This document shows, piece after piece, positions 1-64,000 of a stretch of DNA of 64,000 bases (positions within the stretch are counted from its first letter, which is position 1; every line of letters starts with the position of its first letter). The notes below the pieces were generated by a model, which was not told the DNA's origin, did not search any database, and saw nothing but the letters and a program-made list of their open reading frames with translations. Source of the DNA: a phage; NCBI GenBank assembly GCA_024686575.1, contig GCA_024686575.1_4863.1. One strand, 5' to 3'. Made by a program: the position numbers and the translations under genes.

Positions 1-258
1 CGGCAAGAACAGCTGCTCAGGGCGACCATTCACCAGAATCTTCGTTGGTTTCTTACAGAACTTGATAGACACCTTGCGAGTGAAGTCAAAGTTAATAAAG
101 ATACCGCCGTGCTCACGACATATACCAGGTTGATGGATTACAGGTGCTACGTGGTACGTTGTACCATAGTAGTTCATTAAGCCGCCACGACGAATAAACG
201 GCAGGCTCATTGGTCGTTGCACCGGGCGAGGATCACCTGGAACTCGGAACGAGGCCAT
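1..258 (-). CDS. hypothetical protein, partial (start at 258, runs off the window edge)
   Basis: Minus-strand reading frame open from an ATG at 256-258 to position 1 with no stop (translation begins MASFRVPGDPRPVQRP...); not in the ORF track because it is truncated by the window edge. Confidence 0.35.
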   Translation of the reverse strand, partial: MASFRVPGDPRPVQRPMSLPFIRRGGLMNYYGTTYHVAPVIHQPGICREHGGIFINFDFTRKVSIKFCKKPTKILVNGRPEQLFLP

Positions 259-584
259 TACCATATACGTGTCAGTGGATGAGATGTTAATAATTGACCG
301 GCCACGATTATTTCGTGAATTGTTATCCGACTTCGATAACTTAAAGATAAAAGCTTCAAACGGCGACATTTGGCGACAACCTAATACCGTTAACCCTTCT
401 GGTAATTTCGGGTTATCGATTTCATCATACGTCAACTCACGACGTAGAATGGTTGCCACACGATCATGTATCCCATCTTTAGCTTGTGTGTACCCAACTC
501 CTTCTGCAATTGCACGATTAAAAGGCACTATTTCGCCTGCCTCTTTAATCTTCCTAATCGCATCTTTAAACACACCGGCCTCCC

Positions 585-1589
585 TCAGAGAATCATCCCA
601 ACGAGTGCTACCCCTGCAGCCAAATACGCGGGAATGGATTTCAAGAACTCCGAGCTATCTTTTCGCTGATAAGCTCGGGACTCGTATTGGTCTTTACGAA
701 CATCGGAACGCAACTTAAGCTCATTCGTCTGGATTGCGTTAAGGGTGTTAATCCTCTCCTTCTCCAGCGCCAGATTATTAAGTTGCGTACGATAATCGAG
801 GTCTTGCCGATTCTTTTTCTCATCGAGATCTTGCAACTTGGCCTGATACGTGGCTTCCAGCTTCGCACGAACATCTCGCAACTCTGGAATGTTATCGAGC
901 CACCGATAACGCCTCGCTTCATCTTCAGATGCAAACGCCCGGAACGGGGACATCGGGTCATCGAAAGCGTACATTATCATCTTACCCCCTTCGACACACT
1001 CCGCACCACCGATTACCATGTAAATACCCTCGTCGTAATACTTCGATCGAATCGGTTCGACTTCCAACATCGTTGTATAGAACCTCAGCCACTTTAAAGG
1101 TGCTGGGTCTTCGTACTTCTGCACAACTACCACGCCCAAGGCAAATTCTTTACGATCCCCTCCTGGCTTACCAATAACCTCAGAATCGAGTTTTACTGGT
1201 TGAGTAGAGAAAGCCATTCCTAGCTTCTTCAACACCACCAAGTCGCCTCGCATTAACGCACCGATATCATCAACTACATACATCAGCGTTGTTTCGCCGT
1301 TCGTAGTTAATTCCTTACATATCTGCGCATACTGCTTTGGCGAATGTGCGTCGCGCAAACCAGATAGGTTAGCACCGTTCGCAAACACCGTATAGGTCAC
1401 GTAAATCACAATCCCAAATTCCGCCGCTGTGGTGGACGACGGGGCTAAAACAAAATGCCCGCCACTGAGTTCAGTGACGTAAATGGGAAACCCGGTATTA
1501 TTTTCGTACGTGATAGTCTTCGACACGGCACCACGGTGCATGGGCCGCTGGGTTAGCGTTGGCTGAACGTCTAAATCATAACGGTTCAT
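585..1589 (-). CDS. hypothetical protein
   Basis: Track ORF 585..1613 begins at a TTG; the first ATG in frame is at 1587-1589 (MNRYDLD...). The 15-mer promoter-like motif lies 40 nt upstream. No recognisable motif. Confidence 0.5.
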   Translation of the reverse strand: MNRYDLDVQPTLTQRPMHRGAVSKTITYENNTGFPIYVTELSGGHFVLAPSSTTAAEFGIVIYVTYTVFANGANLSGLRDAHSPKQYAQICKELTTNGETTLMYVVDDIGALMRGDLVVLKKLGMAFSTQPVKLDSEVIGKPGGDRKEFALGVVVVQKYEDPAPLKWLRFYTTMLEVEPIRSKYYDEGIYMVIGGAECVEGGKMIMYAFDDPMSPFRAFASEDEARRYRWLDNIPELRDVRAKLEATYQAKLQDLDEKKNRQDLDYRTQLNNLALEKERINTLNAIQTNELKLRSDVRKDQYESRAYQRKDSSEFLKSIPAYLAAGVALVGMIL

Positions 1590-1628
1590 TGAGCATCCCA
1601 GTAATAATACCAAAAGAATTATTCACGT

Positions 1629-1643
1629 AGATAATATCTATCT
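1629..1643 (-). promoter_or_regulatory. conserved 15-mer AGATAATATCTATCT (promoter-like), copy 1
   Basis: Exact 15-mer, 40 nt upstream of the ATG at 1589. Confidence 0.55.
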
Positions 1644-1694
1644 CAGATTACTTTGGGCACGGGTTCATACCCAGTGCCCGTAACGTAAAAAACT

Positions 1695-2393
1695 TTAGGG
1701 TATTAGGCGTTGGGCTATTTCGCGGAGTTGGTCGCGGGTTAAATCAGCCAACTTCTGGTCGCCGAAGCCCAACTTCAGACCCAGCTCGTACCCAGCTTGC
1801 GGATACGTGTTCGTGTTTGCTACTGAGAGGAGTGCATCGGCTATCTTTACCATCGTTAACTCGAGAGACGCATACGGGGCGGGGATCGGCTGATTCACGA
1901 TTTGGTAATTATAACGCACTGCGGCGTTATCGTAGTCAAACTCCATCCTTCTGCCGAGAACGTTAAACGACTCCGCAGAATAACTACCAAGTGGGTGATT
2001 GGCTTTTTCCCACAAATCTTTCCGTTCAGTAAACCCAGTCGCGAAGTTCTGACGTATGGTGTCGAATATTTGCGTTGCCTGGCTAGGGTGTATATTTTTC
2101 AGCTCATTGTAGTCGTAGTCGGCGATGGAATATAGAGTGAACACAACACCGTTTATATTTAACTGCGGATAATCCATCCGCAGACTGTCATCACCTTGTA
2201 AATGAAGTTCCCACATCCTTACCCACTGCAATATCGCGCTTACCGCATCGTGACTGAGATAAAAATTAGTAGGTTCTTCAGGATTTTCACGGAAGGGAAC
2301 AGAGCATTCCGATACAAAAAAGCCGGCTGCCATAAATCCTCTGCCGTCGAACATAGGCGCAACTAATCTTGATTTTTCTAAATTGATTACCAT
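1695..2393 (-). CDS. hypothetical protein
   Basis: 232-aa ORF with ATG start preceded by AAGGAG at 6-nt spacing; 15-mer motif 41 nt upstream. Confidence 0.6.
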   Translation of the reverse strand: MVINLEKSRLVAPMFDGRGFMAAGFFVSECSVPFRENPEEPTNFYLSHDAVSAILQWVRMWELHLQGDDSLRMDYPQLNINGVVFTLYSIADYDYNELKNIHPSQATQIFDTIRQNFATGFTERKDLWEKANHPLGSYSAESFNVLGRRMEFDYDNAAVRYNYQIVNQPIPAPYASLELTMVKIADALLSVANTNTYPQAGYELGLKLGFGDQKLADLTRDQLREIAQRLIP

Positions 2394-2433
2394 TACTGTC
2401 TCCTTAAGTTAAAACCGAACGACTCTCTCCCTA

Positions 2434-2448
2434 AGATAATATCTATCT
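2434..2448 (-). promoter_or_regulatory. conserved 15-mer AGATAATATCTATCT, copy 2
   Basis: Exact 15-mer, 41 nt upstream of the start at 2393, just downstream of the terminator for the 766-aa gene. Confidence 0.55.
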
Positions 2449-2460
2449 ATAAATTTTTAG

Positions 2461-2498
2461 AAAAAAAGAAAAAGCTTACTCCCCGAAGGGAGTAAGCT
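2461..2498 (-). terminator. rho-independent terminator
   Basis: Perfect hairpin AGCTTACTCCC-CGAA-GGGAGTAAGCT followed on the minus strand by a T-run (plus-strand A-run 2461-2472); directly downstream of the 766-aa gene. Confidence 0.7.
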
Positions 2499-2528
2499 AA
2501 TCTTAGGCAACGTAATCCTTACGGATTA

Positions 2529-4829
2529 TTAGCCGCCAGCGCCTTCACCGCCAGTACCTGGCTGGGTAGCACCGCCGCCAACATCACCAGCATTACCACC
2601 GTCAGTACCGCCGGTACCGTTGGAAGTAGTAGTGACGTTGAACGCCAGTTTCTCTTCCACGAACTTGGTGATACCTTTAATCCAGATCAGACCAGTGATC
2701 GGGCAGTGGCAGATGTGCGCGTTACGAGGCTGTACTGCCAGCTCTTTGCTGGTAGCGCCGTTACGCTGGATGTTGATGTTGGTTACCATGATCGGAGACC
2801 AGAAGTGGTTACCCCAGTTCAGAACACAGTAAGAACCATCATCAGCGGTTGGAACTTTCAGAACCCACTGCAGGCGGCGAGTCCAGCTGCCGTCAGCTTC
2901 GTTCTTCACACGCCAGCGGTCATCGTTGGTGGTGATAACTTCGTACTCGTAGCGATCGCCCAGCAGACGCTGGTCACCCTGAACCAGCAGCAGCATTGCA
3001 GCAGTCGGTTCGTCAGTTGCGATAACAACTTTCGGCAGTGCGTTCGGGTCCGCAGTCAGCAGGCGCAGAGCCGGCATGAAGCGAGAGTCCTGGATAGCAC
3101 GAGTTACCTGGTCACCGATACGCTGTACCAGACCCTGACGGGCGTTGATGAGCGCATCTTTGGTATCCAGAGACTGGATCACTTTGTCCACTTCGTAGTC
3201 GCTTTCGCTGTACCACGGAGCAACCCAGTGACGGCCCAGGCCGCGGATAGCAGGTTTGTCCCACGGAGTGATCATGGACGCAGCTGCGTTCTTAACCGCT
3301 TCGGTGTAAGACAGAGTCTGAGTGATAGCCAGCATTTCGTTACGGATGTTAACCGCAGAAACGAGGTCGTCCAGACGTTCGGTGTCGTCGTATTCAACGC
3401 CAACCGGAGATTTGGTCATGATCGGAGAACCGTACTGCAGTTTGTAGTTCTCTTGTTCCCAAATCGGGTCGAGCAGAAGGCCCTGGGTTCTCCGGTTCTC
3501 GTTGGTACGAGTACCGTCGAAGCGCCAGCCCAGCAGCTCCAGTTTCAGGTTGTCGATGATGACTTTGCCGGTGCCGCTTTCGATATCAACAGCAGTACCA
3601 GTTGCGTCGTACAGACCTTCGATTTCCAGAGACGGTGCAGTCACGTCAACACGACCAGAGAACTGACCATTGGTGAACAGAGACATGCTGATGTTCATGG
3701 AATAACGAATGGTGTAATCGTTCTGTGCCAGAGCGGCCAGTGCCGGGATTTCAGCACCTTTCCAGTCCAGAGACTTGGCGTTCAGGGAGAACACAGTGCG
3801 ACGGAACTGCAGGACCAGCTCACGGCCATCACCTTCAGGAGGACGCTGGAAGGTAGCGAACTGCATGTCGCGTACGTTCAGTTTGATCAGCGCACCATCT
3901 TTCGCTTCTTCGGCCGGCTTACGCACAGACAGCAGCAGGCTACCCAGCGCTGCACCCGGTGCGATTTCGTCGGTTTCATCGTAACCTTCCTGCACGATAC
4001 CCGGATGGGCAGACAGCTGGAACAGGTTCAGACGACGCTCAGAGAAGCTCAGGTAGTTGGTCGGATACGCCGGCACACGACCCAGCTGAACGTTTTCGTT
4101 TTCGATGATGTCTTCGGATACGAAGAACTTCGCGTTCTCACCGGTTTCCATCACGTAAGGTACGATACGGATAGCATCGTCCTGCAGGACTTTGTGGTTA
4201 GACAGCGCGTTATGCAGCGGCTGACGGTTGTCTTCAACCACGTCTTTGGTCAGCAGGGCGTTCAGGATACCACGAGTTACAGTAGTAACTTTGGTACGAA
4301 CGGTGATCCCGACGTCGTTGGTGTCCACAGTGATGGTCGGGAACAGGGTTTCTGCAAACTTGGATTGAGTTTCCAGAGCACGCACGTTCAGCGTCCAGGT
4401 CAGACCCAGGTTTTTGTCCAGGTCTTTGTTGGTGTAGTATTCGGTTGCGACCAGCGGAGTTTTACCGTAGTCAGCAGCCAGGGATGCTGCACCAGAAATA
4501 GCGATCGGCATATAGCTGGCGTATTCCGGCTTCGCGCTCTCAGCAGCAACACGGGTCATGAAGTCATCTTCGTGACCGGCAGCAGCCAGAATCATCGCAG
4601 AAGCAACCTGAGCAGCGTGGCTCATGGTTTTGCCAGGGTTTACAGCTTCGTAGTGCTGCTGAGCAGTGTCACGCAGGTTGGTGAAGCCGGCAGCATTTTT
4701 ACGTACAGATTCGCCAACGGCTACGGTTTGCCATACGTCATTAGCGGAAGAGCCTGCCTTGGCAGCAGCGACCAGAGCATTGCCCTGCTGAACCAGCTGG
4801 TCCAGACTAGCGATACGGGTATCTTTCAT
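2529..4829 (-). CDS. large virion structural protein candidate (possibly major capsid protein)
   Basis: 766-aa ORF with ATG start, followed by a strong rho-independent terminator; size matches the roughly 750-aa major capsid proteins of phiKZ-like phages; Gly-rich C-terminal tail. Function inferred from size and context only. Confidence 0.55.
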   Translation of the reverse strand: MKDTRIASLDQLVQQGNALVAAAKAGSSANDVWQTVAVGESVRKNAAGFTNLRDTAQQHYEAVNPGKTMSHAAQVASAMILAAAGHEDDFMTRVAAESAKPEYASYMPIAISGAASLAADYGKTPLVATEYYTNKDLDKNLGLTWTLNVRALETQSKFAETLFPTITVDTNDVGITVRTKVTTVTRGILNALLTKDVVEDNRQPLHNALSNHKVLQDDAIRIVPYVMETGENAKFFVSEDIIENENVQLGRVPAYPTNYLSFSERRLNLFQLSAHPGIVQEGYDETDEIAPGAALGSLLLSVRKPAEEAKDGALIKLNVRDMQFATFQRPPEGDGRELVLQFRRTVFSLNAKSLDWKGAEIPALAALAQNDYTIRYSMNISMSLFTNGQFSGRVDVTAPSLEIEGLYDATGTAVDIESGTGKVIIDNLKLELLGWRFDGTRTNENRRTQGLLLDPIWEQENYKLQYGSPIMTKSPVGVEYDDTERLDDLVSAVNIRNEMLAITQTLSYTEAVKNAAASMITPWDKPAIRGLGRHWVAPWYSESDYEVDKVIQSLDTKDALINARQGLVQRIGDQVTRAIQDSRFMPALRLLTADPNALPKVVIATDEPTAAMLLLVQGDQRLLGDRYEYEVITTNDDRWRVKNEADGSWTRRLQWVLKVPTADDGSYCVLNWGNHFWSPIMVTNINIQRNGATSKELAVQPRNAHICHCPITGLIWIKGITKFVEEKLAFNVTTTSNGTGGTDGGNAGDVGGGATQPGTGGEGAGG

Positions 4830-4841
4830 TTCAAGTTTACC

Positions 4842-5366
4842 TTATTTAGATAAATGACATGCGTACAACTGCGTCAGCACTTCGTGCGCAGCAAACTGCG
4901 TCGACGTACTGAACGTATCATCCACGACACGAGTCTTGGGACGCATATATTTAAAAAGTTCTGCGCAGAACATCTTTTTCGCAGCGTGGTCTTCACTTAA
5001 AGAAAAACCCGGTCCGGATTTAGCTTCTGCAAAAGACGCCACAACAACATCGCCACGTTGTGAGAACACCCAACGTAAACGACCGTCGAATGATTCCCCA
5101 TATAAATCAGCAAGGGTTTCATTCGTACCTTTCTCAACCAGGTTTAAGACCTGGTCATAATAAAGAGTCGGAAGTGCAGGTGGTGCCATAATCGATTTAT
5201 AAATCGAAATAGGGTCACTCACTGGCAGTATGATGGAACTAAAGCCCGACGAGCAGTCATATAACCAGTTAAAGAAGCTTGCTTGGAGTTCCTCCAACTT
5301 TTTAACGCCAGCCCCTTTATCTATGTTAGATTGAACTTCCCACGGTGGACTAAAACGAATTTGCAT
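4842..5366 (-). CDS. hypothetical protein
   Basis: Track ORF 4842..5420 would overlap the divergent + gene start; the internal ATG at 5364-5366 (MQIRFSPPW...) avoids this. Start uncertain. Confidence 0.4.
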   Translation of the reverse strand: MQIRFSPPWEVQSNIDKGAGVKKLEELQASFFNWLYDCSSGFSSIILPVSDPISIYKSIMAPPALPTLYYDQVLNLVEKGTNETLADLYGESFDGRLRWVFSQRGDVVVASFAEAKSGPGFSLSEDHAAKKMFCAELFKYMRPKTRVVDDTFSTSTQFAAHEVLTQLYACHLSK

Positions 5367-5380
5367 TTTAAGGATGCTCC

Positions 5381-6943
5381 ATGAATAGTAAAATGATGTT
5401 GATAACCGCCTTAGCCGCACTGTATACAGAATCTATGCTGACGGACCCTAGCAAGGATCATGATGTCATAAGAAAAGTTCTGATGCAGATCAAGCTTCCG
5501 GAATATGCGGAAGATGGCGAAGAGCGCTTTGCACTCATCGAGATCAAGGACATTATCACATCTATCATAGACGGCGGCATGGAATACGACCACGCGAGCG
5601 TTATGAAGCGCTTGAAGCTGGCCACCACTCAAGTACGTCCTCTATACGATACGATTACCAAATTCCTCGAAGACGATTTGCCCGAGGAAGAAGACAAACG
5701 TACCGAGCATCTTAATCGACAACTGTCTCAATATTATTTCCAATTACGTCAATGTTTACAGAGCGTCGAACTCAAAACAAAAATGGGTCGCGCGTTCGGA
5801 GCATTGAATGGAACTGAGACACGTGTTGATCTGAACACCGCAGTGCTCGAACTCAAAGAGGCGTTATCTACGTTCGGTGAACGCTCTCATAATAAGATTC
5901 CATCATTGGTCGGTGAGCTGGTTACAGATAATCGTGCTCCGTTTGTTAAAGTGTTCGACTCGATTAACAAGAAAGCTGCAGGTAATGGTTTGCAGACGGG
6001 CTGGAAAGCCATTAACCAAATGCTCGGTTGTAACAAAGGGATTACCGAAGAACTGTGGCTAATGCCAGCGTTACCTTTTAACTGTAAGTCTTTGTTCAGT
6101 CTCTTGCTGAGCCTATCGATTCCTATCTTCAACACGCCTGAGAAAGTAATGGCGGATGTGAAGGGCACACTGCAACCAATTATTCTTGACTTGAGTTTAG
6201 AAAACGAACTCGACGTTAACTTAGCTTACGGCTATCAAGCTCTGTACGGTCATTTTGAAGGACAAGTTCCACAGATGACCATTTCACAGGATGCAACCGC
6301 TGAAGAGAAGTTAGCACACACAACAGCAATGTCTGATTACCTCTGTGGTAAGATTCGCGCAAACGGTTGGGACTACGTTTTCCAAAAGCACACCAACTCT
6401 GATTTTAAAGTGCACTACATCAACGACCTTATTCTCGACTTACGTCGTCGCGGTTATCATGTTGTTGGCATTCGCGCAGACTACTTAGGCACAATCAGCA
6501 AAGCAGGACACGGCAACGGTATTGCCGGGAGTGATATCAAAGAAATTTATCGTATTGCTCGTAACATTCAAGTGGTGCGCAACCGTGGGTTCTTAATTGC
6601 CCCACACCAGATTTCCCCAGAAGGTAAGCGCTTAAAAGCGTTAGACCCGGTAGGCTTCTGTAAGAACTTACCTGGTCGTGGTCTTTACGATAGTTGTTCG
6701 AGCCTTGATAACGAGGCCGATGGTGAAATGTATTTTAACAAGCGTGTGGTCAACGGCCATAGCTTCTTAGAAGTTCAACGCGGTAAACACCGCACCATTA
6801 TCGATACTAAAGAATCTTATCACTACACAGTGATACCTTTCCAGGATGTAGGCATCCTGCCTTGGGATTGTGATAAAGAAGAAACCGTAACAGCGTCGTC
6901 TATCAACTTCTTCACCGGTGGAATGGGTGATGATTTGTTCTAA
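5381..6943 (+). CDS. hypothetical protein
   Basis: 520-aa ORF, ATG start with AAGGATG-like RBS region; followed by a hairpin at 6952-6969. No recognisable catalytic motif. Confidence 0.6.
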   Translation: MNSKMMLITALAALYTESMLTDPSKDHDVIRKVLMQIKLPEYAEDGEERFALIEIKDIITSIIDGGMEYDHASVMKRLKLATTQVRPLYDTITKFLEDDLPEEEDKRTEHLNRQLSQYYFQLRQCLQSVELKTKMGRAFGALNGTETRVDLNTAVLELKEALSTFGERSHNKIPSLVGELVTDNRAPFVKVFDSINKKAAGNGLQTGWKAINQMLGCNKGITEELWLMPALPFNCKSLFSLLLSLSIPIFNTPEKVMADVKGTLQPIILDLSLENELDVNLAYGYQALYGHFEGQVPQMTISQDATAEEKLAHTTAMSDYLCGKIRANGWDYVFQKHTNSDFKVHYINDLILDLRRRGYHVVGIRADYLGTISKAGHGNGIAGSDIKEIYRIARNIQVVRNRGFLIAPHQISPEGKRLKALDPVGFCKNLPGRGLYDSCSSLDNEADGEMYFNKRVVNGHSFLEVQRGKHRTIIDTKESYHYTVIPFQDVGILPWDCDKEETVTASSINFFTGGMGDDLF

Positions 6944-6951
6944 CGAACACT

Positions 6952-6969
6952 GGGGAGCTTAGGCTCCCC
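6952..6969 (+). terminator. stem-loop downstream of the + gene (weak terminator candidate)
   Basis: GGGGAGC-TTAG-GCTCCCC hairpin 9 nt after the stop at 6943; no clear U-tract. Confidence 0.3.
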
Positions 6970-7260
6970 TACGGGCAGTTTATGCGTCCTGCCGAGATCA
7001 AAAAAAATACGACGAACTATTTATATGCGTGGAATTACCCGAGTGCTAGAACACTCGGGTATAATTATTCCAGGCAAATATTCCTGTTATCTCTTGTTGA
7101 GTATTATCTCACCTCCTAGTCCTTTAATGGTACGGGTGGAAGTCTGCGGTTGGCGGGTAACCTCTTGCAGACGTTGTTGAAAAGCGACTTGTTTCAGCTG
7201 TTGCTGACGCAGTTGTTGCATAAAGGTATTCATGTTAACCTCTAGGTGGATGTGAATAAG

Positions 7261-7300
7261 CTCTCTCCTTCGGGAGAGAGCACCTTTTATTTTCTTTTCG
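7261..7300 (+). terminator. rho-independent terminator (+ strand)
   Basis: Hairpin CTCTCTCC-TTCG-GGAGAGAG followed by a T-rich tract CACCTTTTATTTTCTTTT. Confidence 0.55.
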
Positions 7301-7340
7301 GAAAATAAATATAAAGCCCTCTTACCCGAAGGTAAGAGGG
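7300..7340 (-). terminator. rho-independent terminator (- strand)
   Basis: Hairpin CCCTCTTACC-CGAA-GGTAAGAGGG with a T-rich tract on the minus strand; immediately downstream of the stop at 7347. Confidence 0.6.
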
Positions 7341-7346
7341 GTACTA

Positions 7347-8207
7347 CTACGGTTTATAATCAACTTCGTTGATCTCACCGCAAGCCGGACAAGCAATGTT
7401 CATTGTCTGCGAAGTGTAGCGATGGGTTCTCGGTACTGTAGCGACATGGTTGCGGTTACAGCCGGAACACGTCCAACCGACCACTGGTGCCTTCGATTGT
7501 TTCGGGGCAGGAGTGTCTTCTTTTAACAATGCGACTACCGCGTGAAATTTACGAAGTTCTGCGTTAACATGCGCTTCCCAGTCGGCGTCCAAACGCGCCG
7601 TGAACCAACGTTGAATCTTCTGGCCAAGGCCGTCTTGATTTTCTTCTTCATGGGACATCACAAACTTGAGATTTGCGCGACCCCACTGCACAACGTTCTC
7701 TACTTTAATCCCGTCTACGGTGTCGCTGATTGGCGTATAGTTAAAAGTTGGATAGGTGAGATAACAAGCTTCAGCTGTTGCAAAGACCGTATTGCCTTCA
7801 AACAGCGCCATGGCCTCATCGCCCTTAGCATCCTTCTGTGCGGCTTCCAATCGTGGGCAATGGAAACCTTCAAGTTGCTGGATTTTGGTCGTTAGCGCAT
7901 TGATACCCTGCAGCACAGCGATACGCTTTTTGCTGTCTGTAATGGTTGCCATTACCTTGCACAACGCGCGCGAGATAGCGCTATACATTGACGTTTTGCG
8001 GTTTTCATCGAGGAAACGCTCTTGCTGCTCCAGGTCGTAAGAAGACAGGCCGTAGCTCTGCCCTTCGACCAACACGACGTAAGTACGACGTTTGTCGCGG
8101 TCCAGCTGGACAATGGCCGCATCGGTTAACGGATCGCTAGCCAATACTTCGTGGTCGGGAGGTAGGGGGAAATCTGAACTTTTGATGAAATCAGTAATGC
8201 TGTACAT
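7347..8207 (-). CDS. hypothetical protein with C-terminal zinc-ribbon (CxxC...CxxC)
   Basis: 286 aa; C-terminus CSGCNRNH...CPACGEINE has two CxxC pairs; terminator hairpin directly downstream. Confidence 0.55.
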   Translation of the reverse strand: MYSITDFIKSSDFPLPPDHEVLASDPLTDAAIVQLDRDKRRTYVVLVEGQSYGLSSYDLEQQERFLDENRKTSMYSAISRALCKVMATITDSKKRIAVLQGINALTTKIQQLEGFHCPRLEAAQKDAKGDEAMALFEGNTVFATAEACYLTYPTFNYTPISDTVDGIKVENVVQWGRANLKFVMSHEEENQDGLGQKIQRWFTARLDADWEAHVNAELRKFHAVVALLKEDTPAPKQSKAPVVGWTCSGCNRNHVATVPRTHRYTSQTMNIACPACGEINEVDYKP

Positions 8208-8209
8208 TT

Positions 8210-8626
8210 TTAGTCCTTAAGAGAGTTAATAAAGTCATCTAAACTAATATCACGGAATGGGAAGTAAACACCTTCAAGCGGGATCGTGTAGTGTTCACTA
8301 ATGGCACGTTGCCAATCCAGAACAGTTGCGGGGTAGTTCACAACCTCAAAGTTAGGATGCGTAATTGGCGGAATTGCGTTGTAAACATAGCCGTTGATAT
8401 TTTTCGATGGGAACGCTGCACGGAACTTCGGCTCCATGTAGAACATTTCCTCTTTTACTTCCTGGCCTTCCCAGAAACGATAACCGCCCTTACCGTCAGG
8501 AATATAAATCGCCTTGTCACGGGGTATAGGGGAATCCTTGGATAGCGGAACAAATCGTCCGTACTGGTCAAGAACCATCCAGTCGGTGTCATTCTTTAAA
8601 TACTTTTGGAGCTTCTCATTAATCAT
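8210..8626 (-). CDS. hypothetical protein
   Basis: 138-aa ORF packed 2 nt downstream of the previous gene. Confidence 0.5.
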   Translation of the reverse strand: MINEKLQKYLKNDTDWMVLDQYGRFVPLSKDSPIPRDKAIYIPDGKGGYRFWEGQEVKEEMFYMEPKFRAAFPSKNINGYVYNAIPPITHPNFEVVNYPATVLDWQRAISEHYTIPLEGVYFPFRDISLDDFINSLKD

Positions 8627-8685
8627 TTTTCACGTTCCTTAGGCAAAAAATAATACCACCCGTAGGTGGTATTAAATTATCTATA

Positions 8686-8874
8686 CTACTTCTTCCCGAG
8701 TTCCCCACGGAACTTCGCCAGCTCTTCTTTCCAGTCCGGCTTCGGTAGTGCGCTTTTCGGCCCCACGATAAATGTGCGTTCTGAGGTTTGTGGATTCACC
8801 TCTACTGTTTCGTTATCTTCCACTTCACGAAGCATGATTCCGTTTTTACCATCGTAATTAACTAAAACGCCCAT
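8686..8874 (-). CDS. hypothetical small protein
   Basis: 62-aa ORF; its start overlaps the stop of the upstream small gene. Confidence 0.35.
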   Translation of the reverse strand: MGVLVNYDGKNGIMLREVEDNETVEVNPQTSERTFIVGPKSALPKPDWKEELAKFRGELGKK

Positions 8875-9056
8875 TAGTAAATCTCCTGCTGCATTGGAAA
8901 TACATTACCTGTCGGTGAGACAAGTAAAACTTGCGCGGTAACGTGAACGATTTCTTCTTCGTCCTGACGACGAACACCGTTAGTGAGATTATCCCACTCA
9001 CGTTTAAAACGCGGGTGAGATAAGAACTCGGCAAACTCCGTATCAGAAAAGTCCAT
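8874..9056 (-). CDS. hypothetical small protein
   Basis: Internal ATG at 9054-9056 overlaps the TAA of the upstream small membrane-protein gene (TAATG coupling); the track ORF 8874..9074 starts further upstream. Confidence 0.35.
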   Translation of the reverse strand: MDFSDTEFAEFLSHPRFKREWDNLTNGVRRQDEEEIVHVTAQVLLVSPTGNVFPMQQEIY

Positions 9057-9199
9057 TAGCCGCGACCTGTACACATGGCAACAGAGTTACCGTTATCGAT
9101 GCACTTGTTGTAATCTTGAGTTACAGTGATGGACAGTACCGCGAAAGCAACAACAGCAACGATGGCAAAGATGGCACGTTTATGGTTACGAGTTAACAT
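9056..9199 (-). CDS. small hydrophobic (single-pass membrane) protein, 47 aa
   Basis: Not in the track (<60 aa). ATG at 9197-9199 preceded by AAGGAG at 7-nt spacing; translation MLTRNHKRAIFAIVAVVAFAVLSITVTQDYNKCIDNGNSVAMCTGRG has a clear hydrophobic helix; 26-mer motif about 50 nt upstream. Confidence 0.45.
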   Translation of the reverse strand: MLTRNHKRAIFAIVAVVAFAVLSITVTQDYNKCIDNGNSVAMCTGRG

Positions 9200-9250
9200 G
9201 GCAATACTCCTTTAGATTAATAGTCGATTGAGTTGATAGATTGTCTTCTA

Positions 9251-9276
9251 TCACCTAGGTAATATATATCTGAAAT
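9251..9276 (-). promoter_or_regulatory. conserved 26-mer TCACCTAGGTAATATATATCTGAAAT, copy 1
   Basis: Identical 26-mer also at 17753-17778; shares the TAATAT..TATCT core with the 15-mer; upstream of the small membrane-protein gene. Confidence 0.5.
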
Positions 9277-9295
9277 TATTTTTATTCAGAGTACA

Positions 9296-9347
9296 CCCTC
9301 TATAACGCTCTCAAACGCGTTTTGAGAGCTTTTATCACTATAGAGGG
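9296..9347. repeat. nested near-perfect palindrome (operator- or origin-like)
   Basis: Outer arms CCCTCTATA / TATAGAGGG and inner arms GCTCTCAAA / TTTGAGAGC around a CGCG centre, in a roughly 240-bp noncoding region. Confidence 0.5.
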
Positions 9348-9397
9348 CGTTCTACCGTTAGAGTGGCTTTAGAAGGTTGTGAGTGCGTTTAGAGGGC
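9341..9397. repeat. short direct repeats TTAGAG(G/T)G, four copies (iteron-like)
   Basis: TATAGAGGG, GTTAGAGTGG, TTTAGAAGG, GTTTAGAGGG spaced 12-19 nt, next to the palindrome. Confidence 0.35.
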
Positions 9398-9432
9398 TAA
9401 AATAAAGAGACCTGGTCTCACAAGGAGACCAG
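9396..9432 (-). terminator. rho-independent terminator
   Basis: Hairpin CCTGGTCTC-ACAAG-GAGACCAGG followed on the minus strand by a T-rich tract; downstream of the stop at 9441. Confidence 0.55.
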
Positions 9433-9440
9433 GCACACAT

Positions 9441-10238
9441 TTACATCAAATCCAGGCTCTGTGAGACCGCAACTTCCGGTTCACTGATACCGCTGGTCAC
9501 TGACAATGTAAAGCGACGATCGTTAATCACTTCAACTGCTTCGCTCGCACGCAGTGAATACTTGTCGGCGATTGGCAGTACACTGTTATCGTTCTGCGGC
9601 GGCAGAATCTGTGCCGGGAACGGAATGTACGAGTTGAAAGTGATATACGGACCGACCTGCATCATCGGGAACACTTCGTTCACGTTATTTGACATCCCTT
9701 CATCCGAAGAGATAACGGAGTGACGCAGACAGGCACGCAGGCCAACGGTGTACTCCGGATCGCGCGATTCGCCGATCAGTGCGAAACGGAACACATTGAA
9801 ATCGTAGTCGTCTGCAGCGAAGTGTTCTGGCAGGATACGCTGTACGTATTCAGGGTAAGTGGTCACGTCACCCGGAATAACATTCACGGCGAGTTTCTGT
9901 GCCAGGAAATACGCATTCGCGAAACCATACTGACCCGCCAGCGCGGCTGAAATCGGTGCAGTGGTTACGCAGTGCAGGAACAAGTGATAACCCAGCCCGC
10001 CTTTATCTTCGATTGCCAGGTCCTTCTTACTCTGCACACCGTCAGCAGTATAAATAACTGCCACTGTCTTATCCAACGTCGACGCCATGACAAAATCCAA
10101 CTGCACCTCACCGCTCTGCGGTAGTACCTTAACCAGACGATCCCAGAGCTTGGTCGGTTTGGTGAAGTTAGCGGCTTCGTACGCATCAATGTCGAGAACA
10201 GTTTGGCCGGTCATGCGAAAGGTGTGAATCGCTTTCAT
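9441..10238 (-). CDS. hypothetical protein
   Basis: 265-aa ORF; terminator hairpin 9411-9432 just downstream. Confidence 0.55.
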   Translation of the reverse strand: MKAIHTFRMTGQTVLDIDAYEAANFTKPTKLWDRLVKVLPQSGEVQLDFVMASTLDKTVAVIYTADGVQSKKDLAIEDKGGLGYHLFLHCVTTAPISAALAGQYGFANAYFLAQKLAVNVIPGDVTTYPEYVQRILPEHFAADDYDFNVFRFALIGESRDPEYTVGLRACLRHSVISSDEGMSNNVNEVFPMMQVGPYITFNSYIPFPAQILPPQNDNSVLPIADKYSLRASEAVEVINDRRFTLSVTSGISEPEVAVSQSLDLM

Positions 10239-10281
10239 TGCAATATTTTCCTTAAGGTTACTTACGGGTCATACTAGATGA

Positions 10282-11595
10282 CTAAGCTGTAAATTTTTCA
10301 TCTTTGAGCCAAAGACTCAGTTGTGATTGGGTGTTATAGCGTCCTGATGCCATCGTTTGACCATCGACAGCGGACTGGAACACTTCACCCACCAACGTGC
10401 CGTAGCGGGTATAGACCCCATACTCGTTGGCAAAAACGTATTTTACTGGCATACCGGGATATAGGATGCCGTGCGTTGAACGGTTCCAGGTTGTTTGCAC
10501 AATCGTACCCAGACCCATCTCCAGTTTAGACCGCTGCGGTTTATCGGTATCACTAAAGTGTTTATCAGGATCGATTGGTGCGTTAACCACGCCGCCTGGA
10601 TACGCAGCAGGGTCGGCCTGCGCCACAAACTTATCAGGTGTGGTCATACTGATGTCGCCAGGCGTAAATGAACTACTACGCCCATCCAACACACGTACAG
10701 ACCCTACCCTGTAACCCGTACCGTGGTTAAGCGCGGCCTGGTCACGGTATTCCAAACTACTGGTGTCGCCGCCACAAATCAGATAGATAACATTACCCGC
10801 GATATCGGTGGTGCGGTCAATGTGAGCAGCCTGTTCACGAGGCAGATTATAGATGACCAGTTTAGGCTTCGTTGTGTTATTAAACTTCAACGAGTCCCAG
10901 GGCCGATACAGATACCAGCGCTGCAAGTATTGGAAGACCCCAATACCTTTGCTGTAAACACCGTAATGGTTCTGCAGATAATCAAACACGCTTAAGAAGT
11001 CTTCGGAGTCCGGTATAACGATATCACGATATGCCTGCTGTTCTTCCTCGTCGTATTCAATTCCTTTCAACTGCCCCTCTGCAGCCACCCCGTCCGGCAA
11101 CGTATCCGCCAGTATCGAGCGTGCCACTGTTAACCCATCGGTTTCGTGGTAGATACCGCCCACTTGACGGTTACGCAGGAACCACATCGACTCATCCATC
11201 AGCTCCAATGTTACCAAAGCGATAGATTTCTCATCAGACTGACTCAAGAACATCGTCGGTGTTTCCGCGTTGTGGTCGCGGTTATTTATCACGATGCCGC
11301 GGTAGTTAAAGACCCCCGCGATTTTCTGTCCACGACGCAATAACAGCTTTACCTTCAAATCCCCTTCTGCGGACGATGTGATCATTCGCATGTGGCTGTA
11401 GGGTATAGCCAAGGTGAGATGTGTCAATAAACAGATATCGCGCGTAAAGTGACCCGTGTGGATGATAGACAGCATCTTCAACACCGTCACTGGGGCACCG
11501 TGCACCGTGAGGAATATCCCGTAGTCGATAGCCGGTAACCCCCGAGCATTAGCGATGTGACCGTTCGCCATCTGTTGTAACCGACCAAACGACAT
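10282..11595 (-). CDS. hypothetical protein
   Basis: 437-aa ORF, overlaps the stop of the upstream gene at 11595. Confidence 0.55.
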   Translation of the reverse strand: MSFGRLQQMANGHIANARGLPAIDYGIFLTVHGAPVTVLKMLSIIHTGHFTRDICLLTHLTLAIPYSHMRMITSSAEGDLKVKLLLRRGQKIAGVFNYRGIVINNRDHNAETPTMFLSQSDEKSIALVTLELMDESMWFLRNRQVGGIYHETDGLTVARSILADTLPDGVAAEGQLKGIEYDEEEQQAYRDIVIPDSEDFLSVFDYLQNHYGVYSKGIGVFQYLQRWYLYRPWDSLKFNNTTKPKLVIYNLPREQAAHIDRTTDIAGNVIYLICGGDTSSLEYRDQAALNHGTGYRVGSVRVLDGRSSSFTPGDISMTTPDKFVAQADPAAYPGGVVNAPIDPDKHFSDTDKPQRSKLEMGLGTIVQTTWNRSTHGILYPGMPVKYVFANEYGVYTRYGTLVGEVFQSAVDGQTMASGRYNTQSQLSLWLKDEKFTA

Positions 11596-12134
11596 TAGCG
11601 ACCTCCTCGGGCTCTATAAGCGTACTCAATACGTTTCATAATCGTATCATTAAAACGGTGGAGTTTAGACTCCAGGCGGACCTGCCCAAATAACGACTGA
11701 ACACAGTCCGCCATCGTTGCCGTGGGTTTCTTGAAATACCCGTAGCGGTTAGCCACAGGAAACAGTTTCGAAGCCAGCACATTGAACTGACGCAACCCTT
11801 CGATAGGGACTTCCCGGTAAATCAGCGTCGGGTTCTCCAGATAGTTCAGCCAGTCCGCAAGGTGTTCCATAATCCACCCGTACACTTTAATCCCGTCATG
11901 CGGGTCGTGTACATCTAACGCACCACCGGTCGCTAAATACTCAGCAGCTTCTGAGGGGTGCAGATAGATAGGCTTCATGTTCAGTAACAACGCTTGTCGT
12001 TTCTTCGGGTCTTCTGGCAAGAACAATCCGTGTTCCTGACTGGCGTAGGTTGTGATGGTTGCGTATTCCGGTACCCGGAAGAACACCCACGCTTTAAACA
12101 GCATAAATGCTGCACTGCGCTTCTTCTCCGACAT
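11595..12134 (-). CDS. hypothetical protein
   Basis: 179-aa ORF in a tightly packed minus-strand run. Confidence 0.5.
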   Translation of the reverse strand: MSEKKRSAAFMLFKAWVFFRVPEYATITTYASQEHGLFLPEDPKKRQALLLNMKPIYLHPSEAAEYLATGGALDVHDPHDGIKVYGWIMEHLADWLNYLENPTLIYREVPIEGLRQFNVLASKLFPVANRYGYFKKPTATMADCVQSLFGQVRLESKLHRFNDTIMKRIEYAYRARGGR

Positions 12135-12136
12135 TA

Positions 12137-13492
12137 CTACCTCGCGTATTTCAAAATCACGTAGACCATCGGGACGTAATAGAACTGACTGTCCTTCGGT
12201 AAAGCCAGCACCAATTCTGCTAAACGCGCAGCCACTTCACTAGGTACCGGTTGTTTGTTCAGATACAGGTACAAACAATGCTCCAGAACCGAGCTGTACG
12301 AGCCGCTATAGAACGTTTCGCTTAACAGGTAGGGTTTATACGTCAACGGCAGAAAAGCCACCATATCCTCGCCTGCGTTGCCCTGATACTCAGGGAACAT
12401 AACCGGTTCGAATGCTTCGAACTCTGGCCACTCCCCATCGTACGTTGCCAACTGACGAATCTGTGATGTAAAGAAGCGCGTTGAACTGAACTGTGACCAC
12501 GCGATGGTGTTGCGGGTCTGCATCGTTCTGAAAGTGCGCGGGTTAACTGCGCTGCATTCTTTCTCGACGTACGGTAGTAGTCCTGGCTGTTGATTTAACA
12601 ACACCGTGAACAGCGTTTCGATATCTTGCACAGGTTTCGGCGGGTGTGGGTAAATACGGATATCTTTACCAACGGTTCGAAGGCCGATAGCCTTCACAAA
12701 CATCGCCAAGAAGACGTCGTAGTAGCCACCTGCCTTTAACCCGTCGAGTTTCCAGTCGCGTGGATAAGCAAGGGTTTCTAAACTGGTATCGTAGAAACGG
12801 CGAACAAACGTCGTCTCAATGTCCTTAATGCGGTCTCCCAGCTCCAGGAACGTACGATACTCGTTGGGGGTCAGTAAGGTATCACCACCGGTCCACGCGC
12901 GCTCACGGACGTAATGGAGCGTTCTCACAGTGCACAGACGAATCGTCTCTGCAATCTGCGGTGTAATCTCGTACAACATCGTGTAACGTATCTGGTACGT
13001 TGCAATTTTGTTGTTCGACATTCGGGTAACGGCAGTGATGTTAAACAGTCCGTGTCGATGGTCGCCTATCGGCGCAACAAAGAAGTCACCCTCGTTCGGT
13101 GTAATCGATGCTACCAGGGTCGACGTCCCGGTCAGTTCGAAAGTCTTACGTTGTTCGTCCTGCGTACGGTCGAGCGGTGCGTTAACACGTAATGACAGAT
13201 TAACAATCTTAAGCAGCTGTTGCGTAGGGCTGTCATTCTGAGTATCGAACATCGTCTTCGGATCGTTGCGACCCGACAACGCGTGATAAAAATCAACCGG
13301 CCATTCAGAACCTTCGTTGTATTGCAGGAGATACTGTTTCGGAATCCTGTCGAAGTCCGTTACCGTGGTGCGGGTTGGAATCGTTACCAAGTTGCTGGCT
13401 TCTTTTACCCCGTCCTGCGGTTTATTGATAATCGGAATCTCAGGTTCAACAGGAACGAATTTAGTATCACCCCTCTTGTTCGCCTTGAGCAT
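12137..13492 (-). CDS. hypothetical protein
   Basis: 451-aa ORF. Confidence 0.55.
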   Translation of the reverse strand: MLKANKRGDTKFVPVEPEIPIINKPQDGVKEASNLVTIPTRTTVTDFDRIPKQYLLQYNEGSEWPVDFYHALSGRNDPKTMFDTQNDSPTQQLLKIVNLSLRVNAPLDRTQDEQRKTFELTGTSTLVASITPNEGDFFVAPIGDHRHGLFNITAVTRMSNNKIATYQIRYTMLYEITPQIAETIRLCTVRTLHYVRERAWTGGDTLLTPNEYRTFLELGDRIKDIETTFVRRFYDTSLETLAYPRDWKLDGLKAGGYYDVFLAMFVKAIGLRTVGKDIRIYPHPPKPVQDIETLFTVLLNQQPGLLPYVEKECSAVNPRTFRTMQTRNTIAWSQFSSTRFFTSQIRQLATYDGEWPEFEAFEPVMFPEYQGNAGEDMVAFLPLTYKPYLLSETFYSGSYSSVLEHCLYLYLNKQPVPSEVAARLAELVLALPKDSQFYYVPMVYVILKYAR

Positions 13493-14969
13493 TATCGGCT
13501 CCTCTGATGGCTATAATCGTGGTATTAAATTGCGTCAACAGGACACGGCGATAGAACTTCGTGATTTCACCAATCACACTTGGTGGTAACACAGGTTTAT
13601 CCCACCACCAATCCGGGCAATCCCAATCTGGGAATAACCACTCAATAAGCACTTTTGCCGCTTTTGGATAAAGATGCAGTGGCCATAAGTCCATATTACG
13701 CCAGTCGTGTATTGCCGACTCTGTTAAGTAGTACGCTTTCTCGACATGAACTTCACGGTTACGTAGCGAGAAGACGCCGTTTTCCCAATGGTAGAAACGT
13801 GGTTCAATGATTTGACCGTTCTCGAACAATTCCATACGGATAATGCCCGTCTGACCTGTCGGGTCTATCGTGCGACAGTGCTCGATATAAGGAACCACGT
13901 CGGCATTCCAGACATACGGTAAATCATCGATACTACAAACCTCAGGGTCGATCATGTTTTCTTCACCGAAGGCTACATCGGTGCCGAACACATGCAGAAG
14001 CTTTGCTTTTAGCGGCGAGTGTGTACGTTCGAACTGTTCTGTCGGTGACAGCAGATACGGTAGGCGTAAGAACTGGCGAGATTCATTAATCCACCAAGTG
14101 CCGTCGAGGTTCTTTTGCTGTTGGTGACGTTGCACACCCTCTTCATTACTCACAAACGGTGGGTCTATCTCAGGCCACCATTCATCGGGCAACGGTGTCT
14201 GGTTGATGATGTACGGGTAGGTAATCACCACCTCTTCGGGTCGCTGATACGAGAAGCGTATAACGAAGCTGGTCTCGTAATGGTTTTCGTCGTTATCCCA
14301 GGTAGGAGAGATAACATCGTAAACCGTCTCGATACGGGTTGGTGCATAACGCACCGCTAAGACATTCTGGCCACCGGCGACATTGCCTGTGGTGAAAACG
14401 TCGGGTGTGAAATGTGCCTTTAGATAGGCTTTAAAGTCATCGTATTTCGGCACACGGGTCCCTGCGGCAATATAGCATTCGTTCAATAGCTTAAGCGCAG
14501 GCTTTGGAATCAGGTAGTACGCTTCGGATTCCGTCATGGTCGAATAGCGACCCATGTCGATAAGTGAATCCAAGCGGTTTGCCCAACGTAACAATTCGTC
14601 ACGCGATGGGCCGACACGCCGTAGCGTGATGGTCACGTTATACATTACGCGGACAGGAGCAGCGCGTACTTGGTCTTCGGGGTTATGGAAGAATGGAATC
14701 TCTGCCGCTAACCCAACTTGACGGTTAATGCGTGCACGTTCATCACGTTCTTCTTCCACTTCGACGTAGACACGGTTCGGTGCTGAATAGTCCACCGGTG
14801 TCTCATCGCCGAGCGTAGAGCCTGGCTGATGGGCGGTGTTGAAGCTATCCGTGAAAACAACACTGGCACGTTCAATACCAGATTCGTTTAGCACACGTTC
14901 TACGACGCCGTCGACCACAGCTTTGCGCATGGTCTTGTCCAACGATGGAATTTCAAAATACTGTTGCAT
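13467..14969 (-). CDS. hypothetical protein
   Basis: 500-aa ORF, ATG start with GAGGGA upstream. Confidence 0.55.
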   Translation of the reverse strand: MQQYFEIPSLDKTMRKAVVDGVVERVLNESGIERASVVFTDSFNTAHQPGSTLGDETPVDYSAPNRVYVEVEEERDERARINRQVGLAAEIPFFHNPEDQVRAAPVRVMYNVTITLRRVGPSRDELLRWANRLDSLIDMGRYSTMTESEAYYLIPKPALKLLNECYIAAGTRVPKYDDFKAYLKAHFTPDVFTTGNVAGGQNVLAVRYAPTRIETVYDVISPTWDNDENHYETSFVIRFSYQRPEEVVITYPYIINQTPLPDEWWPEIDPPFVSNEEGVQRHQQQKNLDGTWWINESRQFLRLPYLLSPTEQFERTHSPLKAKLLHVFGTDVAFGEENMIDPEVCSIDDLPYVWNADVVPYIEHCRTIDPTGQTGIIRMELFENGQIIEPRFYHWENGVFSLRNREVHVEKAYYLTESAIHDWRNMDLWPLHLYPKAAKVLIEWLFPDWDCPDWWWDKPVLPPSVIGEITKFYRRVLLTQFNTTIIAIRGADNAQGEQEG

Positions 14970-15004
14970 TAGCTGTCCCTCGTTGTAGTCATATCACTGG
15001 CCTA

Positions 15005-15040
15005 AAACGCAAAAAAAAGAAAGGGAGCCGAAACTCCCTT
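15005..15040 (-). terminator. rho-independent terminator
   Basis: Hairpin AAGGGAG-CCGAAA-CTCCCTT preceded on the plus strand by an A-run (T-run on minus). Confidence 0.7.
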
Positions 15041-15046
15041 CGTGTT

Positions 15047-15376
15047 TTAGTGGGCCAGCCAAGCCAGCTGCCACTTCTTACATTTTATTCCGCTGTGTCC
15101 AACCGGATTGCGGATAATGTCCATCGTTTGCCCGACAACGAATTCAATCATCTTGTCTGATAACCTTTTACCCATCGCGATAGAGAGGGCTGTAATTTGA
15201 TCAGGGTCATCGATGTACGCATAGACCGGCTCATTACTGCCGAAGATAAGATAGAAGGAACCCTCGCACGCCACGATTGAGGTCAGTGGCACGATACACC
15301 CGGTATACTCTCTCGCCAGTTCAGCCGCATTTGGGGTTACTTCCATTACGTAACCTTTAACAGATTTCTTTTCCAC
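15047..15376 (-). CDS. hypothetical protein
   Basis: 109-aa ORF immediately downstream of the DHFR gene; terminator follows. Confidence 0.45.
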   Translation of the reverse strand: MEKKSVKGYVMEVTPNAAELAREYTGCIVPLTSIVACEGSFYLIFGSNEPVYAYIDDPDQITALSIAMGKRLSDKMIEFVVGQTMDIIRNPVGHSGIKCKKWQLAWLAH

Positions 15377-15377
15377 T

Positions 15378-15929
15378 TTAAACTCCAGCGATACGATTTA
15401 AAATTTGATACGTCCAACGGTGCGTGTGTTTCTGGCCGTCGGGTAAATGAGTCATGGTGTAGTCGACTTGAAAAACATCTCTGTCGATTTCTGGGAAGAA
15501 TGCATCTGCACCTTCAACAGCAATGTCAATACGCGATAGATAAATACGATCCGCACGAGCGAGGGTTTGTTGATAAACTGATGCGCCGCCAATAATCATC
15601 ACCTCTTGCTCTTTTCCGGTATCTTTCTCGATACGTTCCAGAGCCTTGATGGCTAAATCAATACTCGTGTGAAACGTCACCAAACGCATGTCGGTGTGTT
15701 CTTCCCGGCCATTGATGTACCCTTCTGGGTTACGAGTAACAATTAAGTTACCGCGGTTAGGCAAAGGACGACAACCTAACGATTCCCAGGTCTTACTACC
15801 CATGATAACGTTCTTCCCTGTGGTAATTGCCTTAAAGTTAGCCAGGTCGGCAGGCAGACGCCACGGCAGTTCATTGTTTTTACCGATGGCGTTGTTGCGG
15901 TCCATCGCGACGATAATAGAGAGTTTCAC
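15378..15929 (-). CDS. folA: dihydrofolate reductase
   Basis: Translation aligns by eye with bacterial DHFR along its length: IIVAMDRNNAIGKNNELPWRLPADLANFK, TTGKNVIMGSKTWESLG, LPNRGNLIVTR, MIIGGASVYQQ, IDIAVEGADAFFPE (compare E. coli FolA [75 protein letters not shown]). Start is GTG with AGGAG at 6-nt spacing. Confidence 0.85.
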   Translation of the reverse strand: MKLSIIVAMDRNNAIGKNNELPWRLPADLANFKAITTGKNVIMGSKTWESLGCRPLPNRGNLIVTRNPEGYINGREEHTDMRLVTFHTSIDLAIKALERIEKDTGKEQEVMIIGGASVYQQTLARADRIYLSRIDIAVEGADAFFPEIDRDVFQVDYTMTHLPDGQKHTHRWTYQILNRIAGV

Positions 15930-16300
15930 GGTTTGCTCCTACGGGCTTTAGATAATTCTTTCATTGCGTGGCGTAAATGGCGACTAAATTCAAGACGGCT
16001 ATACGAGAATGTCACCGGATAGTCCAGAATCACCGACAGTGATACCGTTCTGGCATCCACTTCGACCAACAGACTGTTCGTACAGCAACCTGCAAACATC
16101 CCACTACCAACCAACGGCCTCTTAAGCCTAATAGTTAGCGTACCAAGCCATTCCCTGTCGCCGAGCAGCAACAAGGCCTCTGCCAGGTCTTCTTCAACTA
16201 CCGCTAGACAGTATTCGTCATCTCGTACACGGAGGCGAATCTGCGGTTCTACGTTTGCGATTTCTGGCGTCATCTCAAATTTAAATTTATCGGTCATCAA
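15926..16300 (-). CDS. hypothetical protein
   Basis: 124-aa ORF overlapping the DHFR start by 4 nt. Confidence 0.45.
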   Translation of the reverse strand: MMTDKFKFEMTPEIANVEPQIRLRVRDDEYCLAVVEEDLAEALLLLGDREWLGTLTIRLKRPLVGSGMFAGCCTNSLLVEVDARTVSLSVILDYPVTFSYSRLEFSRHLRHAMKELSKARRSKP

Positions 16301-16344
16301 ACAATCCCAAAAAAGAAGGTGGCATGTTAGGCCACCTTATTAAA

Positions 16345-16890
16345 TCATTGAACCATACGCTGCGCGTCGTAAGACGGTGCGAGGTTCACAACACGACCAT
16401 GTAGAGTTTGCTCTGCTTCGTCTAACAGGTCATCGCGTACGAGCGTCTGGCGAATGTAAAGCGTTGCACGTATCCCCTCAGCGCTGTAAGGCGCGGTGAC
16501 CATTTTGGTCTGGTAACCATCAATCGTCACCGGAACACGCTCACCGTTACGACGAACAAAATGCTCCAACTTACCGTAATCGTGACTACAGACTTTAGAC
16601 ATGTCGGACAATCCCGCATCGATTAAGTATTTCCAAAGACCGATGATGCTCTCCGAGCAATGTTTGTTAAGTTCACCTTCGACGACAAACTCGTACCCAC
16701 CGTACGTTAGAATGTGCGTGCCTGCTGCACGACGATCACATTCTAAAATGAATACGCCCAGACCAATCATAACTGGACGCGGGATTGTCATGACACTGGT
16801 ACTAAATTGCAGCGTAGTAACCTCATCCCAAAGGGGCGATGATTTATCGTTACTTACGCTAATAATATCTTTAAGATTGACACGTTTCAT
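16345..16890 (-). CDS. hypothetical protein
   Basis: 181-aa ORF. Confidence 0.5.
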   Translation of the reverse strand: MKRVNLKDIISVSNDKSSPLWDEVTTLQFSTSVMTIPRPVMIGLGVFILECDRRAAGTHILTYGGYEFVVEGELNKHCSESIIGLWKYLIDAGLSDMSKVCSHDYGKLEHFVRRNGERVPVTIDGYQTKMVTAPYSAEGIRATLYIRQTLVRDDLLDEAEQTLHGRVVNLAPSYDAQRMVQ

Positions 16891-16948
16891 TATAAATACT
16901 CCTTAAGATTAATGGTCGATTACATACGGTTTCAGGCTAACGTAATAT

Positions 16949-17710
16949 TTACGCTGCTGGTTCTTCAGCGGTTTTCACTTCAACTGGTTTCATCAGCGAG
17001 TTCGCACAGTCGAAGATAGCATCCAGGAAACCACGGAACGGCTTCATGGCTTCACGCTGGGCGTTCTGACGTTCTTCTTCAATTGCTTCTTCTTGCGCCT
17101 GAATTTCTTCAGCAGTCAGCTCCGGGTGTTCCGTCATGCTTTCTGCCAGGGTCATCACTTTCGGCTGCGCATTCCGAATCGGAATACGGCGGATGACCTT
17201 GGTGATATTCCCGAGCTTCATGCCACCCAGCGCGGTTTCGAACAGCGTACCGAAATCTTGCAGTGGGTCTTCGCTGATTTCCAGTACCGCCGGAGTCGCA
17301 ACCAGACCAAAGGCAATGACCAATTCAACAGCAGTGTCGGTGACGTGCACAGCGAACGGGGTGTCTTCCATCTGCAGGTAATTGTTACCATTATAGGTCA
17401 CCGGAATGAATTTGATTTCTTCCCCTTTCTTCAGGCGCAGTGTGTCGACTGCGGCTTTGTACTGAACTTCGTACAGTTCCGGTTTAACACCGTCAACGTT
17501 ATCCAGTGTAAAGAGCAGGTCGCCAACCGCCATACGGCGCGGCAGTTTGCGTTTGTTGATTTCGCGCAGCCAGACTTGTAAGCCGGTGAATTGAATTGGG
17601 GACAGTATAATTTTAAAGCCGTTGGTTGCTTGCAGGATAGCACCGTCGTCTTCGCTACGTTCGATAGAGCCATTAGCCAGAGTAAGCAGATTGATAGTTT
17701 TCATTTTCAT
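16949..17710 (-). CDS. hypothetical protein
   Basis: 253-aa ORF, ATG start with AAGGAA upstream; 26-mer motif 43 nt upstream. Confidence 0.5.
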   Translation of the reverse strand: MKMKTINLLTLANGSIERSEDDGAILQATNGFKIILSPIQFTGLQVWLREINKRKLPRRMAVGDLLFTLDNVDGVKPELYEVQYKAAVDTLRLKKGEEIKFIPVTYNGNNYLQMEDTPFAVHVTDTAVELVIAFGLVATPAVLEISEDPLQDFGTLFETALGGMKLGNITKVIRRIPIRNAQPKVMTLAESMTEHPELTAEEIQAQEEAIEEERQNAQREAMKPFRGFLDAIFDCANSLMKPVEVKTAEEPAA

Positions 17711-17752
17711 ATTCCTTAAGTGATAGTCGGTTAAAAGATTACCAATGCAATC

Positions 17753-17778
17753 TCACCTAGGTAATATATATCTGAAAT
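17753..17778 (-). promoter_or_regulatory. conserved 26-mer TCACCTAGGTAATATATATCTGAAAT, copy 2
   Basis: 43 nt upstream of the start at 17710. Confidence 0.5.
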
Positions 17779-17795
17779 CTTTTCTAATCTGAGAC

Positions 17796-17835
17796 AAAAA
17801 AAGAAAGGGTAAATCCCCCACCGAAGTGGGGGATT
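17796..17835 (-). terminator. rho-independent terminator
   Basis: Hairpin AATCCCCCAC-CGAA-GTGGGGGATT with a minus-strand T-run; downstream of paralog A. Confidence 0.7.
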
Positions 17836-17846
17836 CGCCAGTCTAA

Positions 17847-19106
17847 TTACTTAGACTTTTCGTACGCACCGATACCGGCGCTGATGTAGCCGTTAACGCC
17901 GGCGATCAGGTTTTTCTGGCCAGTTGCAACGCAACGTTCGGTCCAGGAGATGTACTGGTTCGCAACGGTGATTGCACGACGTGCAACACGGACGTTGGAA
18001 GTCAGTTCAGCGTTGTCGTCGATCTTCACGCCGTCGATACGTTTCAGCAGCGCCTCAATAGCCCGCTCGTACGATTCTTGAGCCTGGTTATTTTTGTGGT
18101 ACGCTTTCACGTTCTCTTCGACTGCTTTACCCAGCTGGTTGAAGAACGCAACCAGAGAAGACAGCGTCTGAGCAGACGGAGTAGAAACAGATTTTTCTAC
18201 GCTGCCTTCAGCATCGATAACGGTGAAGGAAGCTTCCAGGTCATCCCCGTTCACTTTCACGTCAGCTTTACCGATCTGGTTACCCAGCAGTTGAACTTCG
18301 CCCGCTTTGCCTGCAGTGGCTTTGTTAACCGCTGCTGCGAAGCCGCTGTTCAGTTTCCCGCCTTCAACTGCGCTGACCATGCTGGTTGCAGCTTTGACCA
18401 CTGCATCCTGCTCGCCGTAGATGCTGCCGATAGTAGACAGAACACCTTTCAGGACGTTGATGTCGTTACCGACGAACTTACCACCGGTGGTCAGGTTCTT
18501 AATGAACCCACCGCTAACGGTGTCTTTCTTCTGCTTGCCCAGACCACGCAGAGCCGCGTCATATTTCTTAGCGCGCGCCTGAATGGATTTACCCTGGTTG
18601 CTGAACTTGAGCCAGCGATCTTTGATTTTACGGCCTTGTTCTTTCAGCCAGTCGAAGATACGCTGCAGGAACGCTTTGATGTCGTCCCACAGTGATTCAC
18701 GAGCAACCTGACGGCGTTTACGTGCGCCGTAAGATTCCTGCGCAACGCTTACGCGGTGATCGAATGCCCAACGTTTACGGATAGATTCCTGCGCAACGTC
18801 CAGCTGCTCAGCAGCTTCGTCAGGCATATCTTCTTCCACTTCCATTGGCTCTTCGCCATCTTCGCCTTCGCCGTCAGCAGCGGCTTCAGCAGCATCAACT
18901 GCATCCAGCTGTGCATCAGTTTCGTCACCGTCTTCTGCCAGCACGTCTGCTTCTGCGTCCAGCTGGTCGATCGGTTTGGTGTCGTGCTCGATGTCAGCCA
19001 GAGTACCTTCCACGGACTCAGCCGGCAGCTCGATGCCATCTGGAACGACAGTGCCTGCGCCTTCGACAGATTCACGAGCGAGTTTACTTTTTACAAAGTT
19101 AGCCAT
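17847..19106 (-). CDS. paralog A of a tandem pair; candidate protease-processed head/internal protein
   Basis: 419 aa; N-terminus MANFVKSKLARESVE and C-terminus GYISAGIGAYEKSK shared with the adjacent gene; acidic Asp/Glu/Ala-rich N-terminal region with several A/S-x-E sites; terminator downstream. Confidence 0.6.
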   Translation of the reverse strand: MANFVKSKLARESVEGAGTVVPDGIELPAESVEGTLADIEHDTKPIDQLDAEADVLAEDGDETDAQLDAVDAAEAAADGEGEDGEEPMEVEEDMPDEAAEQLDVAQESIRKRWAFDHRVSVAQESYGARKRRQVARESLWDDIKAFLQRIFDWLKEQGRKIKDRWLKFSNQGKSIQARAKKYDAALRGLGKQKKDTVSGGFIKNLTTGGKFVGNDINVLKGVLSTIGSIYGEQDAVVKAATSMVSAVEGGKLNSGFAAAVNKATAGKAGEVQLLGNQIGKADVKVNGDDLEASFTVIDAEGSVEKSVSTPSAQTLSSLVAFFNQLGKAVEENVKAYHKNNQAQESYERAIEALLKRIDGVKIDDNAELTSNVRVARRAITVANQYISWTERCVATGQKNLIAGVNGYISAGIGAYEKSK

Positions 19107-19183
19107 CTTTTTCTATCCTCTAGGCGGTACGCCGTGTACCGCCATTAATGATTTGTCAACTGACGTTCAGTACGTAAAGCGGA

Positions 19184-20461
19184 TTATGCTTTAGACTTTT
19201 CGTACGCGCCAATACCAGCGCCGATGTAGCCGTTCAGGCCGCTGATAACAGTGTTACCAACGTGAGCCACAGCACGGTTCAGAGTCTGGTAGTTACGCAC
19301 AGCCTGGTCAGCTGCAGTGCGTGCATTACGCAGCGCTTCCCACTCGCCTTCGTCGTTGGATTTTTTCAGAGCGGCAGCAGCTTTGGCAGCAGCCTCTTCC
19401 AGTTTCTCAACGTCAGCGTCGTAGCTGCGGAAGTCTTGCAGGACTTTCTCGAAGCCTTTACCGATAACGTCCAGGGCAGACGCAGCAGATGCCAGTGCAG
19501 AAATAGCCGGAGTAGCGATTTCTTTCGTTTCAGAAACGTCACCCGTCGACAGGAAGGCCACTGCGGTGAATTCCTGACCGCCTGCCAGAGTTTTGGTGCC
19601 GGTCTGTACATAGGCGTTGCCTGGCAGTGCCAGAACTTTCTGACCGCCTTCGCCGTCTTCGAATTGCGGCAGTGCGCGCAGTTTCTTCGCAGCGGTACCA
19701 AACAGGGCAACGTCAACAGCGCCTTTAGCAGCGGTTGCGGTACCGTCTGAAGTTTTGGTGATCGCTACAGCAGAGTCAGCCGCCTGAGAGGACAGCTTGT
19801 TGATAGCATCTTTCGCTTTACCGCCGGTCAGCTCTTTCGCGATAGCGATAGAGTTGGCCACATCGAATTCACCTTCGATAGACAGTTTGCTAATAAAGCC
19901 ACCAGAAATGTTTTCTTTCTTCTGTTTGCCGAGCTTACGCAGCATCTCCTGGTAAGCTTTCGCACGTTTCTGCGCGGACTTACCAACGTTGATGTACTTC
20001 AGTTTCAGCTCTTTCGCTTTCGCGATAACTGCTTTACACAGTTCAACGAAGCGTTCGAACAGATCTTTCAGGGTTTCTTTCCAGCCTTCCTGAGCTGCTT
20101 TGGTCATGCCACGGCCACGGCGATAAGATTCGCGTGCCAGTTTGGTACGATCGATAGCCCAACGCTTACGGATAGATTCCTGCGCCACCTCGGTGTGAGC
20201 GATGGCTTCTTCAGGCATCTCTTCACCGTTTTCGATTTTTTCGTCAGCAGCGTCGATAGCAGCTTCGGTACGCTCGGTATCAGCAGCCAGAGTTTCCTGG
20301 TCACCATCGAGCTGTTCCAGCTGACCGTCGATAGACGCAACTTCTGCCAGCTGAACGTCGATGTTCTCTTCTGCCGGTTCAACGTTGCTCAGACCGTCGA
20401 TTACGTCGCCGGTAGCTTCAACGGACTCGCGGGCGAGTTTACTTTTTACAAAGTTTGCCAT
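19184..20461 (-). CDS. paralog B of a tandem pair; candidate protease-processed head/internal protein
   Basis: 425 aa; same N-terminal 15 aa and same C-terminal GYIGAGIGAYEKSK motif as paralog A; shared AQESIRKRWA motif; divergent middle. Confidence 0.6.
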   Translation of the reverse strand: MANFVKSKLARESVEATGDVIDGLSNVEPAEENIDVQLAEVASIDGQLEQLDGDQETLAADTERTEAAIDAADEKIENGEEMPEEAIAHTEVAQESIRKRWAIDRTKLARESYRRGRGMTKAAQEGWKETLKDLFERFVELCKAVIAKAKELKLKYINVGKSAQKRAKAYQEMLRKLGKQKKENISGGFISKLSIEGEFDVANSIAIAKELTGGKAKDAINKLSSQAADSAVAITKTSDGTATAAKGAVDVALFGTAAKKLRALPQFEDGEGGQKVLALPGNAYVQTGTKTLAGGQEFTAVAFLSTGDVSETKEIATPAISALASAASALDVIGKGFEKVLQDFRSYDADVEKLEEAAAKAAAALKKSNDEGEWEALRNARTAADQAVRNYQTLNRAVAHVGNTVISGLNGYIGAGIGAYEKSKA

Positions 20462-20517
20462 TTGTTTCGGTTCCTTTGGTTATAACCCAATTACACGCCC
20501 CTAGATAAGGGGCCCCC

Positions 20518-21075
20518 TTAGGGACGTGCGATTTTTAAAAACACTGCTAACGACGAGATCATATCGGATAACCCGTTCGGACGTGTCAACCAACGTGCCA
20601 GCAGTTCGTGGTCTGCATAAGATAATAGACGCCGGTCAGGCGTGTACGTCTGATGCGCAGTTCCCATTTGGCGAACTTGCCCACTACGGCCGTAAGCCGC
20701 AGCAAGAAGTCGTGAGCCCAGGGAACCGGTTCGCTCTACTTGCTTGGTAGAGTGGATATCGTTCATGTACGATACCAGAAGAACGGACCACTGTCCTGTT
20801 GACACTGTACGGCGTTTACCGTCAAGTATGAACGATGCAGTTTCGTTATAGAACGTATTAAACGTAAAACCGACCTGCGGATATTCGTCATATAATACTT
20901 GTTGGACAGAGTCAGCGCCCATCATGCGGAAATACGGCAGCACGACGGCTGCAGCTTCCAGGGTTTCATGTATCAGTTCGTCGTCATGAACCAGCACGGG
21001 GTTTTGGGTCAGTTTCGCCATGTAGTTTTTAATCAACTTCTCGGCGAGGTTAAAATTCTGGTCATTGTCAAACAT
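20518..21075 (-). CDS. hypothetical protein
   Basis: 185-aa ORF. Confidence 0.5.
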   Translation of the reverse strand: MFDNDQNFNLAEKLIKNYMAKLTQNPVLVHDDELIHETLEAAAVVLPYFRMMGADSVQQVLYDEYPQVGFTFNTFYNETASFILDGKRRTVSTGQWSVLLVSYMNDIHSTKQVERTGSLGSRLLAAAYGRSGQVRQMGTAHQTYTPDRRLLSYADHELLARWLTRPNGLSDMISSLAVFLKIARP

Positions 21076-21098
21076 GAGACTCTCCTGATAATACGGCC

Positions 21099-22031
21099 TT
21101 AAACCAGACCGTATTTTTTCTCCAGACGTTCACGTTTGTACTTGAGTTCCATCAAGCGCTTTTCGTGCGCTTCGATGAGTTTCTCAATGTGCACGTCCCC
21201 TTCACCGGCAGCCAGTTGTTTCTTGTACAACAGAATACGCAGTTCAGTCGCTTTCGCGGCTTCCACGCACTCGTCATAACGATCCATTTGCCATTCTGCA
21301 ATATTCAGACGCACGCGGTAGACGATCGACAGCGGGAACGGGACGGAGGACATGCCCAGCGGGTCAGTGGTGTTCGAACCGAACTGCTGAACCAATTGGC
21401 TATATGTCTCTTCGTCAAACACCGCTTCGGGTATCTCAGCGTAGTCTGCTTTCAGTTTGGTAATGGGGGTTGCCAGGACGCGCACCGCAATACAGAAAGA
21501 CGTCTTACGAGTTTGCAGATACTGAAGGTCTTTCGGACCGATTCCCTTCACTGCAATGTTCGAGTCTTGTACAGCGGCAATCTCTTCGGCCGTGATGTAG
21601 TTAATCAGGGTGCTAGCGTAACCGACGAAGAATTCGATCATATCCAGCAACTGCAACACGGTTTGTTTGTTGAACGTTAGAGATGATGTCACCAACGTCT
21701 TCCCGATGTCACGGTCGATACACTGCTCCAGGAAAGGTCGCAGCGCCTGTACGTTCTGCATAGACGCGATGACGTACTCCAGCATACTTGCGTTACGTAA
21801 CCCTTTAACTTCCAAACCGGAGCTATGCAGGTACTTAACGATTTCAGTAGAAAGGTCTGCAACAGGCTTCGCTTTAAATGGCTTACCCTGGATACTTCCT
21901 ACCAGTTCCTGGAGGTTCTGGAACTGTGGCTCTAACGCAGCAATCGAGTCGCAGTTAGATGACAGTTGATTTTTTAAGTTGGTGGCTTCGAAGCTCGGCA
22001 GCAACATCGCCAACATATTCGGAATCGGCAT
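21099..22031 (-). CDS. hypothetical protein
   Basis: Track ORF 21099..22076 overlaps the upstream gene; internal ATG at 22029-22031 has an AAGGGG RBS and sits just after the upstream stop. Confidence 0.5.
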   Translation of the reverse strand: MPIPNMLAMLLPSFEATNLKNQLSSNCDSIAALEPQFQNLQELVGSIQGKPFKAKPVADLSTEIVKYLHSSGLEVKGLRNASMLEYVIASMQNVQALRPFLEQCIDRDIGKTLVTSSLTFNKQTVLQLLDMIEFFVGYASTLINYITAEEIAAVQDSNIAVKGIGPKDLQYLQTRKTSFCIAVRVLATPITKLKADYAEIPEAVFDEETYSQLVQQFGSNTTDPLGMSSVPFPLSIVYRVRLNIAEWQMDRYDECVEAAKATELRILLYKKQLAAGEGDVHIEKLIEAHEKRLMELKYKRERLEKKYGLV

Positions 22032-22041
22032 TCTTTTCCCC

Positions 22042-23160
22042 TTACAGTACCGGATTCGCGCCAGCGCGATAGGCATCGATGATTTTGTTTACATCGCCGC
22101 TACCGGACTTCGCCTTGCTAAAGTCTGATTTGTCGAGTTCTTGAGACCCGGTCTGACCACGCGTATAAATGGTTACACGGTTCCAGGTCTGGTCGACAAC
22201 CACGTAGTAAACAGTCAGGGTGTCTTTGAACACACGCTGGCGGATATTGTAATCATCGAAGTCACCGCCCAGCTGAGCAGTCAGATCGTCGATAGTTTCT
22301 TGAGAAACCACCATAACCGAAGACGCGTTGTTGATGGATGGGCTCAGTGTCAGCAGGCCAGACAGCCAGTTGGCGTTTTTCTTCTCCATCATCTTGCGGT
22401 AATAACCGGACTTATCACGGAAGCGGTTCTTACGGTATTCTTCGATAAGGTCATTACACAGCGCGATATCTTTCGCGTAGCTGAGAGAACCGACCTTCGC
22501 GCGCAGCACACGTTCCCAGAAGGTTTTGGTTTGATCGCTGAACGCGATGAGCGTTTTCATTTCGTCGGTCGGCAGAGACTTCACATCAAGACGCAGACGC
22601 ATCGGCAGCTCGACTTTATTACCGTCACGTTCGAAGGTAACAGAGAACACTTTACCGTTGGACAGACCTTCTTGATCATGCAGGAGCTTCAGCGTGTTGT
22701 TCGGCAGCACAGAACCTGCGGACGATTCAGTCGCTACTTTGTTATCGGATTTCTGGCGACGGGATTCACCGACCGCAAGCCCGATTTTATCGTATGACGG
22801 CAGCGTGTGACGGGAGGACTCGCCGATTGCGAAAGACGCTAAGCGAGAACCCGAACGTGCAGCCGCGTCGAGGGCATTACGACGGGTGCTAACCTGGTCA
22901 AGCGTACCAAGGATATCAACCTCAGGAACACCTACCAGAATTGAGATGGCGGTAAGTTGGTTGCCCGCGAGCAGGATTTGGATTTTCTCCAGAATACCTG
23001 GCAGGTAATCTAAGCCCAACAGACTTTGTTCAACCAGCGTGGTGTGCTCGTTGTACAGCACAGAGTTGAATTCTTCCGTCGATTCCGCCCGCTGGCGAAG
23101 CAGCATGGGAAACTTAGAAAGAAAGGAGACGAGCGATGTCTCAAATGTTTTTTCTGCCAT
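22042..23160 (-). CDS. hypothetical protein
   Basis: 372-aa ORF; start only about 22 nt from the divergent + gene at 23183. Confidence 0.55.
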   Translation of the reverse strand: MAEKTFETSLVSFLSKFPMLLRQRAESTEEFNSVLYNEHTTLVEQSLLGLDYLPGILEKIQILLAGNQLTAISILVGVPEVDILGTLDQVSTRRNALDAAARSGSRLASFAIGESSRHTLPSYDKIGLAVGESRRQKSDNKVATESSAGSVLPNNTLKLLHDQEGLSNGKVFSVTFERDGNKVELPMRLRLDVKSLPTDEMKTLIAFSDQTKTFWERVLRAKVGSLSYAKDIALCNDLIEEYRKNRFRDKSGYYRKMMEKKNANWLSGLLTLSPSINNASSVMVVSQETIDDLTAQLGGDFDDYNIRQRVFKDTLTVYYVVVDQTWNRVTIYTRGQTGSQELDKSDFSKAKSGSGDVNKIIDAYRAGANPVL

Positions 23161-23182
23161 TTTTAACTAAACTCCGGAGTTA

Positions 23183-24445
23183 ATGATGAGTAACGAGACC
23201 GATAAGAACGATCCGGGGTATGACCCGAATACCGACTACGACAATTCGTATCAAAACCCGAATAATATCGATGCAGTACCATCGGTCGCCGACTACTTTG
23301 ACCGTCGACTGTCCGATGCGAAACCCACCACGGCGTACAACGTTAATGATGAGTTATCGGGTTGGAATGACCGTATCCGTCTTACGTTAGGTTTGGGTCT
23401 GGCTGCGCAGCGTGTGACCAACCCCTACATGGGGTTCAACCATATGATGGCGTCGAACCCGACGCCTGTTAACCGTGAGTACGGTGGTCTAACCTTTATT
23501 ACCCGCCCTGACTTCAACTTGTGCTTTGACAACATTGCCAACTCGCGCAAGATGTCGAACATGGCTTCTCAGCCGAAATCGTCACTCGACTATTCCATTC
23601 TGGCAGCGTTAGACCCAGATTTTGAATTGGGGTTCTCTGATTCACCGATGGAAGATGGGCGAAGAAAGAACCGTTTGGGCACGCCATTCATGAAGGACAT
23701 TATGTTTGACAATCTTCAGGCATTCATACCATTGCTGAGTACACAGATGCTGAGCCTCTCGGGGATGCCTGACCAGTCTGTCGATAACTGGATGTCTGAA
23801 GAAGGTTTGATGCGCGAACAGTGGGGTATGGTTGACTCCACACATGAAATCAATAACCAGTACAGCATGTCGATGTCGCTGAACAACCCATACGGCAACC
23901 CTATCATGCGAATGATGGGTGTGTGGCTGGAGTATATGTCCGGCATTAAAATGGGTAAGTTCAAACCGAAGATGCGTAACTCCATCCAACGTCGCATTGA
24001 CTACCAGTCAAGGATGTACGGGTTTAAATACGACGCACTCGGAAACATTACCCGTTTCTGGACAGCGTGTGTTTGTTGGCCGATGAACGATAACGCCGGT
24101 CAAATGGCGAACGTCGATAACACCAAGCCTCAATTAAATGACGACACCACAATTAACCTCAACTGGCAATGCATCGGGGCGCGCTTCGATGACCCATTGT
24201 ACATGGAGATGTTCAACTTGACGGTGTCTATGTTTAACCCGGATATGATGCCGCAACCAGGGAGTGTTGCAGCGGGCAACTTTATCCCGATTGCCGAAGA
24301 CCAGCTTGTGCCGATTGCACCACAGCTACTACCGCTGTTCAACTACTACGGCTATCCGCACATCGACTCCCTGCGTCGTAAGCTGACCTGGTATGTTTAT
24401 CAGGCAGATTACCAATTCATCCTTAAACGAGCGGGCTTACTGTAA
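23183..24445 (+). CDS. hypothetical protein
   Basis: 420-aa ORF, GGAG RBS; stop overlaps the next start (TAATG). Confidence 0.55.
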   Translation: MMSNETDKNDPGYDPNTDYDNSYQNPNNIDAVPSVADYFDRRLSDAKPTTAYNVNDELSGWNDRIRLTLGLGLAAQRVTNPYMGFNHMMASNPTPVNREYGGLTFITRPDFNLCFDNIANSRKMSNMASQPKSSLDYSILAALDPDFELGFSDSPMEDGRRKNRLGTPFMKDIMFDNLQAFIPLLSTQMLSLSGMPDQSVDNWMSEEGLMREQWGMVDSTHEINNQYSMSMSLNNPYGNPIMRMMGVWLEYMSGIKMGKFKPKMRNSIQRRIDYQSRMYGFKYDALGNITRFWTACVCWPMNDNAGQMANVDNTKPQLNDDTTINLNWQCIGARFDDPLYMEMFNLTVSMFNPDMMPQPGSVAAGNFIPIAEDQLVPIAPQLLPLFNYYGYPHIDSLRRKLTWYVYQADYQFILKRAGLL

Positions 24446-27405
24446 TGACTACGAAAACGTACGACGCATTATCGAAAGACTTGCTACTGATGGCACATAA
24501 CCCATCAGCAATGCAGTCGTTAATGCTGAACCAGCTCCAAGACGTGCAGGACGCCGACGGGCAAATCCTGCTACGTGACCCGACCGACCCGGTGGTCTAC
24601 ATGACCGAAGTCGGAATTACGATGGGCCACACGATTATCCAGGGCGATCGGGACACCATTCCGAAAATGTTCCCCTCTATGGCACAAACTCACGATGATC
24701 TGTTCCGCCACATGTCTGACGTGGATTATGTCGATGTTTTTGCCCAGCCATCACAAGCGACCTTACTGCTGCTTCTAGATGTCGACTCTCTATTAGCGAA
24801 GGCGATGCCGTTAAACGTGGCAGGTATTCGTAAAGTAGTGATTCCGCGGGATACCGTCTTTACTGTTTCAGGTTACAACTTTGCCATTCAGTATCCCATC
24901 GAAATTCGAGTGCTGCCGTATGGTACTGTTGATAATCCAGCCTTCCAGGTCTTGTGGATTACCGAAACCCAGTCACCGATATCGCCCGTAACCACTAACG
25001 CGTTGGACTGGGAACTGACAAGTGTTCCCAGCACACCGTCGCAGATACTGGCTATCCGTATTCCGGTGATGCAGTACAGTGTAAAGGACGAGAACGATAC
25101 GTTGTTGGGGCAGAACACGTTTGTGATGACGCGCACGTTCACCAACAAGTTCTTCTACGCACGGGTGTGGAATAAACCGTCCAATTCAAACACCTGGACA
25201 GAAATCCATCACACGCACAGTCGTGACGTTTACGATCCAAACACACCTACGGCGCTGATTCAAGTCGTTAACCAGTCCATTCGCTGTACGATACCGTCTA
25301 TCTACATGGCGAAGAACCTGGTAAGTGGTGAAATCCGCATGGACGTATATACGACCATCGGGCCACTCGACCTCGACGTTTCTGCATTTCCGGCGGACGA
25401 GTACACCTTCTCATTGCGCGACTTGAACGGTGAATACGATGCGGGATACATCAACCCGTTGAAATCATTCTCCATCAAAATGCTGGTTGCTGAAGAAGGC
25501 AGTTACGCCACCGGGGGGCGTACACAACTTTCGTTTGATGAGTTGCGTGACCGTGTGGTAAATAACGCTGTGGGGATTCGCAAACTGCCTGTAACGGAAA
25601 AGCAGTTAGAAGCCACCGTATCGGATTACGGTCTAACGTTATCGAAGCCAAACGATTACGTAACTGGGCGTACTTACTTCCTGACTGCGCCGATGCCGGA
25701 GTCCACGTTATCTAAAGTGAGTTCCCCTATCGGAACCATCACCGCCCCGCTGTACTTTAGCTGGGATGAACTGGTGAAACTGCCGACGGTCCGTATTAAC
25801 GGCAACCGTTTGACGATTGAGCCGGATACGCTGTATCGCTTTACGGATACCAGTCTGCAAATCGATGCGGAGATGACCATCCTTGCGAAGACCATGCGTA
25901 AAGAAGATTTGGTTAACGCGGGTAACACTAACCGTTACCTGTTCACACCGTTCCATTACGTGGTGGACATTAACAACAAATCTTGCGATGTTCGTATTTA
26001 CCAACTCGATAAACCGCAGTTGAACTCAAAACGTTTCGTTAGCACCAACGTGACAACGGAGCTGAGTGTTGTCACTGCAGATTATCAGATTGAGAAAACG
26101 AGCGAAGGTTATATCCTGCGCACTGTGACTAAGTCAGAACCGCCATACCAGGCGTTAAGTGATGACCAAGTCTTTGCGCAGATTTCCTTCTCGCCACGCA
26201 ACGCAGACGGTAAGTTGGCGTACATCAACGGCACCTTAGTGGGTCGTCAAGGTTCGGAGCGTGTATGGGAATTCTTGTTGAAAACCAATCTCGATGTTGA
26301 CCGTAACGATGAGCTGATTATCAACAACACCCGAATCACCACCGAAGTGGATGTGGACACACCTGCACCGTTGTTAACCGAGTATAACGTGTTCTACGGC
26401 TGTACGGGTTACTACCCCGGTAATTACGAACGCGCTGAAATGGATACAATGATTGTACCGCCTGCGCGCGATGGTATTGGGATTACTCATGAGATTTTCA
26501 AAATCGAGCTGGGTAAAGCCATGTCCTATTACTGGCGAAAAGCACGTGCAGTAACGGACAGCATCAACTACGAATACTACCAGAAGGACGTTCTGGCGTA
26601 TTGGGAAAAGGATGTTATTAAAACCAAAGAAGATGGTGTAACGCCTGAGTATACGTACGACCCTAATGCTGTTCCACCGTTGCAAATCACGTACCTGCAT
26701 CGCAAAGGCGATCCGAAAATAGACCCGGTCACCGGTGAACAAGAAATCGCACACCACGTTGGGGAGCAAATCTTCGACGGGAACGGTCAGCCTATTATTG
26801 CGAAACCGCGCAGTATTAAGTTCCGTAGTGAAATGGCTGTCTTTGATGCCCGTTATAAGTTCGCAACCTCGAAAGCGGTTAAAACGTACCTTGATAGCGT
26901 AATTGACAACATCATCAACTATGTTACGGTGGTACTGCCTAATCTGAAACCGCTGCTGTTGGAGCAAACTGAAGGCTTCTTTGTTCCTATCACCACGATG
27001 GGTTATATCGACGTACGTACCGAAGACGGGGTTGTGTCACCGTTGCCTGCTGAAAACCAGTTCACTGTCAAATATTACCTCACGGCAGCGAACCGCGCAA
27101 ACAGCGAGCTTCTGGCACAAATCCGGAAACGGACTTCGCAAGTCATTAACGATTATCTGTCAACACATCTGACCGTTTCAGCAACCGAGATTGGTAATGC
27201 GCTACGCACCACGCTTAACGATGCCATTATCGGTGTTGAACTCGACGACATGGGGCCAGATAAAGACCTGCGACTGTTCACTGTCATTACCGAAGCGGCA
27301 CGTGCCACGATTGGTAAGAAGCTCGATATCGAAGCCAATGGCGACATCGGTTTGAAAGATGACATCGTACTGTCGTACAACCGTCACGATACCGAAAAAG
27401 AATAA
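24445..27405 (+). CDS. large hypothetical protein (virion structural candidate)
   Basis: 986-aa ORF translationally coupled to the upstream gene; strong terminator directly downstream. Structural role inferred from size only. Confidence 0.6.
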   Translation: MTTKTYDALSKDLLLMAHNPSAMQSLMLNQLQDVQDADGQILLRDPTDPVVYMTEVGITMGHTIIQGDRDTIPKMFPSMAQTHDDLFRHMSDVDYVDVFAQPSQATLLLLLDVDSLLAKAMPLNVAGIRKVVIPRDTVFTVSGYNFAIQYPIEIRVLPYGTVDNPAFQVLWITETQSPISPVTTNALDWELTSVPSTPSQILAIRIPVMQYSVKDENDTLLGQNTFVMTRTFTNKFFYARVWNKPSNSNTWTEIHHTHSRDVYDPNTPTALIQVVNQSIRCTIPSIYMAKNLVSGEIRMDVYTTIGPLDLDVSAFPADEYTFSLRDLNGEYDAGYINPLKSFSIKMLVAEEGSYATGGRTQLSFDELRDRVVNNAVGIRKLPVTEKQLEATVSDYGLTLSKPNDYVTGRTYFLTAPMPESTLSKVSSPIGTITAPLYFSWDELVKLPTVRINGNRLTIEPDTLYRFTDTSLQIDAEMTILAKTMRKEDLVNAGNTNRYLFTPFHYVVDINNKSCDVRIYQLDKPQLNSKRFVSTNVTTELSVVTADYQIEKTSEGYILRTVTKSEPPYQALSDDQVFAQISFSPRNADGKLAYINGTLVGRQGSERVWEFLLKTNLDVDRNDELIINNTRITTEVDVDTPAPLLTEYNVFYGCTGYYPGNYERAEMDTMIVPPARDGIGITHEIFKIELGKAMSYYWRKARAVTDSINYEYYQKDVLAYWEKDVIKTKEDGVTPEYTYDPNAVPPLQITYLHRKGDPKIDPVTGEQEIAHHVGEQIFDGNGQPIIAKPRSIKFRSEMAVFDARYKFATSKAVKTYLDSVIDNIINYVTVVLPNLKPLLLEQTEGFFVPITTMGYIDVRTEDGVVSPLPAENQFTVKYYLTAANRANSELLAQIRKRTSQVINDYLSTHLTVSATEIGNALRTTLNDAIIGVELDDMGPDKDLRLFTVITEAARATIGKKLDIEANGDIGLKDDIVLSYNRHDTEKE

Positions 27406-27411
27406 AAAGCA

Positions 27412-27450
27412 CTACCCTCTCCCGAAGGAGAGGGTAGCCTTTTATTTTAT
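27412..27450. terminator. bidirectional rho-independent terminator
   Basis: Hairpin CTACCCTCTCC-CGAA-GGAGAGGGTAG flanked by an A-run on the 5' side and a T-run on the 3' side, between convergent genes. Confidence 0.7.
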
Positions 27451-29180
27451 TCGCCGTCAAGCATATTTTTGCGATTATTGCCTTTCACCAACGGGTTACG
27501 TTTGGCCAGGTTCAGTATCGTCTGCAGTGTAGCGGCAGCACCGCAACAACGACGCACCAAAGACAGGTTACGTCGCAAGCCGACGAAGAGGTCTTCATCC
27601 CCGTCTGGGGAGAATAACACCATCGAGAGTTCACGACCGTCGGTACGCAGGCCAGAAGGCTGATTAAGCTCATTCATGATGACTTCGCTAATCAGGTTAA
27701 CGTATTCAACGTTATCCTTGGTTGCTTTCTGGAACTGCTCCAACACTTTAATCGTGTTGTTAACCGCCTTATCCAGTGCACTGTAACGATTCAGGTTAGT
27801 CGCAGCGGTGTCGTTGGTAAAGCCTTGTTTACCTAACGTTACCACTACAGCCAGCAACTCACGTTCGTCACCAACCGATAACGTGCCTGCCTGACGCATT
27901 TGCTCTAAACACTCGCGTCCCAAGAACGCAGATGCTTGTGCGTTGACCAATACCTTACCAGGCACGAAGTCCACACCATCGTCATGACCCACCAAACCAC
28001 GAACTTTGTTTTCTGGGATAACGACCAAAGGTGCAGTAGCGTATTCGAATCCTTTGCGGGAAACGTCGCTGATGATGAAGTTCATCGTGGTGTTCAGCTG
28101 CGCTAACGCCTGACCGAAAATAAGCGCGGTGTCGTGTGCTGCTTTGTTAACTTGCTTACCGTTGTGCGTGGTGGTTGAACCTTGCTGATTCTTAAAACCT
28201 TCGGCGACGCTTGGGTCAATCATCGCTTTAAAGGCACTCTGGAGCGAGCCAAAGTAACCGATAAGTTCGCTGGCAACATTCGACATCTGATGGAAGTTCA
28301 ACAGGTTCGGAATACGCACACCGGCTTCGCGAGCAGACTTCGGTAACGCCTGCCAGGCTTTCTTACCCACTTCAATCGGGTAGATACCGTACGTCACGTT
28401 GTGTTGTAACAGGGTGTCTAACAGATCGTGAATAACCTGCTGGCTTGACTGACGTTTCTTAGTGTAGCCTTTGAACAACTCAGTGAACGGCGAACGACCC
28501 AGCGCGCTGCTCAAGTCGTTCAGATACTCTTCCGCGTTCATGTTCGTAAACACTTCGTCGGCCATCGCGATAGCCAAGTTCAGGTTTTCCAGATCACGAC
28601 CTTTCAGACCCTTAGAGGCTTCGATGTATGCATCTTTCACTGCGCTGATTTTCAACTGACCGATGATAGTGTTTTCGGTCTGGGAGAAACTCTCTGCTTT
28701 TTCGCCGACTTTCTCAGCGTAACCTTCGCCGTCGAATTCGCCATTACCAGCAAACCCGTTACCGTTGCTGATAATCCAACCGATGATTTTGATAATCGCG
28801 GTCATGATCAACACAACCAATCCCACTTTACCTGCATTTGCCCAGGATTCGAGCGCAACAATAGTCTCTTTCTGGTGCGTGCGGGTATAGTTCGAGGTCA
28901 GGATTTTGCGAACGGCTTCGGGAATTGTACCTGGGCGAGAAGATTCAACAGCGACAGCGACATCTTTCGACAGACCTGCGCGACGCACTTCGTCAAGAAT
29001 CGCGTCAATTTGCAGAATCAGTCGAGAGCCGTAGATTAAGTCAGCTTCGTTGCGTTGCATGTACAGATTGAGCTGGTTGACAGAATCAATACGCTCGGCC
29101 ATACGTGAACGCAGGACTTCACCGATCTCCCCCAAACGCCATTTGGGGTGGGTGGCGTTACCTGTCATTTCCATGCTCAT
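27447..29180 (-). CDS. hypothetical membrane-associated protein
   Basis: 577 aa with a hydrophobic segment VGLVVLIMTAIIKIIGWII. Confidence 0.55.
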   Translation of the reverse strand: MSMEMTGNATHPKWRLGEIGEVLRSRMAERIDSVNQLNLYMQRNEADLIYGSRLILQIDAILDEVRRAGLSKDVAVAVESSRPGTIPEAVRKILTSNYTRTHQKETIVALESWANAGKVGLVVLIMTAIIKIIGWIISNGNGFAGNGEFDGEGYAEKVGEKAESFSQTENTIIGQLKISAVKDAYIEASKGLKGRDLENLNLAIAMADEVFTNMNAEEYLNDLSSALGRSPFTELFKGYTKKRQSSQQVIHDLLDTLLQHNVTYGIYPIEVGKKAWQALPKSAREAGVRIPNLLNFHQMSNVASELIGYFGSLQSAFKAMIDPSVAEGFKNQQGSTTTHNGKQVNKAAHDTALIFGQALAQLNTTMNFIISDVSRKGFEYATAPLVVIPENKVRGLVGHDDGVDFVPGKVLVNAQASAFLGRECLEQMRQAGTLSVGDERELLAVVVTLGKQGFTNDTAATNLNRYSALDKAVNNTIKVLEQFQKATKDNVEYVNLISEVIMNELNQPSGLRTDGRELSMVLFSPDGDEDLFVGLRRNLSLVRRCCGAAATLQTILNLAKRNPLVKGNNRKNMLDGE

Positions 29181-29620
29181 GAAATTTGCCCTTTCAGTTC
29201 TGCCATGTAGAAACCAACCACTTCCATAAAGCGGCTAATCCACAGACCGACGGTTTCCCAGATATCTTCACCGAGCGCCTGGTTGAAGATTTCACGAACA
29301 GAGAAACTTTCCAGGGCTTTAGCGCCGCCATACACGTTGCAGTAACGATTGCAGTACAGACCCACGGTCATGTCCTCAATCACGCCCAAATCAACACAGT
29401 ACAGCTCGTTAACGTCGGAGACGATATTACGCATTACCGGACGTAAAAACGTCCCAGCGGCCTCTGCAGCGCCATATTGGCCATTATCAGCCAGTACCGC
29501 GTTATACGCCAGTGAGAAAGCAACCAGACCAGTCAAAGCACGCTGGGCGTGTACGCCTTTCCCTTCGTTGGTACGTTTGAAATCCAGTACCAGGTTATTT
29601 AAAGAAACTTTGTGCGTCAT
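29177..29620 (-). CDS. hypothetical protein
   Basis: 147-aa ORF overlapping the downstream gene by 4 nt. Confidence 0.45.
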   Translation of the reverse strand: MTHKVSLNNLVLDFKRTNEGKGVHAQRALTGLVAFSLAYNAVLADNGQYGAAEAAGTFLRPVMRNIVSDVNELYCVDLGVIEDMTVGLYCNRYCNVYGGAKALESFSVREIFNQALGEDIWETVGLWISRFMEVVGFYMAELKGQIS

Positions 29621-29635
29621 GTTAAGTACCCTTAC

Positions 29636-30988
29636 TTAGGAAGAAGTCGCCTGACTAAGCTTCGCAGAAGCCACACGCAGGTCATTAGAAAGATAGCGCT
29701 CCATCGTACGCTGATAATCCACCCCAGCACGCTCACGGCGACCGCCAGGGGTCAGCGTTTTCATGATGAAGCTAAAGACGTTGTCTTTGTCTTTCACGGT
29801 TTTCAGTAGTTCGTCGATAGACGCAATGCCCTGCAGAATACGTTTACGATGTTCGTTCGCTTCTTTCGTGGTGCTGCCTTTTAAGGTGTTCAGCTCCTCC
29901 ACTAAGTTACGGCGCATCGTCTCAAAACGTTCCTGCGGCGGATCGTAGATGGTGTTGCGTGGGTCGTTCACAATCAGGCCGAACGCGACTGAGATAGTCG
30001 TGAAGAACAGACCAACTGGATTAGTCGAAGCCACAATCAGCAGCGAAACGTTAAGCATCTCCAGCATCAGATGCACACCGTAGTTCATGTACGACGCGTT
30101 CCGGCAGAGATAGAATTGGGACGTTTCGATTTTGTACAAGGCTGACGCCAGGTACGGGGCTGCACCAAAGCGAGCTGCGAAGTCATCTGCAGCACGTTCC
30201 CAGGTACGGTTAGCGAACCCTTCCGAACCGGTAACAAACGGACGCTCAAGCAGAATGTCTGTCACCAGATGCATGTAGATGTTCTCTTTAGACATCTCTT
30301 TGCAGATAGTTTCCGGCTGATTCACTTTGGTGTTCAGCATACGTTCAACGTCTTTTACGACTTTTAAACGCACTGTCGGGTCTTCTGTTTGCATCATGCG
30401 GTTCGCTGCAGCATCCGCAATCAGGTTCGTTACCACCGTACGCATCAAGGTACGGAAATAGTAATAGACGTGACCGACTTCATGTAGAATAATCGCCGCG
30501 ACTTCTAAATCCGTTAACTCGATACCTGTCAGTAGTTTCGGGGTCAGCCAAAGTGGGGACGGCACCTTGCTGAGTTCGCCTGAAAGCTTCGCATTTTTAT
30601 CGTCGAACTCGCCGTTCAGCTCGTTCTCTTTTAAGAACTTACTGTAGACATCCAGGTCGGTGTTACCCTGCACCATCTTGCGTTGCAGGTCGGCGATGAT
30701 TGGGTTGTTCGCGTCGAGCTTCGGTGGCTCCACACCCGCAAACACAACGTCCGCCACACCTAAGTCGGACCCGTTACGAGGCAGGACTGTAATACCGTTG
30801 TTGTCAAAGACCCAGGCAGCAATACCAGAACTCTGATAACCCGCTGGCGAGAAGTCGCCCGCATCACGGAACTTACGTACCACTTCCGCCAAAGAGGCGA
30901 GTTTCTTTTTATCTTGGAATCCGATGGACTCCGAGGCCACGGCTTTCGCGTCGGCCAACGAGGTTATGTGCTTTTGCCAGTGTCCCAT
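29636..30988 (-). CDS. putative zinc metallopeptidase (HExxH) with transmembrane segments
   Basis: 450 aa; AAIILHEVGHVYYY carries an HExxH zinc-binding motif; hydrophobic stretch LLIVASTNPVGLFFTTISVAFGLIV. Confidence 0.5.
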   Translation of the reverse strand: MGHWQKHITSLADAKAVASESIGFQDKKKLASLAEVVRKFRDAGDFSPAGYQSSGIAAWVFDNNGITVLPRNGSDLGVADVVFAGVEPPKLDANNPIIADLQRKMVQGNTDLDVYSKFLKENELNGEFDDKNAKLSGELSKVPSPLWLTPKLLTGIELTDLEVAAIILHEVGHVYYYFRTLMRTVVTNLIADAAANRMMQTEDPTVRLKVVKDVERMLNTKVNQPETICKEMSKENIYMHLVTDILLERPFVTGSEGFANRTWERAADDFAARFGAAPYLASALYKIETSQFYLCRNASYMNYGVHLMLEMLNVSLLIVASTNPVGLFFTTISVAFGLIVNDPRNTIYDPPQERFETMRRNLVEELNTLKGSTTKEANEHRKRILQGIASIDELLKTVKDKDNVFSFIMKTLTPGGRRERAGVDYQRTMERYLSNDLRVASAKLSQATSS

Positions 30989-31058
30989 TTAGACGTTCCT
31001 TTTAGAAAATACGTTACCCACAAATCAGTATAGCAGACACCATATTTGAGAGTAGACC

Positions 31059-32843
31059 ATGGAAATCAATACCTATTACGCACCCGAGGATGTCATCGCT
31101 AAAGAGTGCAAGCACGTCGCTTATGCGACGGACGAAGAAAAAGAAAATGACTTTGTCCTCATCAAAGAGGTCATCCATACTAAGGATGGCAGGCTTATCC
31201 CGCGCTTGGTAATGCGTGAGAATTTAAAGCGTCCGGTGTACGTTACCCGTGAAGAATATCGTAACCACCAGGAGAAAAAGGAGTTCGAAGAAAAAGGAAA
31301 ATGTCAAGAACTCTGGACTACTGATGCGCAGATGGCGAAGACGTTGCAGATGGGTTTAGGTGCACGTTTCCCTGACCCGAAAAAGAACCTGAGGCGTGTT
31401 TGTACTAGCCCGTACGTTTATTGGGCCGACTTACCGATTACCAGCTGGATTAAACAGAAATACTTAAAGCGTTGGCCAAACAACATCAGTCCTAACCGTC
31501 TTTGTGTATACGACGTAGAGACCAACGAAATGGACGGCACGAAGGAACCGTGGATCGTGTCATTTATCTTAGACGACGAAATCCATTTCTTTGGTGCTAA
31601 GAACTACATGGACCGCATCGGTAAAAACGCGGAAGAAGTCATTCTCAAAAAAGCGCAGGAACTCTTAAGCAAAATCGAATTCGATGAGAAAGACAAAAAG
31701 ACTGGCGAAAAGGTGACAAAGACCAAAGACATTATCAGTGGTTATAAAATCTTCACCTATACCTGCGCTACAGCAGGGCAGTGCATCGTCAGGATGTTCG
31801 AAGAAATTCATCCGCGTCTTCCTGATTTGCTGGTCGCATGGAACCACCAGTTCGATATTTCACGCATGTTAGAAACCTTGCAGAAAGAAGGCATCGATCC
31901 ACTGGGCGTCTTTAACCATCCGGATGTGCCGGAGAAATACCGTCGTCTGTGGTTTAAAGAAGACCAGGCGAACAAAAAGACAGAATCCAAGTCACTCACC
32001 AAAGCACCGTCACAACAGTGGCACGTACTCTACTGTACTGCGTCTTTCTACTGTGTGGATGCCATGGTGTTATTCCGTTCGTTGCGTGTCCACGAAGGCC
32101 AACGTCCTTCGTACAAGTTATCTGCCATACTGTACACCGAACTCGGTTTACACAAACTCGACATTCCTGGCCTGCCGTATGAAGATAACCTGCAATGGCA
32201 CATAAAAGCACAACGGGACTACCCTGCCGAATACGCCGTATACAACATGATGGATAACTTGTTAATTGTGTTGTTGGATAAGAAGACGAACGACTTGTCT
32301 TCAGCAATATCCATTCTGGCAGGTTTCTCGATGTACGATATCTTCCCGTCGCTACCAAAACGTATCTGTGTGGCCTTTACCTATTATCTGTATGACAAAG
32401 GATACGTCATCGGCTCCGTAGGATCTGCAATGCGTAACGATTACGATGAAGAGGTTATCGGTACAGACGGTTGGATTGTTACCCTGACAGCATGTATGAA
32501 TGCTGAGAACGGTCTGAATAACATTCTGGAGGAGATTGACGAATATTACTCTGCGTTCCGTGGTCAAACTGCGGATGCGGACTTAACCCAGGCCTACCCT
32601 TCGGCCACAAACATGATGAACCAGTCTCGTGAGACCACACTCATTGAACTGCTGTCCATCAATGGGGTTAGTGAAGAGATTCGACGTCGCACGGGCGTCA
32701 ACTTAACTGCTGGGCGAGTTAATGCCATGGAAATAGCGACAGACTTCTTCTGCTTACCGGACAAAGACACTGTCCTGTCTACGTTCTTACGTAAGCAAGG
32801 GGAAGTAGTGACAGAGCCTATGGAGTACATCTGCGGGTTCTAA
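31059..32843 (+). CDS. DNA polymerase (family B-like), N-terminal part with 3'-5' exonuclease domain
   Basis: 594 aa; DEDDy exonuclease motifs in canonical order: Exo I LCVYDVETNE, Exo II VAWNHQFDISRML, Exo III YAVYNMMDNL; a possible motif A-like SMYDIFPSLP near the C-terminus; terminator downstream. Confidence 0.6.
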   Translation: MEINTYYAPEDVIAKECKHVAYATDEEKENDFVLIKEVIHTKDGRLIPRLVMRENLKRPVYVTREEYRNHQEKKEFEEKGKCQELWTTDAQMAKTLQMGLGARFPDPKKNLRRVCTSPYVYWADLPITSWIKQKYLKRWPNNISPNRLCVYDVETNEMDGTKEPWIVSFILDDEIHFFGAKNYMDRIGKNAEEVILKKAQELLSKIEFDEKDKKTGEKVTKTKDIISGYKIFTYTCATAGQCIVRMFEEIHPRLPDLLVAWNHQFDISRMLETLQKEGIDPLGVFNHPDVPEKYRRLWFKEDQANKKTESKSLTKAPSQQWHVLYCTASFYCVDAMVLFRSLRVHEGQRPSYKLSAILYTELGLHKLDIPGLPYEDNLQWHIKAQRDYPAEYAVYNMMDNLLIVLLDKKTNDLSSAISILAGFSMYDIFPSLPKRICVAFTYYLYDKGYVIGSVGSAMRNDYDEEVIGTDGWIVTLTACMNAENGLNNILEEIDEYYSAFRGQTADADLTQAYPSATNMMNQSRETTLIELLSINGVSEEIRRRTGVNLTAGRVNAMEIATDFFCLPDKDTVLSTFLRKQGEVVTEPMEYICGF

Positions 32844-32844
32844 A

Positions 32845-32893
32845 ACAAAAAAAGAAAGGCCTCTCTACCCTAGGGTAGAGAGGTACTTTTATT
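32845..32893. terminator. bidirectional rho-independent terminator
   Basis: Inverted repeat CCTCTCTACCC / GGGTAGAGAGG flanked by an A-run and a T-run, between convergent genes. Confidence 0.65.
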
Positions 32894-33393
32894 TAGCCGC
32901 CAAAGGCGTGCATAACCAGCGAACGGAGGTCCGGGTCGTTCAAGCGACGGGCCAGACGGTCAACATCGTTGGTATCACGGAAACGACCTTTATCGGCGCA
33001 GCGTGCGTAACGAATCAGCATGTTAATAAAGATAACGAAGACTTCACGCTCGTCACGATTCGGGAAGTTCTCACTGATACGGTTATTAGCAGCCGGTGCG
33101 TAGAAAATACCGTTACGGTGCTTATTAGCCGCTTCTACAAAGGCGTAGAAACCATCCAGGAAGGCCTGACCGCGCAGTTTAAACAGCTCACGGAAAGAGT
33201 GATGCAGCTTATTATACGCATCTTTCTCAGCCTGGGTACCAGATGCTTTACGTGGGCCGGCGTTGTTACCTGCTTCATCGAGCATCGTGGTGATCAGTTT
33301 AACACGATATTGGTCGTCGTTGCTGTAAGAAGCGCTATCACGGACCACGCCTTCTGTACGCGGGTCAAGGGTAGTAGTGTCTTTCTTAGTCAT
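32893..33393 (-). CDS. hypothetical protein
   Basis: Track ORF 32893..33468 overlaps the upstream gene; internal ATG at 33391-33393 (MTKKDTTTLD...) with AAGGA upstream sits after the upstream stop. Confidence 0.45.
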   Translation of the reverse strand: MTKKDTTTLDPRTEGVVRDSASYSNDDQYRVKLITTMLDEAGNNAGPRKASGTQAEKDAYNKLHHSFRELFKLRGQAFLDGFYAFVEAANKHRNGIFYAPAANNRISENFPNRDEREVFVIFINMLIRYARCADKGRFRDTNDVDRLARRLNDPDLRSLVMHAFGG

Positions 33394-33406
33394 GAGGAAA
33401 CAATCC

Positions 33407-34705
33407 TTAGGTGATGTGGAATTTAGGGATGTACTCTTTAACCACGGTTTCACGACCGTGCATCGCACCCATTGCAGTGGTCATAACGTTCGAGAAGCCG
33501 GATGAGATATCCGCAGCGATTGCCCGTGGCTCTTCTGCTTTGTGTGCAGAGGCGCACGCCGCACAACAGTCTACGTGACCTTGCTGACATAAGATGGGTC
33601 GGCGGAGTCGAACAACTTTACCGAATTGCGTTTTCAAATACTCTTCGGTGAGTTGGGTAACTTTACCGTTAATCATCGCGTTCATGCCAACATAACGCTT
33701 GTAGTTATACTGGTTAATTACAAGTGCATGAGTCAGTTTTGTCCCGCAATCTCCAGGCACGATTTTGTGGTTCTGGAAGATCATCTGGATGATACGTACC
33801 TGCTCACCACCCTTAGCGGTTTCTGCACCACGCATGAAGGAACCTTCACGAGTGTCATTGAACTTCTCTACCAGGTACTTCATCCCGGTCTGATCAACTT
33901 CCATCAGACTCGTTGGGATTAAGGTAAAATCTGCACCTTCTTTAAAAGCGGTCTGAATACCATACATCAGCATCAGCTTACGGCGACGCATACGCGCTTT
34001 AGGCGAGCTGTAGAACTCAACGGACTGGTCGCCACTCAACCACTCTTTATCAAGTTCGTCGAGAGCTTTTTCAATCATAACGATAACCGCAGGGTTATCC
34101 AGTTCGTCTTTGTGCTTCAACAGCAACGCATCACGTACCTTATACGCGTCAGGATGCGTTGTAAGGCTTCTAATTGTTCCTGTTGGGGCAATCCCACGAC
34201 ACAACGGAGCAAGCTCGTGTAGACCCCCTACAAAGCGTCCTATCATGTATGGCCGAATCGCGTCTTCGTTGTCTGGATCGGTGTCATCGTATTCCACACA
34301 TCGTTCGTACATCTCCTTACGGTAGGCTAGCGGGTCACGGGACTCTGCCAGATACGGGAGACGGGTACCGAATGCGTAATAGATAGCAATCCAGTTAAAG
34401 ACATAGCGACCCACGGTAGTCGGAATGGGACCAGCTAGACCTGGGTACATCTCAGGACGCAATTCAAACTGCTCTTCCGGCACGAACAGCTCTTCATCTT
34501 TTTTGCACCCTTCAATCGGCACCCATTTAATTTCTTCGTTTTCCCAGTAGTGGGGCAAGCCGTCAATGTAGTTCAGGTCGTATTGCTCAGGTGGCTCACC
34601 TTTTTCATTAAAGATTGCCACGTTGAAAACCGCAATACGCCACACCAGTCTACGCCAAGCTTCTGCTTTACACGCAGCGACCAGATAATCAATCTTGTTC
34701 ATCAT
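33407..34705 (-). CDS. hypothetical protein
   Basis: 432-aa ORF. Confidence 0.5.
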   Translation of the reverse strand: MMNKIDYLVAACKAEAWRRLVWRIAVFNVAIFNEKGEPPEQYDLNYIDGLPHYWENEEIKWVPIEGCKKDEELFVPEEQFELRPEMYPGLAGPIPTTVGRYVFNWIAIYYAFGTRLPYLAESRDPLAYRKEMYERCVEYDDTDPDNEDAIRPYMIGRFVGGLHELAPLCRGIAPTGTIRSLTTHPDAYKVRDALLLKHKDELDNPAVIVMIEKALDELDKEWLSGDQSVEFYSSPKARMRRRKLMLMYGIQTAFKEGADFTLIPTSLMEVDQTGMKYLVEKFNDTREGSFMRGAETAKGGEQVRIIQMIFQNHKIVPGDCGTKLTHALVINQYNYKRYVGMNAMINGKVTQLTEEYLKTQFGKVVRLRRPILCQQGHVDCCAACASAHKAEEPRAIAADISSGFSNVMTTAMGAMHGRETVVKEYIPKFHIT

Positions 34706-35573
34706 CTACCTCCGCGTCCCCACTAGCGTATATGACTTTCAACGCTTCCAATCCTTTCCGCAAGATTTCTCCAGGCGGGACGTTGTCGACGTTCAACAGG
34801 GCAAGGTTCTTTTCTAAGTCACCGTAAGCCCCATCAAACTCCGCATGAGGAATAATCGATAAGCCCACCGCATACATCGTCAGCAAATCAATTTCGCTAA
34901 CATCTTCTACGCGAAACTCTAACGACTGCTGCACCACCGTTAAGTCTGGCTCAGCAGGCAGATTCATAAAGACAAACGCTGACGGGTTCTCAGGGAACAA
35001 CCGCAAGTAAGCGACGATACGCTCTTGGCGCTCATCGTCGCTGTTTCGTTTCTGGCTTTCCAACGACTCTGCTGCTAAGAAGTTTTCCATCACGGTAAGC
35101 ACGCGTGGGCTGACAACAGTAATCAGGTCTTCGAAGTGCAGGTTTTCGTCACCGTAAACATAACGACACATGTTCTCCAGGATATACTCTGGTGTCTCAC
35201 CAGAGGAGACAATCCCGTAAAGGGCATCACTGTCTTCGAACTCCTCGAAGGCTTCCAACACACCGTGAAGGATACGTACGGTTTCTTTCGGTTTCTGGAA
35301 GACGATTTGTGGATTAAGTCCGATACCGAGGCGGTTGCCTAATCCAACCGCTACCTTCACGATAATGGATTCCAGACGGACAGTTTCGTCCGCGTGGTCA
35401 GACAACGGGTTGCTATAAACATCGGATAACGCCACATCGTAACCGTAATCCATACCGAGCGTCACTAAATCTAGCATCGGTGCTGCACGACCTTCGTGAC
35501 GGTTGACTGTCAATACAGCCGCATAGTCGGTATAAATATCAATCATGGCTCTGTTCCATAGTGAAAAGGGCAT
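34689..35573 (-). CDS. hypothetical protein
   Basis: 294-aa ORF. Confidence 0.5.
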   Translation of the reverse strand: MPFSLWNRAMIDIYTDYAAVLTVNRHEGRAAPMLDLVTLGMDYGYDVALSDVYSNPLSDHADETVRLESIIVKVAVGLGNRLGIGLNPQIVFQKPKETVRILHGVLEAFEEFEDSDALYGIVSSGETPEYILENMCRYVYGDENLHFEDLITVVSPRVLTVMENFLAAESLESQKRNSDDERQERIVAYLRLFPENPSAFVFMNLPAEPDLTVVQQSLEFRVEDVSEIDLLTMYAVGLSIIPHAEFDGAYGDLEKNLALLNVDNVPPGEILRKGLEALKVIYASGDAEVDDEQD

Positions 35574-35587
35574 TCATACCAAGGCGA

Positions 35588-35618
35588 ATAAAAAAAAGAA
35601 AACGGGGCCGAAGCCCCG
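35588..35618 (-). terminator. rho-independent terminator
   Basis: Hairpin CGGGGC-CGAA-GCCCCG with a minus-strand T-run. Confidence 0.65.
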
Positions 35619-35626
35619 AATTTCTA

Positions 35627-35998
35627 TTAATGTCCCGTCAGATCTTTCTCCAGCTCCTTTAACGCACGTTCACCTGCCACCTGCTCGCCGGCTTTGGCGA
35701 TAATCGCTTTGCGACGACGGATATTGTCGAGCATCAGCAGTATCTGCCAGCGGGGGCGGTCGAGGAACTCGTCTATCGACATCCGGTAGTTTTCACCGAC
35801 CTCTTCACGTAAGTAAGTGGCGTACCAGATATCGTAAAGACTACCGTATACCGGGTTTTCAAAATCCGACAATCCTACCTGATGGTCGCCGGTATTAAGA
35901 GCCAGTGTACGGTCATACGCTTCCAGAAGCTCGTTATGGGCTTCCTGATACGTAATAGGACGTGTGCTACGCTGCTTGAAGAGAGAGGTGGTATCCAT
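35627..35998 (-). CDS. hypothetical protein
   Basis: 123-aa ORF; terminator downstream. Confidence 0.45.
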   Translation of the reverse strand: MDTTSLFKQRSTRPITYQEAHNELLEAYDRTLALNTGDHQVGLSDFENPVYGSLYDIWYATYLREEVGENYRMSIDEFLDRPRWQILLMLDNIRRRKAIIAKAGEQVAGERALKELEKDLTGH

Positions 35999-36042
35999 CT
36001 TGAGCGTTGTAATGATTTGCTCGGACGGAACGTCTTCCTGGT

Positions 36043-38013
36043 CTAGCCAATATCGGCGTATTGATCCAGCAAGAATTTCTGAATCTCGGACACCACTCGA
36101 GAGAGCACGAAAAAAACCCTGTCCGGACTGATGGTAACAATACCGCGATACAGACCGTCTTTCTCGCCGTGTGTTTTACCACACGCCGGGCAGCGTTTAC
36201 CCATGTAACCGAATACCGCTAAACGTGTACGTTCGTTGTATTCAGCAATCGCGTTTTCAAACTGACCAACGTAGATACGGTCGGAAGACAGCTCTTCCAG
36301 CATCTCAACGATTTTCGCTGTGTCGGTTTCAGTTTGTGGGATAACCTGCATTTCACCGTTTACTTCACGTTGCTCATTAACGGTGATAGATTTCACCATG
36401 TGAGCGTAACGCGTTAAGCGACGGGCTTCTGCAGTTAAACGCATATGGGATTCACGTTCACGCTCGGTAGCAAATTCAGACAGCGCTGCCGTAGTTGACG
36501 CGTTAACGTCTTCAATCCACTTCTCGGTGGAGTCAAAGAAGCTACCCAGGGTAGAACGGCCAAATTCAACACGCACGTCGTGGTATTCAAATACCGAAGA
36601 TGGGTCAACCTGATGCGCTGCGATATATTCGCGCTGTTCTGCAATAGAAATCACTGGACGCTCAGTACCGCGTTGACGTGCCCACAGTTGTTTCTGCAGG
36701 TCGCTAAACAGACCGGAACCGAAACGGATACAGCGTGCGATATTCAGCTTCACATCTTCCTGCTGGTTGCAGCCGTCTTCGCCACACATCAGCGTCCATG
36801 GAATACCAGACGGCCACTTCGCCTGCAACGGACCCAGAATAACCAGCCAGTAGTCAGCCAGATCAATGGTATCCAACAGCACCGTACGCAGATCGTTACC
36901 CGCACAATCGATGGTTGCTTCGGTAACAAACTGAAGTGCGAATTCAACCATGTGGCGCATGTACACGCCAGAAGACGACGACAGCATCAAACCATAGGTC
37001 TGCATACCGATGGTCGCAGTTTCCAGCGTTAGACGCATGTCGAAGTCACAAAGGTCGCGTTCATGCGGTGCGCGGAAGCCCACGTAGATACCTGTGGCCG
37101 GCAACCAAACCATGTTCGGAATACCCGACTTACGTACACGACGCAAAGCAGCCAGCGCGCCAGTGTGCATATTGTCACGCGGTGCAATAGCACCAGATGC
37201 CTTGCCGTCCGGCAACATCACGCGCTGTTCCCAAGCGGTATCACCACGATCCAGTGCACCAGCAAATGCCGGTACGCCGTCCTGTAGACGTGGCGGGGTC
37301 ATGTTCAAAGCACGATAGATGTCGTCGTAAACCTGTTGCTGTTCAGGGCTTTCGAATAGCAGCCGACCGTCTTTCGGTGAACGTTTAATGTTACCGAGGA
37401 ACTTTTGCAGGGAGTCTGCAATGATGTTAGGGTCTTGTTTCAGACCAATCAACATCTTCGACTGTGTCAGAATACGATCGGCTTCATCCTCACCCATTTC
37501 GGCGGTTTCAGCTAAATGGGTATTACCGAAGTCAATCTCACGCATCTGTTGTTGTTCCGGAACCTTCGGTGCAGCATCTTCCATTTCTTTTACAGCCGGC
37601 TGTGCCGGTGCAACCGCTTCCGGAGCTTTTGGCTGCGGAGCAGGTTCTACCACAGGCGCTTTCTCTACTACCGGTTCCGGGGCACGATGTAGGTGCTCCT
37701 GCACCTGTTCAGAGAAAGTCTGAGCTGCCGGTGGTACAGGCGCAGCAGGTTCAGGCAACGCCTCTTCTACAAACGTCGGACGCTCAAGCTTAGGCTCCGG
37801 ACGATGATAGTGTTGGTGATAAACTTCTTCTGCACGGGCAAAAGAAAAATCGGGATTGGCTTGTTTAATAGCCATGATGATTGCATCCGAGGTCGCGTCA
37901 TCAGGCACGGTCGGAAGAATCATCTCTTGTTGGGTAGCAGCCGCCACAGGGGCTGGCTGGTCGGGATTAGGGCGACGGGCATTACCCGGACGCTGATCTT
38001 GGATCTCAGACAT
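36043..38013 (-). CDS. hypothetical protein with Pro/Ala-rich N-terminal region and C-terminal CxxC
   Basis: 656 aa; N-terminal low-complexity PAPVAAATQQ...PEPAAPVPPAAQ; CPACGKTHGE near the C-terminus. Confidence 0.55.
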   Translation of the reverse strand: MSEIQDQRPGNARRPNPDQPAPVAAATQQEMILPTVPDDATSDAIIMAIKQANPDFSFARAEEVYHQHYHRPEPKLERPTFVEEALPEPAAPVPPAAQTFSEQVQEHLHRAPEPVVEKAPVVEPAPQPKAPEAVAPAQPAVKEMEDAAPKVPEQQQMREIDFGNTHLAETAEMGEDEADRILTQSKMLIGLKQDPNIIADSLQKFLGNIKRSPKDGRLLFESPEQQQVYDDIYRALNMTPPRLQDGVPAFAGALDRGDTAWEQRVMLPDGKASGAIAPRDNMHTGALAALRRVRKSGIPNMVWLPATGIYVGFRAPHERDLCDFDMRLTLETATIGMQTYGLMLSSSSGVYMRHMVEFALQFVTEATIDCAGNDLRTVLLDTIDLADYWLVILGPLQAKWPSGIPWTLMCGEDGCNQQEDVKLNIARCIRFGSGLFSDLQKQLWARQRGTERPVISIAEQREYIAAHQVDPSSVFEYHDVRVEFGRSTLGSFFDSTEKWIEDVNASTTAALSEFATERERESHMRLTAEARRLTRYAHMVKSITVNEQREVNGEMQVIPQTETDTAKIVEMLEELSSDRIYVGQFENAIAEYNERTRLAVFGYMGKRCPACGKTHGEKDGLYRGIVTISPDRVFFVLSRVVSEIQKFLLDQYADIG

Positions 38014-38668
38014 TAGCCGCTTCCTCGGTTTCTACTACAACGTCATTGTGATCGACGATGGCGTTTTTAGGGAGTTCCTTCGAATTATTAGCCAGAGCTT
38101 CAGCCAACAGAACTTCGGCTTGTTCCACGGTATGACCGTTATTCAGCGCCTGCTTCACGAACTTCACTTTCGCGTTATACGTGGAGAAGATTTCGATACT
38201 GGTGCCCTGAATATCCATCGCAAGCATGTTTGCCCGCTGGTCAATCAGGGACAGTTCGGTGTGGTCGACGTGGAACTGGTCTTTGATTTCTTTCCACGTT
38301 TTGCTGTTATCGTTCAGCATGTCAAACACCGGCACAGCCTTAGCATCTGCCTCAACAATCAGTTTACCGAACAGCTCTTTGCCTTGCTGACACATGCCAA
38401 GGAAAGCCGCCTGTGCTTCATCCAGCGCTTTCAACGTAAAGGCTTTCAGCTCTTCGTGCGTAATGGCTTCAGTTACTTCACGCTCCCGATCAATTTTGCC
38501 TGACAGGAATTCGGTACTTTCGATAAACACAGCTTGTTTTTTCAACACAGACTGCATCATCGCCTTGACGAAATCGCGGGCGTCTTTACGTGGGTTATAA
38601 GCGGGTTTCTTTTTGCGACGACTCATCGTAATAATCCTTTTGAAATTAGGGGTTGGGTGTATACACAA
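38006..38668 (-). CDS. hypothetical protein
   Basis: 220-aa ORF with a Lys/Arg-rich N-terminus. Confidence 0.5.
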   Translation of the reverse strand: MCIHPTPNFKRIITMSRRKKKPAYNPRKDARDFVKAMMQSVLKKQAVFIESTEFLSGKIDREREVTEAITHEELKAFTLKALDEAQAAFLGMCQQGKELFGKLIVEADAKAVPVFDMLNDNSKTWKEIKDQFHVDHTELSLIDQRANMLAMDIQGTSIEIFSTYNAKVKFVKQALNNGHTVEQAEVLLAEALANNSKELPKNAIVDHNDVVVETEEAANV

Positions 38669-38686
38669 TATACACCCAAAACGTGA

Positions 38687-39022
38687 TTAACTTGCATCGT
38701 GTGGAACAGTCACCCAATCGTGCCATTTTTCAGAGTAAAGACGATAAGCCATCTTTGGATTCTGATCGACACTACCGGCCGGGTTCTCATTCCACAACAC
38801 GTACGTATATAACTCGTACGACGAAGTGTTACGGATACTTGACGTGCGGGTGACGTAGTACGTCAACCCGCGTTGGTTAAGGAACAGGCCGCTGTAATGT
38901 TCAGTGACCATGTAGTAGTGAAACGCCTGGTTGATAGTGGCGTCGGTACAGAGTTTCTTAGCGACGTCTTCTACGCCGGGATACGCCTTTAGAATGTTTT
39001 CGAGAAAACTTGCTAAAGTCAT
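38687..39022 (-). CDS. hypothetical protein
   Basis: Track ORF 38687..39070 overlaps the 3' end of the helicase gene; internal ATG (MTLASFLENIL...) reduces the overlap. Start and reality uncertain. Confidence 0.35.
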   Translation of the reverse strand: MTLASFLENILKAYPGVEDVAKKLCTDATINQAFHYYMVTEHYSGLFLNQRGLTYYVTRTSSIRNTSSYELYTYVLWNENPAGSVDQNPKMAYRLYSEKWHDWVTVPHDAS

Positions 39023-41702
39023 TCCGATGTAGGGTGGCAGCGGCTCTGCTGGACGCGGCGGAGTGAGCATGTGATTTCCTTACAACGTAGGGGGATGTCG
39101 CAATACGGAACGACAATACGACATCCTTGAGTGATTTCTGACGGGCATTCAGGTAATTGCAATGCTTCGGTACGTTATACGCATGGAATAACCACACCGT
39201 TGGGTCTATTTCACCCCATTCGTTGTGGAGAATCTTACGTGGACGACCGGCCATCTGTTCGTTCAGTTGCTGGTCTTCTACCGGGGTTGAGATGTACATG
39301 TGTACCAACCCAGGTTTATCGACCGCAGTCCCCGCTTTCCCCGGTGTGGAGATAGAGAAGTCTGCTTGGATAAAGTCGTCATACGAATCGCCTGCATTAT
39401 ATTTCGCCACCATCAGTGGATGGAATACAGGGTCACGCGATAACTTATCTTTCACATACTCGGTAAAGAACTCACACATCGCTACCGTAGCAAAGAGTAT
39501 CAAACATTTTTGGCCAGGCTGATACCGTTTAAGAAACGATTTCTCAACCACATCCCAGATCATGTTTGCGTATTCTAAATGCAAGTTCTCTTTAATCAGC
39601 TTCCCTTCGAAGAGCTTGTGGTTATACGGCGTCATCTTCGACGCCCACCACGCAAACTTCTTATCATCCAGTCGATAGTACAACGCCTTCACGTCAACCA
39701 CCGGAATGATTGGAATACTGATTCGGTACTCCATTGGGAAACGTTCTAAATACCGCTCCGCGATAAAGGCTTTACTGCTACCCGGCTTAAGAGTTGCAGA
39801 CATCTCTATCGATGCCGGCGGATTCAACATTATACCAGCCATGTAAACGAGGTGAAAATGCTCGTGCACCTCATCCATCGCCACCAGACCCACACCCAGA
39901 ACATCATAAAACGTATCCAGGTCCACAGGGTTAGTCGCAGCAGTGTTAATGTACTCCTTCAGGAAACGCTGTAGAGAGACCGTGGGGAGGATTATTACCT
40001 TAATACCACGACTATCTAGCTCTCCCGACTTACCCATCTCCAGTGCGTCGTAAATCGCCTGTACGCCTGTACAAACTAACACCTCGTCACGAAGTATACG
40101 AAGTCCTGTTTCATCATCACAGACGTCAAACAGCCATTTGGGAACGTACGACGGACGGTGAATCAATGCGGTACGGGTTCCCCGTTTAACCATCGACTTC
40201 ATACAGGTCTTGGTGTTGTGCGTAACAATCCACTGTCCCAGAACGTACAGATGTTCATCGTTGTCGACAGTAATGCACGAACCATGACTCTTCCCAACAT
40301 ACACGATAGACTTAACACGGAGTTTCAGTGTATCGTTGTATTGACCGTTGTCGCGACACAGCGCTTTCTTACGCGGGAGGTTGAACAGCATTGAAGGTGT
40401 CTTGTGCCTAATGAACACCATATAAGCCAATTTACCTTCTCTACGTTCTCCTTTGTAAGTAAAGAACGGACGTTTTGTGGATATAGTTGCAATACCACCT
40501 AACGATCTCACCAACTCCTGGACGCCCAACGCCAGCGACTCGCTGGTGCTACAATACGACGGCTGCCCTCCATCTTTATTCACGGTTCCGTCCGTGTCCA
40601 TTAAACCGCGCAGCAGCTCCCAGCGTTGCTCAATCGAGCCTTCAAAATATTCATCCGGAATATATTTTCTATCAGACCCTTTCCCTAGAAGACCGTGGTC
40701 CTGCAAATAGAGCGGCCAGGACATCGGCACTTCACGTCTGCGACGACGCATTCTATACTGATAACGATCGGCGGGAACCATCTCGGTATCGTCAGGTAAA
40801 TACTTCCTCACCAGCTCGACAGTTTCTGGATCGGCTGATGTGAAGCCTACCGCGCCATTTTCACAGGCGTGGCCGTTTCCCAAGAATGCCCCCATGAGAT
40901 ACGGATGTATTTTAAAGCACTTTTCACTTGTCTCTTCCGGTTCAGGTAACGGAATGTAGACTCGCGGGTTCGGCATTGCAATCAGTCGCTGAATTTCTTC
41001 CGTACTTCTTACCTGCCACCGAGTGTTTGGTGTGGTATTGACGTAGTAGGATTGCCAGAGATGCTCTTTACCGACCACAGTCTTACGTCCGTCAGCAAAA
41101 GTTATCTCGTAAAAATCCCAATCTTCATGCGGGTACACCGCCGTCACATTCGTCGGCTTCCCATCCCTACCGATTACCACATCCCCGACTTCTAGCTCTC
41201 CATGTAATTTCCACCCACCAGGAATCCTTACACGCTGATCCCATCTACAGACCTTTCCTCTTCCTGTTTGTATCGCGAAAACCGTTTGTGAACGCGATGG
41301 ATCTGTTGCGGCGGCTACGACTTCATTCTGATAATAGAAACGCGACTCTGGGTCTGTTTCTTCCATCTTGAATCCGTAATTATCAAACGTGCACTTATAA
41401 GGTTCTGCACGTTCAGGATGGTGCTCTGTTAGCTTGTACTGAAAAGCGTATTCAATTGCTGCTCGTTGGAGGATATGTTTAATCTTCTCAGCGAACACTT
41501 TATGGAAAATGAACGTCCTTAAAGACGGAATGTGAGCGTAGTACGCGTCACCGCGTTCCGTAGTTATTCGTCCATGTTGCTTGCCCATCTTTGGGGCGTG
41601 CATATTCTCTTCGGCCCACGCGAGTATGGCCCTTTCAGCCTGGCGGATAGGGACTTCAACCCGTACCCCCATACTCGTGTAAGTCATTTGAATTTCTACC
41701 AT
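38958..41702 (-). CDS. SF2 DExH-box helicase interrupted by an intein
   Basis: Extein motifs: P-loop-like QTGRGKV | TKT split by the intein, motif II LVAMDEVHEHF, motif III MSATLKPG, motif VI QMAGRPRKI. Likely start is M20 (MVEIQ..., ATG 41700-41702) because a terminator hairpin for the upstream gene lies at 41727-41745. Confidence 0.75.
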   Translation of the reverse strand: MVEIQMTYTSMGVRVEVPIRQAERAILAWAEENMHAPKMGKQHGRITTERGDAYYAHIPSLRTFIFHKVFAEKIKHILQRAAIEYAFQYKLTEHHPERAEPYKCTFDNYGFKMEETDPESRFYYQNEVVAAATDPSRSQTVFAIQTGRGKVCRWDQRVRIPGGWKLHGELEVGDVVIGRDGKPTNVTAVYPHEDWDFYEITFADGRKTVVGKEHLWQSYYVNTTPNTRWQVRSTEEIQRLIAMPNPRVYIPLPEPEETSEKCFKIHPYLMGAFLGNGHACENGAVGFTSADPETVELVRKYLPDDTEMVPADRYQYRMRRRRREVPMSWPLYLQDHGLLGKGSDRKYIPDEYFEGSIEQRWELLRGLMDTDGTVNKDGGQPSYCSTSESLALGVQELVRSLGGIATISTKRPFFTYKGERREGKLAYMVFIRHKTPSMLFNLPRKKALCRDNGQYNDTLKLRVKSIVYVGKSHGSCITVDNDEHLYVLGQWIVTHNTKTCMKSMVKRGTRTALIHRPSYVPKWLFDVCDDETGLRILRDEVLVCTGVQAIYDALEMGKSGELDSRGIKVIILPTVSLQRFLKEYINTAATNPVDLDTFYDVLGVGLVAMDEVHEHFHLVYMAGIMLNPPASIEMSATLKPGSSKAFIAERYLERFPMEYRISIPIIPVVDVKALYYRLDDKKFAWWASKMTPYNHKLFEGKLIKENLHLEYANMIWDVVEKSFLKRYQPGQKCLILFATVAMCEFFTEYVKDKLSRDPVFHPLMVAKYNAGDSYDDFIQADFSISTPGKAGTAVDKPGLVHMYISTPVEDQQLNEQMAGRPRKILHNEWGEIDPTVWLFHAYNVPKHCNYLNARQKSLKDVVLSFRIATSPYVVRKSHAHSAASSRAAATLHRNDFSKFSRKHSKGVSRRRRRR
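40215..41249 (-). mobile_element. intein (Hint domain) with a two-motif LAGLIDADG homing endonuclease
   Basis: 345 aa (residues 171-515 of the track ORF). N-terminal block CRWDQRVRIP...GELEVGDVVIGRDG and TxxH-like block; LAGLIDADG-like motifs PYLMGAFLGNGHA and LLRGLMDTDGTV; C-terminal blocks CITVDNDEHLYVL and GQWIVTHN followed by +1 Thr. Boundary codons checked on the nucleotide sequence. Confidence 0.8.
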
Positions 41703-41716
41703 GCTGCCCCTCTTCG

Positions 41717-41745
41717 CACAAAAAAAGAGGGGCGCAAGGCCCCTC
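41717..41745 (-). terminator. rho-independent terminator
   Basis: Hairpin GAGGGGC-GCAAG-GCCCCTC with a minus-strand T-run, directly after the beta'-like gene stop (41749). Confidence 0.65.
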
Positions 41746-41748
41746 GGT

Positions 41749-43854
41749 TTACAACTCAATTACCACAGCGGCTCCTAGGTCATCGTACAACGATGCCGGG
41801 ATTTTGTACTCGGTATAAAAACCAACGCGATCGATATTCCCCTGCTGTCCTTCAAACAACAACATCGGAATTGCCGAGCGCAAACTAATGAGCGTGTTGT
41901 GATCGACAAACCGTTTCCCTGTAGCGTTAGTAGAATCCTCACTGTCAAATCCTACTGCCGGGAACGGATTGGTTGGCGACTCTACACGAGATATCGCCAA
42001 CATAATCGCAATGTGCGTCATCGGTATACCACTCAGCTTACGCTGGATATACTTAAACGTGTCCATCAACGCATAAGTACACTGTTTCTCTGTAGCACCA
42101 CCCATTTCAACCAACGTCACCGGTTTCACACGACCTTGTTTCTTGTTCAGCTTCACAGTCGAGGCTGTGTTGATGATTTCCACAATGTCTTCGTTCTTAT
42201 CGGCAGCAATCGAACGGAGCTTGGTTTCTAAGCCGGCTACGAACTCCGCCATCGATTCAGAACGGTTGGTGTAGACCAGGACCGGGTGTTTCGGGTTCCA
42301 TCCTTTTAAGGGGATTTCTACCGTCTTCTTCTCGATACGAATGTTCGCTCGTTGTTTCAAGAAGTAGTGCAGGAACGGTTTAGAGAAGTTCCCACAAACA
42401 CCCATTCGCACATCGATAGAATCCGCAGCGATTATCTGCCCATCTTCTAAACGACGTTGGAAAGTTAAGTCGGTGATTTCTGGTAATGCCGTTTCATCAA
42501 TTGCATCGAGATCTTCATGATACGCAATCTGGCTCAGCTCCGAATAAACTTTGTCGGTAACAACCAACTCGTATTCTGACCAATTCCCACGCTGTGGTTT
42601 TGGCAGCAAGCACAACCCTTTCAGAGAGTTATGTTTGTATTCGGTCATATACTCACGCATACGTGGGGTGAGTACCAGGTTGAGCAGATAACGCAAGAAG
42701 TCAAGGTGCTTGGTAGAGAGAATTCCCTGTGTACCCTTTTCCGAGATGGACGTGGATGCCAGGTGACCTGGTGACGTACCTTCAGAGAGGTTATAAATCA
42801 AATCCCCCATACAGGTCGCACAGATGGACTGATTCGCCATCTCTTTACAGGTCATGGCACTACGGAAGACCAGCGGTTTGCCAACCAGGTCTGCGTATCC
42901 GCCTTTCTCAAATCGCAACCACGGACCATTATCGCCTTCTAAACGATAACGCATCCCCACCATCGCTTTATAGGCACGCTCATCCAGCTGCGTATCCTTA
43001 AACGTGTAGCGGTGTGCGTGTGTTGTACCGCAGTCGTCGTACGTGAAATACATCAGTACGTTTGCTGCCAGCTGCAGTTTACGTGAGGCGTATTCTGCTT
43101 CGGCAATCTTGTCAGTGTTGTACAGGTGGGAACGTGAAGTTGCACCAGATTCTTTCAAACGCGAAATAACCGAATGCATTCCGGTAAAGAAGCCTTCCCA
43201 CACCTGATTGGTGTATACACGTGAGTCAATTTCTGACGTTTTGCCGCGCACGAACGCTTGCAGTACCTGGTTCATCTTCACGGTACCGTCCAGTACCGAC
43301 ATTACGACTGGGTTATACCGCAGCGCAGGGTCTTTGAAGATTTTCTCGATAAGCTTATACGCTTCTTCAACCATATCCTGACCATCTTCATCGTAGCCAG
43401 TAGGATACTGCACTTCCCACTGACGGATGAGTTCGAAGTTCGGGTGGTCGTAGATCTCCATCATCGTATCAAAGTCGATTGTCGTACAATAGGACAGCAA
43501 GTTCTTCACTGTCATGTTGAACGCATCGGCGTAGACATGTTGACTCAGGATATAACGCGTTTCAGCAAGGTCGACACCTGCTTTACGGGCCAGTACCGCT
43601 GCTTCCGACATAAAGTCCAGATGCAGGTCATCTGTTGCTACCTGACCTGGACGATACGCCATGGTCGATGGAGTGGGCACCTGCGGATACAGACGCGACA
43701 CACCCCAATACGGCCAGCTGAGTTTGATGTGGCGACTAGACATTTCCAACGACTTACCATCGTCGAAAGTCACGTAATAACGCCCGCGTAGTTTCCACAC
43801 CTGATCAGAGTTAAGCATACGCAAATCACGTACGTGTACAGAACGACCCGCCAT
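41749..43854 (-). CDS. multisubunit RNA polymerase beta'-like subunit, C-terminal part
   Basis: 701 aa; STSISEKGTQGILSTKH resembles the beta' trigger loop (SIGEPGTQLTMRTFH); ATG overlaps the TAA of the upstream beta-like gene (TAATG). Confidence 0.6.
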   Translation of the reverse strand: MAGRSVHVRDLRMLNSDQVWKLRGRYYVTFDDGKSLEMSSRHIKLSWPYWGVSRLYPQVPTPSTMAYRPGQVATDDLHLDFMSEAAVLARKAGVDLAETRYILSQHVYADAFNMTVKNLLSYCTTIDFDTMMEIYDHPNFELIRQWEVQYPTGYDEDGQDMVEEAYKLIEKIFKDPALRYNPVVMSVLDGTVKMNQVLQAFVRGKTSEIDSRVYTNQVWEGFFTGMHSVISRLKESGATSRSHLYNTDKIAEAEYASRKLQLAANVLMYFTYDDCGTTHAHRYTFKDTQLDERAYKAMVGMRYRLEGDNGPWLRFEKGGYADLVGKPLVFRSAMTCKEMANQSICATCMGDLIYNLSEGTSPGHLASTSISEKGTQGILSTKHLDFLRYLLNLVLTPRMREYMTEYKHNSLKGLCLLPKPQRGNWSEYELVVTDKVYSELSQIAYHEDLDAIDETALPEITDLTFQRRLEDGQIIAADSIDVRMGVCGNFSKPFLHYFLKQRANIRIEKKTVEIPLKGWNPKHPVLVYTNRSESMAEFVAGLETKLRSIAADKNEDIVEIINTASTVKLNKKQGRVKPVTLVEMGGATEKQCTYALMDTFKYIQRKLSGIPMTHIAIMLAISRVESPTNPFPAVGFDSEDSTNATGKRFVDHNTLISLRSAIPMLLFEGQQGNIDRVGFYTEYKIPASLYDDLGAAVVIEL

Positions 43855-46091
43855 TATTTATCCTCCCGAATTGGACGCACTAATTCAAAACCTTCACAGC
43901 GATGGATGTTACGTATCATCCTGTCAATCTGCGAATCACCCATTGGCAGTTTCTTACGATCGACCAGCACCCCTGGATTGGTTGGTGTTGGCGAGTTATA
44001 CAGCCCCGTTACGATCGCACGGTGTACCGCAGGGTTATTAGCGCGGTCATGAGTTTCGGGGAAGTTGCCCGGACCAAAGCCGTCGGTAAGACGCTGCTCG
44101 GAAGGACCACCCCACTTCAACCCTTTCAGGTTAATCGGATATGAACCACGTCCTTGGTTGGATGCATCAATACAACCCAAATAGTTCGTGTACATCGACG
44201 AGATACTGGAGAACTCACGACCGGTTTTATCCAGGCGCAGAGTCTCTACCATGCCGACGTAAAACTGGTTCTTCGTCCACTCTTTCTCACCCTGATAGTT
44301 AGTAATCAGTAGCTTAGACTTGCGTGGTGCATACTCGCCTAGAGCACGGCAGATTTCTACCTGGGTAGCATTCAATTCGTGGGGAAGCCAGATACGAATC
44401 GTGAAGTCGTAAATCTCTTTAAAGAGTTCCAGACGTGACCCAGTATCCGGGTGACTGGCATTGAGATAGAATGTCCAGCGTGGGTTATAGCGATCGATAT
44501 AGTCCATCAGGATTTCCCAGGCTTCATCAACCTGGTTGGCGGCAAGTAAAGGTTTCAACCGCATCTTCAACTGCTCGGATGCAGCAGACCAATACATGTG
44601 GAACAGCGCAGCATAAGTCGAACGACGAATTACGGCGTTCATGGAACGAATGACATGCACACGTTCTCCGAACTCGTTAATCGGCATTTCTTCATCAGGC
44701 CGCACTGCGCCCACGATACCTTTTGTACCTGAACGGTCGGTGATTTTCGATGAGACGGTAACTGGGATTGGATAACGTACCACGATGCGTATCGTGTAAC
44801 TACCAATTGGGTCCCAGAGACCACGCTGAACCGGCTGCGCCAGTTTGTTTAACACGTTCTTATCAGCAGAACGGTTATACTCGCCTTTACGCATGGCTTC
44901 ATCGTATTCACGACCAATCTCTTCACGGAAGTCGTTATAGACTTCATACGTCTCAGAACAGAACGCCTTGTCAAGAATCTCAAACGCTTTCGGTGACCAG
45001 ACGATATTCTTGTCCTTGGACATCGCAAAATAGAACCGTACGATATCATTGTAAAAACGTTTCAAAGCGTTCGCGTAGTGATCTAACTCGCGTTTGTTCT
45101 CTTCGGTACATGCGATATTGTTAACACCACGATCGCATTTGGTTTCGTCCCGCCATACCTGAATATCAACGACACGAGAACCGGTACGTTCCATCTTTTC
45201 AAAGTCGCCAGCCAGTCGCGCTTTGTAATGCTCAGGGTCGGCATCAACATACTCACAACGGTCGAAGTGCGGAGAGACATGTTGTGTTTCACCTACGTGC
45301 GAGTCAATGGCTGCCCATAGCTTATCGAAACGGCGCGCGGCAATAACCAACCCATCATCACGAATTGCCTGTCCTTTATTGGGCAGGTACTGTGGTCGAC
45401 GAACGCCATCAATACCCGTTGTCCCATACGTATCAAGCAGGTACTCGTCGTCGCGCAAGGTAAAGTCGATTGCACGCAAACCATAAGCGTGCATCGCTTT
45501 CGCTGCAGTTTCGGAGATGGTGTACGAGTCCTCGATAATGTCCGGGTGCGACATCGTCACGGTGTGCAGGTTGACCCCATCGACAAACTCACCGTCTTTC
45601 TGTGCCGGCAGCACGGTAAGCATTTCATCTTTTTCCAGGTGCTGCGTCTGCCCGCGCAGCAACGCCTGAAGTTTCCCAGTAGCCTCTTTCTTAGACGAGA
45701 AAATGTTATCGTGGTTGGTGTAATACTTAATATCGATTACATCAATCATCACTTTGCGCTGGTTGGTTAAATCTGCGCGCGTGAAGAAGATAACATGTTG
45801 GAGCGGTTCGTGATCCCCTTCACGACCATAGCGTGCAAAAACAGCTGCACGAGTAACACCTTCTTTGGTTGTGTAACTGCACACGGTACCACTGTCTTCC
45901 ACGATATCGTTAAAACAATAATCGTGGTAGTTCACATCAGCGCCGGTAAAATGGATAGTCGGATCTGGATTGTCCAGTGGTACCGCCGACTTCATATGTC
46001 CACCCACCATTGAGGCACGTGCCCCAGATACGCCAGTGATATTCACCTCACGGTCAGCAACGCTTGACATGAGTTCGACTGGTGTTTTCAT
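43854..46091 (-). CDS. multisubunit RNA polymerase beta-like subunit, C-terminal part
   Basis: 745 aa; DRSGTKGIVGAVRPDEEMP resembles the beta GRHGNKGVVSKI..EDMP segment, with a downstream YVGMVETLRLDK (compare YMYMLKLNHLVDDK); AAAGGAG RBS; 15-mer motif 31 nt upstream. Confidence 0.7.
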   Translation of the reverse strand: MKTPVELMSSVADREVNITGVSGARASMVGGHMKSAVPLDNPDPTIHFTGADVNYHDYCFNDIVEDSGTVCSYTTKEGVTRAAVFARYGREGDHEPLQHVIFFTRADLTNQRKVMIDVIDIKYYTNHDNIFSSKKEATGKLQALLRGQTQHLEKDEMLTVLPAQKDGEFVDGVNLHTVTMSHPDIIEDSYTISETAAKAMHAYGLRAIDFTLRDDEYLLDTYGTTGIDGVRRPQYLPNKGQAIRDDGLVIAARRFDKLWAAIDSHVGETQHVSPHFDRCEYVDADPEHYKARLAGDFEKMERTGSRVVDIQVWRDETKCDRGVNNIACTEENKRELDHYANALKRFYNDIVRFYFAMSKDKNIVWSPKAFEILDKAFCSETYEVYNDFREEIGREYDEAMRKGEYNRSADKNVLNKLAQPVQRGLWDPIGSYTIRIVVRYPIPVTVSSKITDRSGTKGIVGAVRPDEEMPINEFGERVHVIRSMNAVIRRSTYAALFHMYWSAASEQLKMRLKPLLAANQVDEAWEILMDYIDRYNPRWTFYLNASHPDTGSRLELFKEIYDFTIRIWLPHELNATQVEICRALGEYAPRKSKLLITNYQGEKEWTKNQFYVGMVETLRLDKTGREFSSISSMYTNYLGCIDASNQGRGSYPINLKGLKWGGPSEQRLTDGFGPGNFPETHDRANNPAVHRAIVTGLYNSPTPTNPGVLVDRKKLPMGDSQIDRMIRNIHRCEGFELVRPIREDK

Positions 46092-46121
46092 TCGTAAATG
46101 CTCCTTTTGGTTACCTCGGTA

Positions 46122-46136
46122 AGATAATATCTATCT
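46122..46136 (-). promoter_or_regulatory. conserved 15-mer AGATAATATCTATCT, copy 3
   Basis: Exact 15-mer 31 nt upstream of the RNAP beta-like gene start (46091), in the divergent region shared with the + gene at 46158. Confidence 0.55.
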
Positions 46137-46157
46137 GTTTTATTTTAAGGAGAGACG

Positions 46158-46481
46158 ATGCTAGATAAATTTGCTACCTTATCCGAAATAATACCTTCGC
46201 CTGATTCGACCAAGTATAAGGTGTTGCATGACTATACAGACTTCCTTCGCAAACACCCAGATACTACAGAAGAAGTTGTTGACCCAAAATATGCCTACCC
46301 AGAGGTACACAGTTTCTACGCGTACTGTCGTCTCAAACAGTACGATAATAGTATTATTTATCCGATGATGTTAATGAACGGAATTTCTACTCCGTTCGAT
46401 TTCACGCCAGAGATAAGAACCTTATTGGTTCCTAGTGTCGGTGTGGTAAGTAACATCTTATCGACTATCGTAGAATCTTGA
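46158..46481 (+). CDS. hypothetical protein
   Basis: 107-aa ORF, ATG with AAGGAG RBS; bidirectional terminator downstream. Confidence 0.5.
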   Translation: MLDKFATLSEIIPSPDSTKYKVLHDYTDFLRKHPDTTEEVVDPKYAYPEVHSFYAYCRLKQYDNSIIYPMMLMNGISTPFDFTPEIRTLLVPSVGVVSNILSTIVES

Positions 46482-46512
46482 AAAAAAGAAGGGACGCCCA
46501 GTCCCTTCTTTC
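46479..46512. terminator. bidirectional rho-independent terminator
   Basis: Hairpin GAAGGGAC-GCCCA-GTCCCTTC flanked by an A-run and a T-rich tract, between convergent genes. Confidence 0.65.
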
Positions 46513-46518
46513 TAACGC

Positions 46519-47886
46519 TTAACGTAAATTAGCTGATGAGAATGGTAGGTTGCCTAAACTGCTGCTACTTCCGCCACCTAAACCACCCAGACCACCTAAC
46601 ACGTCACTACTCCCTCCTAAGAGGTTGGTGCTACCGCCGCCCAACTGCGTGCTACCCCCCAAGAGATTATTACTACTTCCCAGCAAACCAGAACCCAGAC
46701 CACTTTCTTTCGTCACCGCATTACCACGCAGCGCTTCACCGAGAGACAGTTCTTTAATTGTCCCTTTCGGTAAATGGCCGTTGTTCTCACGCAGCGCTTC
46801 CTGAATCTTCGGTGCTAACGCATTGAAGCTATTAGCCGAAGACGCCTGTTGCGCTTTCTTCGCACGGAAATAGTTTACCGGATCATTGAGATCAAGATTT
46901 TCCTGCGGAGCTTGTTGAGAAGCTAAAGCAACGACCGGCTTTGTGCCGGCAGGTGTACGCCCGATACGGAAATCTGTTGCGGTGGTGTCTGTTGCCTGAT
47001 CGTTACGTGGGCCGGTATTATACGGCAGAGTTTGGATAACGTTATCATAAACGCTCATGTTATCCAGTTGGCCAATCCATTCTTCTTCTAACGGACGCAG
47101 TGGAGTGTGGTCACGCAGACCACGAACCACTTGATTGTAGTTGGTCACGTATTGTGCCCAACCGCGTGCCAAAGAACCGAAGTACGGACGCGGATCGTTA
47201 GAACCAGTAACCGAAGGATACCAACCAAACACTGCAGTTAGCAGGTTAAAGATAATGACCTTATCCTGCTTACGCTGGAGCTTGGCACCGAAGAATGTTG
47301 CCGTACCATCCAGTGACTCTTCTTCAAACATGTGTTTGTAGTTCGCCACGCGGATATATTTGATACCCTCAATGGTCATATCGCTGGAGATGAAGATACT
47401 GGTGATCTTTGTCTTTTTATCTTCTTCCAGCAAACCGTAAACATAGTTCTTCACCGCTTGCCAGCTCTGAACCAGTTTCTTATCCATCGTCGGATCTTTC
47501 AGGTCAGCACAAACCACATCGCTTAAAAACTTCTTGTAAGCTGCCAGACGGATATTCTTTCCTTCGGCTGCTGTTTCCAAAATAGCATCGATTAGCTCGA
47601 AGCTTTTCAGGAAGAGGTTCGCGTTGATGGCTTTCTTCAGGAAGCGAATCGTTCCAGATTCGCCAGCCAGTACCGATTCACACAGTGGGTGGAACGCATG
47701 ACACTCACTACCTTCATCGTCTTCCAACCCACGCTTAATCATCGCTGCAGTTGGAAGCACCAAGCGGCGCTTCACTTTGTTGTAGGTGAACATTGCTGGA
47801 TGACCATCATCGATAGTCAGCATGTCACCTTCGAATCCGTATCCGAGAGAGGTCAGAAACGAACGGTAGAATTCAATCAATTTCAT
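46519..47886 (-). CDS. hypothetical protein with Gly/Ser/Leu-rich C-terminal tail
   Basis: 455 aa; C-terminal 60 aa is a low-complexity repeat LLGGSTQLGGGSTNLLGGSSDVLGGLGGLGGGSSSS. Confidence 0.55.
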   Translation of the reverse strand: MKLIEFYRSFLTSLGYGFEGDMLTIDDGHPAMFTYNKVKRRLVLPTAAMIKRGLEDDEGSECHAFHPLCESVLAGESGTIRFLKKAINANLFLKSFELIDAILETAAEGKNIRLAAYKKFLSDVVCADLKDPTMDKKLVQSWQAVKNYVYGLLEEDKKTKITSIFISSDMTIEGIKYIRVANYKHMFEEESLDGTATFFGAKLQRKQDKVIIFNLLTAVFGWYPSVTGSNDPRPYFGSLARGWAQYVTNYNQVVRGLRDHTPLRPLEEEWIGQLDNMSVYDNVIQTLPYNTGPRNDQATDTTATDFRIGRTPAGTKPVVALASQQAPQENLDLNDPVNYFRAKKAQQASSANSFNALAPKIQEALRENNGHLPKGTIKELSLGEALRGNAVTKESGLGSGLLGSSNNLLGGSTQLGGGSTNLLGGSSDVLGGLGGLGGGSSSSLGNLPFSSANLR

Positions 47887-47898
47887 GGTTAATAATCC

Positions 47899-49599
47899 TT
47901 AATCAATGAGACCGTTGCCGAGTCCGTTTCCGCCTATACCGCCTAAGCCACCACCCAGGTCAAGACCTCCAAGAGGATCTAAGCCACCTGTGTTAGTTGG
48001 AATGTTAGATAGCATTCGACCCCGGCCTTGGCCTTTCTCGAATTCTGTATAACCTTCTTCCACGGCTTTCAGCAGCGTTGCAGTGTTCTGTGCCAGCTCA
48101 CCAACGTATTTGAGATCGGTGGTGTTGCCGGTATGGAGACGGAATTGCATAAACGACGCGTAGGTGTAATATTCCAGCGGTTCGTCGTCGACACGGATTT
48201 CAATACGAGTAACGGTCCCCAACAATGCGGTGACCAGCATGTGACAGCGAATATGGTTATGTTTAGTAACCTGAACCATCGCTTCTTTCATGTTCTGCAA
48301 GAAACGACGACCTAATGCAGCAGGTAACTGATGATGTGTGATGCTGCTGACTGAGTTAGGAATAACTTCCAACGTAGGCTCTATCATGATATCCGTGTTA
48401 CGGTTATCAAAGACAAAGCTCACTTCGCCAATCAGGTTACGTGACATAATCGGCCCGATAGACATAGCCAGATCATACGCAACTAGACTACCCTGAGTAG
48501 AAAAGCCGTTACGTCCAATCCAGTGGTCGGTTTGGTTAACCAGCCCTGCACCCAACCCACGGCGACTTGCCAGCGCCAGCGATTCACGGATACATTCATC
48601 CAACCGCATTGGGTTGACAATCGCATTACGCAAATCAGCCAAACGGAACGTCGCCTTACTGGTTGCTTTCCAACCGCCAGATACATCAGACATCCCGTTC
48701 TGGAGTGCTTGACGCATCGCAGCAATCAGTTCGTGGTTGCTGTAGTTACGGATAACACCACGCTGCTTCAATTCAGATTCAACGCCGATGGAGTTATTAC
48801 CTGCAAAGAAGCTTTCCACGCTACCGAGTTCGGTATCTACCCCAGAGCTTGCCAGATACGCATTACTGATTGCAGATACGTAGTTTTCCGGACGCTGGAG
48901 TTGGGATACCATCAACTGTGGTGCAGAGCTACTGGTTGCGGATAGCACAGAGTCGCTCGTTGGAACGAACTTCTCACCGCTATTCATTTCAATACGTTTT
49001 ACCATATCCGCTGCTTTCGCGATCGAAATGATATCTACCGTACTTTCTGTTTGACCTTCAACAGACAGCGCTTTCGATAAAACGTAGTTATCCAGTAGAC
49101 GGAATGAGTCTGGGTTCAATGTTTTGCCGCCCAGGGCATCGTGTGTATACGTTGCCTGTAAGCCGTAGATGTCGTTAATGTACAACACCATATCGTCCGG
49201 CAGCAGGCTACCCAGGCTGGTTTCTGCCTGACTGGTATAACCGGAGACGATGTATTGCGTTTCCTGAGTGCGTGTTGCATTCAGAGGTTTAGCAATAAAC
49301 ACCGCCACGAAGTTAAAGATACCGGTATCACGTGATTCCCATTGGAACTGTACAGGACGATTGTCATCATCGGACACGTTGATGAATGGACGCTCAAAAC
49401 CGTTCTGGGTGCCATCGAAGCCCACGATGGCAGATAATGCTTCTTGATACTGCTGTGTTCCCACAGCTTTTTCCCCGCCCAGTTCAACCGCTGCTGCTAA
49501 GTCATCCAGTGCACCCGTCGATGCGTTAAAGCCGATGCGGCGACGAACTTGCTCTGGAACATCGTAGACCGGATACATCAGTAGATTTACAAGCTGCAT
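47899..49599 (-). CDS. hypothetical protein with Gly/Leu-rich C-terminal tail
   Basis: 566 aa; C-terminus GGLDPLGGLDLGGGLGGIGGNGLGNGLID. Confidence 0.55.
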   Translation of the reverse strand: MQLVNLLMYPVYDVPEQVRRRIGFNASTGALDDLAAAVELGGEKAVGTQQYQEALSAIVGFDGTQNGFERPFINVSDDDNRPVQFQWESRDTGIFNFVAVFIAKPLNATRTQETQYIVSGYTSQAETSLGSLLPDDMVLYINDIYGLQATYTHDALGGKTLNPDSFRLLDNYVLSKALSVEGQTESTVDIISIAKAADMVKRIEMNSGEKFVPTSDSVLSATSSSAPQLMVSQLQRPENYVSAISNAYLASSGVDTELGSVESFFAGNNSIGVESELKQRGVIRNYSNHELIAAMRQALQNGMSDVSGGWKATSKATFRLADLRNAIVNPMRLDECIRESLALASRRGLGAGLVNQTDHWIGRNGFSTQGSLVAYDLAMSIGPIMSRNLIGEVSFVFDNRNTDIMIEPTLEVIPNSVSSITHHQLPAALGRRFLQNMKEAMVQVTKHNHIRCHMLVTALLGTVTRIEIRVDDEPLEYYTYASFMQFRLHTGNTTDLKYVGELAQNTATLLKAVEEGYTEFEKGQGRGRMLSNIPTNTGGLDPLGGLDLGGGLGGIGGNGLGNGLID

Positions 49600-49611
49600 T
49601 TTAAATACTCC

Positions 49612-51246
49612 TTAAGAATTAAACCATTCAACTTCTTCTAACTTGCGACGTGCATTCAACACCATAAACTCCGCCAGGCTATTGTGCAGTGACAAGTGAG
49701 GTATATAGTTTGGCTGATCCGTCTCACACTTCAGCAGCGCAGCTGCTTCTGGTGTAGCCCTGAGATGGAACAGATACGGGTTGATGTGATCCTTGTGTAA
49801 CAAGGTCAGTGATTCCCGTGGTGTAGATTGCGGTTCGAGATTACGCGGGTTGCGATACTCCTGAAGATAATATCTATCTAAATCTGCTTTGAGTTCAGAT
49901 CGAATTGGGTCGGCTGCATAACCGGCAGACATCTCAGAACGCACCATATTGCAACTTAACAGTTGCGCAACGTCATACATTCCATAATTGAGATAAGTTG
50001 CCTGTGCTAACGCCATGCCGTAGCGAAACGCTTCTGGTCCACATTCGGTATACGTCTTATAATGCGCGCTACGATGGAGTGCTAATGCGACTAACCATTC
50101 GTGGAGCGTATAGACAGGACCGTCGTGTGTTGCCAGTTGCGAATCAATCAATAACTTAACATCTGCTGGAGCGGCATTATCCAGGCGCATTGTTTTCAAG
50201 AAAGAGCGGTATTCTTTAAATACGTACTCGGTACGGACGTATTCTTTCATCTGGGCAGGAGAACGTGCCTGCACCAAATCCATGGCGTTTATCTTACCCT
50301 TTTCGCCATTGAATATCACACTTTCTGGATGCGCTTTTAACAGCACCGGCTGGTTAGAGATTTTGTTTGCAAAACCTGTTTCAATCTCTTGTTTAACCAG
50401 AAAATACATGCCGGTGACGATATTGTTGTTAACCATGATTTCAACCGGTAATTCACCACCGACTTCACGGACAGCCAACAATTTAATAATAGCATACGCC
50501 AGGATATAATCTTCCATCATATCCGTGCCATAGCCCCGCACAGTAGCCAGTACCGACAAACTGGTGCTGTTCGTACCTTTGTTTGCCAGTTCTTTTTCTA
50601 CCTTTTCCATCACTGTCTGTAGGAACCCACGCAGTTTCGGAATAGCAGGTAAAGACATGACTTCTGTGTCTTGAAGCATCTCCAGACAGTATGTCAGATT
50701 GTACACCATTTTCCGATGTGTTTCGATTGGCAAGTTCTTACCTATCGGGAACGTCCCCATGGTGAGGAACACCGGAATATACGGTTTAATCATCAGGACC
50801 AGTATCAACAACTCGTAATAGTCCGGACGAATGTACGTCATCGCTTCCGGATAATTACTGTTCATTTCATCGTGCGTATCTTCCATGTTCTGCGGAATCC
50901 ACAGCTTATCGATGGGATACAGCTTACGATACACTTCGGCCTTGTGGAACTTCGCAATCGTCTGCACAATCTTCGGCATGTGCTTACGCTGCGTTTCCGT
51001 CGATTCGTTTGCCAGCTCGTCCAGCATCAGATACGCCATGAACAGTTCATCTTGTTCGTCTGGCGTTAAATAATCCCACACGCGTTGTAATTCCATGAAG
51101 AGAATGTTGTCGCGTGCAATCTGTTTACCTTTAACAGTGATGTAGTCGGGTGCGTTGTTATCCTTCCGATAACGTAAGCCAATAAATGAGACCTCTTGAC
51201 CATGATGCTCGATTGTCATCCGGTCTTTAATCTTCGTAATTTTCAT
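49612..51246 (-). CDS. hypothetical protein
   Basis: 544 aa, ATG with GGAG RBS; 15-mer motif 35 nt upstream; a second copy of the motif lies inside the 3' part of this ORF. Confidence 0.55.
   Translation of the reverse strand: MKITKIKDRMTIEHHGQEVSFIGLRYRKDNNAPDYITVKGKQIARDNILFMELQRVWDYLTPDEQDELFMAYLMLDELANESTETQRKHMPKIVQTIAKFHKAEVYRKLYPIDKLWIPQNMEDTHDEMNSNYPEAMTYIRPDYYELLILVLMIKPYIPVFLTMGTFPIGKNLPIETHRKMVYNLTYCLEMLQDTEVMSLPAIPKLRGFLQTVMEKVEKELANKGTNSTSLSVLATVRGYGTDMMEDYILAYAIIKLLAVREVGGELPVEIMVNNNIVTGMYFLVKQEIETGFANKISNQPVLLKAHPESVIFNGEKGKINAMDLVQARSPAQMKEYVRTEYVFKEYRSFLKTMRLDNAAPADVKLLIDSQLATHDGPVYTLHEWLVALALHRSAHYKTYTECGPEAFRYGMALAQATYLNYGMYDVAQLLSCNMVRSEMSAGYAADPIRSELKADLDRYYLQEYRNPRNLEPQSTPRESLTLLHKDHINPYLFHLRATPEAAALLKCETDQPNYIPHLSLHNSLAEFMVLNARRKLEEVEWFNS
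49865..49879 (-). promoter_or_regulatory. conserved 15-mer AGATAATATCTATCT, copy 4 (inside a coding region)
   Basis: Exact 15-mer embedded in the 3' part of CDS 49612..51246, 266 nt upstream of the next gene start (49599). Confidence 0.4.
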
Positions 51247-51280
51247 TATAGTTGAACTCCGCGAATAGTCGATTGCACTG

Positions 51281-51295
51281 AGATAATATCTATCT
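51281..51295 (-). promoter_or_regulatory. conserved 15-mer AGATAATATCTATCT, copy 5
   Basis: Exact 15-mer 35 nt upstream of the start at 51246. Confidence 0.55.
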
Positions 51296-51381
51296 CAATC
51301 TTCTTACAGTGTGTGTTGCAGGACCACGCATAAGCGTTAATAGCCCAAGGTCTCCCTTGGGCGTATTTTTTATTTTGTTTC

Positions 51382-52038
51382 TTAGAGGAATTCGTCGTAA
51401 GAATCAGTGGTTGCTGGAGGTGCAGATTGTTGCTGTTGATAACCGCCGCCGCTGCGCTGACCACCACCCTGGCCACCGCCGTATCCGCCACGACCGAAGC
51501 TACCACCACCTTGCTGGAATTCACGCGGCTTATATTTCTCTTCCAGGTTCTGTAAGAACTTCTCGAAGTTAGTGATAAACGCACGTGCACAGCGCTCAGC
51601 AAGTTCTAAATCAGAAACCTGCTGGCCATCGCGGAAAATACGGAATCCTTTCGGGTAGGAGAAGTAGAACTTCTTCTGGCGGGCACCAACGCCCTGGATT
51701 TCACCGGCAATAGCGATGAACGGTACCAGGTTGTCTTCACGGCCAACAATCAGACTAACGGGCGGTTTGTTGCCGTTTTCGTTAGTAAACTTCAGCATAC
51801 TCTTTTCGCTCTTACGCAGACAATCCTGCAGAGCTTCGATAATGGTACGGCAAACCGTAATCGGTGCAGAGAAATAGAGACCTTCGCCCTTACCAAAAGA
51901 GTAGCTAAACTTCATAGTTTCAACATCACCGTTGAAATCATTCGGTTCAATGTTGAGTTTACGCGTACGGTTTTGCTGATCCGGTTCGGTCTGCGGGTAA
52001 AGCCATTTGTCTTTGAAAATTTCTTGGTTAATCATCAT
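51382..52038 (-). CDS. SSB-like protein (Gly/Gln-rich linker plus acidic C-terminal tip)
   Basis: Internal start MMINQ with AAGGA RBS. C-terminus GGGSFGRGGYGGGQGGGQRSGGGYQQQQSAPPATTDSYDEFL resembles the bacterial SSB Gly/Gln linker and acidic tip (…DFDDDIPF); the N-terminal domain was not recognised. Confidence 0.4.
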   Translation of the reverse strand: MMINQEIFKDKWLYPQTEPDQQNRTRKLNIEPNDFNGDVETMKFSYSFGKGEGLYFSAPITVCRTIIEALQDCLRKSEKSMLKFTNENGNKPPVSLIVGREDNLVPFIAIAGEIQGVGARQKKFYFSYPKGFRIFRDGQQVSDLELAERCARAFITNFEKFLQNLEEKYKPREFQQGGGSFGRGGYGGGQGGGQRSGGGYQQQQSAPPATTDSYDEFL

Positions 52039-52103
52039 TTCATCCTTTTCGGAAAAGCGGTCTAGTGGTTCACACATGATGTCCCACTAACGTAAATTTT
52101 AAC

Positions 52104-52940
52104 TTACTTCATAAGCCTGCGGAGCAGTTCAATTACAAATGGCTCATTCACCAGTTTTAGACAGTTATAAATACGGTCCATTGTGGTATCCTGTTTCCAG
52201 CTGTACTTCTCTGCGGTTTTTAACACCACCCCACGCGTTTTGCGATCGAGGGGTGAAAACATTATCCCGTCGCCAAACAACGTCAGGAACGCTTTGTTAA
52301 ACGGAATATGTTGGGGTTTCCCGTTAAGTTTGGTGTACCACTCCAGTTGCGTTTTCACTTTACCGGTATGTGATTCCAACAAACCCAGTTTAGGGAAATC
52401 TTTACGTGCCAGGAGATCAGCTGGCATGTGGGTCAGTAACAGTGTGTCGCGGCTACCCTCTGGGAAAACATCGAATTGACGGAAGTCATTTTCGTGTTTC
52501 TCACCGTACATCTTTAAAGTGTCGTGTTCCAGTGCATTATAGTGCAGCTGGTTTGGCGTCATCTTATCCTGACCGCCTGCAATGTTTTTGAACGAGGCTT
52601 CGGGAAACACTTTGTTAGCGCTACGATAGCTACAAAGGTACGGAACGCATAACACCGAAGGGGCTACCGCTCTCGCGGTAGCCGTAAGATTATTAATATC
52701 TTCTTCAATCGATGTTAGCATCACGTCGGGTGTTAACCGTTCTCTATTCTCTTCAAACGCATAGAAGGCGTTACGGAACAATGTCCGGAGATTCAGGTAT
52801 ATTTCCTGATAGGAATGGATAGGCAATTCGCCTTTCCAGTCGGCGTATTCGCCGGTATGCAGCAGACCTTCAAACGCCAGCGAACTGGCGATTGACACTG
52901 AATAGAACCCGAAAGTGCGATCAACACTGATTGGATTCAT
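52104..52940 (-). CDS. hypothetical protein
   Basis: 278-aa ORF overlapping the upstream gene by 4 nt. Confidence 0.5.
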   Translation of the reverse strand: MNPISVDRTFGFYSVSIASSLAFEGLLHTGEYADWKGELPIHSYQEIYLNLRTLFRNAFYAFEENRERLTPDVMLTSIEEDINNLTATARAVAPSVLCVPYLCSYRSANKVFPEASFKNIAGGQDKMTPNQLHYNALEHDTLKMYGEKHENDFRQFDVFPEGSRDTLLLTHMPADLLARKDFPKLGLLESHTGKVKTQLEWYTKLNGKPQHIPFNKAFLTLFGDGIMFSPLDRKTRGVVLKTAEKYSWKQDTTMDRIYNCLKLVNEPFVIELLRRLMK

Positions 52941-54088
52941 TCTATTTTCCTAATGATTGCAGTAACAACATCAGGGTCGTACTTCACTGATGTTAGCTCT
53001 TCGAGAACTAATCGTTCAAAGTTCTCAGGAGTAGGTTTTTCGTACACTGGGGCTTCGTTCGAAAAACTCTTCACTAACAACTCCTCTTCTTCAGAGGAGC
53101 GCACACGTTCTCCAGAAATGTGGAACGTGTATTCTTTTTTCCACCGACTAACATATTCGGCCATCGGTGAACCTGCGTAATACTCGACTTCAAATCGTCC
53201 AATAGCGGACGAAGGATGATTGTCGATGTATTCTAATGCAGAAAGACAAGCTGCTAACTGCGCATCAAAGTCTTCCTGTGCCCGAATCTTTTTCTGCGGG
53301 CACGCGCGTGGGTTAACCAGGAAATAGTCCCTGGCAACCGTATCGGTGAAATCGACAAGAGCTACGCCTTTGTCCTCCTCTTCACCTTGAGATAGTCGCT
53401 CAGGACTACCTACAACTCTTATCTTGTCTAATTCTTTAGGTCGATGGTCATGCCCGATAAATATCAGGTGCTTGACTCTCGGCAACCAGAACTCCTCGTG
53501 GAAAGAACGAGGGGACTCGACAGGGAGTTGAAACTGGAAGCAGCCGTGCATGAAGATAAAGTCTAACTTCTCCAAGCCTCGTGTCGCCATCAGTTCTGCC
53601 ATTTCTGCCTCAGTGGCAGCAGCATTAATTTCATCGACGCCAGCAGCTTTATATTCGTCCTGCACCCAACCTACCGTCGCATCGAGAGCCGGATCGTAAA
53701 ATATCCCGATCCCTGCCAAATACAAACAGTCTGCGCCTATACTGATGTTCAGCGACTCAACTATTTTGGACTGGCCGTGGTCATGGGACGGTGTTCCCTC
53801 AACGATGCGAACTGCGGTATTGGTGGCCTTAGACCACTGGAGCAACCACGTCAAGAAGCCCACAGCTTCTTGAGAATCTTCCTGGCGAAGATGTCGGGAA
53901 TCATCAAATAAATCTCCCGCTATATAAAAGGCATCAAGCGTATTTTCGCAGCTAATGAGTACCTCACGTATCACATCCACGATGTGCCAAGTAGGCACAC
54001 GCTTATGCAACAAATGGATATCATTAGTGTTCAAAAGGCGCTTAACGCCTTCTGGTTTCTTGGGAGGTTTAGTAATCTTCTCCATCAC
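52937..54088 (-). CDS. calcineurin-like metallophosphoesterase, Mre11/SbcD-type nuclease candidate
   Basis: 383 aa; phosphoesterase motifs in order and spacing: TNDIHL (D-x-H), IAGDLFDD (GDxxD), VEGTPSHDHG (GNHD-like), FIFMHGCF and IFIGHDHRP (GH/GHxH). Confidence 0.65.
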   Translation of the reverse strand: MMEKITKPPKKPEGVKRLLNTNDIHLLHKRVPTWHIVDVIREVLISCENTLDAFYIAGDLFDDSRHLRQEDSQEAVGFLTWLLQWSKATNTAVRIVEGTPSHDHGQSKIVESLNISIGADCLYLAGIGIFYDPALDATVGWVQDEYKAAGVDEINAAATEAEMAELMATRGLEKLDFIFMHGCFQFQLPVESPRSFHEEFWLPRVKHLIFIGHDHRPKELDKIRVVGSPERLSQGEEEDKGVALVDFTDTVARDYFLVNPRACPQKKIRAQEDFDAQLAACLSALEYIDNHPSSAIGRFEVEYYAGSPMAEYVSRWKKEYTFHISGERVRSSEEEELLVKSFSNEAPVYEKPTPENFERLVLEELTSVKYDPDVVTAIIRKIE

Positions 54089-54743
54089 CGATCCCTACGA
54101 TTGGCTGCGTTTGAGCTGGGGCTTGCACCGAAGTCTCTGCAGCTGTCGCCGTGTTTTTACCGCCGGTAATTTTATCGACGTATTCAACCAACCCTTCCGG
54201 ATATGGCAATTGACCACCCACACCGTAGCGTCGGAAAATCCAGTTCAGCAAGTCAATAATGTACTTCGCACGAACTGAATTTTCAGCCAGAGACATATTT
54301 TCGATCCCAGTTAGGGTGTAATCGATCATCTTGTACATCTGGGTTTCACCGACGGTTGCAATCACATCAACCTGACGACGGATGTACTCAGTCTCATCAG
54401 AGAGGGAAGGTTCGCCGTCAACGGTGATTAACGAGCGGCCGGTGTTCAGCAGAGCGGGGATGGTAAATAGCAGTTTGCTATTATCAGCATCGTCCACAAT
54501 CTGTAGGGGTACAAATGGACTTCCTACGTAAGCCGTCCAGGTCTCTTCGTTAAAAGTACCATCAAGCATCCCGGACAACAGTGGTAAGCCCTGACGTCGG
54601 AACTGTGCTTCGGTGAAGACGCTACAGACGTTCTGGCTTTCCGCCAAATCCTTTTCAATCTCTTTGAGTTTGTTATACTCAAAGCGCATCTGCTCATTCA
54701 TCTGGCTTAACGGTACACCGTTAAATGTAGGTTCCTGGCTCAT
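54069..54743 (-). CDS. hypothetical protein
   Basis: 224-aa ORF; start overlaps the upstream stop. Confidence 0.5.
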   Translation of the reverse strand: MSQEPTFNGVPLSQMNEQMRFEYNKLKEIEKDLAESQNVCSVFTEAQFRRQGLPLLSGMLDGTFNEETWTAYVGSPFVPLQIVDDADNSKLLFTIPALLNTGRSLITVDGEPSLSDETEYIRRQVDVIATVGETQMYKMIDYTLTGIENMSLAENSVRAKYIIDLLNWIFRRYGVGGQLPYPEGLVEYVDKITGGKNTATAAETSVQAPAQTQPIVGIGDGEDY

Positions 54744-55129
54744 TACATATCCTCAATCGCACTCGACTCGGTATCCACGTACCGCTCAACATCGTACCAT
54801 TCACCGTCTGCAACTTCTTGCACACGGACACTAATGAAGATGCGGTAGCGCACATCTGAATCTTTTAAAAACTCCCAGCTGGTTTCAACTTCAACGCCAG
54901 CAGGAAATACGTTCCCGTAGAGGTTCTCCAAATCCATTTTAATCTGGGCAACCATCCCGTCGGGATCTTGTGCAAACACAGCTTGCGTATACGCAAGTGA
55001 TTTAATGTTCCCACGATAAACTACCGATTGGCTATAGCCTGATTCGGTATAATGGTTCATCAGCTCACGCGCCTTTTCCTGGGGTGTACGTGCCCAGCCA
55101 CGTGTGGATAAAGTTCCTACCGCAATCAT
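54743..55129 (-). CDS. hypothetical protein
   Basis: Track ORF 54743..55189; internal ATG at 55127-55129 has AGGAG at 6-nt spacing and follows the upstream stop. Confidence 0.45.
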   Translation of the reverse strand: MIAVGTLSTRGWARTPQEKARELMNHYTESGYSQSVVYRGNIKSLAYTQAVFAQDPDGMVAQIKMDLENLYGNVFPAGVEVETSWEFLKDSDVRYRIFISVRVQEVADGEWYDVERYVDTESSAIEDM

Positions 55130-55130
55130 G

Positions 55131-55556
55131 TTAGCTCCTGTCAAATTCAAGGACGGAAATGTAATATTTGCCTGGTCGATAGTCCGCATACTTAACGGTG
55201 TCGACTTGATGGTAAACTTTTACACCCCGAAATGTTAACCAATGATATTTGATACTCAGCTTACGGCTAGCGACGAACTCCTCGTCTAACCGCCAGGCTT
55301 GTTCAGGAGGCACATCTAATCCAACGAGCAGATCCTTCTCATCTATCTCGAGATACGCACCATAATCACCAACCACCACACGGTTCCAACGTAGGCATAC
55401 AGATACACCGCCTATTGTGGCAGCCCTTACCTTATCGAACCCGTTTAAGTGTTGCTGATAAACTGACAAAGCTTCTTCACGCACTTTCTTGGGCAATGGT
55501 CGGTATCGATACCGTGCTGCCAAGCCCTCGATATACGCCAATATAGGATGCTGCAT
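55131..55556 (-). CDS. hypothetical protein
   Basis: 141-aa ORF; terminator upstream of its start region. Confidence 0.45.
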   Translation of the reverse strand: MQHPILAYIEGLAARYRYRPLPKKVREEALSVYQQHLNGFDKVRAATIGGVSVCLRWNRVVVGDYGAYLEIDEKDLLVGLDVPPEQAWRLDEEFVASRKLSIKYHWLTFRGVKVYHQVDTVKYADYRPGKYYISVLEFDRS

Positions 55557-55570
55557 ACAGCCCCCAGTGA

Positions 55571-55604
55571 AGAAAAAAAGAGGGGCCGAAGCCCCGTCTT
55601 TTTA
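55571..55604. terminator. rho-independent terminator (possibly bidirectional)
   Basis: Hairpin GGGGC-CGAA-GCCCC flanked by an A-run and CTTTTT. Confidence 0.6.
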
Positions 55605-56183
55605 ACACGTCGCGCCAAGTTCCGAACAGGGATCACCATCTTCCCAGTCGAAAGCTGACATACGTGCCCAGTTAAGTTGAATATCCACTTTATCGATTCG
55701 ACTCAGTCGTACTGCGCGATCTTCATTGGTAGCCCATTGCCAAATCTTATCTTCATCGTACTTCGTCGAAATGCCCGATGTTGCTTCGCGGAAGTGGTCA
55801 TCGGTACGCATATACGCATTCCCTTTGAACACATCCAACCGCGAAAAGCCATTCTCATAACCAGTCGCCATACCGTCATTATACAACTTACGATATTCCG
55901 GCATGGCAACGAGGAATGGCTGTAAAGCAGCATTGGCGAACTGGAATTCACCCAACTCTTCGATCTGTCTTACCATCTCTACCGCGTCGCTATAACGTAA
56001 CTTACGTGCGGTACTGAATGTTTCACGGAAACGCTCCAGTGAGATTAAGTCCTGACAATGTTCTTTTACACGGTCAACGAGATCGGGTGCCAGGCTAGAC
56101 AGCGAAAACGATTCTTTGAATACGCTGAGTGCCCCGCTACCTTCGGTCTGTTTCGTCCACACCGTGCTACCTTGTAGCCACAT
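55602..56183 (-). CDS. hypothetical protein
   Basis: 193-aa ORF. Confidence 0.5.
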   Translation of the reverse strand: MWLQGSTVWTKQTEGSGALSVFKESFSLSSLAPDLVDRVKEHCQDLISLERFRETFSTARKLRYSDAVEMVRQIEELGEFQFANAALQPFLVAMPEYRKLYNDGMATGYENGFSRLDVFKGNAYMRTDDHFREATSGISTKYDEDKIWQWATNEDRAVRLSRIDKVDIQLNWARMSAFDWEDGDPCSELGATC

Positions 56184-56196
56184 TACAATACTCCTA

Positions 56197-57792
56197 TTAG
56201 CCCATCACCGCTTCCAACGGAATGCCTTCTTCATCGTCCTCATCTGTCTCAATAAGGAACTGGTTCTGCATACTGATTAGCTCGTTATGTAAAACCATGC
56301 CGTGTTCTACGCGGTCCACATCAGTAGAAGACATAAAGCCGTTATCTGGACGGAATTGGAGCGCCAACTTCATCTCAGTTTCATCGACTGGCAAACGTAC
56401 CTGGAACTGGTCACCATCGAAATCTCCATTTGCCATCTTTATCACACGGTCAGAGATACGCAGCGAACACTGGTTAACATCGGTAACAACTTCGTCGATG
56501 AACAGCGTCTGAATAGACAACTGTACCAGCGTCGGGTTACGCAGCGGTATGACCATGATCCCAAGACCACCTGGGGATTCGCGAATCAGTTCTTTAAAGA
56601 TTTCGTCTACAAGCGGGTCATACTGCATTGCCGCTTTTGCAACGATACGTTCACATTGCCGTGACGAATAACCCCGTCGTAGCAATTTATTCTCGATGTG
56701 GGTCGACATCAACCCAACCATCCAACGCCATGGTGCTTTTAACTTCCAGGCATCGTGTGGTTCTGAGATAGGTGAGATGGTTGCGCGACCACCGAACGGA
56801 ATATGGGTGGAACCCAATTTCGCGCGATAGTCACCCGGTTTACCTTCCATAGACTCACGACGGAAGTCCATGTGGAAGTACGTTAACTGACGGTTCGCTT
56901 TCAAAGCGCGACTAATCAGAAAACGCGGTTCGATCGCTTTACGCCGCGTATAAAGTAACGCGATATTTTTCACCGCATCAATAGCACCCGTGAACACTGG
57001 GTCTACCATGACACCACGACGACCTTCCTCAGTAACGATAAGTTTAGAGGAGATTAGCGGTAAGTGTCTTGGGAAGAATGCATGGCGTTGCGTTTCGAAT
57101 AGCTCCTTCCATTGTAAACGTAAGCGTTCGCCTTCAGCGGCGTTATGCCGATTAGGTGCGAAGATTTCCTTCCAGGCTTCTGGCGTGGTAAGGATGTTAA
57201 AGATACTAACGTGGTTATCAACCAGATTGCGCAAGCCACGAACGAAACCATGTTCTTCCAATACACGTTTCACAGCATGTGCGCGTTTACCGTCTGGTTC
57301 TTCTATAAGGTAATACGGGTCAATCATCCACATCATCAAGTCATTACCGCGTTCGATAGTGACCTTGTTACGTTCAAACTTCTTCAACTTGCTATTAAAG
57401 AAAGCATTGAACATTGCCCAGAATCGTGGGTTGACGAAGTTACCCATTTCATCAGGTGCACGTAACCATACATCGGATTCAATTCGATGTTCAGTTACAA
57501 CATAGCCACACGTCGGACACTTACAACCGAGATTGTAACGATGCGCGATCGGTGCCGGACAATCCAAACTACAAATCGGTGCAGAGTTCAGTTCTTCGTC
57601 AACGATTCTGTTCTGTACCATGCGATCGATAAGTTCAGCAACCTCGATCGCATCCCCGTTAACAGCGACATCGTTAATAATAGTGGGTGGTTTAATACCT
57701 TTGGCAGCAGCTTCTATTTGCAAATCGGACAAATAGTTATCCTGACTAACCAATCGGCCGGATATTCCGTAGAATTTTGGTACCTTTCTCAC
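56197..57792 (-). CDS. multisubunit RNA polymerase beta'-like subunit, N-terminal part
   Basis: 531 aa; zinc-finger-like CSLDCPAPIAHRYNLGCKCPTCGYV and catalytic-motif-like NGDFDGDQ (canonical NADFDGD); GTG start with GAGG RBS. Confidence 0.8.
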   Translation of the reverse strand: MRKVPKFYGISGRLVSQDNYLSDLQIEAAAKGIKPPTIINDVAVNGDAIEVAELIDRMVQNRIVDEELNSAPICSLDCPAPIAHRYNLGCKCPTCGYVVTEHRIESDVWLRAPDEMGNFVNPRFWAMFNAFFNSKLKKFERNKVTIERGNDLMMWMIDPYYLIEEPDGKRAHAVKRVLEEHGFVRGLRNLVDNHVSIFNILTTPEAWKEIFAPNRHNAAEGERLRLQWKELFETQRHAFFPRHLPLISSKLIVTEEGRRGVMVDPVFTGAIDAVKNIALLYTRRKAIEPRFLISRALKANRQLTYFHMDFRRESMEGKPGDYRAKLGSTHIPFGGRATISPISEPHDAWKLKAPWRWMVGLMSTHIENKLLRRGYSSRQCERIVAKAAMQYDPLVDEIFKELIRESPGGLGIMVIPLRNPTLVQLSIQTLFIDEVVTDVNQCSLRISDRVIKMANGDFDGDQFQVRLPVDETEMKLALQFRPDNGFMSSTDVDRVEHGMVLHNELISMQNQFLIETDEDDEEGIPLEAVMG

Positions 57793-57805
57793 TCTGTCAA
57801 CCTCA

Positions 57806-57845
57806 ACAAAAAAAGAGGGAAGGACGGAGGCGTTAGCCCCCGTCC
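57806..57845 (-). terminator. terminator-like stem-loop
   Basis: Imperfect hairpin GGACGGAGG...CCCCCGTCC preceded on the plus strand by an A-run; downstream of the 617-aa gene. Confidence 0.45.
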
Positions 57846-57874
57846 GTTTCCTAACTACTCAGTAACCGATTCGA

Positions 57875-59728
57875 TTACAGTTTGAAGTTGCTCAGAGACA
57901 CGCCCAGACCGAAATCGGAACCGCTTGCAGACAGGCCGTTGCCAGACAGCGTGAAGTCTTCCCCACCGTTGTTGAAGAACAGGGAGGTCGCCATCGTGTT
58001 GTAGGCATTTACACCAGTCATAGACCAGGTGCAGTTGTTACGGACGAAGTCCAGCAGGCATTTACCGAAGATCGGGTTGATAGCCATATCCAGAGATTCA
58101 CCGGTAGCTTGCGGTGCTTTGGATGCGAACAGAGAAGCGGCCAGTTTCAGCATGTAGATACGCTGCTGACGCTCGTTCAGTTCACGGTGGCTGTAGGACT
58201 GTGCGTTCAGGTAGCTATAGACGTCGTTCGCGTTATCACCCAGTTTGGTAACAACGGAAATCAGGTCCATATCCTGGAAGCTGCGTTTCTGTGCAGTACC
58301 GGTGTAAACACCGGAAACAGTCGGTACGGCTGCTTTCACGATGTGGCTGCAATGGATGGTACCATTGAAGGCATCGCCCAGCTGTGCTTTCAGTGCAGAA
58401 GCAAATACTGCAGTGAAGCTGGTCGCTGCAACAACTTCGCCGTTCTGATCACGCGGGGACATGGAATTCAGAATAGCGAGCAGCTGTTTCAGAGAGTTGT
58501 CGTAACCGACCGCAATTTCAGACAGCATAGTAGACAGACCACCCAGGCCGTTACCGGCACGATGGCTAACTACCAGTGCTGCTTCACGCGGTGCGAACAT
58601 ATCCAGGCAACCTTCGATAGCTTCACGGCTACCGTCGATTTTGGATACATCAGGACGAGCGTCAGCACCCCAGGACAGGTATTCTGCCACACGGGAGAAC
58701 TTGCGATCTTGTTTGTTCAGGCGTTTCACAAACAGGTCACGCCAGCCACCGATTGCCGCGATTTCTGCAAATGCAGCCAGCAGCAGCAGTTGACGTTCAT
58801 ACGGTGCCATTGCACCTTCAGTTTGAGAATCGACCAGACTTACTACGATTTCAGCCTGCAGCTGTTTCAGGTCGTAGACGCCGTTAACGACAGGCTTCTG
58901 ACCGGTGAAACGCATATTGACGAAACCGGTACCGGATACACGCGGATACACCTGTACCTGATTGGTGTCCAGCAGAGTCGGAGTGGCATCGGTTACGTTG
59001 CTTGGGCTGTGCTCAACGGTGATTGCGAAATCAGCACGTTGTGCGTGGCCGTTAGCATCCACAACCGCGCCATCTTCCAGCGGCATTACTGAGGCCTGAT
59101 AACGGTCATGCTTACGCAGGTTCAGTGTACCCAGGTAGCCTGCGATACGACCGAAGATTCCCATCATCATCTGACCCATCAGGGTACGTGCCCACTCAGC
59201 ATCCAGAACTTTACCCAAGTCTGGTACGGAGTTGATGATCATGAAGTTCGCATTGGTCAGACCATGCGCTTCCATGATGTTTTTCTGTACTACTGCCAGC
59301 ACGTCTTTGTTGAACAGTTCAGTGATGGTGTAGTAGTCTTCCTGGCCGTTGTTGGTGGTTTCTTTCAGACGCAGAGACTGACCGCGTTCAAAGAAGATAA
59401 TACCGTACAGCCAGTGGCCCTGCCATTGGCCTGCGACGTACGCCGCGGAACCCATTTCGTTACCCACGCCGACGATGGTGCCCCAGCGGAATGCGTTGAG
59501 GTATTCGTTGCTTTTCTTCAGCTCATCCAGGAGGTTGGTGAAGTGCATTGCATAAGTGCTGATGTTGCGGATGCCAAATGCGTTATCGAATTGGCTGACA
59601 GTAGAAGTACCCGGCACAGCAGTTTGCACTTTTACAGTCTCGTTGCCCAGACCGCCCAGTGGTGCGGTGTCTTGAGTCTGAGTGTTGTTCTGCTGAGCGT
59701 TGTTGTTAGAGTCAACGATTTTTACCAT
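57875..59728 (-). CDS. abundant-protein candidate (nuclear-shell-like or major structural protein); function unassigned
   Basis: 617 aa; ATG with AAGGA RBS; two copies of the 15-mer motif upstream (59774-59788, 59868-59882) and a terminator-like hairpin downstream; Gly/Ser-rich C-terminus. Confidence 0.6.
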   Translation of the reverse strand: MVKIVDSNNNAQQNNTQTQDTAPLGGLGNETVKVQTAVPGTSTVSQFDNAFGIRNISTYAMHFTNLLDELKKSNEYLNAFRWGTIVGVGNEMGSAAYVAGQWQGHWLYGIIFFERGQSLRLKETTNNGQEDYYTITELFNKDVLAVVQKNIMEAHGLTNANFMIINSVPDLGKVLDAEWARTLMGQMMMGIFGRIAGYLGTLNLRKHDRYQASVMPLEDGAVVDANGHAQRADFAITVEHSPSNVTDATPTLLDTNQVQVYPRVSGTGFVNMRFTGQKPVVNGVYDLKQLQAEIVVSLVDSQTEGAMAPYERQLLLLAAFAEIAAIGGWRDLFVKRLNKQDRKFSRVAEYLSWGADARPDVSKIDGSREAIEGCLDMFAPREAALVVSHRAGNGLGGLSTMLSEIAVGYDNSLKQLLAILNSMSPRDQNGEVVAATSFTAVFASALKAQLGDAFNGTIHCSHIVKAAVPTVSGVYTGTAQKRSFQDMDLISVVTKLGDNANDVYSYLNAQSYSHRELNERQQRIYMLKLAASLFASKAPQATGESLDMAINPIFGKCLLDFVRNNCTWSMTGVNAYNTMATSLFFNNGGEDFTLSGNGLSASGSDFGLGVSLSNFKL

Positions 59729-59773
59729 TTTAAATATTCCTTAATAGTGATTGCAATCATAGTTCGGTTCGCA

Positions 59774-59788
59774 GAGATAATATCTGCC
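59774..59788 (-). promoter_or_regulatory. 15-mer variant AGATAATATCTGCCT, copy 6
   Basis: Two mismatches; 46 nt upstream of the 617-aa gene start (59728). Confidence 0.45.
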
Positions 59789-59867
59789 TGTAATTTCATG
59801 GAATGCAAGTATGCCGTCGCTTACTTACAAGGCACATAGTCCAGACATTTCTCAGGAACTGTCACAT

Positions 59868-59882
59868 AGATAATATCAATCT
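59868..59882 (-). promoter_or_regulatory. 15-mer variant AGATAATATCAATCT, copy 7
   Basis: Two mismatches; second copy in the same intergenic region, also about 50 nt upstream of the + gene start at 59935. Confidence 0.4.
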
Positions 59883-59934
59883 GAGATATTTTTGACTGTG
59901 ACTGACTTCCTATGTGGAATCTAAGGAGTCTGCC

Positions 59935-61002
59935 ATGTTCAGCCAAGCCGAGTTAAACCAAGTGGCCATAAAGGGTCACAGCACGGACCCCTCCGCTATA
60001 ACATTAGCGGCTCACGTAAAAAACAACAGCCAGCGTATACGCAACTACTTCGAACAGCTTAATCGCAGTGCTGGTAATGGCCATTTGTTGCAACAGGTGT
60101 TGTCTGCCATCGGCTATGCCGGTGAACCAGAGTACGAAGACATCGAATGGGCTTGCCGTCGCAAGCTTGTTCAGATCGGTAACGCCTTACGCTTAACGTC
60201 TGTTGGTGAGTACGGTCAAATCTTTAATAGCAAGTTTATCCAGGGCCAAGATGAGGTAATCTCTCTCGTAGCCCGCCCAGTAAATCCAGACCTTTCGTTC
60301 CGCGACTACACCCCCGCCCGTTACCTCTACCATGAGTATACCAACCTCAATTGGAAGTTCGGTGACGGACGGCCCCGAGGTGTTACGGTGATCGAAATCA
60401 ACCTGGTTGCTTTGCTTTGGCAATATGTCAAAGGTCAGCAGCACTACAGTCGCGGCACCGAACCTATTGCCACACCTGTGTATCTCCAACGACATGTGAT
60501 CTCTCGCATGTTGCCGAGCTACATGGATATCGCCTTTGTAAATATACATCGTGCGATAGCCTTCGGGAAAGAGATTGAACCGGATGAAACGTTACGTGTC
60601 ATTCCTGTTCCGCCGCTTCAAGCTTTAGCTGTGAAGCACGCAAAAGGCATCCGTAGTAAACTACTGGCTGCCAACCCGTTACCGGGACAAGTCTTAAACA
60701 ACATCCCATTGTTCTTCCAACATCCTGGTGAAGAAGGCCATACAGCACTGGAACTGATTGTCTTTCGAGAACCAGGTCAAACACTGCAGAACACCTGGCA
60801 CCAGAACATGGTGAACTGGTACTGGGCACTGTTTTGTCTTCAATACAACCAGGGGAATATGGAGAAACACAAACGTACGATGTTGGTTGATTTGGCGCGT
60901 TATGTGGACTCTAAAGTCCTCACACGTTTGACCAAATCCTTCTATAACTTTATCCAACGCGATTTGATTATCCCGTTGACGACAGAGCTAGAAGAAAAAT
61001 AA
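59935..61002 (+). CDS. hypothetical protein
   Basis: Track ORF starts at 59914; the ATG at 59935 (MFSQAELNQ...) is preceded by AAGGAG; strong terminator at 61055-61088. Confidence 0.5.
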   Translation: MFSQAELNQVAIKGHSTDPSAITLAAHVKNNSQRIRNYFEQLNRSAGNGHLLQQVLSAIGYAGEPEYEDIEWACRRKLVQIGNALRLTSVGEYGQIFNSKFIQGQDEVISLVARPVNPDLSFRDYTPARYLYHEYTNLNWKFGDGRPRGVTVIEINLVALLWQYVKGQQHYSRGTEPIATPVYLQRHVISRMLPSYMDIAFVNIHRAIAFGKEIEPDETLRVIPVPPLQALAVKHAKGIRSKLLAANPLPGQVLNNIPLFFQHPGEEGHTALELIVFREPGQTLQNTWHQNMVNWYWALFCLQYNQGNMEKHKRTMLVDLARYVDSKVLTRLTKSFYNFIQRDLIIPLTTELEEK

Positions 61003-61054
61003 GACTTACTCTCTCCTCGCGAACACTCTTTCGAGTATTCATACTATATACAAA

Positions 61055-61088
61055 AACTACACACTTCGGTGTGTAGTTCTTTTTTTGT
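61055..61088 (+). terminator. rho-independent terminator
   Basis: Hairpin AACTACACAC-TTCG-GTGTGTAGTT followed by TCTTTTTTTG; downstream of the + gene ending at 61002. Confidence 0.65.
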
Positions 61089-61665
61089 CTGTCTATTATT
61101 TTATCGTCTCCGTGAGATCACTTGCGTACGGTTTACCCCACACAGTGATTTTACGTTTCCGTTTGGCATCCAATGCCGTGATATGCACCGTTTCGCCTGC
61201 CTGATGCAACTCAATATCCACACAACCTCGTTCTTCGAGGTCGCGACGGATTGCGGTTATCATCTCTGTGGACTTCCCACTATTTCGATACATACCCTTC
61301 CACCCGTACGTTTAAACCGCCTATTGCTGCAAACCAACCGTCGAGAGGATTGTCAAATTGCTTGTCAATAGACACAACCGGTTTCACGGTTTTCCAACGA
61401 TCATCGCGTGGCGATACTGAACCTTCACACGATGCCATTGTTTGAAACTGCGTTGGCAAAGACAACACATGCTGCCGTACCAGGTTAGGCTGGCTGTGCA
61501 AATAGAGCTGTCGCCAGCCCCAGTTATTTGCTTTACTGTTTCGTTTCGACACAATGTTCATCCTTTAGATAAGATAACCAAAGATTGAGTAGCGCCGTCG
61601 GTACCGGTGCTGGGTCCACCCACGTAACGGTTATTGTTTGTGGTACACACGATCGTGACTTATTC

Positions 61666-63945
61666 TTACTCCTCCGCTTCTTCCCCATCTTCTTCCTCTC
61701 CATCACGTTCAGATTTCTTAACGTACTCACCACTACCTAATTCTTCCTTGACGGAATCTACAGACTCACCGTAGTAATCCGAAAGCAGACGAGTTCTGTT
61801 CTTGTCCATCATGAACACACCCAGACATTCCAGAATGTGATAGTAAGGTTCTACTGTGGAGAATGCGCTTCGACGTGTGTCTGCAGCATCAATCAGCTCC
61901 GGCGGAATGCCGAAGTTTTCCACCAGGAACTCTGGCAGTATCAGAGTGCGATAGGTACGATAGTTGTTTTCTTCGAACCACCGTGTTGCGGTGGTCTTAA
62001 TCATCGGGTCTTTAATGTTTTCCAGCCACTCTTTAACGGCTGTTTTGTTCTCCAGGTTTACCGGAAGTTTCACGGCGTCATAAGGCGGTTCGTCCAGGTA
62101 GCCGTACTTCGGTCCAAAGATAGCGTTGTACATGCGGTGGTAATGGTAACTCTTTTCATCATCTTCAGAGTACGCACTACGGTCTTTGACGTTGGTTGTT
62201 TTCAGGTAGCCTGCTTTACCAGCGCGAATAGAATCCACCACAACGTGCTCAATTGCAGCAACCTTTTCCAGCAGAGGCAGAATCTTAATCTTGTCACCTC
62301 GTGCCACGATCTCACAGAGTTCTTTAATCGTGCGTTTGAACTCTTTCATGACCACCGGAGGAATGTTCGACGTACGTAAAGACACGCCCTTAACTTCTAA
62401 CTCAGGGTCAGACTTCAACTGCCCTTCCTGGCCAGTGATGATGGAGAAATAGTGTTTTGCTTTCGTGGTTAACGCAAAGGAGTCGAACTTAAATTCGTTC
62501 TTCATTGCGTACAAAAACAGACGCTCTTTCGCCACACCGATATTCGCCGACATACTCGCCATCAGATGACGTAAGTGCTGGGTTGCGATATAAATCATCG
62601 CATCCGATACGCGCGTAGCTTCACGACCGTAATGTTGACCGGTATACCACTGCGCCCACCACTGTGCAGTCATCATCGTGGAGTCGGTATCAGATACCAC
62701 GCCAACACGACGAACCACGTCAGGCATCCTGGCAATGTTGATTGGCAGGTTTTTGGTGGTCAGGATATTACGAATCAAGCACGCGTACTTACCGATGGTT
62801 TTCTGCAGATACACAGCTGAGCGAATCAGCTCTTTGTATTTTTCCTGCTTATCCCACGGTTCCGCTTTGTTCGTGTTTTCGTCTTTGAGTTTAACGTCAG
62901 AGAACGACTTACCTAACGGCACGATATCAGTACGGAACTGCGAGATAATGATCTGCATGTCACCGTCGATAGAGCGCTCAGCAGCATCCCAATCGGTGAT
63001 CTCGTCTTCCGTCTCCTCGGCAATCAGCGCACCGATAAATCCGCGCATGAATTCATCGTTATATTTCGCCAGGTGGTAGAAGTCACCCATGTAGACAAAC
63101 GCTGCACGTACCAGCGGGCTACAATTACCGACGTAGTGACGAATGAACTCTAGCCCTTCGTCGTTACGGAAGTAAAACTCTGCAGAATACATAACCACTT
63201 CCATAACCTCGTCCACTGTTGGGTAGTGGAGGTTATAGAGTTCCATACACTTCTTGAACTCAGCAAAGTTAGTCAGTGTACCGATAGAGAGTAGGTGGTC
63301 GATGACACGAGACGGCGTGTCGTAGTGACGATTACCGCCCAGTAGTCGTTCGTTGCCCGCATTACCGAATGATGTAGCTGTACGGCAGGTTGACGTCAAT
63401 ACAGAGTGCGAAGACTGGTTAAAGATTACCGTGTACGGTGATGAGAATGCACCCGACATCCCGTTGTTCAACGTCTTAACAGCGTTCTGTTCGTTCTTTT
63501 TGTTAATACGTAAAACTTCGTTTCCTGCAGCACCGGCTGCATACATCTCTTTCTTAACCACCGCACGCTTACGCACGTTCTCTGCCGTAAATTCAGCAAG
63601 CTTAGAACGCTTTACGTGTTCCGGCAAATAGAAGGTCAACGACGGTGCAGAAATGATCTGCTTATCAATCACTGTACGGAACAGTTTATCTACCGTGGTG
63701 TATTTTTCTTCGCGATCGCCGGTCTTTTGATTGCGCACCCACATCTTACACACGGGGAATTCGTGTACTAACTCACCACCAGGTTGGAACATTTCTTCGA
63801 CCTGCTGTCGACAGAACTCCAAAGAATATTTCCCGTTGGTGACGGTATGAATGTAGAGCGCCAGTTGTTCGTAGTACGCATCGATAACGTCAATGTCGCG
63901 ATGATACTCGTCTTGACTAAGACGAAATGGTGAATTGTAGTCCAC
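61666..63945 (-). CDS. DNA polymerase (family B-like), C-terminal polymerase part (putative)
   Basis: 759 aa; KTLNNGMSGAF (motif B-like K-x3-N-x3-G-x-F) and GVVSDTDST (motif C DTDS); GTG start with AAGGGG RBS. Motif-level evidence only. Confidence 0.45.
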   Translation of the reverse strand: MDYNSPFRLSQDEYHRDIDVIDAYYEQLALYIHTVTNGKYSLEFCRQQVEEMFQPGGELVHEFPVCKMWVRNQKTGDREEKYTTVDKLFRTVIDKQIISAPSLTFYLPEHVKRSKLAEFTAENVRKRAVVKKEMYAAGAAGNEVLRINKKNEQNAVKTLNNGMSGAFSSPYTVIFNQSSHSVLTSTCRTATSFGNAGNERLLGGNRHYDTPSRVIDHLLSIGTLTNFAEFKKCMELYNLHYPTVDEVMEVVMYSAEFYFRNDEGLEFIRHYVGNCSPLVRAAFVYMGDFYHLAKYNDEFMRGFIGALIAEETEDEITDWDAAERSIDGDMQIIISQFRTDIVPLGKSFSDVKLKDENTNKAEPWDKQEKYKELIRSAVYLQKTIGKYACLIRNILTTKNLPINIARMPDVVRRVGVVSDTDSTMMTAQWWAQWYTGQHYGREATRVSDAMIYIATQHLRHLMASMSANIGVAKERLFLYAMKNEFKFDSFALTTKAKHYFSIITGQEGQLKSDPELEVKGVSLRTSNIPPVVMKEFKRTIKELCEIVARGDKIKILPLLEKVAAIEHVVVDSIRAGKAGYLKTTNVKDRSAYSEDDEKSYHYHRMYNAIFGPKYGYLDEPPYDAVKLPVNLENKTAVKEWLENIKDPMIKTTATRWFEENNYRTYRTLILPEFLVENFGIPPELIDAADTRRSAFSTVEPYYHILECLGVFMMDKNRTRLLSDYYGESVDSVKEELGSGEYVKKSERDGEEEDGEEAEE

Positions 63946-64000
63946 GTCTGGCCCCTTGGTTTTTACTCAGCTATAAGACTTGCGGGATACGTGAAAAAAG

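Follow-up and report, generated by a model that had tools for sequence, protein, structure and literature searches.

Two identical 26-nt intergenic elements in an SPN3US-like jumbo phage are probable early promoters of a wider promoter family

The 26-mer copies and their surroundings

The window, that is the whole stretch of 64,000 nt that was analysed, derives from an SPN3US-like Salmonella jumbo phage (Seoulvirus) at about 98% identity (98–99% to SPN3US-type phages). The sequence TCACCTAGGTAATATATATCTGAAAT is present on its plus strand at 9251-9276 and 17753-17778, exactly as first annotated; read on the minus strand it is ATTTCAGATATATATTACCTAGGTGA. A search of the window allowing up to 3 mismatches found no further copy, and 100 dinucleotide-preserving shuffles yielded 0 matches, for a chance expectation of 0. 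Both copies are intergenic with a minus-strand open reading frame downstream; 51 nt separate copy 1 (9251..9276) from the ATG at 9199, and 42 nt separate copy 2 (17753..17778) from that at 17710. Each carries the octamer TATATTAC, an extended -10-like element, at 9259..9266 and 17761-17768 respectively; these two, both on the minus strand, are the only occurrences of the octamer in the window. Identity between the copies breaks off sharply at either end of the 26-mer, with unrelated sequence beyond, which argues for a constrained element and not a duplicated segment. The complete SPN3US reference genome likewise contains the exact 26-mer twice. Four more copies there differ from it by 1, 1, 2 and 4 mismatches, and a site of intermediate type is likewise 4 mismatches away.

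The first gene after copy 1 in the list of open reading frames (9056..9199, minus strand; SPN3US gp66) encodes a 47-aa protein of phrog_8574 without assigned function, and heads a series of small genes reaching about 7347. The first gene after copy 2 (16949..17710, minus strand; SPN3US gp55) encodes a 253-aa protein of phrog_18643, also without assigned function, and no homologue of it was found at the corresponding position of phage Huxley. Farther downstream, the annotation of the SPN3US region includes a dihydrofolate reductase, and the transcription unit continues into genes annotated as virion structural proteins.

On the minus strand an intrinsic terminator precedes each copy. The one before copy 1 (9410..9434; 10-bp stem and T-run; MFE -17.5, z = -5.0) ends the upstream operon with its 265-aa gene (9441..10238), and its hairpin is kept in relatives via compensatory changes. 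The one before copy 2 (17811..17836; 11-bp stem and T-run; MFE -22.4, z = -4.2) ends the gene for an internal head protein (17847..19106); phages pEa_SNUABM_43 and pEa_SNUABM_4 have a terminator at the matching position, with another stem sequence. Between 26-mer and gene, the leader of copy 1 carries the box AATCGACTAT (9220..9229, minus strand) at a fixed distance of about -25 from the ATG, and the leader of copy 2 carries its equivalent CCGACTATCAC (17720-17730, minus strand). In SPN3US the gene strand has 12 occurrences of the motif ATCGACYAT and the opposite strand has one. Of its genes, 9 carry GACYAT between -20 and -27 relative to the start codon, 9056..9199 and 16949..17710 among them.

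A probable single promoter family with two subtypes

The 15-mer AGATAGATATTATCT is found five times in exact form in the window, each time on the minus strand. The core of the 26-mer on that strand is AGATATATATTACCT, identical to the 15-mer at 13 of 15 positions, so the shared core claimed in the initial annotation holds. Allowing up to 3 mismatches, 12 matches to the 15-mer were obtained against 1.05 expected, the real sites all being on the minus (gene) strand. The five exact sites, hereafter subtype A, lie on the minus strand as follows. The site at 1629..1643 heads gp76 and then, just past the window, gp77 (beta-N), a subunit of the non-virion RNA polymerase (nvRNAP; PMC5105663). The site at 2434..2448 lies behind the terminator of the major capsid gene and heads a 232-aa open reading frame (1695..2393). 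The site at 46122..46136 heads RNA polymerase beta-like genes (43854..46091 and 41749..43854; Pfam RNA_pol_Rpb2_6 and phrog_3295), the counterparts of SPN3US gp34-gp35 of the nvRNAP, to which gp35 has been assigned (PMC5105663). The site at 49865..49879 is located within the 3' part of an open reading frame (49612..51246), upstream of the next gene, and Huxley retains a site at the matching place within the gene (28171). The fifth site is at 51281..51295. In addition, a tandem pair at 59775..59882 (minus strand; 59868-59882 with 1 mismatch and 59775-59789 with 2) heads a 617-aa gene (57875..59728) followed by a homologue of phiKZ gp55, an nvRNAP protein (56197..57792 against PHIKZ055, E = 1e-41). 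The pair is also present in Huxley, at 18606 and 18697.

Across the SPN3US genome 20 of 23 family sites are intergenic, where intergenic sequence makes up 6.4% of the genome, and all are on the gene strand. The intergenic sites lie 30–139 nt before the next start codon, except for the one at 72486, which precedes a gene truncated in SPN3US. SPN3US-type phages encode both a virion RNA polymerase (vRNAP) and an nvRNAP (PMC5105663). Family members head all three operons with nvRNAP subunit genes (gp22-23, gp34-35 and gp76-77), and none was found in front of vRNAP genes. Since the nvRNAP cannot first transcribe its own genes, this distribution supports use of the sites by the vRNAP.

The initial annotation regarded the 26-mer as a promoter class separate from the 15-mer, with another timing or polymerase. 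Such a polymerase could be, for instance, the nvRNAP with a middle-stage factor. Core positions 6 and 13 are indeed strongly linked in the 35 family sites (24 G/T, 8 T/C and 3 hybrids; Fisher p = 1.6e-5). The T6/C13 combination, subtype B, goes with a longer conserved start region, CTAGGTGAG, and with a hairpin at the 5' end of the leader, and both subtypes occur together in Salmonella and Erwinia phages. Moreover, the nvRNAP operons all have subtype A, and subtype B is found before small genes without assigned function and before an HTH regulator. However, the extension of the 26-mer, CCTAGGTGA on the coding strand, did not prove to be the distinguishing feature it had been taken for: its GTGA box is present at the same offset in 21 of the 35 sites, of both subtypes, and the upstream TTTC is common to both as well. 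The cores differ at 2 positions only, hybrid sites exist (SPN3US 4427, Huxley 31917 and Huxley 18606), and the subtype switches at matching positions, from B at SPN3US 56294 and 94239 to A at Huxley 59452 and 95494, and from the hybrid at SPN3US 4427 to B at Huxley 6790. Hybrids and switching between genera argue against a different polymerase or a strictly separate class, which we regard as unlikely. What survives of the proposal is a statistically linked T6/C13 subtype that is conserved across genera. The best reading of the sequences is that the 26-mer and 15-mer sites form a single promoter family in which the 26-mer subtype has the phiKZ core. If anything, the 26-mer would be the canonical early form, as it is subtype B, not A, whose octamer is that of the experimentally defined phiKZ early promoters.

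Conservation across phages and leader hairpins

A count of only two copies genome-wide, together with a lack of expression correlation, had been named as speaking against the proposal. Exact copies are two in number, but the 21-nt core AGATATATATTACYTAGGTGA is present 6 times in SPN3US and 41 times in 14 jumbo-phage contigs (IMG/VR), many of the 41 being at corresponding positions in related phages and thus not independent. In 596 Gb of bacterial and archaeal genomes the core was found once, which is the chance level. SPN3US, uncultured jumbo-phage contigs and four Erwinia phages, among them Huxley, ChrisDB and Caitlin, have a subtype-B site with this 21-nt core at the position that corresponds to copy 1, and homologues of the 47-aa protein lie downstream of subtype-B promoters in 8 related contigs. 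At copy 2, a block identical at 32 of 33 nt and including the entire 26-mer is found in the Machinavirus phage pEa_SNUABM_43, whose genome is otherwise unalignable with the window. When corresponding intergenic regions are aligned, the promoter stands out as a conserved block amid divergent flanks.

These data bear on the reading that the copies have no regulatory role, being due to chance, to recent duplication or to a small mobile repeat, or that they are host sigma-70 promoters. The exact copies are only two in both the window and SPN3US, and the AT-rich sequence includes TATATT, similar to a -10 hexamer. However, no match is expected by chance, and the flanking sequences bear no relation to each other from the edge of the 26-mer onwards. 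Between genera the same 21–32 nt remain unchanged, whether or not the sites correspond in position, and the element is absent from the host and other bacterial genomes. A sigma-70 scan gave no site at either copy and a total at chance level (9 against 10.3 expected). The copies are not a recent duplication, and this group of explanations as a whole is hardly credible.

Downstream of the 26-mer, the leaders of both copies can fold at their 5' end. The predicted hairpin of copy 1 (9235..9252, minus strand) is GAUAGA-agacaa-UCUAUC, with an MFE of -6.6 kcal/mol (z = -2.66). That of copy 2 (17729..17757, minus strand; MFE -10.1 kcal/mol, z = -3.53) has the core stem AGAUUGC-auug-GUAAUCU at 17736-17753 followed by UUUU, and 1 of 200 shuffles was equally stable. 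Among distinct subtype-B leaders, 24 of 35 are more stable than 95% of shuffles, with a mean MFE of -8.2 against -3.3 kcal/mol. The stem begins at the predicted +1 in 27 of the 35 and within 0–2 nt of the predicted 5' end in 33, and a U-run often follows. In SPN3US all 7 subtype-B copies have such a hairpin, compared to 3 of 15 copies of the other subtype. RNAalifold returned no consensus structure for the ungapped leader alignment, and the evidence for the hairpins is per-sequence stability, not column covariation. Stem sequence, stem length and loop size (3–11 nt) all vary while pairing is kept.

The hairpins also enter into the possibility that the 26-mer serves, instead of or besides being a promoter, as the operator of a DNA-binding phage protein, with the downstream inverted repeats as dimer sites and early-gene shut-off as an example of its role. 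Part of the subtype-A core is a palindrome (AGATA-N5-TATCT), similar arms (GAGAGTTAA...TTAACTCTC) recur in many subtype-B leaders over +1 to +25, a typical repressor position, and one subtype-B site precedes the gene of an HTH protein. However, all sites have a single orientation relative to the genes, which a symmetric operator would not need, and the palindrome is broken in the 26-mer (AGATA...TACCT). Variable stems and loops in which pairing is kept are what an RNA structure would show, unlike a fixed protein site. An operator is therefore very improbable. Our preferred guess for the subtype-B leader hairpin is protection of the 5' end against decay, although it could also act as an attenuator or a protein-binding site. 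Such 5'-terminal stem-loops, for example in the ompA leader, are said to stabilise E. coli mRNAs (Emory, Bouvet and Belasco, in 1992); the subtype-B stem shares with them a position at the predicted 5' end, a geometry known to block 5'-end-dependent decay. A stabilising function of the subtype-B hairpins would follow purely by analogy with ompA.

A probable early promoter for the virion RNA polymerase

The closest parallel to the 26-mer is found in phiKZ, whose early promoters, as Ceyssens et al. reportedly described in 2014, are read by an injected multisubunit virion RNA polymerase. They share with the 26-mer a layout of a T-rich block near -22, AGAT, TATATTAC, 5 nt and TG. In 100 kb of phiKZ the octamer occurs 12 times on the gene strand and twice on the other, and the TATATTAC-N5-TG spacing is present in all 7 sites of the first 50 kb. 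As with the family described here, the sites are intergenic and on the gene strand, and they precede nvRNAP subunit genes as well as the gene at the nuclear-shell position. They include sites upstream of PHIKZ054 and PHIKZ068, and for PHIKZ054 an early-promoter start has been mapped by dRNA-seq (Wicke et al. 2021; PMC8244752). The 26-mer is identical at 22 of 26 positions to the phiKZ site at 51705 and at 20 of 26 to the PHIKZ054 promoter (range 19–22), values to be read against the AT-richness of phiKZ, in which about 3 chance matches of 18/26 or better are expected per 100 kb. The SPN3US-like phages differ from phiKZ in having a second, commoner core (GATATTAT in AGATAGATATTATCT), a far more conserved start region CTAGGTGAG, and a stable stem-loop that opens about two-thirds of subtype-B leaders compared to 2 of 12 phiKZ sites.

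According to a review of jumbo phages, the early operons of every RNAP-encoding member are preceded by an AT-rich motif of about 10 nt whose centre lies near -10, and where tested such motifs proved to be the early promoter (PMC7598289). These motifs 'differ from phage to phage' (PMC7598289), and the similarity to phiKZ could thus be over-read. In the Bacillus jumbo phage AR9 an over-represented AT-rich motif upstream of early operons was confirmed as the early promoter by dRNA-seq and attributed to the virion RNAP (PMC5312081). The likeness is one of principle; AR9 has another consensus and a uracil-containing genome.

Two further systems resemble the module in part. The T4-type phages have a terminator stem-loop followed by a near-identical early promoter, repeated many times. 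In these PeSL cassettes the promoters are reportedly of the host sigma-70 type, and Arbiol et al., in 2010, are said to have proposed that the cassettes mediate gene shuffling. The 26-mer lacks a sigma-70 match and most likely belongs to the phage-polymerase type. Between related phages, different genes can lie on either side of a corresponding terminator-promoter module; the one indel examined was an internal gene deletion, not a promoter-to-promoter event. The single-subunit polymerase of N4 recognises its promoters by a DNA hairpin that precedes the start site, whereas the 26-mer is a linear AT-rich motif and its hairpin, variable in stem and loop, lies downstream of the predicted start. 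The likeness to N4 lies in the use of a virion-carried, injected RNA polymerase for early genes (PMC4496689).

Position, strand, the terminator ahead of it, conservation across genera and the phiKZ match give good support to the original claim that the 26-mer is a promoter upstream of minus-strand genes. We consider it probable, by analogy, that both copies are complete minus-strand early promoters, most likely for the injected multisubunit vRNAP; recognition by this enzyme, early timing of both units and the exact start are modelled on the related systems. The structural-protein genes behind copy 2 would be expected to be expressed late, which counts against the early reading. In the proposed mechanism, the vRNAP of this nucleus-forming phage would be injected with the DNA and read the 26-mers, the promoter spanning about -24 to +2, that is the entire 26-mer. 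On the minus strand the layout would be an A/T-rich stretch with ATTT at about -24 to -21, CAGATA, the TATATTAC octamer at about -14 to -7, CTAGG and TGA. Initiation would occur at or beside the G of TGA, which in the 35 family sites is better conserved than any other position past the core, predicted at 9252 (±2 nt) for copy 1 and at the equivalent G, 17754, for copy 2, both on the minus strand. This prediction is based on the TATATTAC-N5-TG spacing, conservation of the G and placement of the motif near -10 (PMC7598289).

The strong terminator directly ahead would insulate the new early unit from the preceding structural-gene unit. The RNA would open with a short stem-loop from its very first nucleotides, and then carry the conserved AATCGACYAT box and a Shine-Dalgarno sequence. 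Identity of the copies would reflect selection on the whole -24 to +2 footprint, possibly assisted by gene conversion among promoter copies. The 26-mer is a real but expected element, of a known kind.

The 26-mer and its promoter family

The 26-mer TCACCTAGGTAATATATATCTGAAAT is present, as stated in the initial annotation, in two exact copies at 9251-9276 (copy 1) and 17753-17778 (copy 2). No further copy was found in the window at up to 3 mismatches, and 100 dinucleotide-preserving shuffles gave 0 matches. Both copies also lie, as reported there, upstream of minus-strand genes, in the gaps before ORF 9056..9199 (47 aa, SPN3US gp66) and ORF 16949..17710 (253 aa, SPN3US gp55). Read accordingly on the minus strand, the element is ATTTCAGATATATATTACCTAGGTGA. 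Immediately outside the 26-mer the two copies have unrelated flanks, which rules out a recent duplication as their origin and identifies a short constrained element rather than a duplicated segment. A strong terminator on the minus strand stands directly before each copy (9410-9434 for copy 1, 17811-17836 for copy 2), as expected where a new transcription unit starts after a structural-gene unit. The internal head protein genes gp53 and gp54 (SPN3US numbering) precede copy 2, and the unit headed by this copy contains a dihydrofolate reductase gene. For the genes downstream of the two copies, Pfam gave no match and PHROGs only families of unknown function.

Two tandem 11-nt direct repeats, GCGTTTGAGA-GCGTTATAGAGGGT, are found at 9295-9318 (minus strand), 23 nt upstream of the copy-1 core, and related inverted units extend to about 9400. 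Six related phage contigs keep the block GCG...AG.GCGTT.TAGAGGGT ahead of the corresponding promoter, and similar tandem units, GCTTTTAGAGA-GCGTTACAGA-GCGTTTTAGAGGGT, occur in SPN3US at 137566 and, near the genome end, at 240059. The 9295-9318 repeats are a candidate site for a DNA-binding protein. On the plus strand, the palindrome GCTCTCAAACGCGTTTTGAGAGC followed by TTTT (9307-9329) scores as a terminator oriented opposite to the local genes; the relatives do not retain its hairpin.

The commonest repeated word in the window is the 15-mer AGATAGATATTATCT, found 5 times without mismatch and always on the minus strand. The segment AGATATATATTACCT of the 26-mer agrees with it at 13 of 15 positions, confirming the common core that had been noticed earlier. 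At up to 3 mismatches the 15-mer has 12 matches in the window for 1.05 expected. Of these, nine are plausible as sites, and each of the nine is on the minus strand. The complete SPN3US genome carries 23 candidate sites of this family, every one on the gene strand. Twenty of them are wholly intergenic, in a genome where intergenic DNA makes up 6.4%, and these lie 30-139 nt before the next start codon, with the exception of 72486, which stands before a gene truncated in SPN3US. The initial annotation had suggested a full-genome search for the 26-mer. Exact copies in SPN3US are indeed only two, as in the window, yet four more sites share its 21-nt core AGATATATATTACYTAGGTGA (94239, 113986, 165687 and 223277); site 4427 is an intermediate of the 15-mer and 26-mer types. 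The family thus consists of a highly conserved AT-rich motif, roughly 10 nt long, that recurs before operons, in gene orientation and between genes. A scan of IMG/VR for AGATAGATATTATCT was not used for counting, the matches listed being mostly chance ones in unrelated contigs.

One exact 15-mer, at 49865-49879 (minus strand), falls inside the 3′ part of ORF 49612..51246, outside any gap. The Erwinia jumbo phage Huxley keeps a site at the corresponding intragenic position (28171). The window site probably functions as an internal promoter from which the next gene is transcribed.

Likeness to phiKZ early promoters

With SPN3US-type Salmonella jumbo phages (Seoulvirus) the window region shares 98-99% identity over 11 kb; its identity to a group of Erwinia jumbo phages is 60-83%. 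SPN3US-type phages have two multisubunit RNA polymerases: the virion enzyme (vRNAP; gp42, gp218, gp240, gp241 and gp244), injected with the DNA, and the non-virion enzyme (nvRNAP), which includes gp35 and gp77 (PMC5105663). RNAP β-like ORFs are present in the window, as is a homologue of phiKZ nvRNAP gp55 (E = 1e-41, 27% identity over the subunit compared), so that the window ORFs and the published assignments together provide the two polymerases that accompany phiKZ-type early promoters. According to a review, jumbo phages that encode an RNAP all carry, ahead of their presumed early operons, an AT-rich and strongly conserved motif some 10 nt long that is centred near -10; in each case tested this motif is an early promoter used by the virion RNAP (PMC7598289).

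The phiKZ consensus was rebuilt directly from the genome sequence of this Pseudomonas jumbo phage. Of the occurrences of TATATTAC in its first 100 kb, 12 are on the gene strand and two on the other; at least 9 of the 12 gene-strand sites stand just before an annotated start codon. All seven sites in the first 50 kb follow the order T-rich / A(G/A)AT or ACAG / TATATTAC / 5 nt / TG. Sites are found upstream of PHIKZ054 and PHIKZ068, and PHIKZ054 has a primary transcription start assigned to an early promoter by dRNA-seq (PMC8244752). Both copies of the 26-mer show the same sequence blocks at the same spacing, ATTT-CAGATA-TATATTAC-CTAGG-TGA, or in short form ATTTCAGAT-TATATTAC-N5-TG. The best identity of the 26-mer in phiKZ is 22 of 26 positions, with site 51705; with the PHIKZ054 promoter it is 20 of 26. 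Moderate 26-mer identities arise by chance in the AT-rich phiKZ genome, and at up to 3 mismatches the 26-mer has no match there. Initiation is predicted at the G of TGA (window 9252 and 17754; SPN3US 65432 and 56313), which would put the octamer between -14 and -7 and ATTT between -24 and -21. The 26-mer would then be the whole promoter, from -24 to +2, which would explain the exact length of the identity. By every feature that can be tested in sequence, the 26-mer is a predicted member of the phiKZ-type early-promoter family.

A full-text literature search for TATATTAC returned unrelated papers only. Searches for a transcriptome or map of transcription starts of an SPN3US-like phage, and for an accessible description of the SPN3US motif, found none. 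A review implies that this motif was located bioinformatically in 2016 (PMC7598289), so that the 26-mer promoter is of a kind already known. What is less expected is how little the promoter has changed from phiKZ to SPN3US, and the existence of a subtype with a hairpin at the 5′ end of its transcript and a box in its leader.

Two other promoter types were considered. A scan for σ70 promoters (-35 and -10 hexamers 16-18 nt apart) gave no hit overlapping either copy, and the 9 hits in the scanned region are at chance level (10.3 expected); a host σ70 promoter was rejected on this basis. The N4 vRNAP promoter is recognized through an upstream DNA hairpin with a short stem and a 3-nt loop. In contrast, the conserved part here is a linear AT-rich motif, and the hairpins, with loops of 3-11 nt, are downstream of the predicted +1. 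An N4-like hairpin promoter was therefore rejected, the hairpin being on the wrong side of the start.

The genes behind the family sites also bear on the polymerase. All three operons with nvRNAP genes are headed by family members on the minus strand: a tandem pair at 59868 and 59775 before a 617-aa gene followed by the homologue of phiKZ nvRNAP gp55, a site at 46122 before gp34-gp35, and sites at 2434 and 1629 before gp76, with gp77 next, just past the window. The SPN3US site list contains no family site before vRNAP genes. Because the first nvRNAP transcripts cannot come from the nvRNAP, these sites must be read by a polymerase that is there at injection. The two 26-mer copies head SPN3US gp66 and gp55.

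The 59868 and 59775 promoters (window 57875-59882, minus strand) are tandem in Huxley also. The 617-aa gene, directly before the nvRNAP gp55 homologue, occupies the position of phiKZ gp54, the nuclear shell protein. No similarity of its product was detectable to phiKZ gp54 chimallin by BLASTP or to PDB chains by phmmer; by synteny only, it is a candidate nuclear-shell gene. Between the promoters at 2434 and 1629, both of the 15-mer type, lies an intact 232-aa ORF (1695..2393, minus strand; phrog_15414). At the SPN3US counterpart about 646 bp are replaced by about 39 bp through an internal deletion, which leaves the two promoters 198 bp apart. Huxley has a gene at this position.

Subtypes and conservation

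Pooling the sites of SPN3US and of the first 100 kb of Huxley (n = 35) gave the consensus tttcAGATAgATATTAtCT..GtGA. The extension of the 26-mer had been described as distinct, but GTGA is found at the same offset in 21 of the 35 sites, in both types, and is thus a family feature. Core positions 6 and 13 are linked, with 24 G/T sites (subtype A, the 15-mer type), 8 T/C sites (subtype B, the 26-mer type) and 3 hybrids (Fisher p = 1.6e-5). A subtype therefore exists, and the original proposal of a separate promoter class or polymerase is borne out to this extent. Beyond it the proposal is not supported, as the subtype switches at fixed positions between near-identical cores. The Huxley counterpart of the copy-2 site (59452) is of subtype A, an HTH regulator gene is preceded by a B site in SPN3US (94239) and by an A site in Huxley (95494), and the hybrid SPN3US 4427 corresponds to a subtype-B site in Huxley (6790). 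Such interchange and the near-identical cores both speak for a single polymerase that would read the two subtypes. Differences in strength or timing between subtypes A and B are possible. Linked variant positions would be the expected product of gene conversion among promoter copies.

The 21-nt core AGATATATATTACYTAGGTGA has 41 copies, many not independent, in 14 jumbo-phage contigs of IMG/VR, which include SPN3US, phiEaH2, the Erwinia phages ChrisDB, Caitlin and Huxley, and several uncultured phages. A search of 596 Gb of genomes from bacteria and archaea gave a single match, without the flanking features, for about 0.5 expected by chance on our own estimate. This match, at chance-level frequency, is at 1202-1222 of a 2.3-kb contig binned as an uncultured archaeon and has neither the upstream T-rich block nor the leader features. 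When corresponding intergenic regions were aligned, the promoter emerged as the conserved block between diverging coding flanks, and the surrounding terminator stems varied by compensatory substitutions. In the Machinavirus phages pEa_SNUABM_43 and pEa_SNUABM_4 the terminator-promoter module is the sole matching part of a 1-kb query; in pEa_SNUABM_43, 32 of 33 nt are identical, the whole 26-mer included.

This arrangement resembles the PeSL of phage T4, a repeated unit of a stem-loop and a near-identical early promoter. PeSL cassettes flank variable genes and are proposed to mediate their exchange. In the present phages a terminator stem-loop followed by a predicted early promoter forms a repeated module, the surrounding genes of which may be variable; the order of stem-loop and promoter is the same in the relatives. 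At the copy-2 position, SPN3US and Huxley have different downstream genes, and similar promoter-plus-leader modules occur at other loci in relatives; the one indel examined is an internal deletion. However, the PeSL promoter is a host σ70 promoter, and the 26-mer does not have the σ70 hexamers. In phiKZ, the early promoters before PHIKZ006 and PHIKZ010.1 (2640-2725 and 4490-4575) do not differ in the core promoter or in about 45 nt of leader, and differ only at scattered positions farther upstream; phiKZ thus has repeated promoter-plus-leader modules too.

The leader of subtype-B transcripts

In subtype-B transcripts a stem-loop is found directly at the predicted start. Its 5′ arm is the conserved GAGAG/GAGAU, and the 3′ arm is variable, matching the 5′ arm (GAGUUAA/UUAACUC, AGAUUGC/GUAAUCU, GCAUUGA/UCAAUGC, GAUAGA/UCUAUC and others). 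Leaders were compared with shuffles in which the first 5 nt were held fixed. Among 35 distinct subtype-B leaders, 24 are more stable than 95% of their shuffles, the mean MFE being -8.2 kcal/mol compared to -3.3 kcal/mol, and 27 fold from the predicted +1 without an unpaired 5′ nucleotide. The two window leaders have values of -10.1 kcal/mol (z = -3.5) and -6.6 kcal/mol (z = -2.7). Few subtype-A leaders (3 of 15) and few phiKZ sites (2 of 12) show the same behaviour. RNAalifold found no consensus structure in an ungapped alignment of the 35 leaders because the stems are out of register; support for the hairpin thus comes from per-sequence shuffling, not from column-wise covariation. No Rfam family was found anywhere in the window.

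A stem at the extreme 5′ end of an E. coli mRNA guards it against 5′-end-dependent attack by RNase E and RppH. We favour protection from decay as the role of the 5′-terminal stem, which may act in this way here. Alternatively, the stem could be an attenuator, since a short U-run often follows it, or a protein site. Another leader element is the box (A)ATCGACYAT(TA), found at positions -20 to -27 relative to the start codon of 9 SPN3US genes. Both 26-mer genes are among them, with the box at 9220-9229 and 17720-17730 (minus strand). In SPN3US, ATCGACYAT occurs 12 times on the gene strand versus once on the other, and is also found in leaders without the promoter motif (167593 and 224198). The box may serve in translation initiation, or it may represent a second type of promoter that lies close to the start.

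It seems to us unlikely that subtype-B sites form a composite cross-genus cassette marking a distinct immediate-early sub-regulon, with a leader that gives the transcript a special fate and with gene conversion and gene swapping. Such a cassette would consist of a terminator, an A-tract, the promoter, an invariant start region, the 5′-terminal stem-loop, the AATCGACYAT box and a Shine-Dalgarno sequence. Possible fates conferred by the stem-loop and the box are protection from host or phage RNases, handling in or export from the early infection vesicle, and recognition by a phage RNA-binding protein. Gene conversion would keep the cassette uniform, and the cassette would aid early-gene swaps between phages.

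The 5′-terminal hairpin and the leader box offer inexpensive, testable starting points for studying the stabilisation or handling of early phage mRNA. From the family sites one obtains a working map of the probable early transcription units of SPN3US-like phages, predicted start sites included. These phages are a genetic model for nucleus-forming jumbo phages as well as biocontrol candidates for Salmonella and Erwinia, and the 26-mer would offer a ready-made portable early promoter for engineering them. Finally, from phiKZ (Pseudomonas) to SPN3US (Salmonella) the predicted vRNAP promoter has hardly changed, although the proteins of the two phages are only about 20-30% identical (PMC5105663 Table 6), which points to a very conserved promoter-recognition surface in the vRNAP.

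Follow-up and report, generated by a model that had tools for sequence, protein, structure and literature searches.

Tandem internal head protein genes gp53 and gp54 of an SPN3US-type giant Salmonella phage share a protease-removed leader with signs of concerted evolution

Background

The giant phage SPN3US encodes two adjacent paralogs, gp53 and gp54, each of which was found by mass spectrometry in more than 600 copies per capsid (PMC5694885) and which form a major component of a T=1 inner shell beneath the T=27 capsid of protease-deficient capsids (PMC7552025). The first of these studies, from 2017, described the identical 15-residue N-terminus and 34% identity of the pair, noted the likeness of this N-terminus to a T4 capsid-targeting sequence, and suggested capsid targeting by the SPN3US leader. 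Both proteins are processed by the prohead protease gp245, with cuts mapped by mass spectrometry, from semi-tryptic peptides, after ARE-12, AQE-95 and AQE-125 of gp53 and after AQE-124 and ARE-137 of gp54 (PMC10052503, Table 2); recombinant gp245 also cleaves gp53 in vitro (PMC10052503). Paralogy, the identical 15-mer, Pfam family, virion location, copy number and cleavage sites have thus all been published for SPN3US gp53/gp54. For relatives in the same Pfam family, PF12699, injection has been seen directly: gp93, gp95 and gp97 of phiKZ and gp58 of Goslar enter the cell and move with the phage DNA. For nucleus-forming giant phages, a 2026 preprint called the role of PF12699 proteins, thousands of which are packed and then injected along with the genome, "a key unsolved mystery".

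Results

The window analyzed here is a 64,000-nucleotide stretch of phage DNA (GenBank assembly GCA_024686575.1, contig GCA_024686575.1_4863.1) that is 99.5% identical to SEGD1 and 99.0% identical to SPN3US (Seoulvirus). A sequence-only reading, hereafter the original prediction, had proposed tandem paralogs at positions 17847-20461, and the coordinates of both open reading frames proved exact. On the minus strand, an upstream gene of 425 codons (19184-20461) is the orthologue of SPN3US gp53 (424/425 residues identical) and a downstream gene of 419 codons (17847-19106) is the orthologue of gp54 (417/419), both coding for high-copy internal head/ejection proteins. The two are separated by a 77-nt spacer, and their products are 34% identical (BLASTP, E 2e-54).

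Both genes are annotated "internal head protein" in RefSeq, and both products match PHROG 2497 of the same name (E 6e-150 and 5e-140). The homologue search in phiKZ-like families that had been proposed as a check placed both far above the curated gathering score of PF12699, the family of phiKZ-like phage internal head proteins (253.7 bits for gp53 and 193.2 bits for gp54 against a cut-off of 27 bits, covering profile positions 2-387 of 387). Genome context agrees with membership in this family, as the pair lies in a head structural gene cluster of a phiKZ-like giant phage: a PhiKZ_gp91-like vertex-binding protein adjoins it (20518-21075), and the same window encodes head proteins gp45 and gp47, whose cleavage motifs stand where the literature places them, and head protein gp50. 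Both paralogs occur in unchanged order in all 16 genomes compared, indicating that the duplication is older than all of these genomes. As a whole, the locus is best explained as "paralog family A", gp53 and gp54, of a giant Salmonella phage of the SPN3US/SEGD1 type (probability about 0.95), and no evidence contradicts this identification. The proposal that the pair are packaged internal head proteins is supported by the PF12699 match together with the published virion abundance of the SPN3US orthologues. The outcomes named as speaking against it, namely absence from virions or unprocessed N-termini, have already been examined in the SPN3US literature, with results that favor packaging.

As predicted, both proteins begin with the same 15 residues, MANFVKSKLARESVE. 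Codons 1-15 of gp53 (20417-20461, minus strand) encode the leader MANFVKSKLARE, which ends at the published ARE-12 cut site (PMC10052503, Table 2), followed by SVE; codons 1-15 of gp54 (19062-19106, minus strand) encode the same peptide with six synonymous differences. Both proteins also contain the motif VAQESIRKRWA (11 residues) and end in a common motif, NGYI[GS]AGIGAYEKSK, which reads NGYIGAGIGAYEKSKA in gp53 (19184-19234 with the stop codon, minus strand) and NGYISAGIGAYEKSK in gp54 (17847-17894 with the stop codon, minus strand). The claim that the DNA is near-identical at both gene ends was overstated: the two genes agree at 86.7% of positions in the first 15 codons and at 88.9% in the last 15 aligned codons, compared with 51.7% over their full length. 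The three longest stretches of DNA that they share without a mismatch measure 23, 20 and 17 nt, the first corresponding to gp53 codons 3-10. Pairwise alignment and synonymous/non-synonymous analysis, also proposed at the outset, showed that all leader differences are synonymous (6 synonymous, 0 non-synonymous in codons 1-15; pN = 0), with a pS of 0.643 versus 0.642 gene-wide.

The "shared acidic N-terminus" of the original prediction is shared but not acidic: the leader of 12 to 15 residues that the proteins have in common carries a net positive charge (+2 over residues 1-12), and the strongly acidic tract follows it (net -24 over gp53 residues 13-95 and net -34 over gp54 residues 13-107) and is poorly conserved. 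An alignment of 22 family sequences shows no variation at leader residues N3, F4, A10, E12 and S13, and the pattern N-F-x5-A-[RQ]-E-S is present in nearly all full-length members among 72 homologues. At the other end, G-L-N-G-Y-I-G-A-G-I-G-A-Y is kept across the family and the tail beyond it varies. C-terminal trimming at AYE|KSK(A) was considered, but a conserved site is unlikely: the sequence fits A-x-E here, and the Glu varies in the family (AYAKG, AYGKK, AYSKK, AYKKSK and others). A motif scan of all open reading frames in the window found the leader motif on no others. A role as a general head-protein signal was rejected, as the leader is found in the window only on gp53/gp54 and the N-termini of gp45, gp47 and gp50 are unrelated.

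Each protein carries a long propeptide that begins with the leader. In gp53 it spans residues 1-125 (20087-20461, minus strand) and consists of the basic leader (1-12), the acidic tract (13-95) and a basic segment (96-125), with A[RQ]E at residues 12, 95, 111 and 125. In gp54 it spans residues 1-137 (18696-19106, minus strand), with A[RQ]E at 12, 107, 124 and 137. The mature domains are basic, comprising gp53 residues 126-425 (19184-20086, minus strand; pI 9.2), predicted to form a long helical bundle with a small beta subdomain, and gp54 residues 138-419 (17847-18695, minus strand; pI 9.5). The cleavage-type motif A[RQ]E[SG] is repeated far beyond chance, occurring four times in gp53 (12, 95, 111 and 125) and five times in gp54 (12, 107, 124, 137 and 344) where 0.06-0.08 would be expected per protein, and 0 of 5000 shuffles reached the observed counts.

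These N-terminal motifs mark both proteins as probable substrates of the S80-type prohead protease (MEROPS S80; SPN3US gp245), whose gene lies outside the window. All five cut sites mapped in the near-identical SPN3US orthologues are kept at identical positions here, in agreement with the predicted N-terminal removal by a phiKZ-type prohead protease. The published mature peptide GWKETLKDLFER begins at residue 126 of the window gp53, and SLWDDIK begins at residue 138 of gp54. Computed masses of propeptide and mature domain are 13.7 and 31.5 kDa for gp53 (published, 13.8 and 31.5 kDa) and 14.8 and 30.3 kDa for gp54, in agreement with the published values (PMC10052503). Of the A/S-x-E sites originally proposed, those of the form A-x-E agree with the motif recognized by the SPN3US protease; SVE-15 is absent from the published cuts.

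Across 16 related phages, the leader varies between genomes and agrees between the two paralogs of one genome. Within-genome leader matches numbered 191 of 224, versus a permuted mean of 151 +/- 6, and none of 20000 permutations reached the observed value (16 genomes, with phylogenetic non-independence ignored). This within-genome excess is limited to the termini and to residues 97-110. In four lineages with different leaders, DNA-identical tracts of 49, 31, 26 and 23 nt begin at or very close to the ATG; the tract is 23 nt long in the window and 49 nt in the phage designated L005. Such tracts of 23-49 nt at the ATG indicate recurrent short gene conversion. The gp54 gene of L005 departs from that of the sister phage L006 in the first 60 nt alone (0.72 identity, versus 0.90-0.97 elsewhere), and this stretch matches L005's own gp53. 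Synonymous codons in leader columns 2-10 are also shared more often within genomes (0.74) than between genomes (0.57). The tracts have no homology upstream of the ATG, which is unusual for classical gene conversion.

The 5' DNA-identical tracts in several lineages and the within-genome sharing of synonymous codons could be taken to mean that the identical ends are a mere by-product of recent gene conversion or of incomplete divergence after duplication, with the peptide itself unconstrained. We consider this very improbable. The duplication predates all 16 genomes, the 15 leader codons of the window carry six synonymous and no non-synonymous differences with pS at the gene-wide level, five residues are invariant within a family-wide N-F-x5-A-[RQ]-E-S pattern, and ARE-12 is cleaved experimentally (PMC10052503). 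Taken together, the codon pattern, the invariant residues and the cleaved site argue that conversion acts on top of purifying selection and not instead of it. For the window, recent gene conversion alone was rejected as an account of the identical N-terminus, because pS over codons 1-15 is as high as gene-wide. Conversion is supported only for the sub-tract of codons 1-10, and is clearest in other genomes. We give even odds to the reading that the leader, and to a lesser degree the segment after AQE-95 and the last C-terminal residues, is a lineage-specific "address label" equalized within each genome by micro gene conversion. No report of leader matching between the paralogs, or of its concerted evolution, was found in the literature searched, and this aspect is apparently an unpublished addition to the known facts; the pair itself is correctly recognized but not new.

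With respect to fold, a sequence search against solved structures gave no match. Structural comparison with BFVD returned 96 matches; among the 50 listed, those with names are all giant-phage or uncultured-myovirus proteins, and those with named functions are internal head or virion structural proteins. A Foldseek list of PDB entries consisted mostly of ClyA-family tripartite toxins (SmhA/B, HblL1, NheA, MakA/B/E), the predicted model has a long helical bundle and small beta subdomain, and injected phiKZ gp93 co-localizes with a lipid vesicle. These observations would fit a mature PF12699 domain that is an alpha-pore-forming, membrane-remodeling protein of the ClyA/Hbl/Nhe type and contributes to building the early phage infection vesicle. 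However, significant structural similarity to the helical bundle and beta-tongue of that fold was not found, the likeness is unsupported, and we regard such a function as extremely improbable.

Several candidate nucleic acid elements flank the two genes. A hairpin in the gp53-gp54 spacer, GGCGGUAC-ACGGC-GUACCGCC (19123-19143, minus strand), directly adjoins, on the 5' side, the gp54 ribosome-binding site AGAGGA, itself invariant. The hairpin is supported by folding and covariation: across 15 phages, compensatory changes occur in 6 of 8 pairs, and 89.7% of cells are paired versus 73.5% in shuffles (0/500). Upstream of gp53 is a highly conserved element (20462-20530, minus strand) comprising the last gp52 codons, a GC-rich hairpin, AGGGGCGTGT, TAACCAA and AGGAA. 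It occurs once in the window, folds at -25.3 kcal/mol (z -2.6), and has 47 of 90 alignment columns invariant, with a mean identity of 0.79 versus 0.67 for coding sequence in 16 genomes. A terminator-like hairpin with a T-rich tail (17811-17836, minus strand; -23.3 kcal/mol, z -4.2) directly follows gp54. No Rfam family matched within 17600-20700, including the gp53-upstream element. A scan for sigma-70 promoters found sites no more frequently than in shuffled sequence, which is unsurprising in a phage with RNA polymerases of its own.

Discussion

Based on these results and on the published behavior of the orthologues, each precursor of about 45 kDa would have four parts: the 12-residue basic leader, a helical acidic tract (about 85-95 residues), a basic segment of 30 residues and a basic domain of about 30 kDa folded as a helical bundle. 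The prohead would take up hundreds of copies of both proteins, as published for the orthologues, and gp245 would then cut them there after A-x-E at residues 12, 95 and 125 of gp53 and 124 and 137 of gp54. The propeptide fragments would mostly exit, leaving the mature basic domains in the DNA-filled head, and, judging from the phiKZ and Goslar homologues, these domains would later pass into the host cell together with the DNA. On comparative grounds, the leader may act as a common address and processing signal that both paralogs present to one partner, with residues 5-9, which vary between phages, kept equal in the two genes by recurrent short gene conversion. That the leader targets its protein to the capsid is a hypothesis, and the literature searched yielded no experiment on it.

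Alternatively, the chief role of gp53 and gp54 could be that of scaffold or core proteins, which give the prohead its shape, and not that of cargo acting in the infected cell. The ordered T=1 inner shell of protease-deficient capsids (PMC7552025), the instability of heads that lack gp53/gp54 in a gp243 mutant (PMC5694885) and the removal of acidic propeptides, as in scaffold or core proteins, are consistent with this. What sets the pair apart from classical scaffolds, however, is that more than 600 copies of each mature 30-kDa domain remain in the DNA-filled virion; in addition, the PF12699 homologues gp93, gp95 and gp97 of phiKZ and gp58 of Goslar are injected with DNA. A mainly scaffolding function is unlikely in our view, and the scaffold and cargo roles are compatible.

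If the lineage-specific label exists, both proteins must dock to one co-evolving prohead receptor, for which gp243, the protease and the capsid inner surface are candidates. Concerted evolution points to the first ~12 residues as the candidate element for prohead addressing. Such a leader could also allow foreign cargo to be placed in the heads of giant phages, following the precedent of the T4 capsid targeting sequence (CTS).

Among known systems, SPN3US gp53/gp54 are the closest, being the same genes in the same tandem order with the same neighbors and differing from the window pair by three amino acid substitutions in total (1 + 2). The phiKZ proteins gp93, gp94, gp95, gp97, gp162 and gp163 and Goslar gp53-gp58 likewise belong to PF12699 with a predicted helical-bundle fold; they occur in high copy number inside the head, are encoded among clustered head genes and are cut by the protease after small-x-Glu, and several are injected. 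SPN3US-type phages have two such paralogs at more than 600 copies each, whereas phiKZ has 5-8 at about 100-200 copies each. An ordered inner body is unreported for SPN3US, which shows the T=1 inner shell in immature capsids instead, and protease specificity is S/A/G-x-E in phiKZ versus A-x-E in SPN3US. Another of the closest known systems is phiKZ gp86 (PDB 8y6v chain G), a minor capsid protein of the inner surface.

The leader resembles a T4-type CTS, a class defined by function and not by homology, in being a short, protease-removed N-terminal peptide common to diverged internal proteins. As in IPI, IPII, IPIII and Alt of T4, the peptide is short (10 residues in T4, 12 here), the prohead protease cuts after its final Glu, and the cargo is a basic protein ejected with DNA, presumably so here. 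The two differ in that a sequence relationship is undetectable, that targeting was proven by fusion experiments in T4 and is a proposal for the SPN3US leader, and that here about 110-125 further propeptide residues, containing additional cut sites, follow the leader. Mutually unrelated proteins also carry the T4 CTS, whereas the leader described here was found only on the two homologous paralogs and not on the other protease substrates encoded in the window, gp45, gp47 and gp50.

Results

Identity and architecture of the gene pair

DNA identity of the region is 99.5% with Enterobacteria phage SEGD1 and 99.0% with Salmonella phage SPN3US, a giant phage of the phiKZ-like type in the genus Seoulvirus. 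Two ORFs on the minus strand, of 425 aa (19184-20461) and 419 aa (17847-19106), had exactly the predicted coordinates and are separated by a gap of 77 nt. They are the orthologues of SPN3US gp53 and gp54, with which they are identical at 424/425 and 417/419 residues, respectively. The published diagnostic peptide GWKETLKDLFER begins at residue 126 of the 425-aa ORF, identifying it as gp53, and the peptide SLWDDIK begins at residue 138 of the 419-aa ORF, identifying it as gp54. Both genes carry the RefSeq label 'internal head protein', both matched PHROG 2497 of the same name, and both matched Pfam PF12699 (phiKZ-like phage internal head proteins; 253.7 bits for gp53 and 193.2 bits for gp54, cut-off 27 bits). 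For precursor, propeptide and mature protein, the computed masses (45.2, 13.7 and 31.5 kDa for gp53; 45.1, 14.8 and 30.3 kDa for gp54) agree with the published table (PMC10052503).

BLASTP aligned gp53 and gp54 over their full length at 34% identity (E 2e-54). Residues 1-15 are the same in both (MANFVKSKLARESVE), as is an 11-residue block, VAQESIRKRWA, and the C-termini end in NGYIGAGIGAYEKSKA and NGYISAGIGAYEKSK. The ORF coordinates, BLASTP and the alignment thus confirmed the original prediction of tandem paralogs sharing an N-terminal 15-mer, AQESIRKRWA and a C-terminal motif. The DNA at the gene ends had been called near-identical, which mildly overstates a real elevation: identity is 86.7% over the first 15 codons and 88.9% over the last 15, against 51.7% in aligned codons of the whole genes. 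The longest exact DNA runs span 23 nt (codons 3-10), 20 nt (AQESIRK) and 17 nt (AYEKSK).

Each precursor consists of a basic 12-residue leader (net +2 in both), a strongly acidic, poorly conserved tract (gp53 residues 13-95, net -24; gp54 residues 13-107, net -34), a 30-residue basic segment (net +7 and +6) and a basic mature domain (pI 9.2 and 9.5). Net charges and sliding windows therefore make the earlier description of a shared acidic N-terminus imprecise, as the shared part is basic and the acidic part is poorly conserved. The repeated A/S-x-E-type sites were borne out as A[RQ]E[SG], which occurs four times in gp53 and five times in gp54 (~0.07 expected; reached in 0/5000 shuffles). An AlphaFold2 model of gp53 (pLDDT 82.3, pTM 0.79) predicts a helical leader, disordered residues 15-31 and two propeptide helices, followed by a mature part modelled as four very long bundled helices plus a small beta subdomain. 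Compared with predicted viral structures, the model had 96 matches (E <= 0.001); of the 50 matches listed, the named ones were all giant-phage or uncultured-myovirus proteins, and those with functional names were internal head or virion structural proteins. A sequence search of solved structures returned no match.

Purifying selection and concerted evolution of the leader

The 15 identical leader codons of gp53 and gp54 differ by six synonymous and no non-synonymous changes. Since pS in these codons (0.643) equals the gene-wide value (0.642), the leader peptide is under purifying selection and is not merely a recent copy. In a 22-sequence family alignment, N3, F4, A10, E12 and S13 are invariant. 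The C-terminal G-L-N-G-Y-I-G-A-G-I-G-A-Y is also conserved in the family; variation of the Glu argues against a conserved cut at AYE|KSK. A motif scan of the window ORFs found the leader on none besides gp53 and gp54, and the N-termini of other known protease substrates in the window, gp45, gp47 and gp50, are unrelated to it, so a role as a signal on other head proteins was dropped.

Related loci were fetched from IMG/VR (24, with both genes full-length in 19), and the tandem order was the same at every locus holding both genes. Across 16 non-redundant genomes, leader residues 5-9 vary by phage (VKSKL, AKTRA, AQRKV, AQRKI, IQQRL and MQKRA, among others) and Ala2 is present in some phages and absent in others, while the gp53 and gp54 leaders tend to agree inside one genome. 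Within-genome leaders matched at 191/224 positions; permutation that ignored genome relatedness gave a mean of 151.3 +/- 6.1, and 0/20000 permutations reached the observed count. Five genomes have fully identical leader pairs, with a different sequence in each. A sliding-window control placed the within-genome excess in columns 1-18 (+21 and +12 points), with a weak excess at residues 18-35, further excess at gp53 residues 97-110 and in the last 12 residues (+8), and approximately zero elsewhere.

The agreement extends to DNA. Identical gp53/gp54 tracts across the ATG measure 49, 31, 26 and 23 nt at four related-phage loci (L005, L018, L013 and L009, respectively); these tracts begin at the ATG, without homology upstream. 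In SPN3US, codons 3-10 contain an identical run of 23 nt. The clearest case is L005, in which the start of gp54 is identical to its own gp53 at 49/49 nt. Compared with gp54 of its sister L006, DNA identity is 90-97% from nt 61 to ~540 and only 72% in the first 60 nt. Synonymous codons at identical residues are shared more often within than between genomes in leader columns 2-10 (0.74 versus 0.57), the only raised segment, and equally in the rest of the protein (0.59 and 0.59). These data indicate recurrent short-tract gene conversion, or equivalent local recombination, atop purifying selection.

Separately, identity between the L005 and L006 gp54 genes, otherwise 90-97%, falls to 53-72% at ~nt 660-840, in the middle of the mature domain, which suggests mosaic recombination in a variable central region that includes the beta subdomain.

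Non-coding elements

A strong terminator-like hairpin lies directly after gp54 (17811-17836, minus strand; 11-bp stem, T-rich tail, -23.3 kcal/mol, z -4.2), which suggests that gp53 and gp54 close a transcription unit. A second hairpin, in the gp53-gp54 spacer (19123-19143, minus strand), sits directly 5' of gp54's invariant ribosome-binding site, AGAGGA. The hairpin stem varies in sequence by phage while complementarity is kept, with compensatory changes in 6/8 pairs across 15 phages and 89.7% of cells paired versus 73.5% in shuffles (0/500). It is without a T-tract, which rules out a classical intrinsic terminator. Upstream of gp53, a conserved 69-nt element (20462-20530, minus strand), single-copy in the window, covers non-coding sequence and the last gp52 codons. 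Among 16 related phages its mean identity is 0.79, versus 0.67 for CDS, with 47/90 alignment columns invariant, and its predicted fold is a GC-rich hairpin (-25.3 kcal/mol, z -2.6). An Rfam search of the gp53/gp54 region, including this element, gave no match. The element may serve the very highly expressed gp53 and gp54 as a late promoter, a terminator or a site of RNA processing.

Neighboring genes and annotation

The gp52 orthologue directly upstream of gp53 (20518-21075, minus strand) weakly matched PF25618 (34.8 bits, cut-off 27), the family of the vertex-binding protein gp91 of phiKZ, which fits a conserved head-interior gene cluster that phiKZ shares. The gp50 orthologue (22042-23160, minus strand, 372 aa) has its sole ATE at residue 145, and a cut there yields fragments of 15.9 and 25.6 kDa, equal to the masses published for the propeptide and the mature protein. 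The published table lists the site as ATE-127 (PMC10052503), the number that residue 145 receives if counting starts at the internal Met19; the mismatch appears to be one of numbering or start codon, on the side of either the literature or the annotation. The plus-strand ORF at 23183-24445 scored 611 bits against PF23971 ('putative phage tail tube protein'), and its RefSeq label says no more than 'putative virion structural protein 3'. In the SPN3US literature the gene-255 amber mutant (am107) is described as a tail tube mutant, and the Pfam name may be misleading. Deposited 'hypothetical proteins' of 396-432 aa from Salmonella phages SPFM5-SPFM20 (P0052-P0058) have gp53 C-terminal-end peptides at their start (RNYQTLNRAVAHVG...) and a gp53 N-terminal peptide at their end (NFVKSKLARESVEATGD...), a reversed order that probably reflects faulty annotation or assembly in those records.

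Discussion

That these are packaged internal head proteins whose N-termini are cut by a phiKZ-type prohead protease, as originally predicted, is supported by published SPN3US data. Virion mass spectrometry of the N-termini has already been performed for the orthologues and favors the prediction: the SPN3US prohead protease, gp245, cuts gp53 after ARE-12, AQE-95 and AQE-125 and gp54 after AQE-124 and ARE-137, and recombinant gp245 cleaves gp53 in vitro (2023 study, PMC10052503). All 5/5 sites are at unchanged positions here, with AQE-95 of gp53 inside the shared block AQESIRKRWA. Each SPN3US capsid is estimated to hold >600 copies each of gp53 and gp54 (PMC5694885), and Heymann et al. 2020 (PMC7552025) found the uncleaved proteins assembled into a T=1 inner shell in protease-mutant capsids. 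In the wider family, injection along with the genome and association with the early infection vesicle are known for phiKZ gp93, gp95 and gp97 and for Goslar gp58; the Goslar preprint calls what PF12699 proteins do 'a key unsolved mystery'.

The original prediction was correct in finding and interpretation, and restates experimentally established facts on SPN3US gp53 and gp54. The sole increment over published work is the comparative evidence that the two paralogs evolve in concert at the leader and, less markedly, at the C-terminal tail. Our literature searches found no report of concerted leader evolution, which is apparently unreported. The within-genome leader agreement, together with the codon-sharing pattern, suggests that both paralogs must show the same leader to one co-evolving putative partner. 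Ali et al. 2017 placed SPN3US gp53 and gp54 in 'paralog family A', similar to pfam12699 and 34% identical, and noted their common N-terminal 15 residues with AXE-12 and SXE-15, a 15-mer they called 'reminiscent of' T4 capsid targeting sequences (PMC5694885).

Follow-up and report, generated by a model that had tools for sequence, protein, structure and literature searches.

Gene order and conservation of the gp45-gp46-gp47 locus

The 64-kb stretch of phage DNA analysed here (the window) shares 99.5% DNA identity and its gene order with the genome of SPN3US in a genome comparison, from which it is only a few substitutions apart, with the same genes. On this comparison, it is assigned to an SPN3US-like Seoulvirus, and three ORFs on the minus strand are identified as the homologues of SPN3US gp45, gp46 and gp47 (Table 1). 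The original prediction for this locus, made from the letters alone, had placed an HEVGH motif and hydrophobic helices in the 450-aa ORF and a transmembrane-like segment in the 577-aa ORF; the motif and the boundaries of both ORFs are confirmed. The intervening 147-aa ORF was absent from that prediction.

Table 1. Features of the gp45-gp46-gp47 region (window coordinates)
Feature	Coordinates	Strand	Basis
Two-way intrinsic terminator	27411..27438	.	12-bp stem, 7 G-C pairs, 4-nt loop
gp47 homologue, 577 aa, essential head protein	27447..29180	-	ORF; phrog_8131
gp47 transmembrane-like helix, aa 117-137	28770..28832	-	Kyte-Doolittle; TMHMM in PMC5694885
gp47 propeptide, aa 1-111, protease sites AVE-79 and ALE-111	28848..29180	-	Sites reported in PMC5694885
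gp46 homologue, 147 aa, small head protein	29177..29620	-	ORF; phrog_8529
gp45 homologue, 450 aa	29636..30988	-	ORF; phrog_2767; M48-like core
Y-D-P-P-Q-E-R, aa 348-354, third family-wide motif YDxPxxR	29927..29947	-	Alignment
Hydrophobic helical hairpin of gp45, aa 304-340, candidate membrane-inserting segment	29969..30079	-	Hydropathy, AlphaFold2
ERAAD glutamate helix, aa 264-268, putative third zinc ligand E264	30185..30199	-	Alignment
HEVGH zinc-binding/catalytic motif, aa 169-173	30470..30484	-	Within predicted helix 160-199 (AlphaFold2)
gp45 N-terminal propeptide, 20 residues, ends A-S-E20 before S	30929..30988	-	Translation
Divergent intergenic region, 70 bp, gp45 (-) / DNA-polymerase gene gp44 (+)	30989..31058	.	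Sequence

The gp47 start codon overlaps the gp46 stop codon (ATGA), and the start of the gp47 ORF agrees with the one revised by mass spectrometry in the SPN3US work (PMC5694885). Downstream, the terminator carries T-runs on both strands and is predicted to end the gp45-gp46-gp47 unit and, from the other side, the convergent gene gp48. Upstream, the divergent intergenic region contains the gp45 ribosome-binding site AAGGA and presumably houses phage promoters; no sigma-70-like site was found in these 70 bp.

The same arrangement recurs in other giant phages. Among 80 giant-phage contigs from IMG/VR, most have the order protease, ORF of ~147 aa, ORF of ~400-580 aa; a small ORF lies directly behind the gp45-family gene in 73 of 81 loci, and a third ORF follows in 69. 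The three-gene order is also that of phiKZ (gp84-86) and Goslar (gp67-65), a divergent DNA-polymerase gene lies upstream of the gp45-family gene in SPN3US, phiKZ and Goslar, and a convergent large virion gene lies downstream of the module in SPN3US and phiKZ. In one metagenomic protein, a gp47-like N-terminal module is fused to a gp45-like protease, which together with the conserved order argues for a linkage of the three genes. Their neighbours are virion and replication genes, and they belong to the core genes of the phage family rather than to its accessory ones.

A probable M48-like active site in gp45

The gp45 homologue matches phrog_2767 over residues 1-447 (E=1e-167) and the gp84 gene of a phiKZ-like phage with 27% identity (E=1e-21); sequence comparison places gp45, phiKZ gp84 and Goslar gp67 in this one family. 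The family is large, with 224 phage records matching in tblastn and 2417 cluster representatives matching at E ≤1e-3. Some GenBank records already name gp45 homologues peptidases.

Shuffling gp45 20,000 times yielded an HExxH in 0.6% of cases, a frequency that by itself is not rare across a 64-kb window, and it is the family-wide invariance of the motif that adds weight. H169, E170, G172 and H173 are invariant in an alignment with 62 relatives (down to 20% identity), and E264 and D268, in the context NRTWERAAD, are unchanged in all 62. A further 148 representatives of 50%-identity clusters keep HExxH in 147 cases, the lone exception being a C-terminal fragment, and have ExxAD 52-101 residues past it in 145. 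A third motif, YDxPxxR, follows the hydrophobic insert; its arginine is found in all 62 members, its aspartate in 59, its tyrosine in 58 and its proline in 50. At the corresponding place, the four E. coli M48 paralogues HtpX, BepA, LoiP and YcaL have HPxxxxR, which is conserved among these four but of uncertain status as a formally defining motif of M48; comparison with them found no literal HPxxxxR in gp45. The ExxAD of gp45 is present in all four.

Searched against the PDB, the gp45 family profile matched ZMPSTE24 (5syt, 6bh8, 4aw6; E=3.7e-6), with both motifs aligned, and Ste24p (E=0.0013). HEVGH falls on HELGH of ZMPSTE24, and E264 on the third zinc ligand E415 in SRRFEFQAD; HEVGH is also aligned with the HExxH of HtpX and BepA. 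With hhalign, the family reached HtpX with 82% probability (E=1e-5) and BepA/LoiP/YcaL with 81% (E=1.2e-5, 83 columns). The invariant NRTWERAAD glutamate helix thus supplies a further peptidase motif and places the HExxH in a true metallopeptidase context, as the original prediction had supposed. The gp45 of the window scores below the gathering cut-off of Pfam M48 (PF01435; 17.7 vs 20.3 bits, E=0.0034), and we therefore file it as M48-like rather than as a curated M48 member; 23 of the 62 relatives match the Pfam model singly (E ≤0.01, best 2e-5). No NCBIfam model fits gp45, the sole match being HtpX (E=0.045). Over the whole fold, gp45 resembles M48 enzymes poorly, and the fold matches are weak.

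What gp45 has in common with M48 enzymes is an HExxH and, past it, the glutamate of an (S/N)RxxExxAD helix, both of which align position by position with those of ZMPSTE24. In addition, the strands ahead of the active-site helix align with the profile of BepA/LoiP/YcaL, and gp45 shares with most M48 enzymes a hydrophobic, membrane-like segment. However, this segment sits after the glutamate helix, the HExxH-to-glutamate spacing is 95 residues compared with 59-83 in the four E. coli enzymes and 80 in ZMPSTE24, and YDxPxxR lies where the E. coli enzymes have HPxxxxR. The seven-helix chamber of Ste24 and the N-terminal transmembrane pair of HtpX are absent, and gp45, unlike M48 enzymes, bears a capsid-targeting propeptide and is packed in the virus head. 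The core of gp45 would comprise a beta-sheet, the HExxH helix and the ExxAD glutamate helix; past the core lie the hydrophobic hairpin and then a C-terminal domain made up of helices. From these comparisons, gp45 is very probably a distant M48-like zinc protease, in the sense of having an M48-like active site, and is rather likely to be catalytically active. A literature search found no report of biochemical activity for gp45 or any homologue.

The hydrophobic segment of the 450-aa ORF is real, and AlphaFold2 places helices at residues 303-320 and 324-340. In this phage, the maximum Kyte-Doolittle 19-residue mean over aa 304-340 is borderline (1.64); for the aligned stretch in the family as a whole, the median maximum is 2.15, and 59 of 62 members reach at least 1.6. 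The sequence of the stretch is weakly conserved, its hydrophobicity is conserved. The N-terminus is of a different kind, namely a capsid-type propeptide with neither signal peptide nor N-terminal anchor. All 62 relatives have E20, and all of them have A, S or G two positions before the cut, at -2, which points to capsid targeting across the family; in SPN3US, cleavage at ASE-20 was seen by mass spectrometry (PMC5694885 Table 1).

Head location and the vertex-complex counterparts

In SPN3US, gp45 and gp47 were recovered from CsCl-purified heads (PMC5694885), and both are reported to be cut by the prohead protease gp245 (PMC5694885, PMC10052503), gp47 at AVE-79 and ALE-111 (PMC5694885). Their spectral counts are mid-range, with the portal and the tail sheath on either side (PMC5694885 Table 1). 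gp47 is essential, its amber mutant particles being described as intact yet non-infectious, and the SPN3US authors inferred its ejection from this phenotype; an N-terminal gp47 fragment stays in the heads (PMC5694885). Genome identity and published proteomics together show gene identity, head location and processing.

The gp46 homologue matches phrog_8529 (E=1.8e-77). A profile of 57 relatives that excluded phiKZ found gp85 of a phiKZ-like phage (hmmsearch E=3.5e-5; hhalign 77% probability, E=1.9e-5); direct pairwise BLAST was not significant. Goslar gp66 is reached via a pairwise chain with two intermediates, and size and position match both phiKZ gp85 and Goslar gp66, to which gp46 is classed as homologous on the basis of these profiles and chains.

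The gp47 homologue matches phrog_8131 (E=1.2e-250). The propeptide is its most conserved part, with invariant residues clustering in aa 14-135, and homology to distant positional counterparts is limited to about aa 20-155. The transmembrane-like segment of the original prediction proved to be the strongest in the window: of 51 ORFs scored, no other reaches its 19-residue mean of 2.58. TMHMM had predicted the same helix in SPN3US (PMC5694885). Cleavage at E111 would put it near the N-terminus of mature gp47, and in most positional counterparts a helix scoring >2 likewise lies no more than ~15 residues past an xLE or xME site. The helix is missing in phiKZ gp86 and in some other counterparts. 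gp47, phiKZ gp86 and Goslar gp65 occupy the same position in all three genomes, and gp47 is the positional counterpart of the other two. By single linkage, 66 of the 69 positional counterparts fall together, Goslar gp65 among them, but the links run only via the ~130-residue N-terminal module and several weak steps, and phiKZ-like gp86 was left unlinked (BLAST E=0.68, hhalign probability 15%). The AlphaFold2 model of gp47 (pLDDT 81) found no PDB match with Foldseek, though 8Y6V, the entry for the phiKZ capsid, dates from 2024. Compared with phiKZ gp86, gp47 is longer and carries a strong transmembrane-like helix, with no detectable similarity in sequence or predicted fold.

phiKZ gp85/gp86 and Goslar gp66/gp65 form an inner-capsid vertex-binding complex that is ordered against the capsid wall of the virions, with gp85 or gp66 as a dimer at its centre; phiKZ gp84 and Goslar gp67 are not among the proteins built into the capsid maps (PMC11297242; 10.64898/2026.04.21.720040). 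Empty Goslar capsids are closed shells that do not contain the vertex complex (10.64898/2026.04.21.720040). Head proteomics and these counterparts point to a head-internal module, not to the system for host-envelope remodelling or superinfection exclusion that had been proposed for the locus: the genes correspond to SPN3US gp45-gp47, of which gp45 and gp47 are gp245-processed, and the counterparts of gp46 and gp47 bind vertices from inside the capsid. The role in protein processing that was also suggested may apply.

Possible functions during maturation and infection

Our best explanation, which we put forward tentatively and hold as a whole at somewhat less than even odds, is that these genes form the late gp45-gp46-gp47 operon of an SPN3US-type, nucleus-forming giant Salmonella phage and encode a head-internal module, with gp45 as its M48-like member, that is conserved across Chimalliviridae. 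In this explanation, gp45 is directed into the prohead, where the prohead protease removes its 20-residue N-terminal peptide, gp46 and gp47 would belong to the protein complex beneath the capsid vertices, and cleavage of gp47 at E111 leaves its transmembrane-like helix near the new N-terminus. For infection, we propose the following hypothetical sequence of events, in which (i) the module would exit the head together with the DNA; (ii) the hydrophobic segments of gp47 and gp45 would insert into the early infection (EPI) vesicle, which derives from the inner membrane; and (iii) gp45 would then cleave a membrane-proximal host or phage substrate. Entry with the DNA and action at the entry-vesicle membrane is our best guess; ejection and membrane insertion as such we consider conceivable, with the odds somewhat against them. 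This explanation is favoured by the conservation of membrane-like segments in both the gp45 and the gp47 families. Counting against it are the Pfam score of the window gp45, the lack of a fitting NCBIfam model and its borderline hydrophobic stretch, the counterparts that, like phiKZ gp86, have no transmembrane-like helix, and a link between gp47 and phiKZ gp86 that is absent by sequence and predicted fold; moreover, hydrophobic helices inside a capsid need shielding, which the explanation does not account for.

T4 internal proteins and Alt reach the head by means of a short capsid-targeting sequence at the N-terminus, which the prohead protease then cuts off. The 20-residue peptide of gp45, cut after glutamate by the prohead protease, resembles theirs, a parallel that the SPN3US authors drew themselves (PMC5694885), and gp45 would likewise be an enzyme stored in the head for later use. 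In contrast to the T4 cargo, gp45 would be a different enzyme without T4 homology, and its delivery to the host is only proposed. P22 gp7, gp16 and gp20 and T7 gp14, gp15 and gp16 are ejection proteins that pass from the head into the cell envelope. Like them, gp47 resides, as far as the SPN3US mutant work describes it, inside the head and is not required for assembly but indispensable for infectivity, and its mature form would start with a transmembrane-like helix. However, these ejection proteins have no homology to gp47, and its counterparts in phiKZ and Goslar are fixed beneath the vertices, not in the portal channel; any part played by gp47 in an envelope conduit or a vesicle is speculative.

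It is also possible, although unlikely, that gp45 is an accessory maturation peptidase inside the capsid, which trims or degrades the long propeptides and the core fragments that gp245 releases by cutting at A/S/G-x-E sites. The trimmed pieces could then leave the shell, and the hydrophobic segment would be a protein-protein contact in the vertex complex. Unfolded chains are the typical substrates of M48 enzymes, the catalytic residues of gp45 are invariant and its gene shares an operon with vertex-complex genes. Since gp45 is a head protein that gp245 itself cuts, its short propeptide could be an activation peptide; substrates would be at hand in the propeptides of 111-254 residues that abundant SPN3US head proteins are reported to lose (PMC10052503). 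However, the head cleavages described in the SPN3US papers are assigned to gp245, after glutamate, with no second specificity seen in their passages on processing (PMC5694885, PMC10052503). The persistence of the gp47 N-terminal fragment in the heads likewise speaks against such a role, which would also leave unexplained why the hydrophobicity of aa 304-340, and not its sequence, is conserved.

The ordered counterparts on the capsid wall of phiKZ and Goslar mean that a structural role fits as well as stored cargo. gp45 could accordingly be a structural head protein that keeps a zincin metal site for stability, with gp45-gp47 as capsid-wall cement of which nothing acts in the host, a reading that agrees with the mid-range spectral counts reported for gp45 and gp47 and the poor global fold similarity to M48 enzymes. 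We regard it as improbable. A structural metal site would not need E170, whereas this catalytic base and the three ligands are invariant in all 62 relatives. The gp47 amber particles look normal and cannot infect, indicating that gp47 is not needed for capsid integrity (PMC5694885), the empty Goslar capsids are closed though they contain no vertex complex, and gp84 and gp67 are unbuilt in either capsid map.

The original prediction of a membrane protease module, which would be produced by the infected cell and located in its envelope for remodelling or superinfection exclusion, could draw on the hydrophobic segments and the protease motif, and most characterised M48 enzymes are membrane-bound or membrane-associated, but we consider it highly improbable, given the reported recovery of gp45 and gp47 from purified heads with prohead-protease sites, the invariance of that site across the gp45 family, the gp45 N-terminus and the core position of the genes.

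Returning to the head-internal module, a more specific but rather unlikely extension is that gp45 and gp47 are virion-delivered membrane proteins of the EPI vesicle, stored under the capsid vertices. Maturation cleavage would prime the N-terminal hydrophobic helix of gp47, similar to the priming of viral fusion peptides; on leaving with the DNA, gp45 and gp47 would become inserted in the inner membrane, where gp45 activity might be needed to form the vesicle, to seal it or to open it at a later time, or to remove host membrane proteins from it. Formation of the EPI vesicle and its transport channels are listed as open questions (PMC12908238), and this extension, if true, would name the first membrane components of this phage-made organelle. 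As its catalytic residues are kept in related giant phages, gp45 can be put to the test as a candidate for acting within minutes of the start of infection.

Locus layout and gene neighbourhood

The gp45, gp46 and gp47 ORFs follow one another in the same orientation (minus strand), in a 3.5-kb stretch with 99.5% identity to Salmonella phage SPN3US (Seoulvirus) and 96–99% identity to about 30 relatives. In the SPN3US record they are labelled 'putative virion structural protein 1' and two hypothetical proteins. The genes on either side encode a DNA polymerase, a fragment of the virion RNA-polymerase beta' and large virion proteins. We assigned the three numbers by counting from the published gp42 and gp44. 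The SPN3US papers agree with this numbering, as gp46 is there the gene immediately upstream of gp47, and the revised gp47 start that they give is the one used by the window ORF (PMC5694885).

Coordinates of the gp45–gp47 unit and adjoining features
Feature	Position	Strand	Length	Remark
gp45–DNA-polymerase spacer			70 bp	divergent
gp45 ORF	29636–30988	minus	450 aa	
gp45–gp46 gap	29621–29635		15 nt	
gp46 ORF	29177–29620	minus	147 aa	
gp47 ORF	27447–29180	minus	577 aa	ATG overlaps gp46 stop
gp47 propeptide	28848–29180		aa 1–111	
Candidate two-way intrinsic terminator	27411–27438			near-perfect 12-bp G+C-rich hairpin, T-runs on both strands
gp48 homologue	24445–27405	plus	986 aa	
gp49 homologue	23183–24445	plus		

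The unit is closed by the strong candidate terminator, placed where the gp48 and gp47 genes converge; it looks to be of the intrinsic type despite the phage encoding its own RNA polymerases. In a sigma-70 promoter scan, sites were no commoner than in shuffled sequence and the region upstream of gp45 had none, as one would expect if the phage relies on polymerases of its own. Across the window (1–64000), neither tRNA genes nor Rfam families at gathering score were detected, nearly all large ORFs lie on the minus strand, and the cumulative GC skew declines steadily. One GenBank record names the gp48 homologue, which adjoins gp49, a 'baseplate wedge protein'. For the gp49 homologue the Pfam match is PF23971, 'putative phage tail tube protein' (E = 8.5e-184), which conflicts with the SPN3US papers, where the tail tube is gp255.

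The neighbourhood was sampled at 80 IMG/VR loci that the family pattern retrieved, each on a contig of the kind typical for giant phages. Downstream of the protease gene, and in its orientation, comes an ORF of about 130–175 aa in 73 of 81 loci examined, and then one of about 340–930 aa in 69. A phiKZ-like genome (gp84, gp85, gp86) and Goslar (gp67, gp66, gp65) have the same three-gene order, each with a divergent DNA-polymerase gene upstream of the trio. Some loci hold further ORFs. The Seoulviruses SPFM and SPLA carry an extra 141-aa ORF without a Pfam match (phrog_22066; L088:2690–3115) between the gp45 and gp46 homologues, where the window has only a short gap, and two sampled loci (L010, L018) have an additional ORF ahead of gp47, so that two ORFs of 124–147 aa are found there. 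Goslar has a second large ORF of about 930 aa, gp64 (L089, NC_048170, 7202–9994), on the same strand directly after gp65, whereas SPN3US and phiKZ have none at that place.

The closest database match to gp47 (P0184) is identical over its full length and is recorded on 172 contigs. Many near-identical gp47 proteins are labelled as coming from Salmonella enterica or E. coli isolates, on contigs of about 240 kb; SPN3US-like genomes thus seem to travel within bacterial isolate assemblies, as a carrier state or as contamination. Several SPFM proteins (P0028–P0034, P0239, P0244, P0245, P0252) score strongly against gp45 or gp47 with HMMER, but BLAST aligns only 4–14% of the query, a mismatch that suggests frameshifted or otherwise corrupted gene models.

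Predicted protease core and hydrophobic segment of gp45

The original prediction of an HEVGH motif and hydrophobic helices in the 450-aa ORF was borne out, the motif lying at aa 169–173 and the hydrophobic stretch at aa 304–340 (maximum Kyte–Doolittle 19-residue mean 1.64). Taken alone, the window gp45 matches Pfam M48 weakly (E = 0.0034; 17.7 bits, cut-off 20.3); 23 of 62 aligned relatives match it individually, and no NCBIfam family fits gp45. An exhaustive profile search retrieved 2417 cluster representatives at E ≤ 1e-3 and 979 at E ≤ 1e-30. Among 148 further listed representatives, HExxH is kept in 147, the exception being a C-terminal fragment, and ExxAD follows 52–101 residues downstream in 145. 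Only ten columns are invariant across the 62 relatives, which reach down to 20% identity, and six of these are H169, E170, G172, H173, E264 and D268.

The 62-sequence profile matches human ZMPSTE24 (E = 3.7e-6) and yeast Ste24p (E = 0.0013). In the ZMPSTE24 alignment, 'EiAAIiLHElGH' falls on 'EVLAVLGHELGH' and 'RswEqlADqFAaRhGaG' on 'RRFEFQADAFAKKLGKA', which places E264 on the third zinc ligand, E415. With hhalign, gp45 matches E. coli HtpX and a BepA/LoiP/YcaL alignment at E = 1e-5, the latter match also covering the strands that precede the active-site helix. The AlphaFold2 model (pLDDT 73) runs from three strands through a long HExxH helix to the E264 helix, and the best 12 Foldseek rows are all ZMPSTE24 or Ste24p, at poor E-values and TM-scores. 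A SprT-like or M56-type assignment was rejected: one relative has a weak SprT-like match, but an M48-like enzyme agrees better with the ExxAD helix and with the alignment to ZMPSTE24. From these comparisons we conclude that the gp45 active site is probably that of an M48-like gluzincin, too diverged for curated family thresholds and differing in architecture outside the core. That the predicted metalloprotease site is intact and strongly conserved is established, or nearly so.

Beyond the core, E20 is invariant, with A, S or G at position −2 in all 62 relatives. The cleavage sites of SPN3US head proteins (ATE, AQE, ASE, AVE) have this A/S/G-x-E form (PMC5694885), so the gp45 family looks like a set of prohead-protease substrates, i.e. 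capsid-internal proteins. In CsCl-purified SPN3US, gp45 is described as a mid-abundance head protein that the prohead protease gp245 cuts at ASE-20 (PMC5694885, PMC10052503). Head proteomics and the invariant capsid-type propeptide contradict the role in host-envelope remodelling or superinfection exclusion that had been suggested for the cluster. The two main rival readings, each of which we regard as unlikely, are that gp45 acts within the capsid as a clean-up peptidase and that it is a purely structural zinc-binding protein.

The segment aligned to gp45 aa 298–347 has hardly any conserved residues, yet it is hydrophobic throughout the family (median maximum Kyte–Doolittle 19-residue mean 2.15; at least 1.6 in 59 of 62). 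Hydrophobicity kept without residue conservation is the pattern of a putative membrane-embedded segment, and the AlphaFold2 model of the window protein predicts a helical hairpin here. A third motif, YDxPxxR, follows directly (Y in 58, D in 59, P in 50 and R in all 62 relatives), where the E. coli M48 enzymes have HPxxxxR; the spacing differs, and the two motifs are counterparts by position.

Several relatives of gp45 with 800–1450 aa occur in metagenomes (P0066, P0092, P0139, P0173, P0056, P0089, P0127, P0118), either as genuine fusions or because separate genes were called as one; no Pfam domain was found in their extra regions. In P0066, a gp47-like N-terminal module (E = 5e-9) stands upstream of the gp45-like protease in one chain, which, unless it is a gene-calling artefact, hints at a functional link of gp47 and gp45. 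In P0118, the protease is followed by a tail resembling gp47, with xLE sites, a transmembrane-like helix and a Gly/Ser-rich stretch.

Relation of gp46 and gp47 to the vertex complex

According to a 2026 preprint, Goslar has the same vertex complex as phiKZ, formed by gp66, a homologue of phiKZ gp85, and gp65, a far longer homologue of gp86; the complex is missing from empty Goslar capsids, and density beside gp65 is left unassigned (Figure S8 there; 10.64898/2026.04.21.720040). A gp46 profile of 57 relatives, phiKZ excluded, detects gp85 of the phiKZ-like phage (E = 3.5e-5; hhalign probability 77%), and gp46 is linked to Goslar gp66 through pairwise steps. Direct BLAST of gp46 against the phiKZ-like gp85 was not significant, and an iterated-profile E-value of 1e-18 was set aside in favour of the independent 3.5e-5, as that model included its target. 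On this evidence we treat gp46 as a homologue of the vertex-complex dimer protein. Single-sequence searches of PDB sequences with gp46 and gp47 yielded nothing useful.

SPN3US gp47 belongs to the head proteins and is cut at AVE-79; a further cut, at ALE-111, is expected (PMC5694885). That two products of the module are processed by the prohead protease is as good as established. It is an essential protein, and amber mutant particles look intact and are non-infectious, a phenotype for which the SPN3US authors termed it an ejection protein (PMC5694885). The requirement of gp47 for infectivity and its dispensability for assembly are shown, or nearly so. The same authors noted a TMHMM helix at the N-terminus of mature gp47 (PMC5694885); the transmembrane-like segment originally predicted in the 577-aa ORF corresponds to a helix at about aa 117–137, whose Kyte–Doolittle value of 2.58 is the highest among 51 putative window genes.

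Conservation of gp47 is concentrated in the propeptide and the hydrophobic helix, whereas the mature C-terminal domain diverges fast; most invariant columns lie in aa 14–135, and similarity to distant positional counterparts is limited to about aa 20–155. The propeptide, though removed, has changed far less than the mature domain. Within the same phages gp47 as a whole diverges faster than gp45 (for example, 34% versus 62% identity in Erwinia phage Caitlin). Most counterparts share a layout in which an xLE/xME site is followed within about 15 residues by a helix with a value above 2; this layout is missing from the phiKZ-like gp86 and from several other counterparts. According to the SPN3US authors' account, gp47 and phiKZ gp86 share a genomic position and no sequence similarity was found (PMC5694885). 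In our searches, direct BLAST of gp47 against the phiKZ-like gp86 was not significant, iterated HMM searches from either protein did not meet, and Foldseek of the gp47 AlphaFold2 model (pLDDT 81) against the PDB gave no match; the rows returned (BetP, ABC transporters, and a ClyA-family toxin and IpaD at probability below 0.1) were rejected as noise. By these sequence and fold searches, gp47 and gp86 are thus putative equivalents by position.

Proposed role in early infection and significance

That gp45, gp46 and gp47 form a late, head-internal three-gene module can be taken as established, or nearly so. We propose the following hypothetical course of events, in which (i) the module proteins would be stored at or near the vertex complex; (ii) they would exit the head together with the DNA; (iii) their hydrophobic segments would enter the inner-membrane-derived early infection vesicle; and (iv) gp45 would cleave some membrane-proximal substrate there. 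We favour this course because it explains why hydrophobicity rather than sequence is conserved in gp45 and gp47, and because it fits both the gp47 mutant phenotype and the finding that aberrant, empty Goslar capsids have lost the vertex complex.

Published work already covers the genes, the head location of the products and their processing. Through automated annotation, some homologues of gp45 carry the GenBank labels 'beta-barrel assembly-enhancing protease' (Proteus phage 7) and 'peptidase' (Erwinia phages AH04 and AH06). No study of phiKZ gp84, under any of several names, or of M48 enzymes or metalloproteases acting in the virions of giant phages was retrieved in literature searches, and a metalloprotease, a peptidase or a transmembrane head protein is mentioned in none of the searched papers and reviews about nucleus-forming phages. 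New here are the family-wide invariance of the predicted gp45 active site and propeptide site, the conserved, putatively membrane-like insert in the gp45 family, and the fixed linkage of gp45 to the vertex-complex genes. This adds no new entity: the gene is known, its product is an M48-type enzyme of unusual form, and the hypothesis attached to it can be tested.

Recent reviews describe how nucleus-forming giant phages deliver their genome first into a lipid vesicle, and count the formation of this vesicle and its membrane protein content among the unknowns; one of them lists vesicle formation and the vesicle's channels as open questions (PMC12908238). From the module come two proteins that are packaged in the head and have conserved membrane-like segments; in one, a predicted metalloprotease active site has stayed intact in thousands of sequence clusters. 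SPN3US amber-mutant genetics and Goslar tagged-virion injection assays, of the kind carried out for Goslar gp60 and gp61, make the vesicle idea directly testable. Even if the link to the vesicle fails, a predicted zinc protease in every capsid of a phage family deserves a functional assignment.
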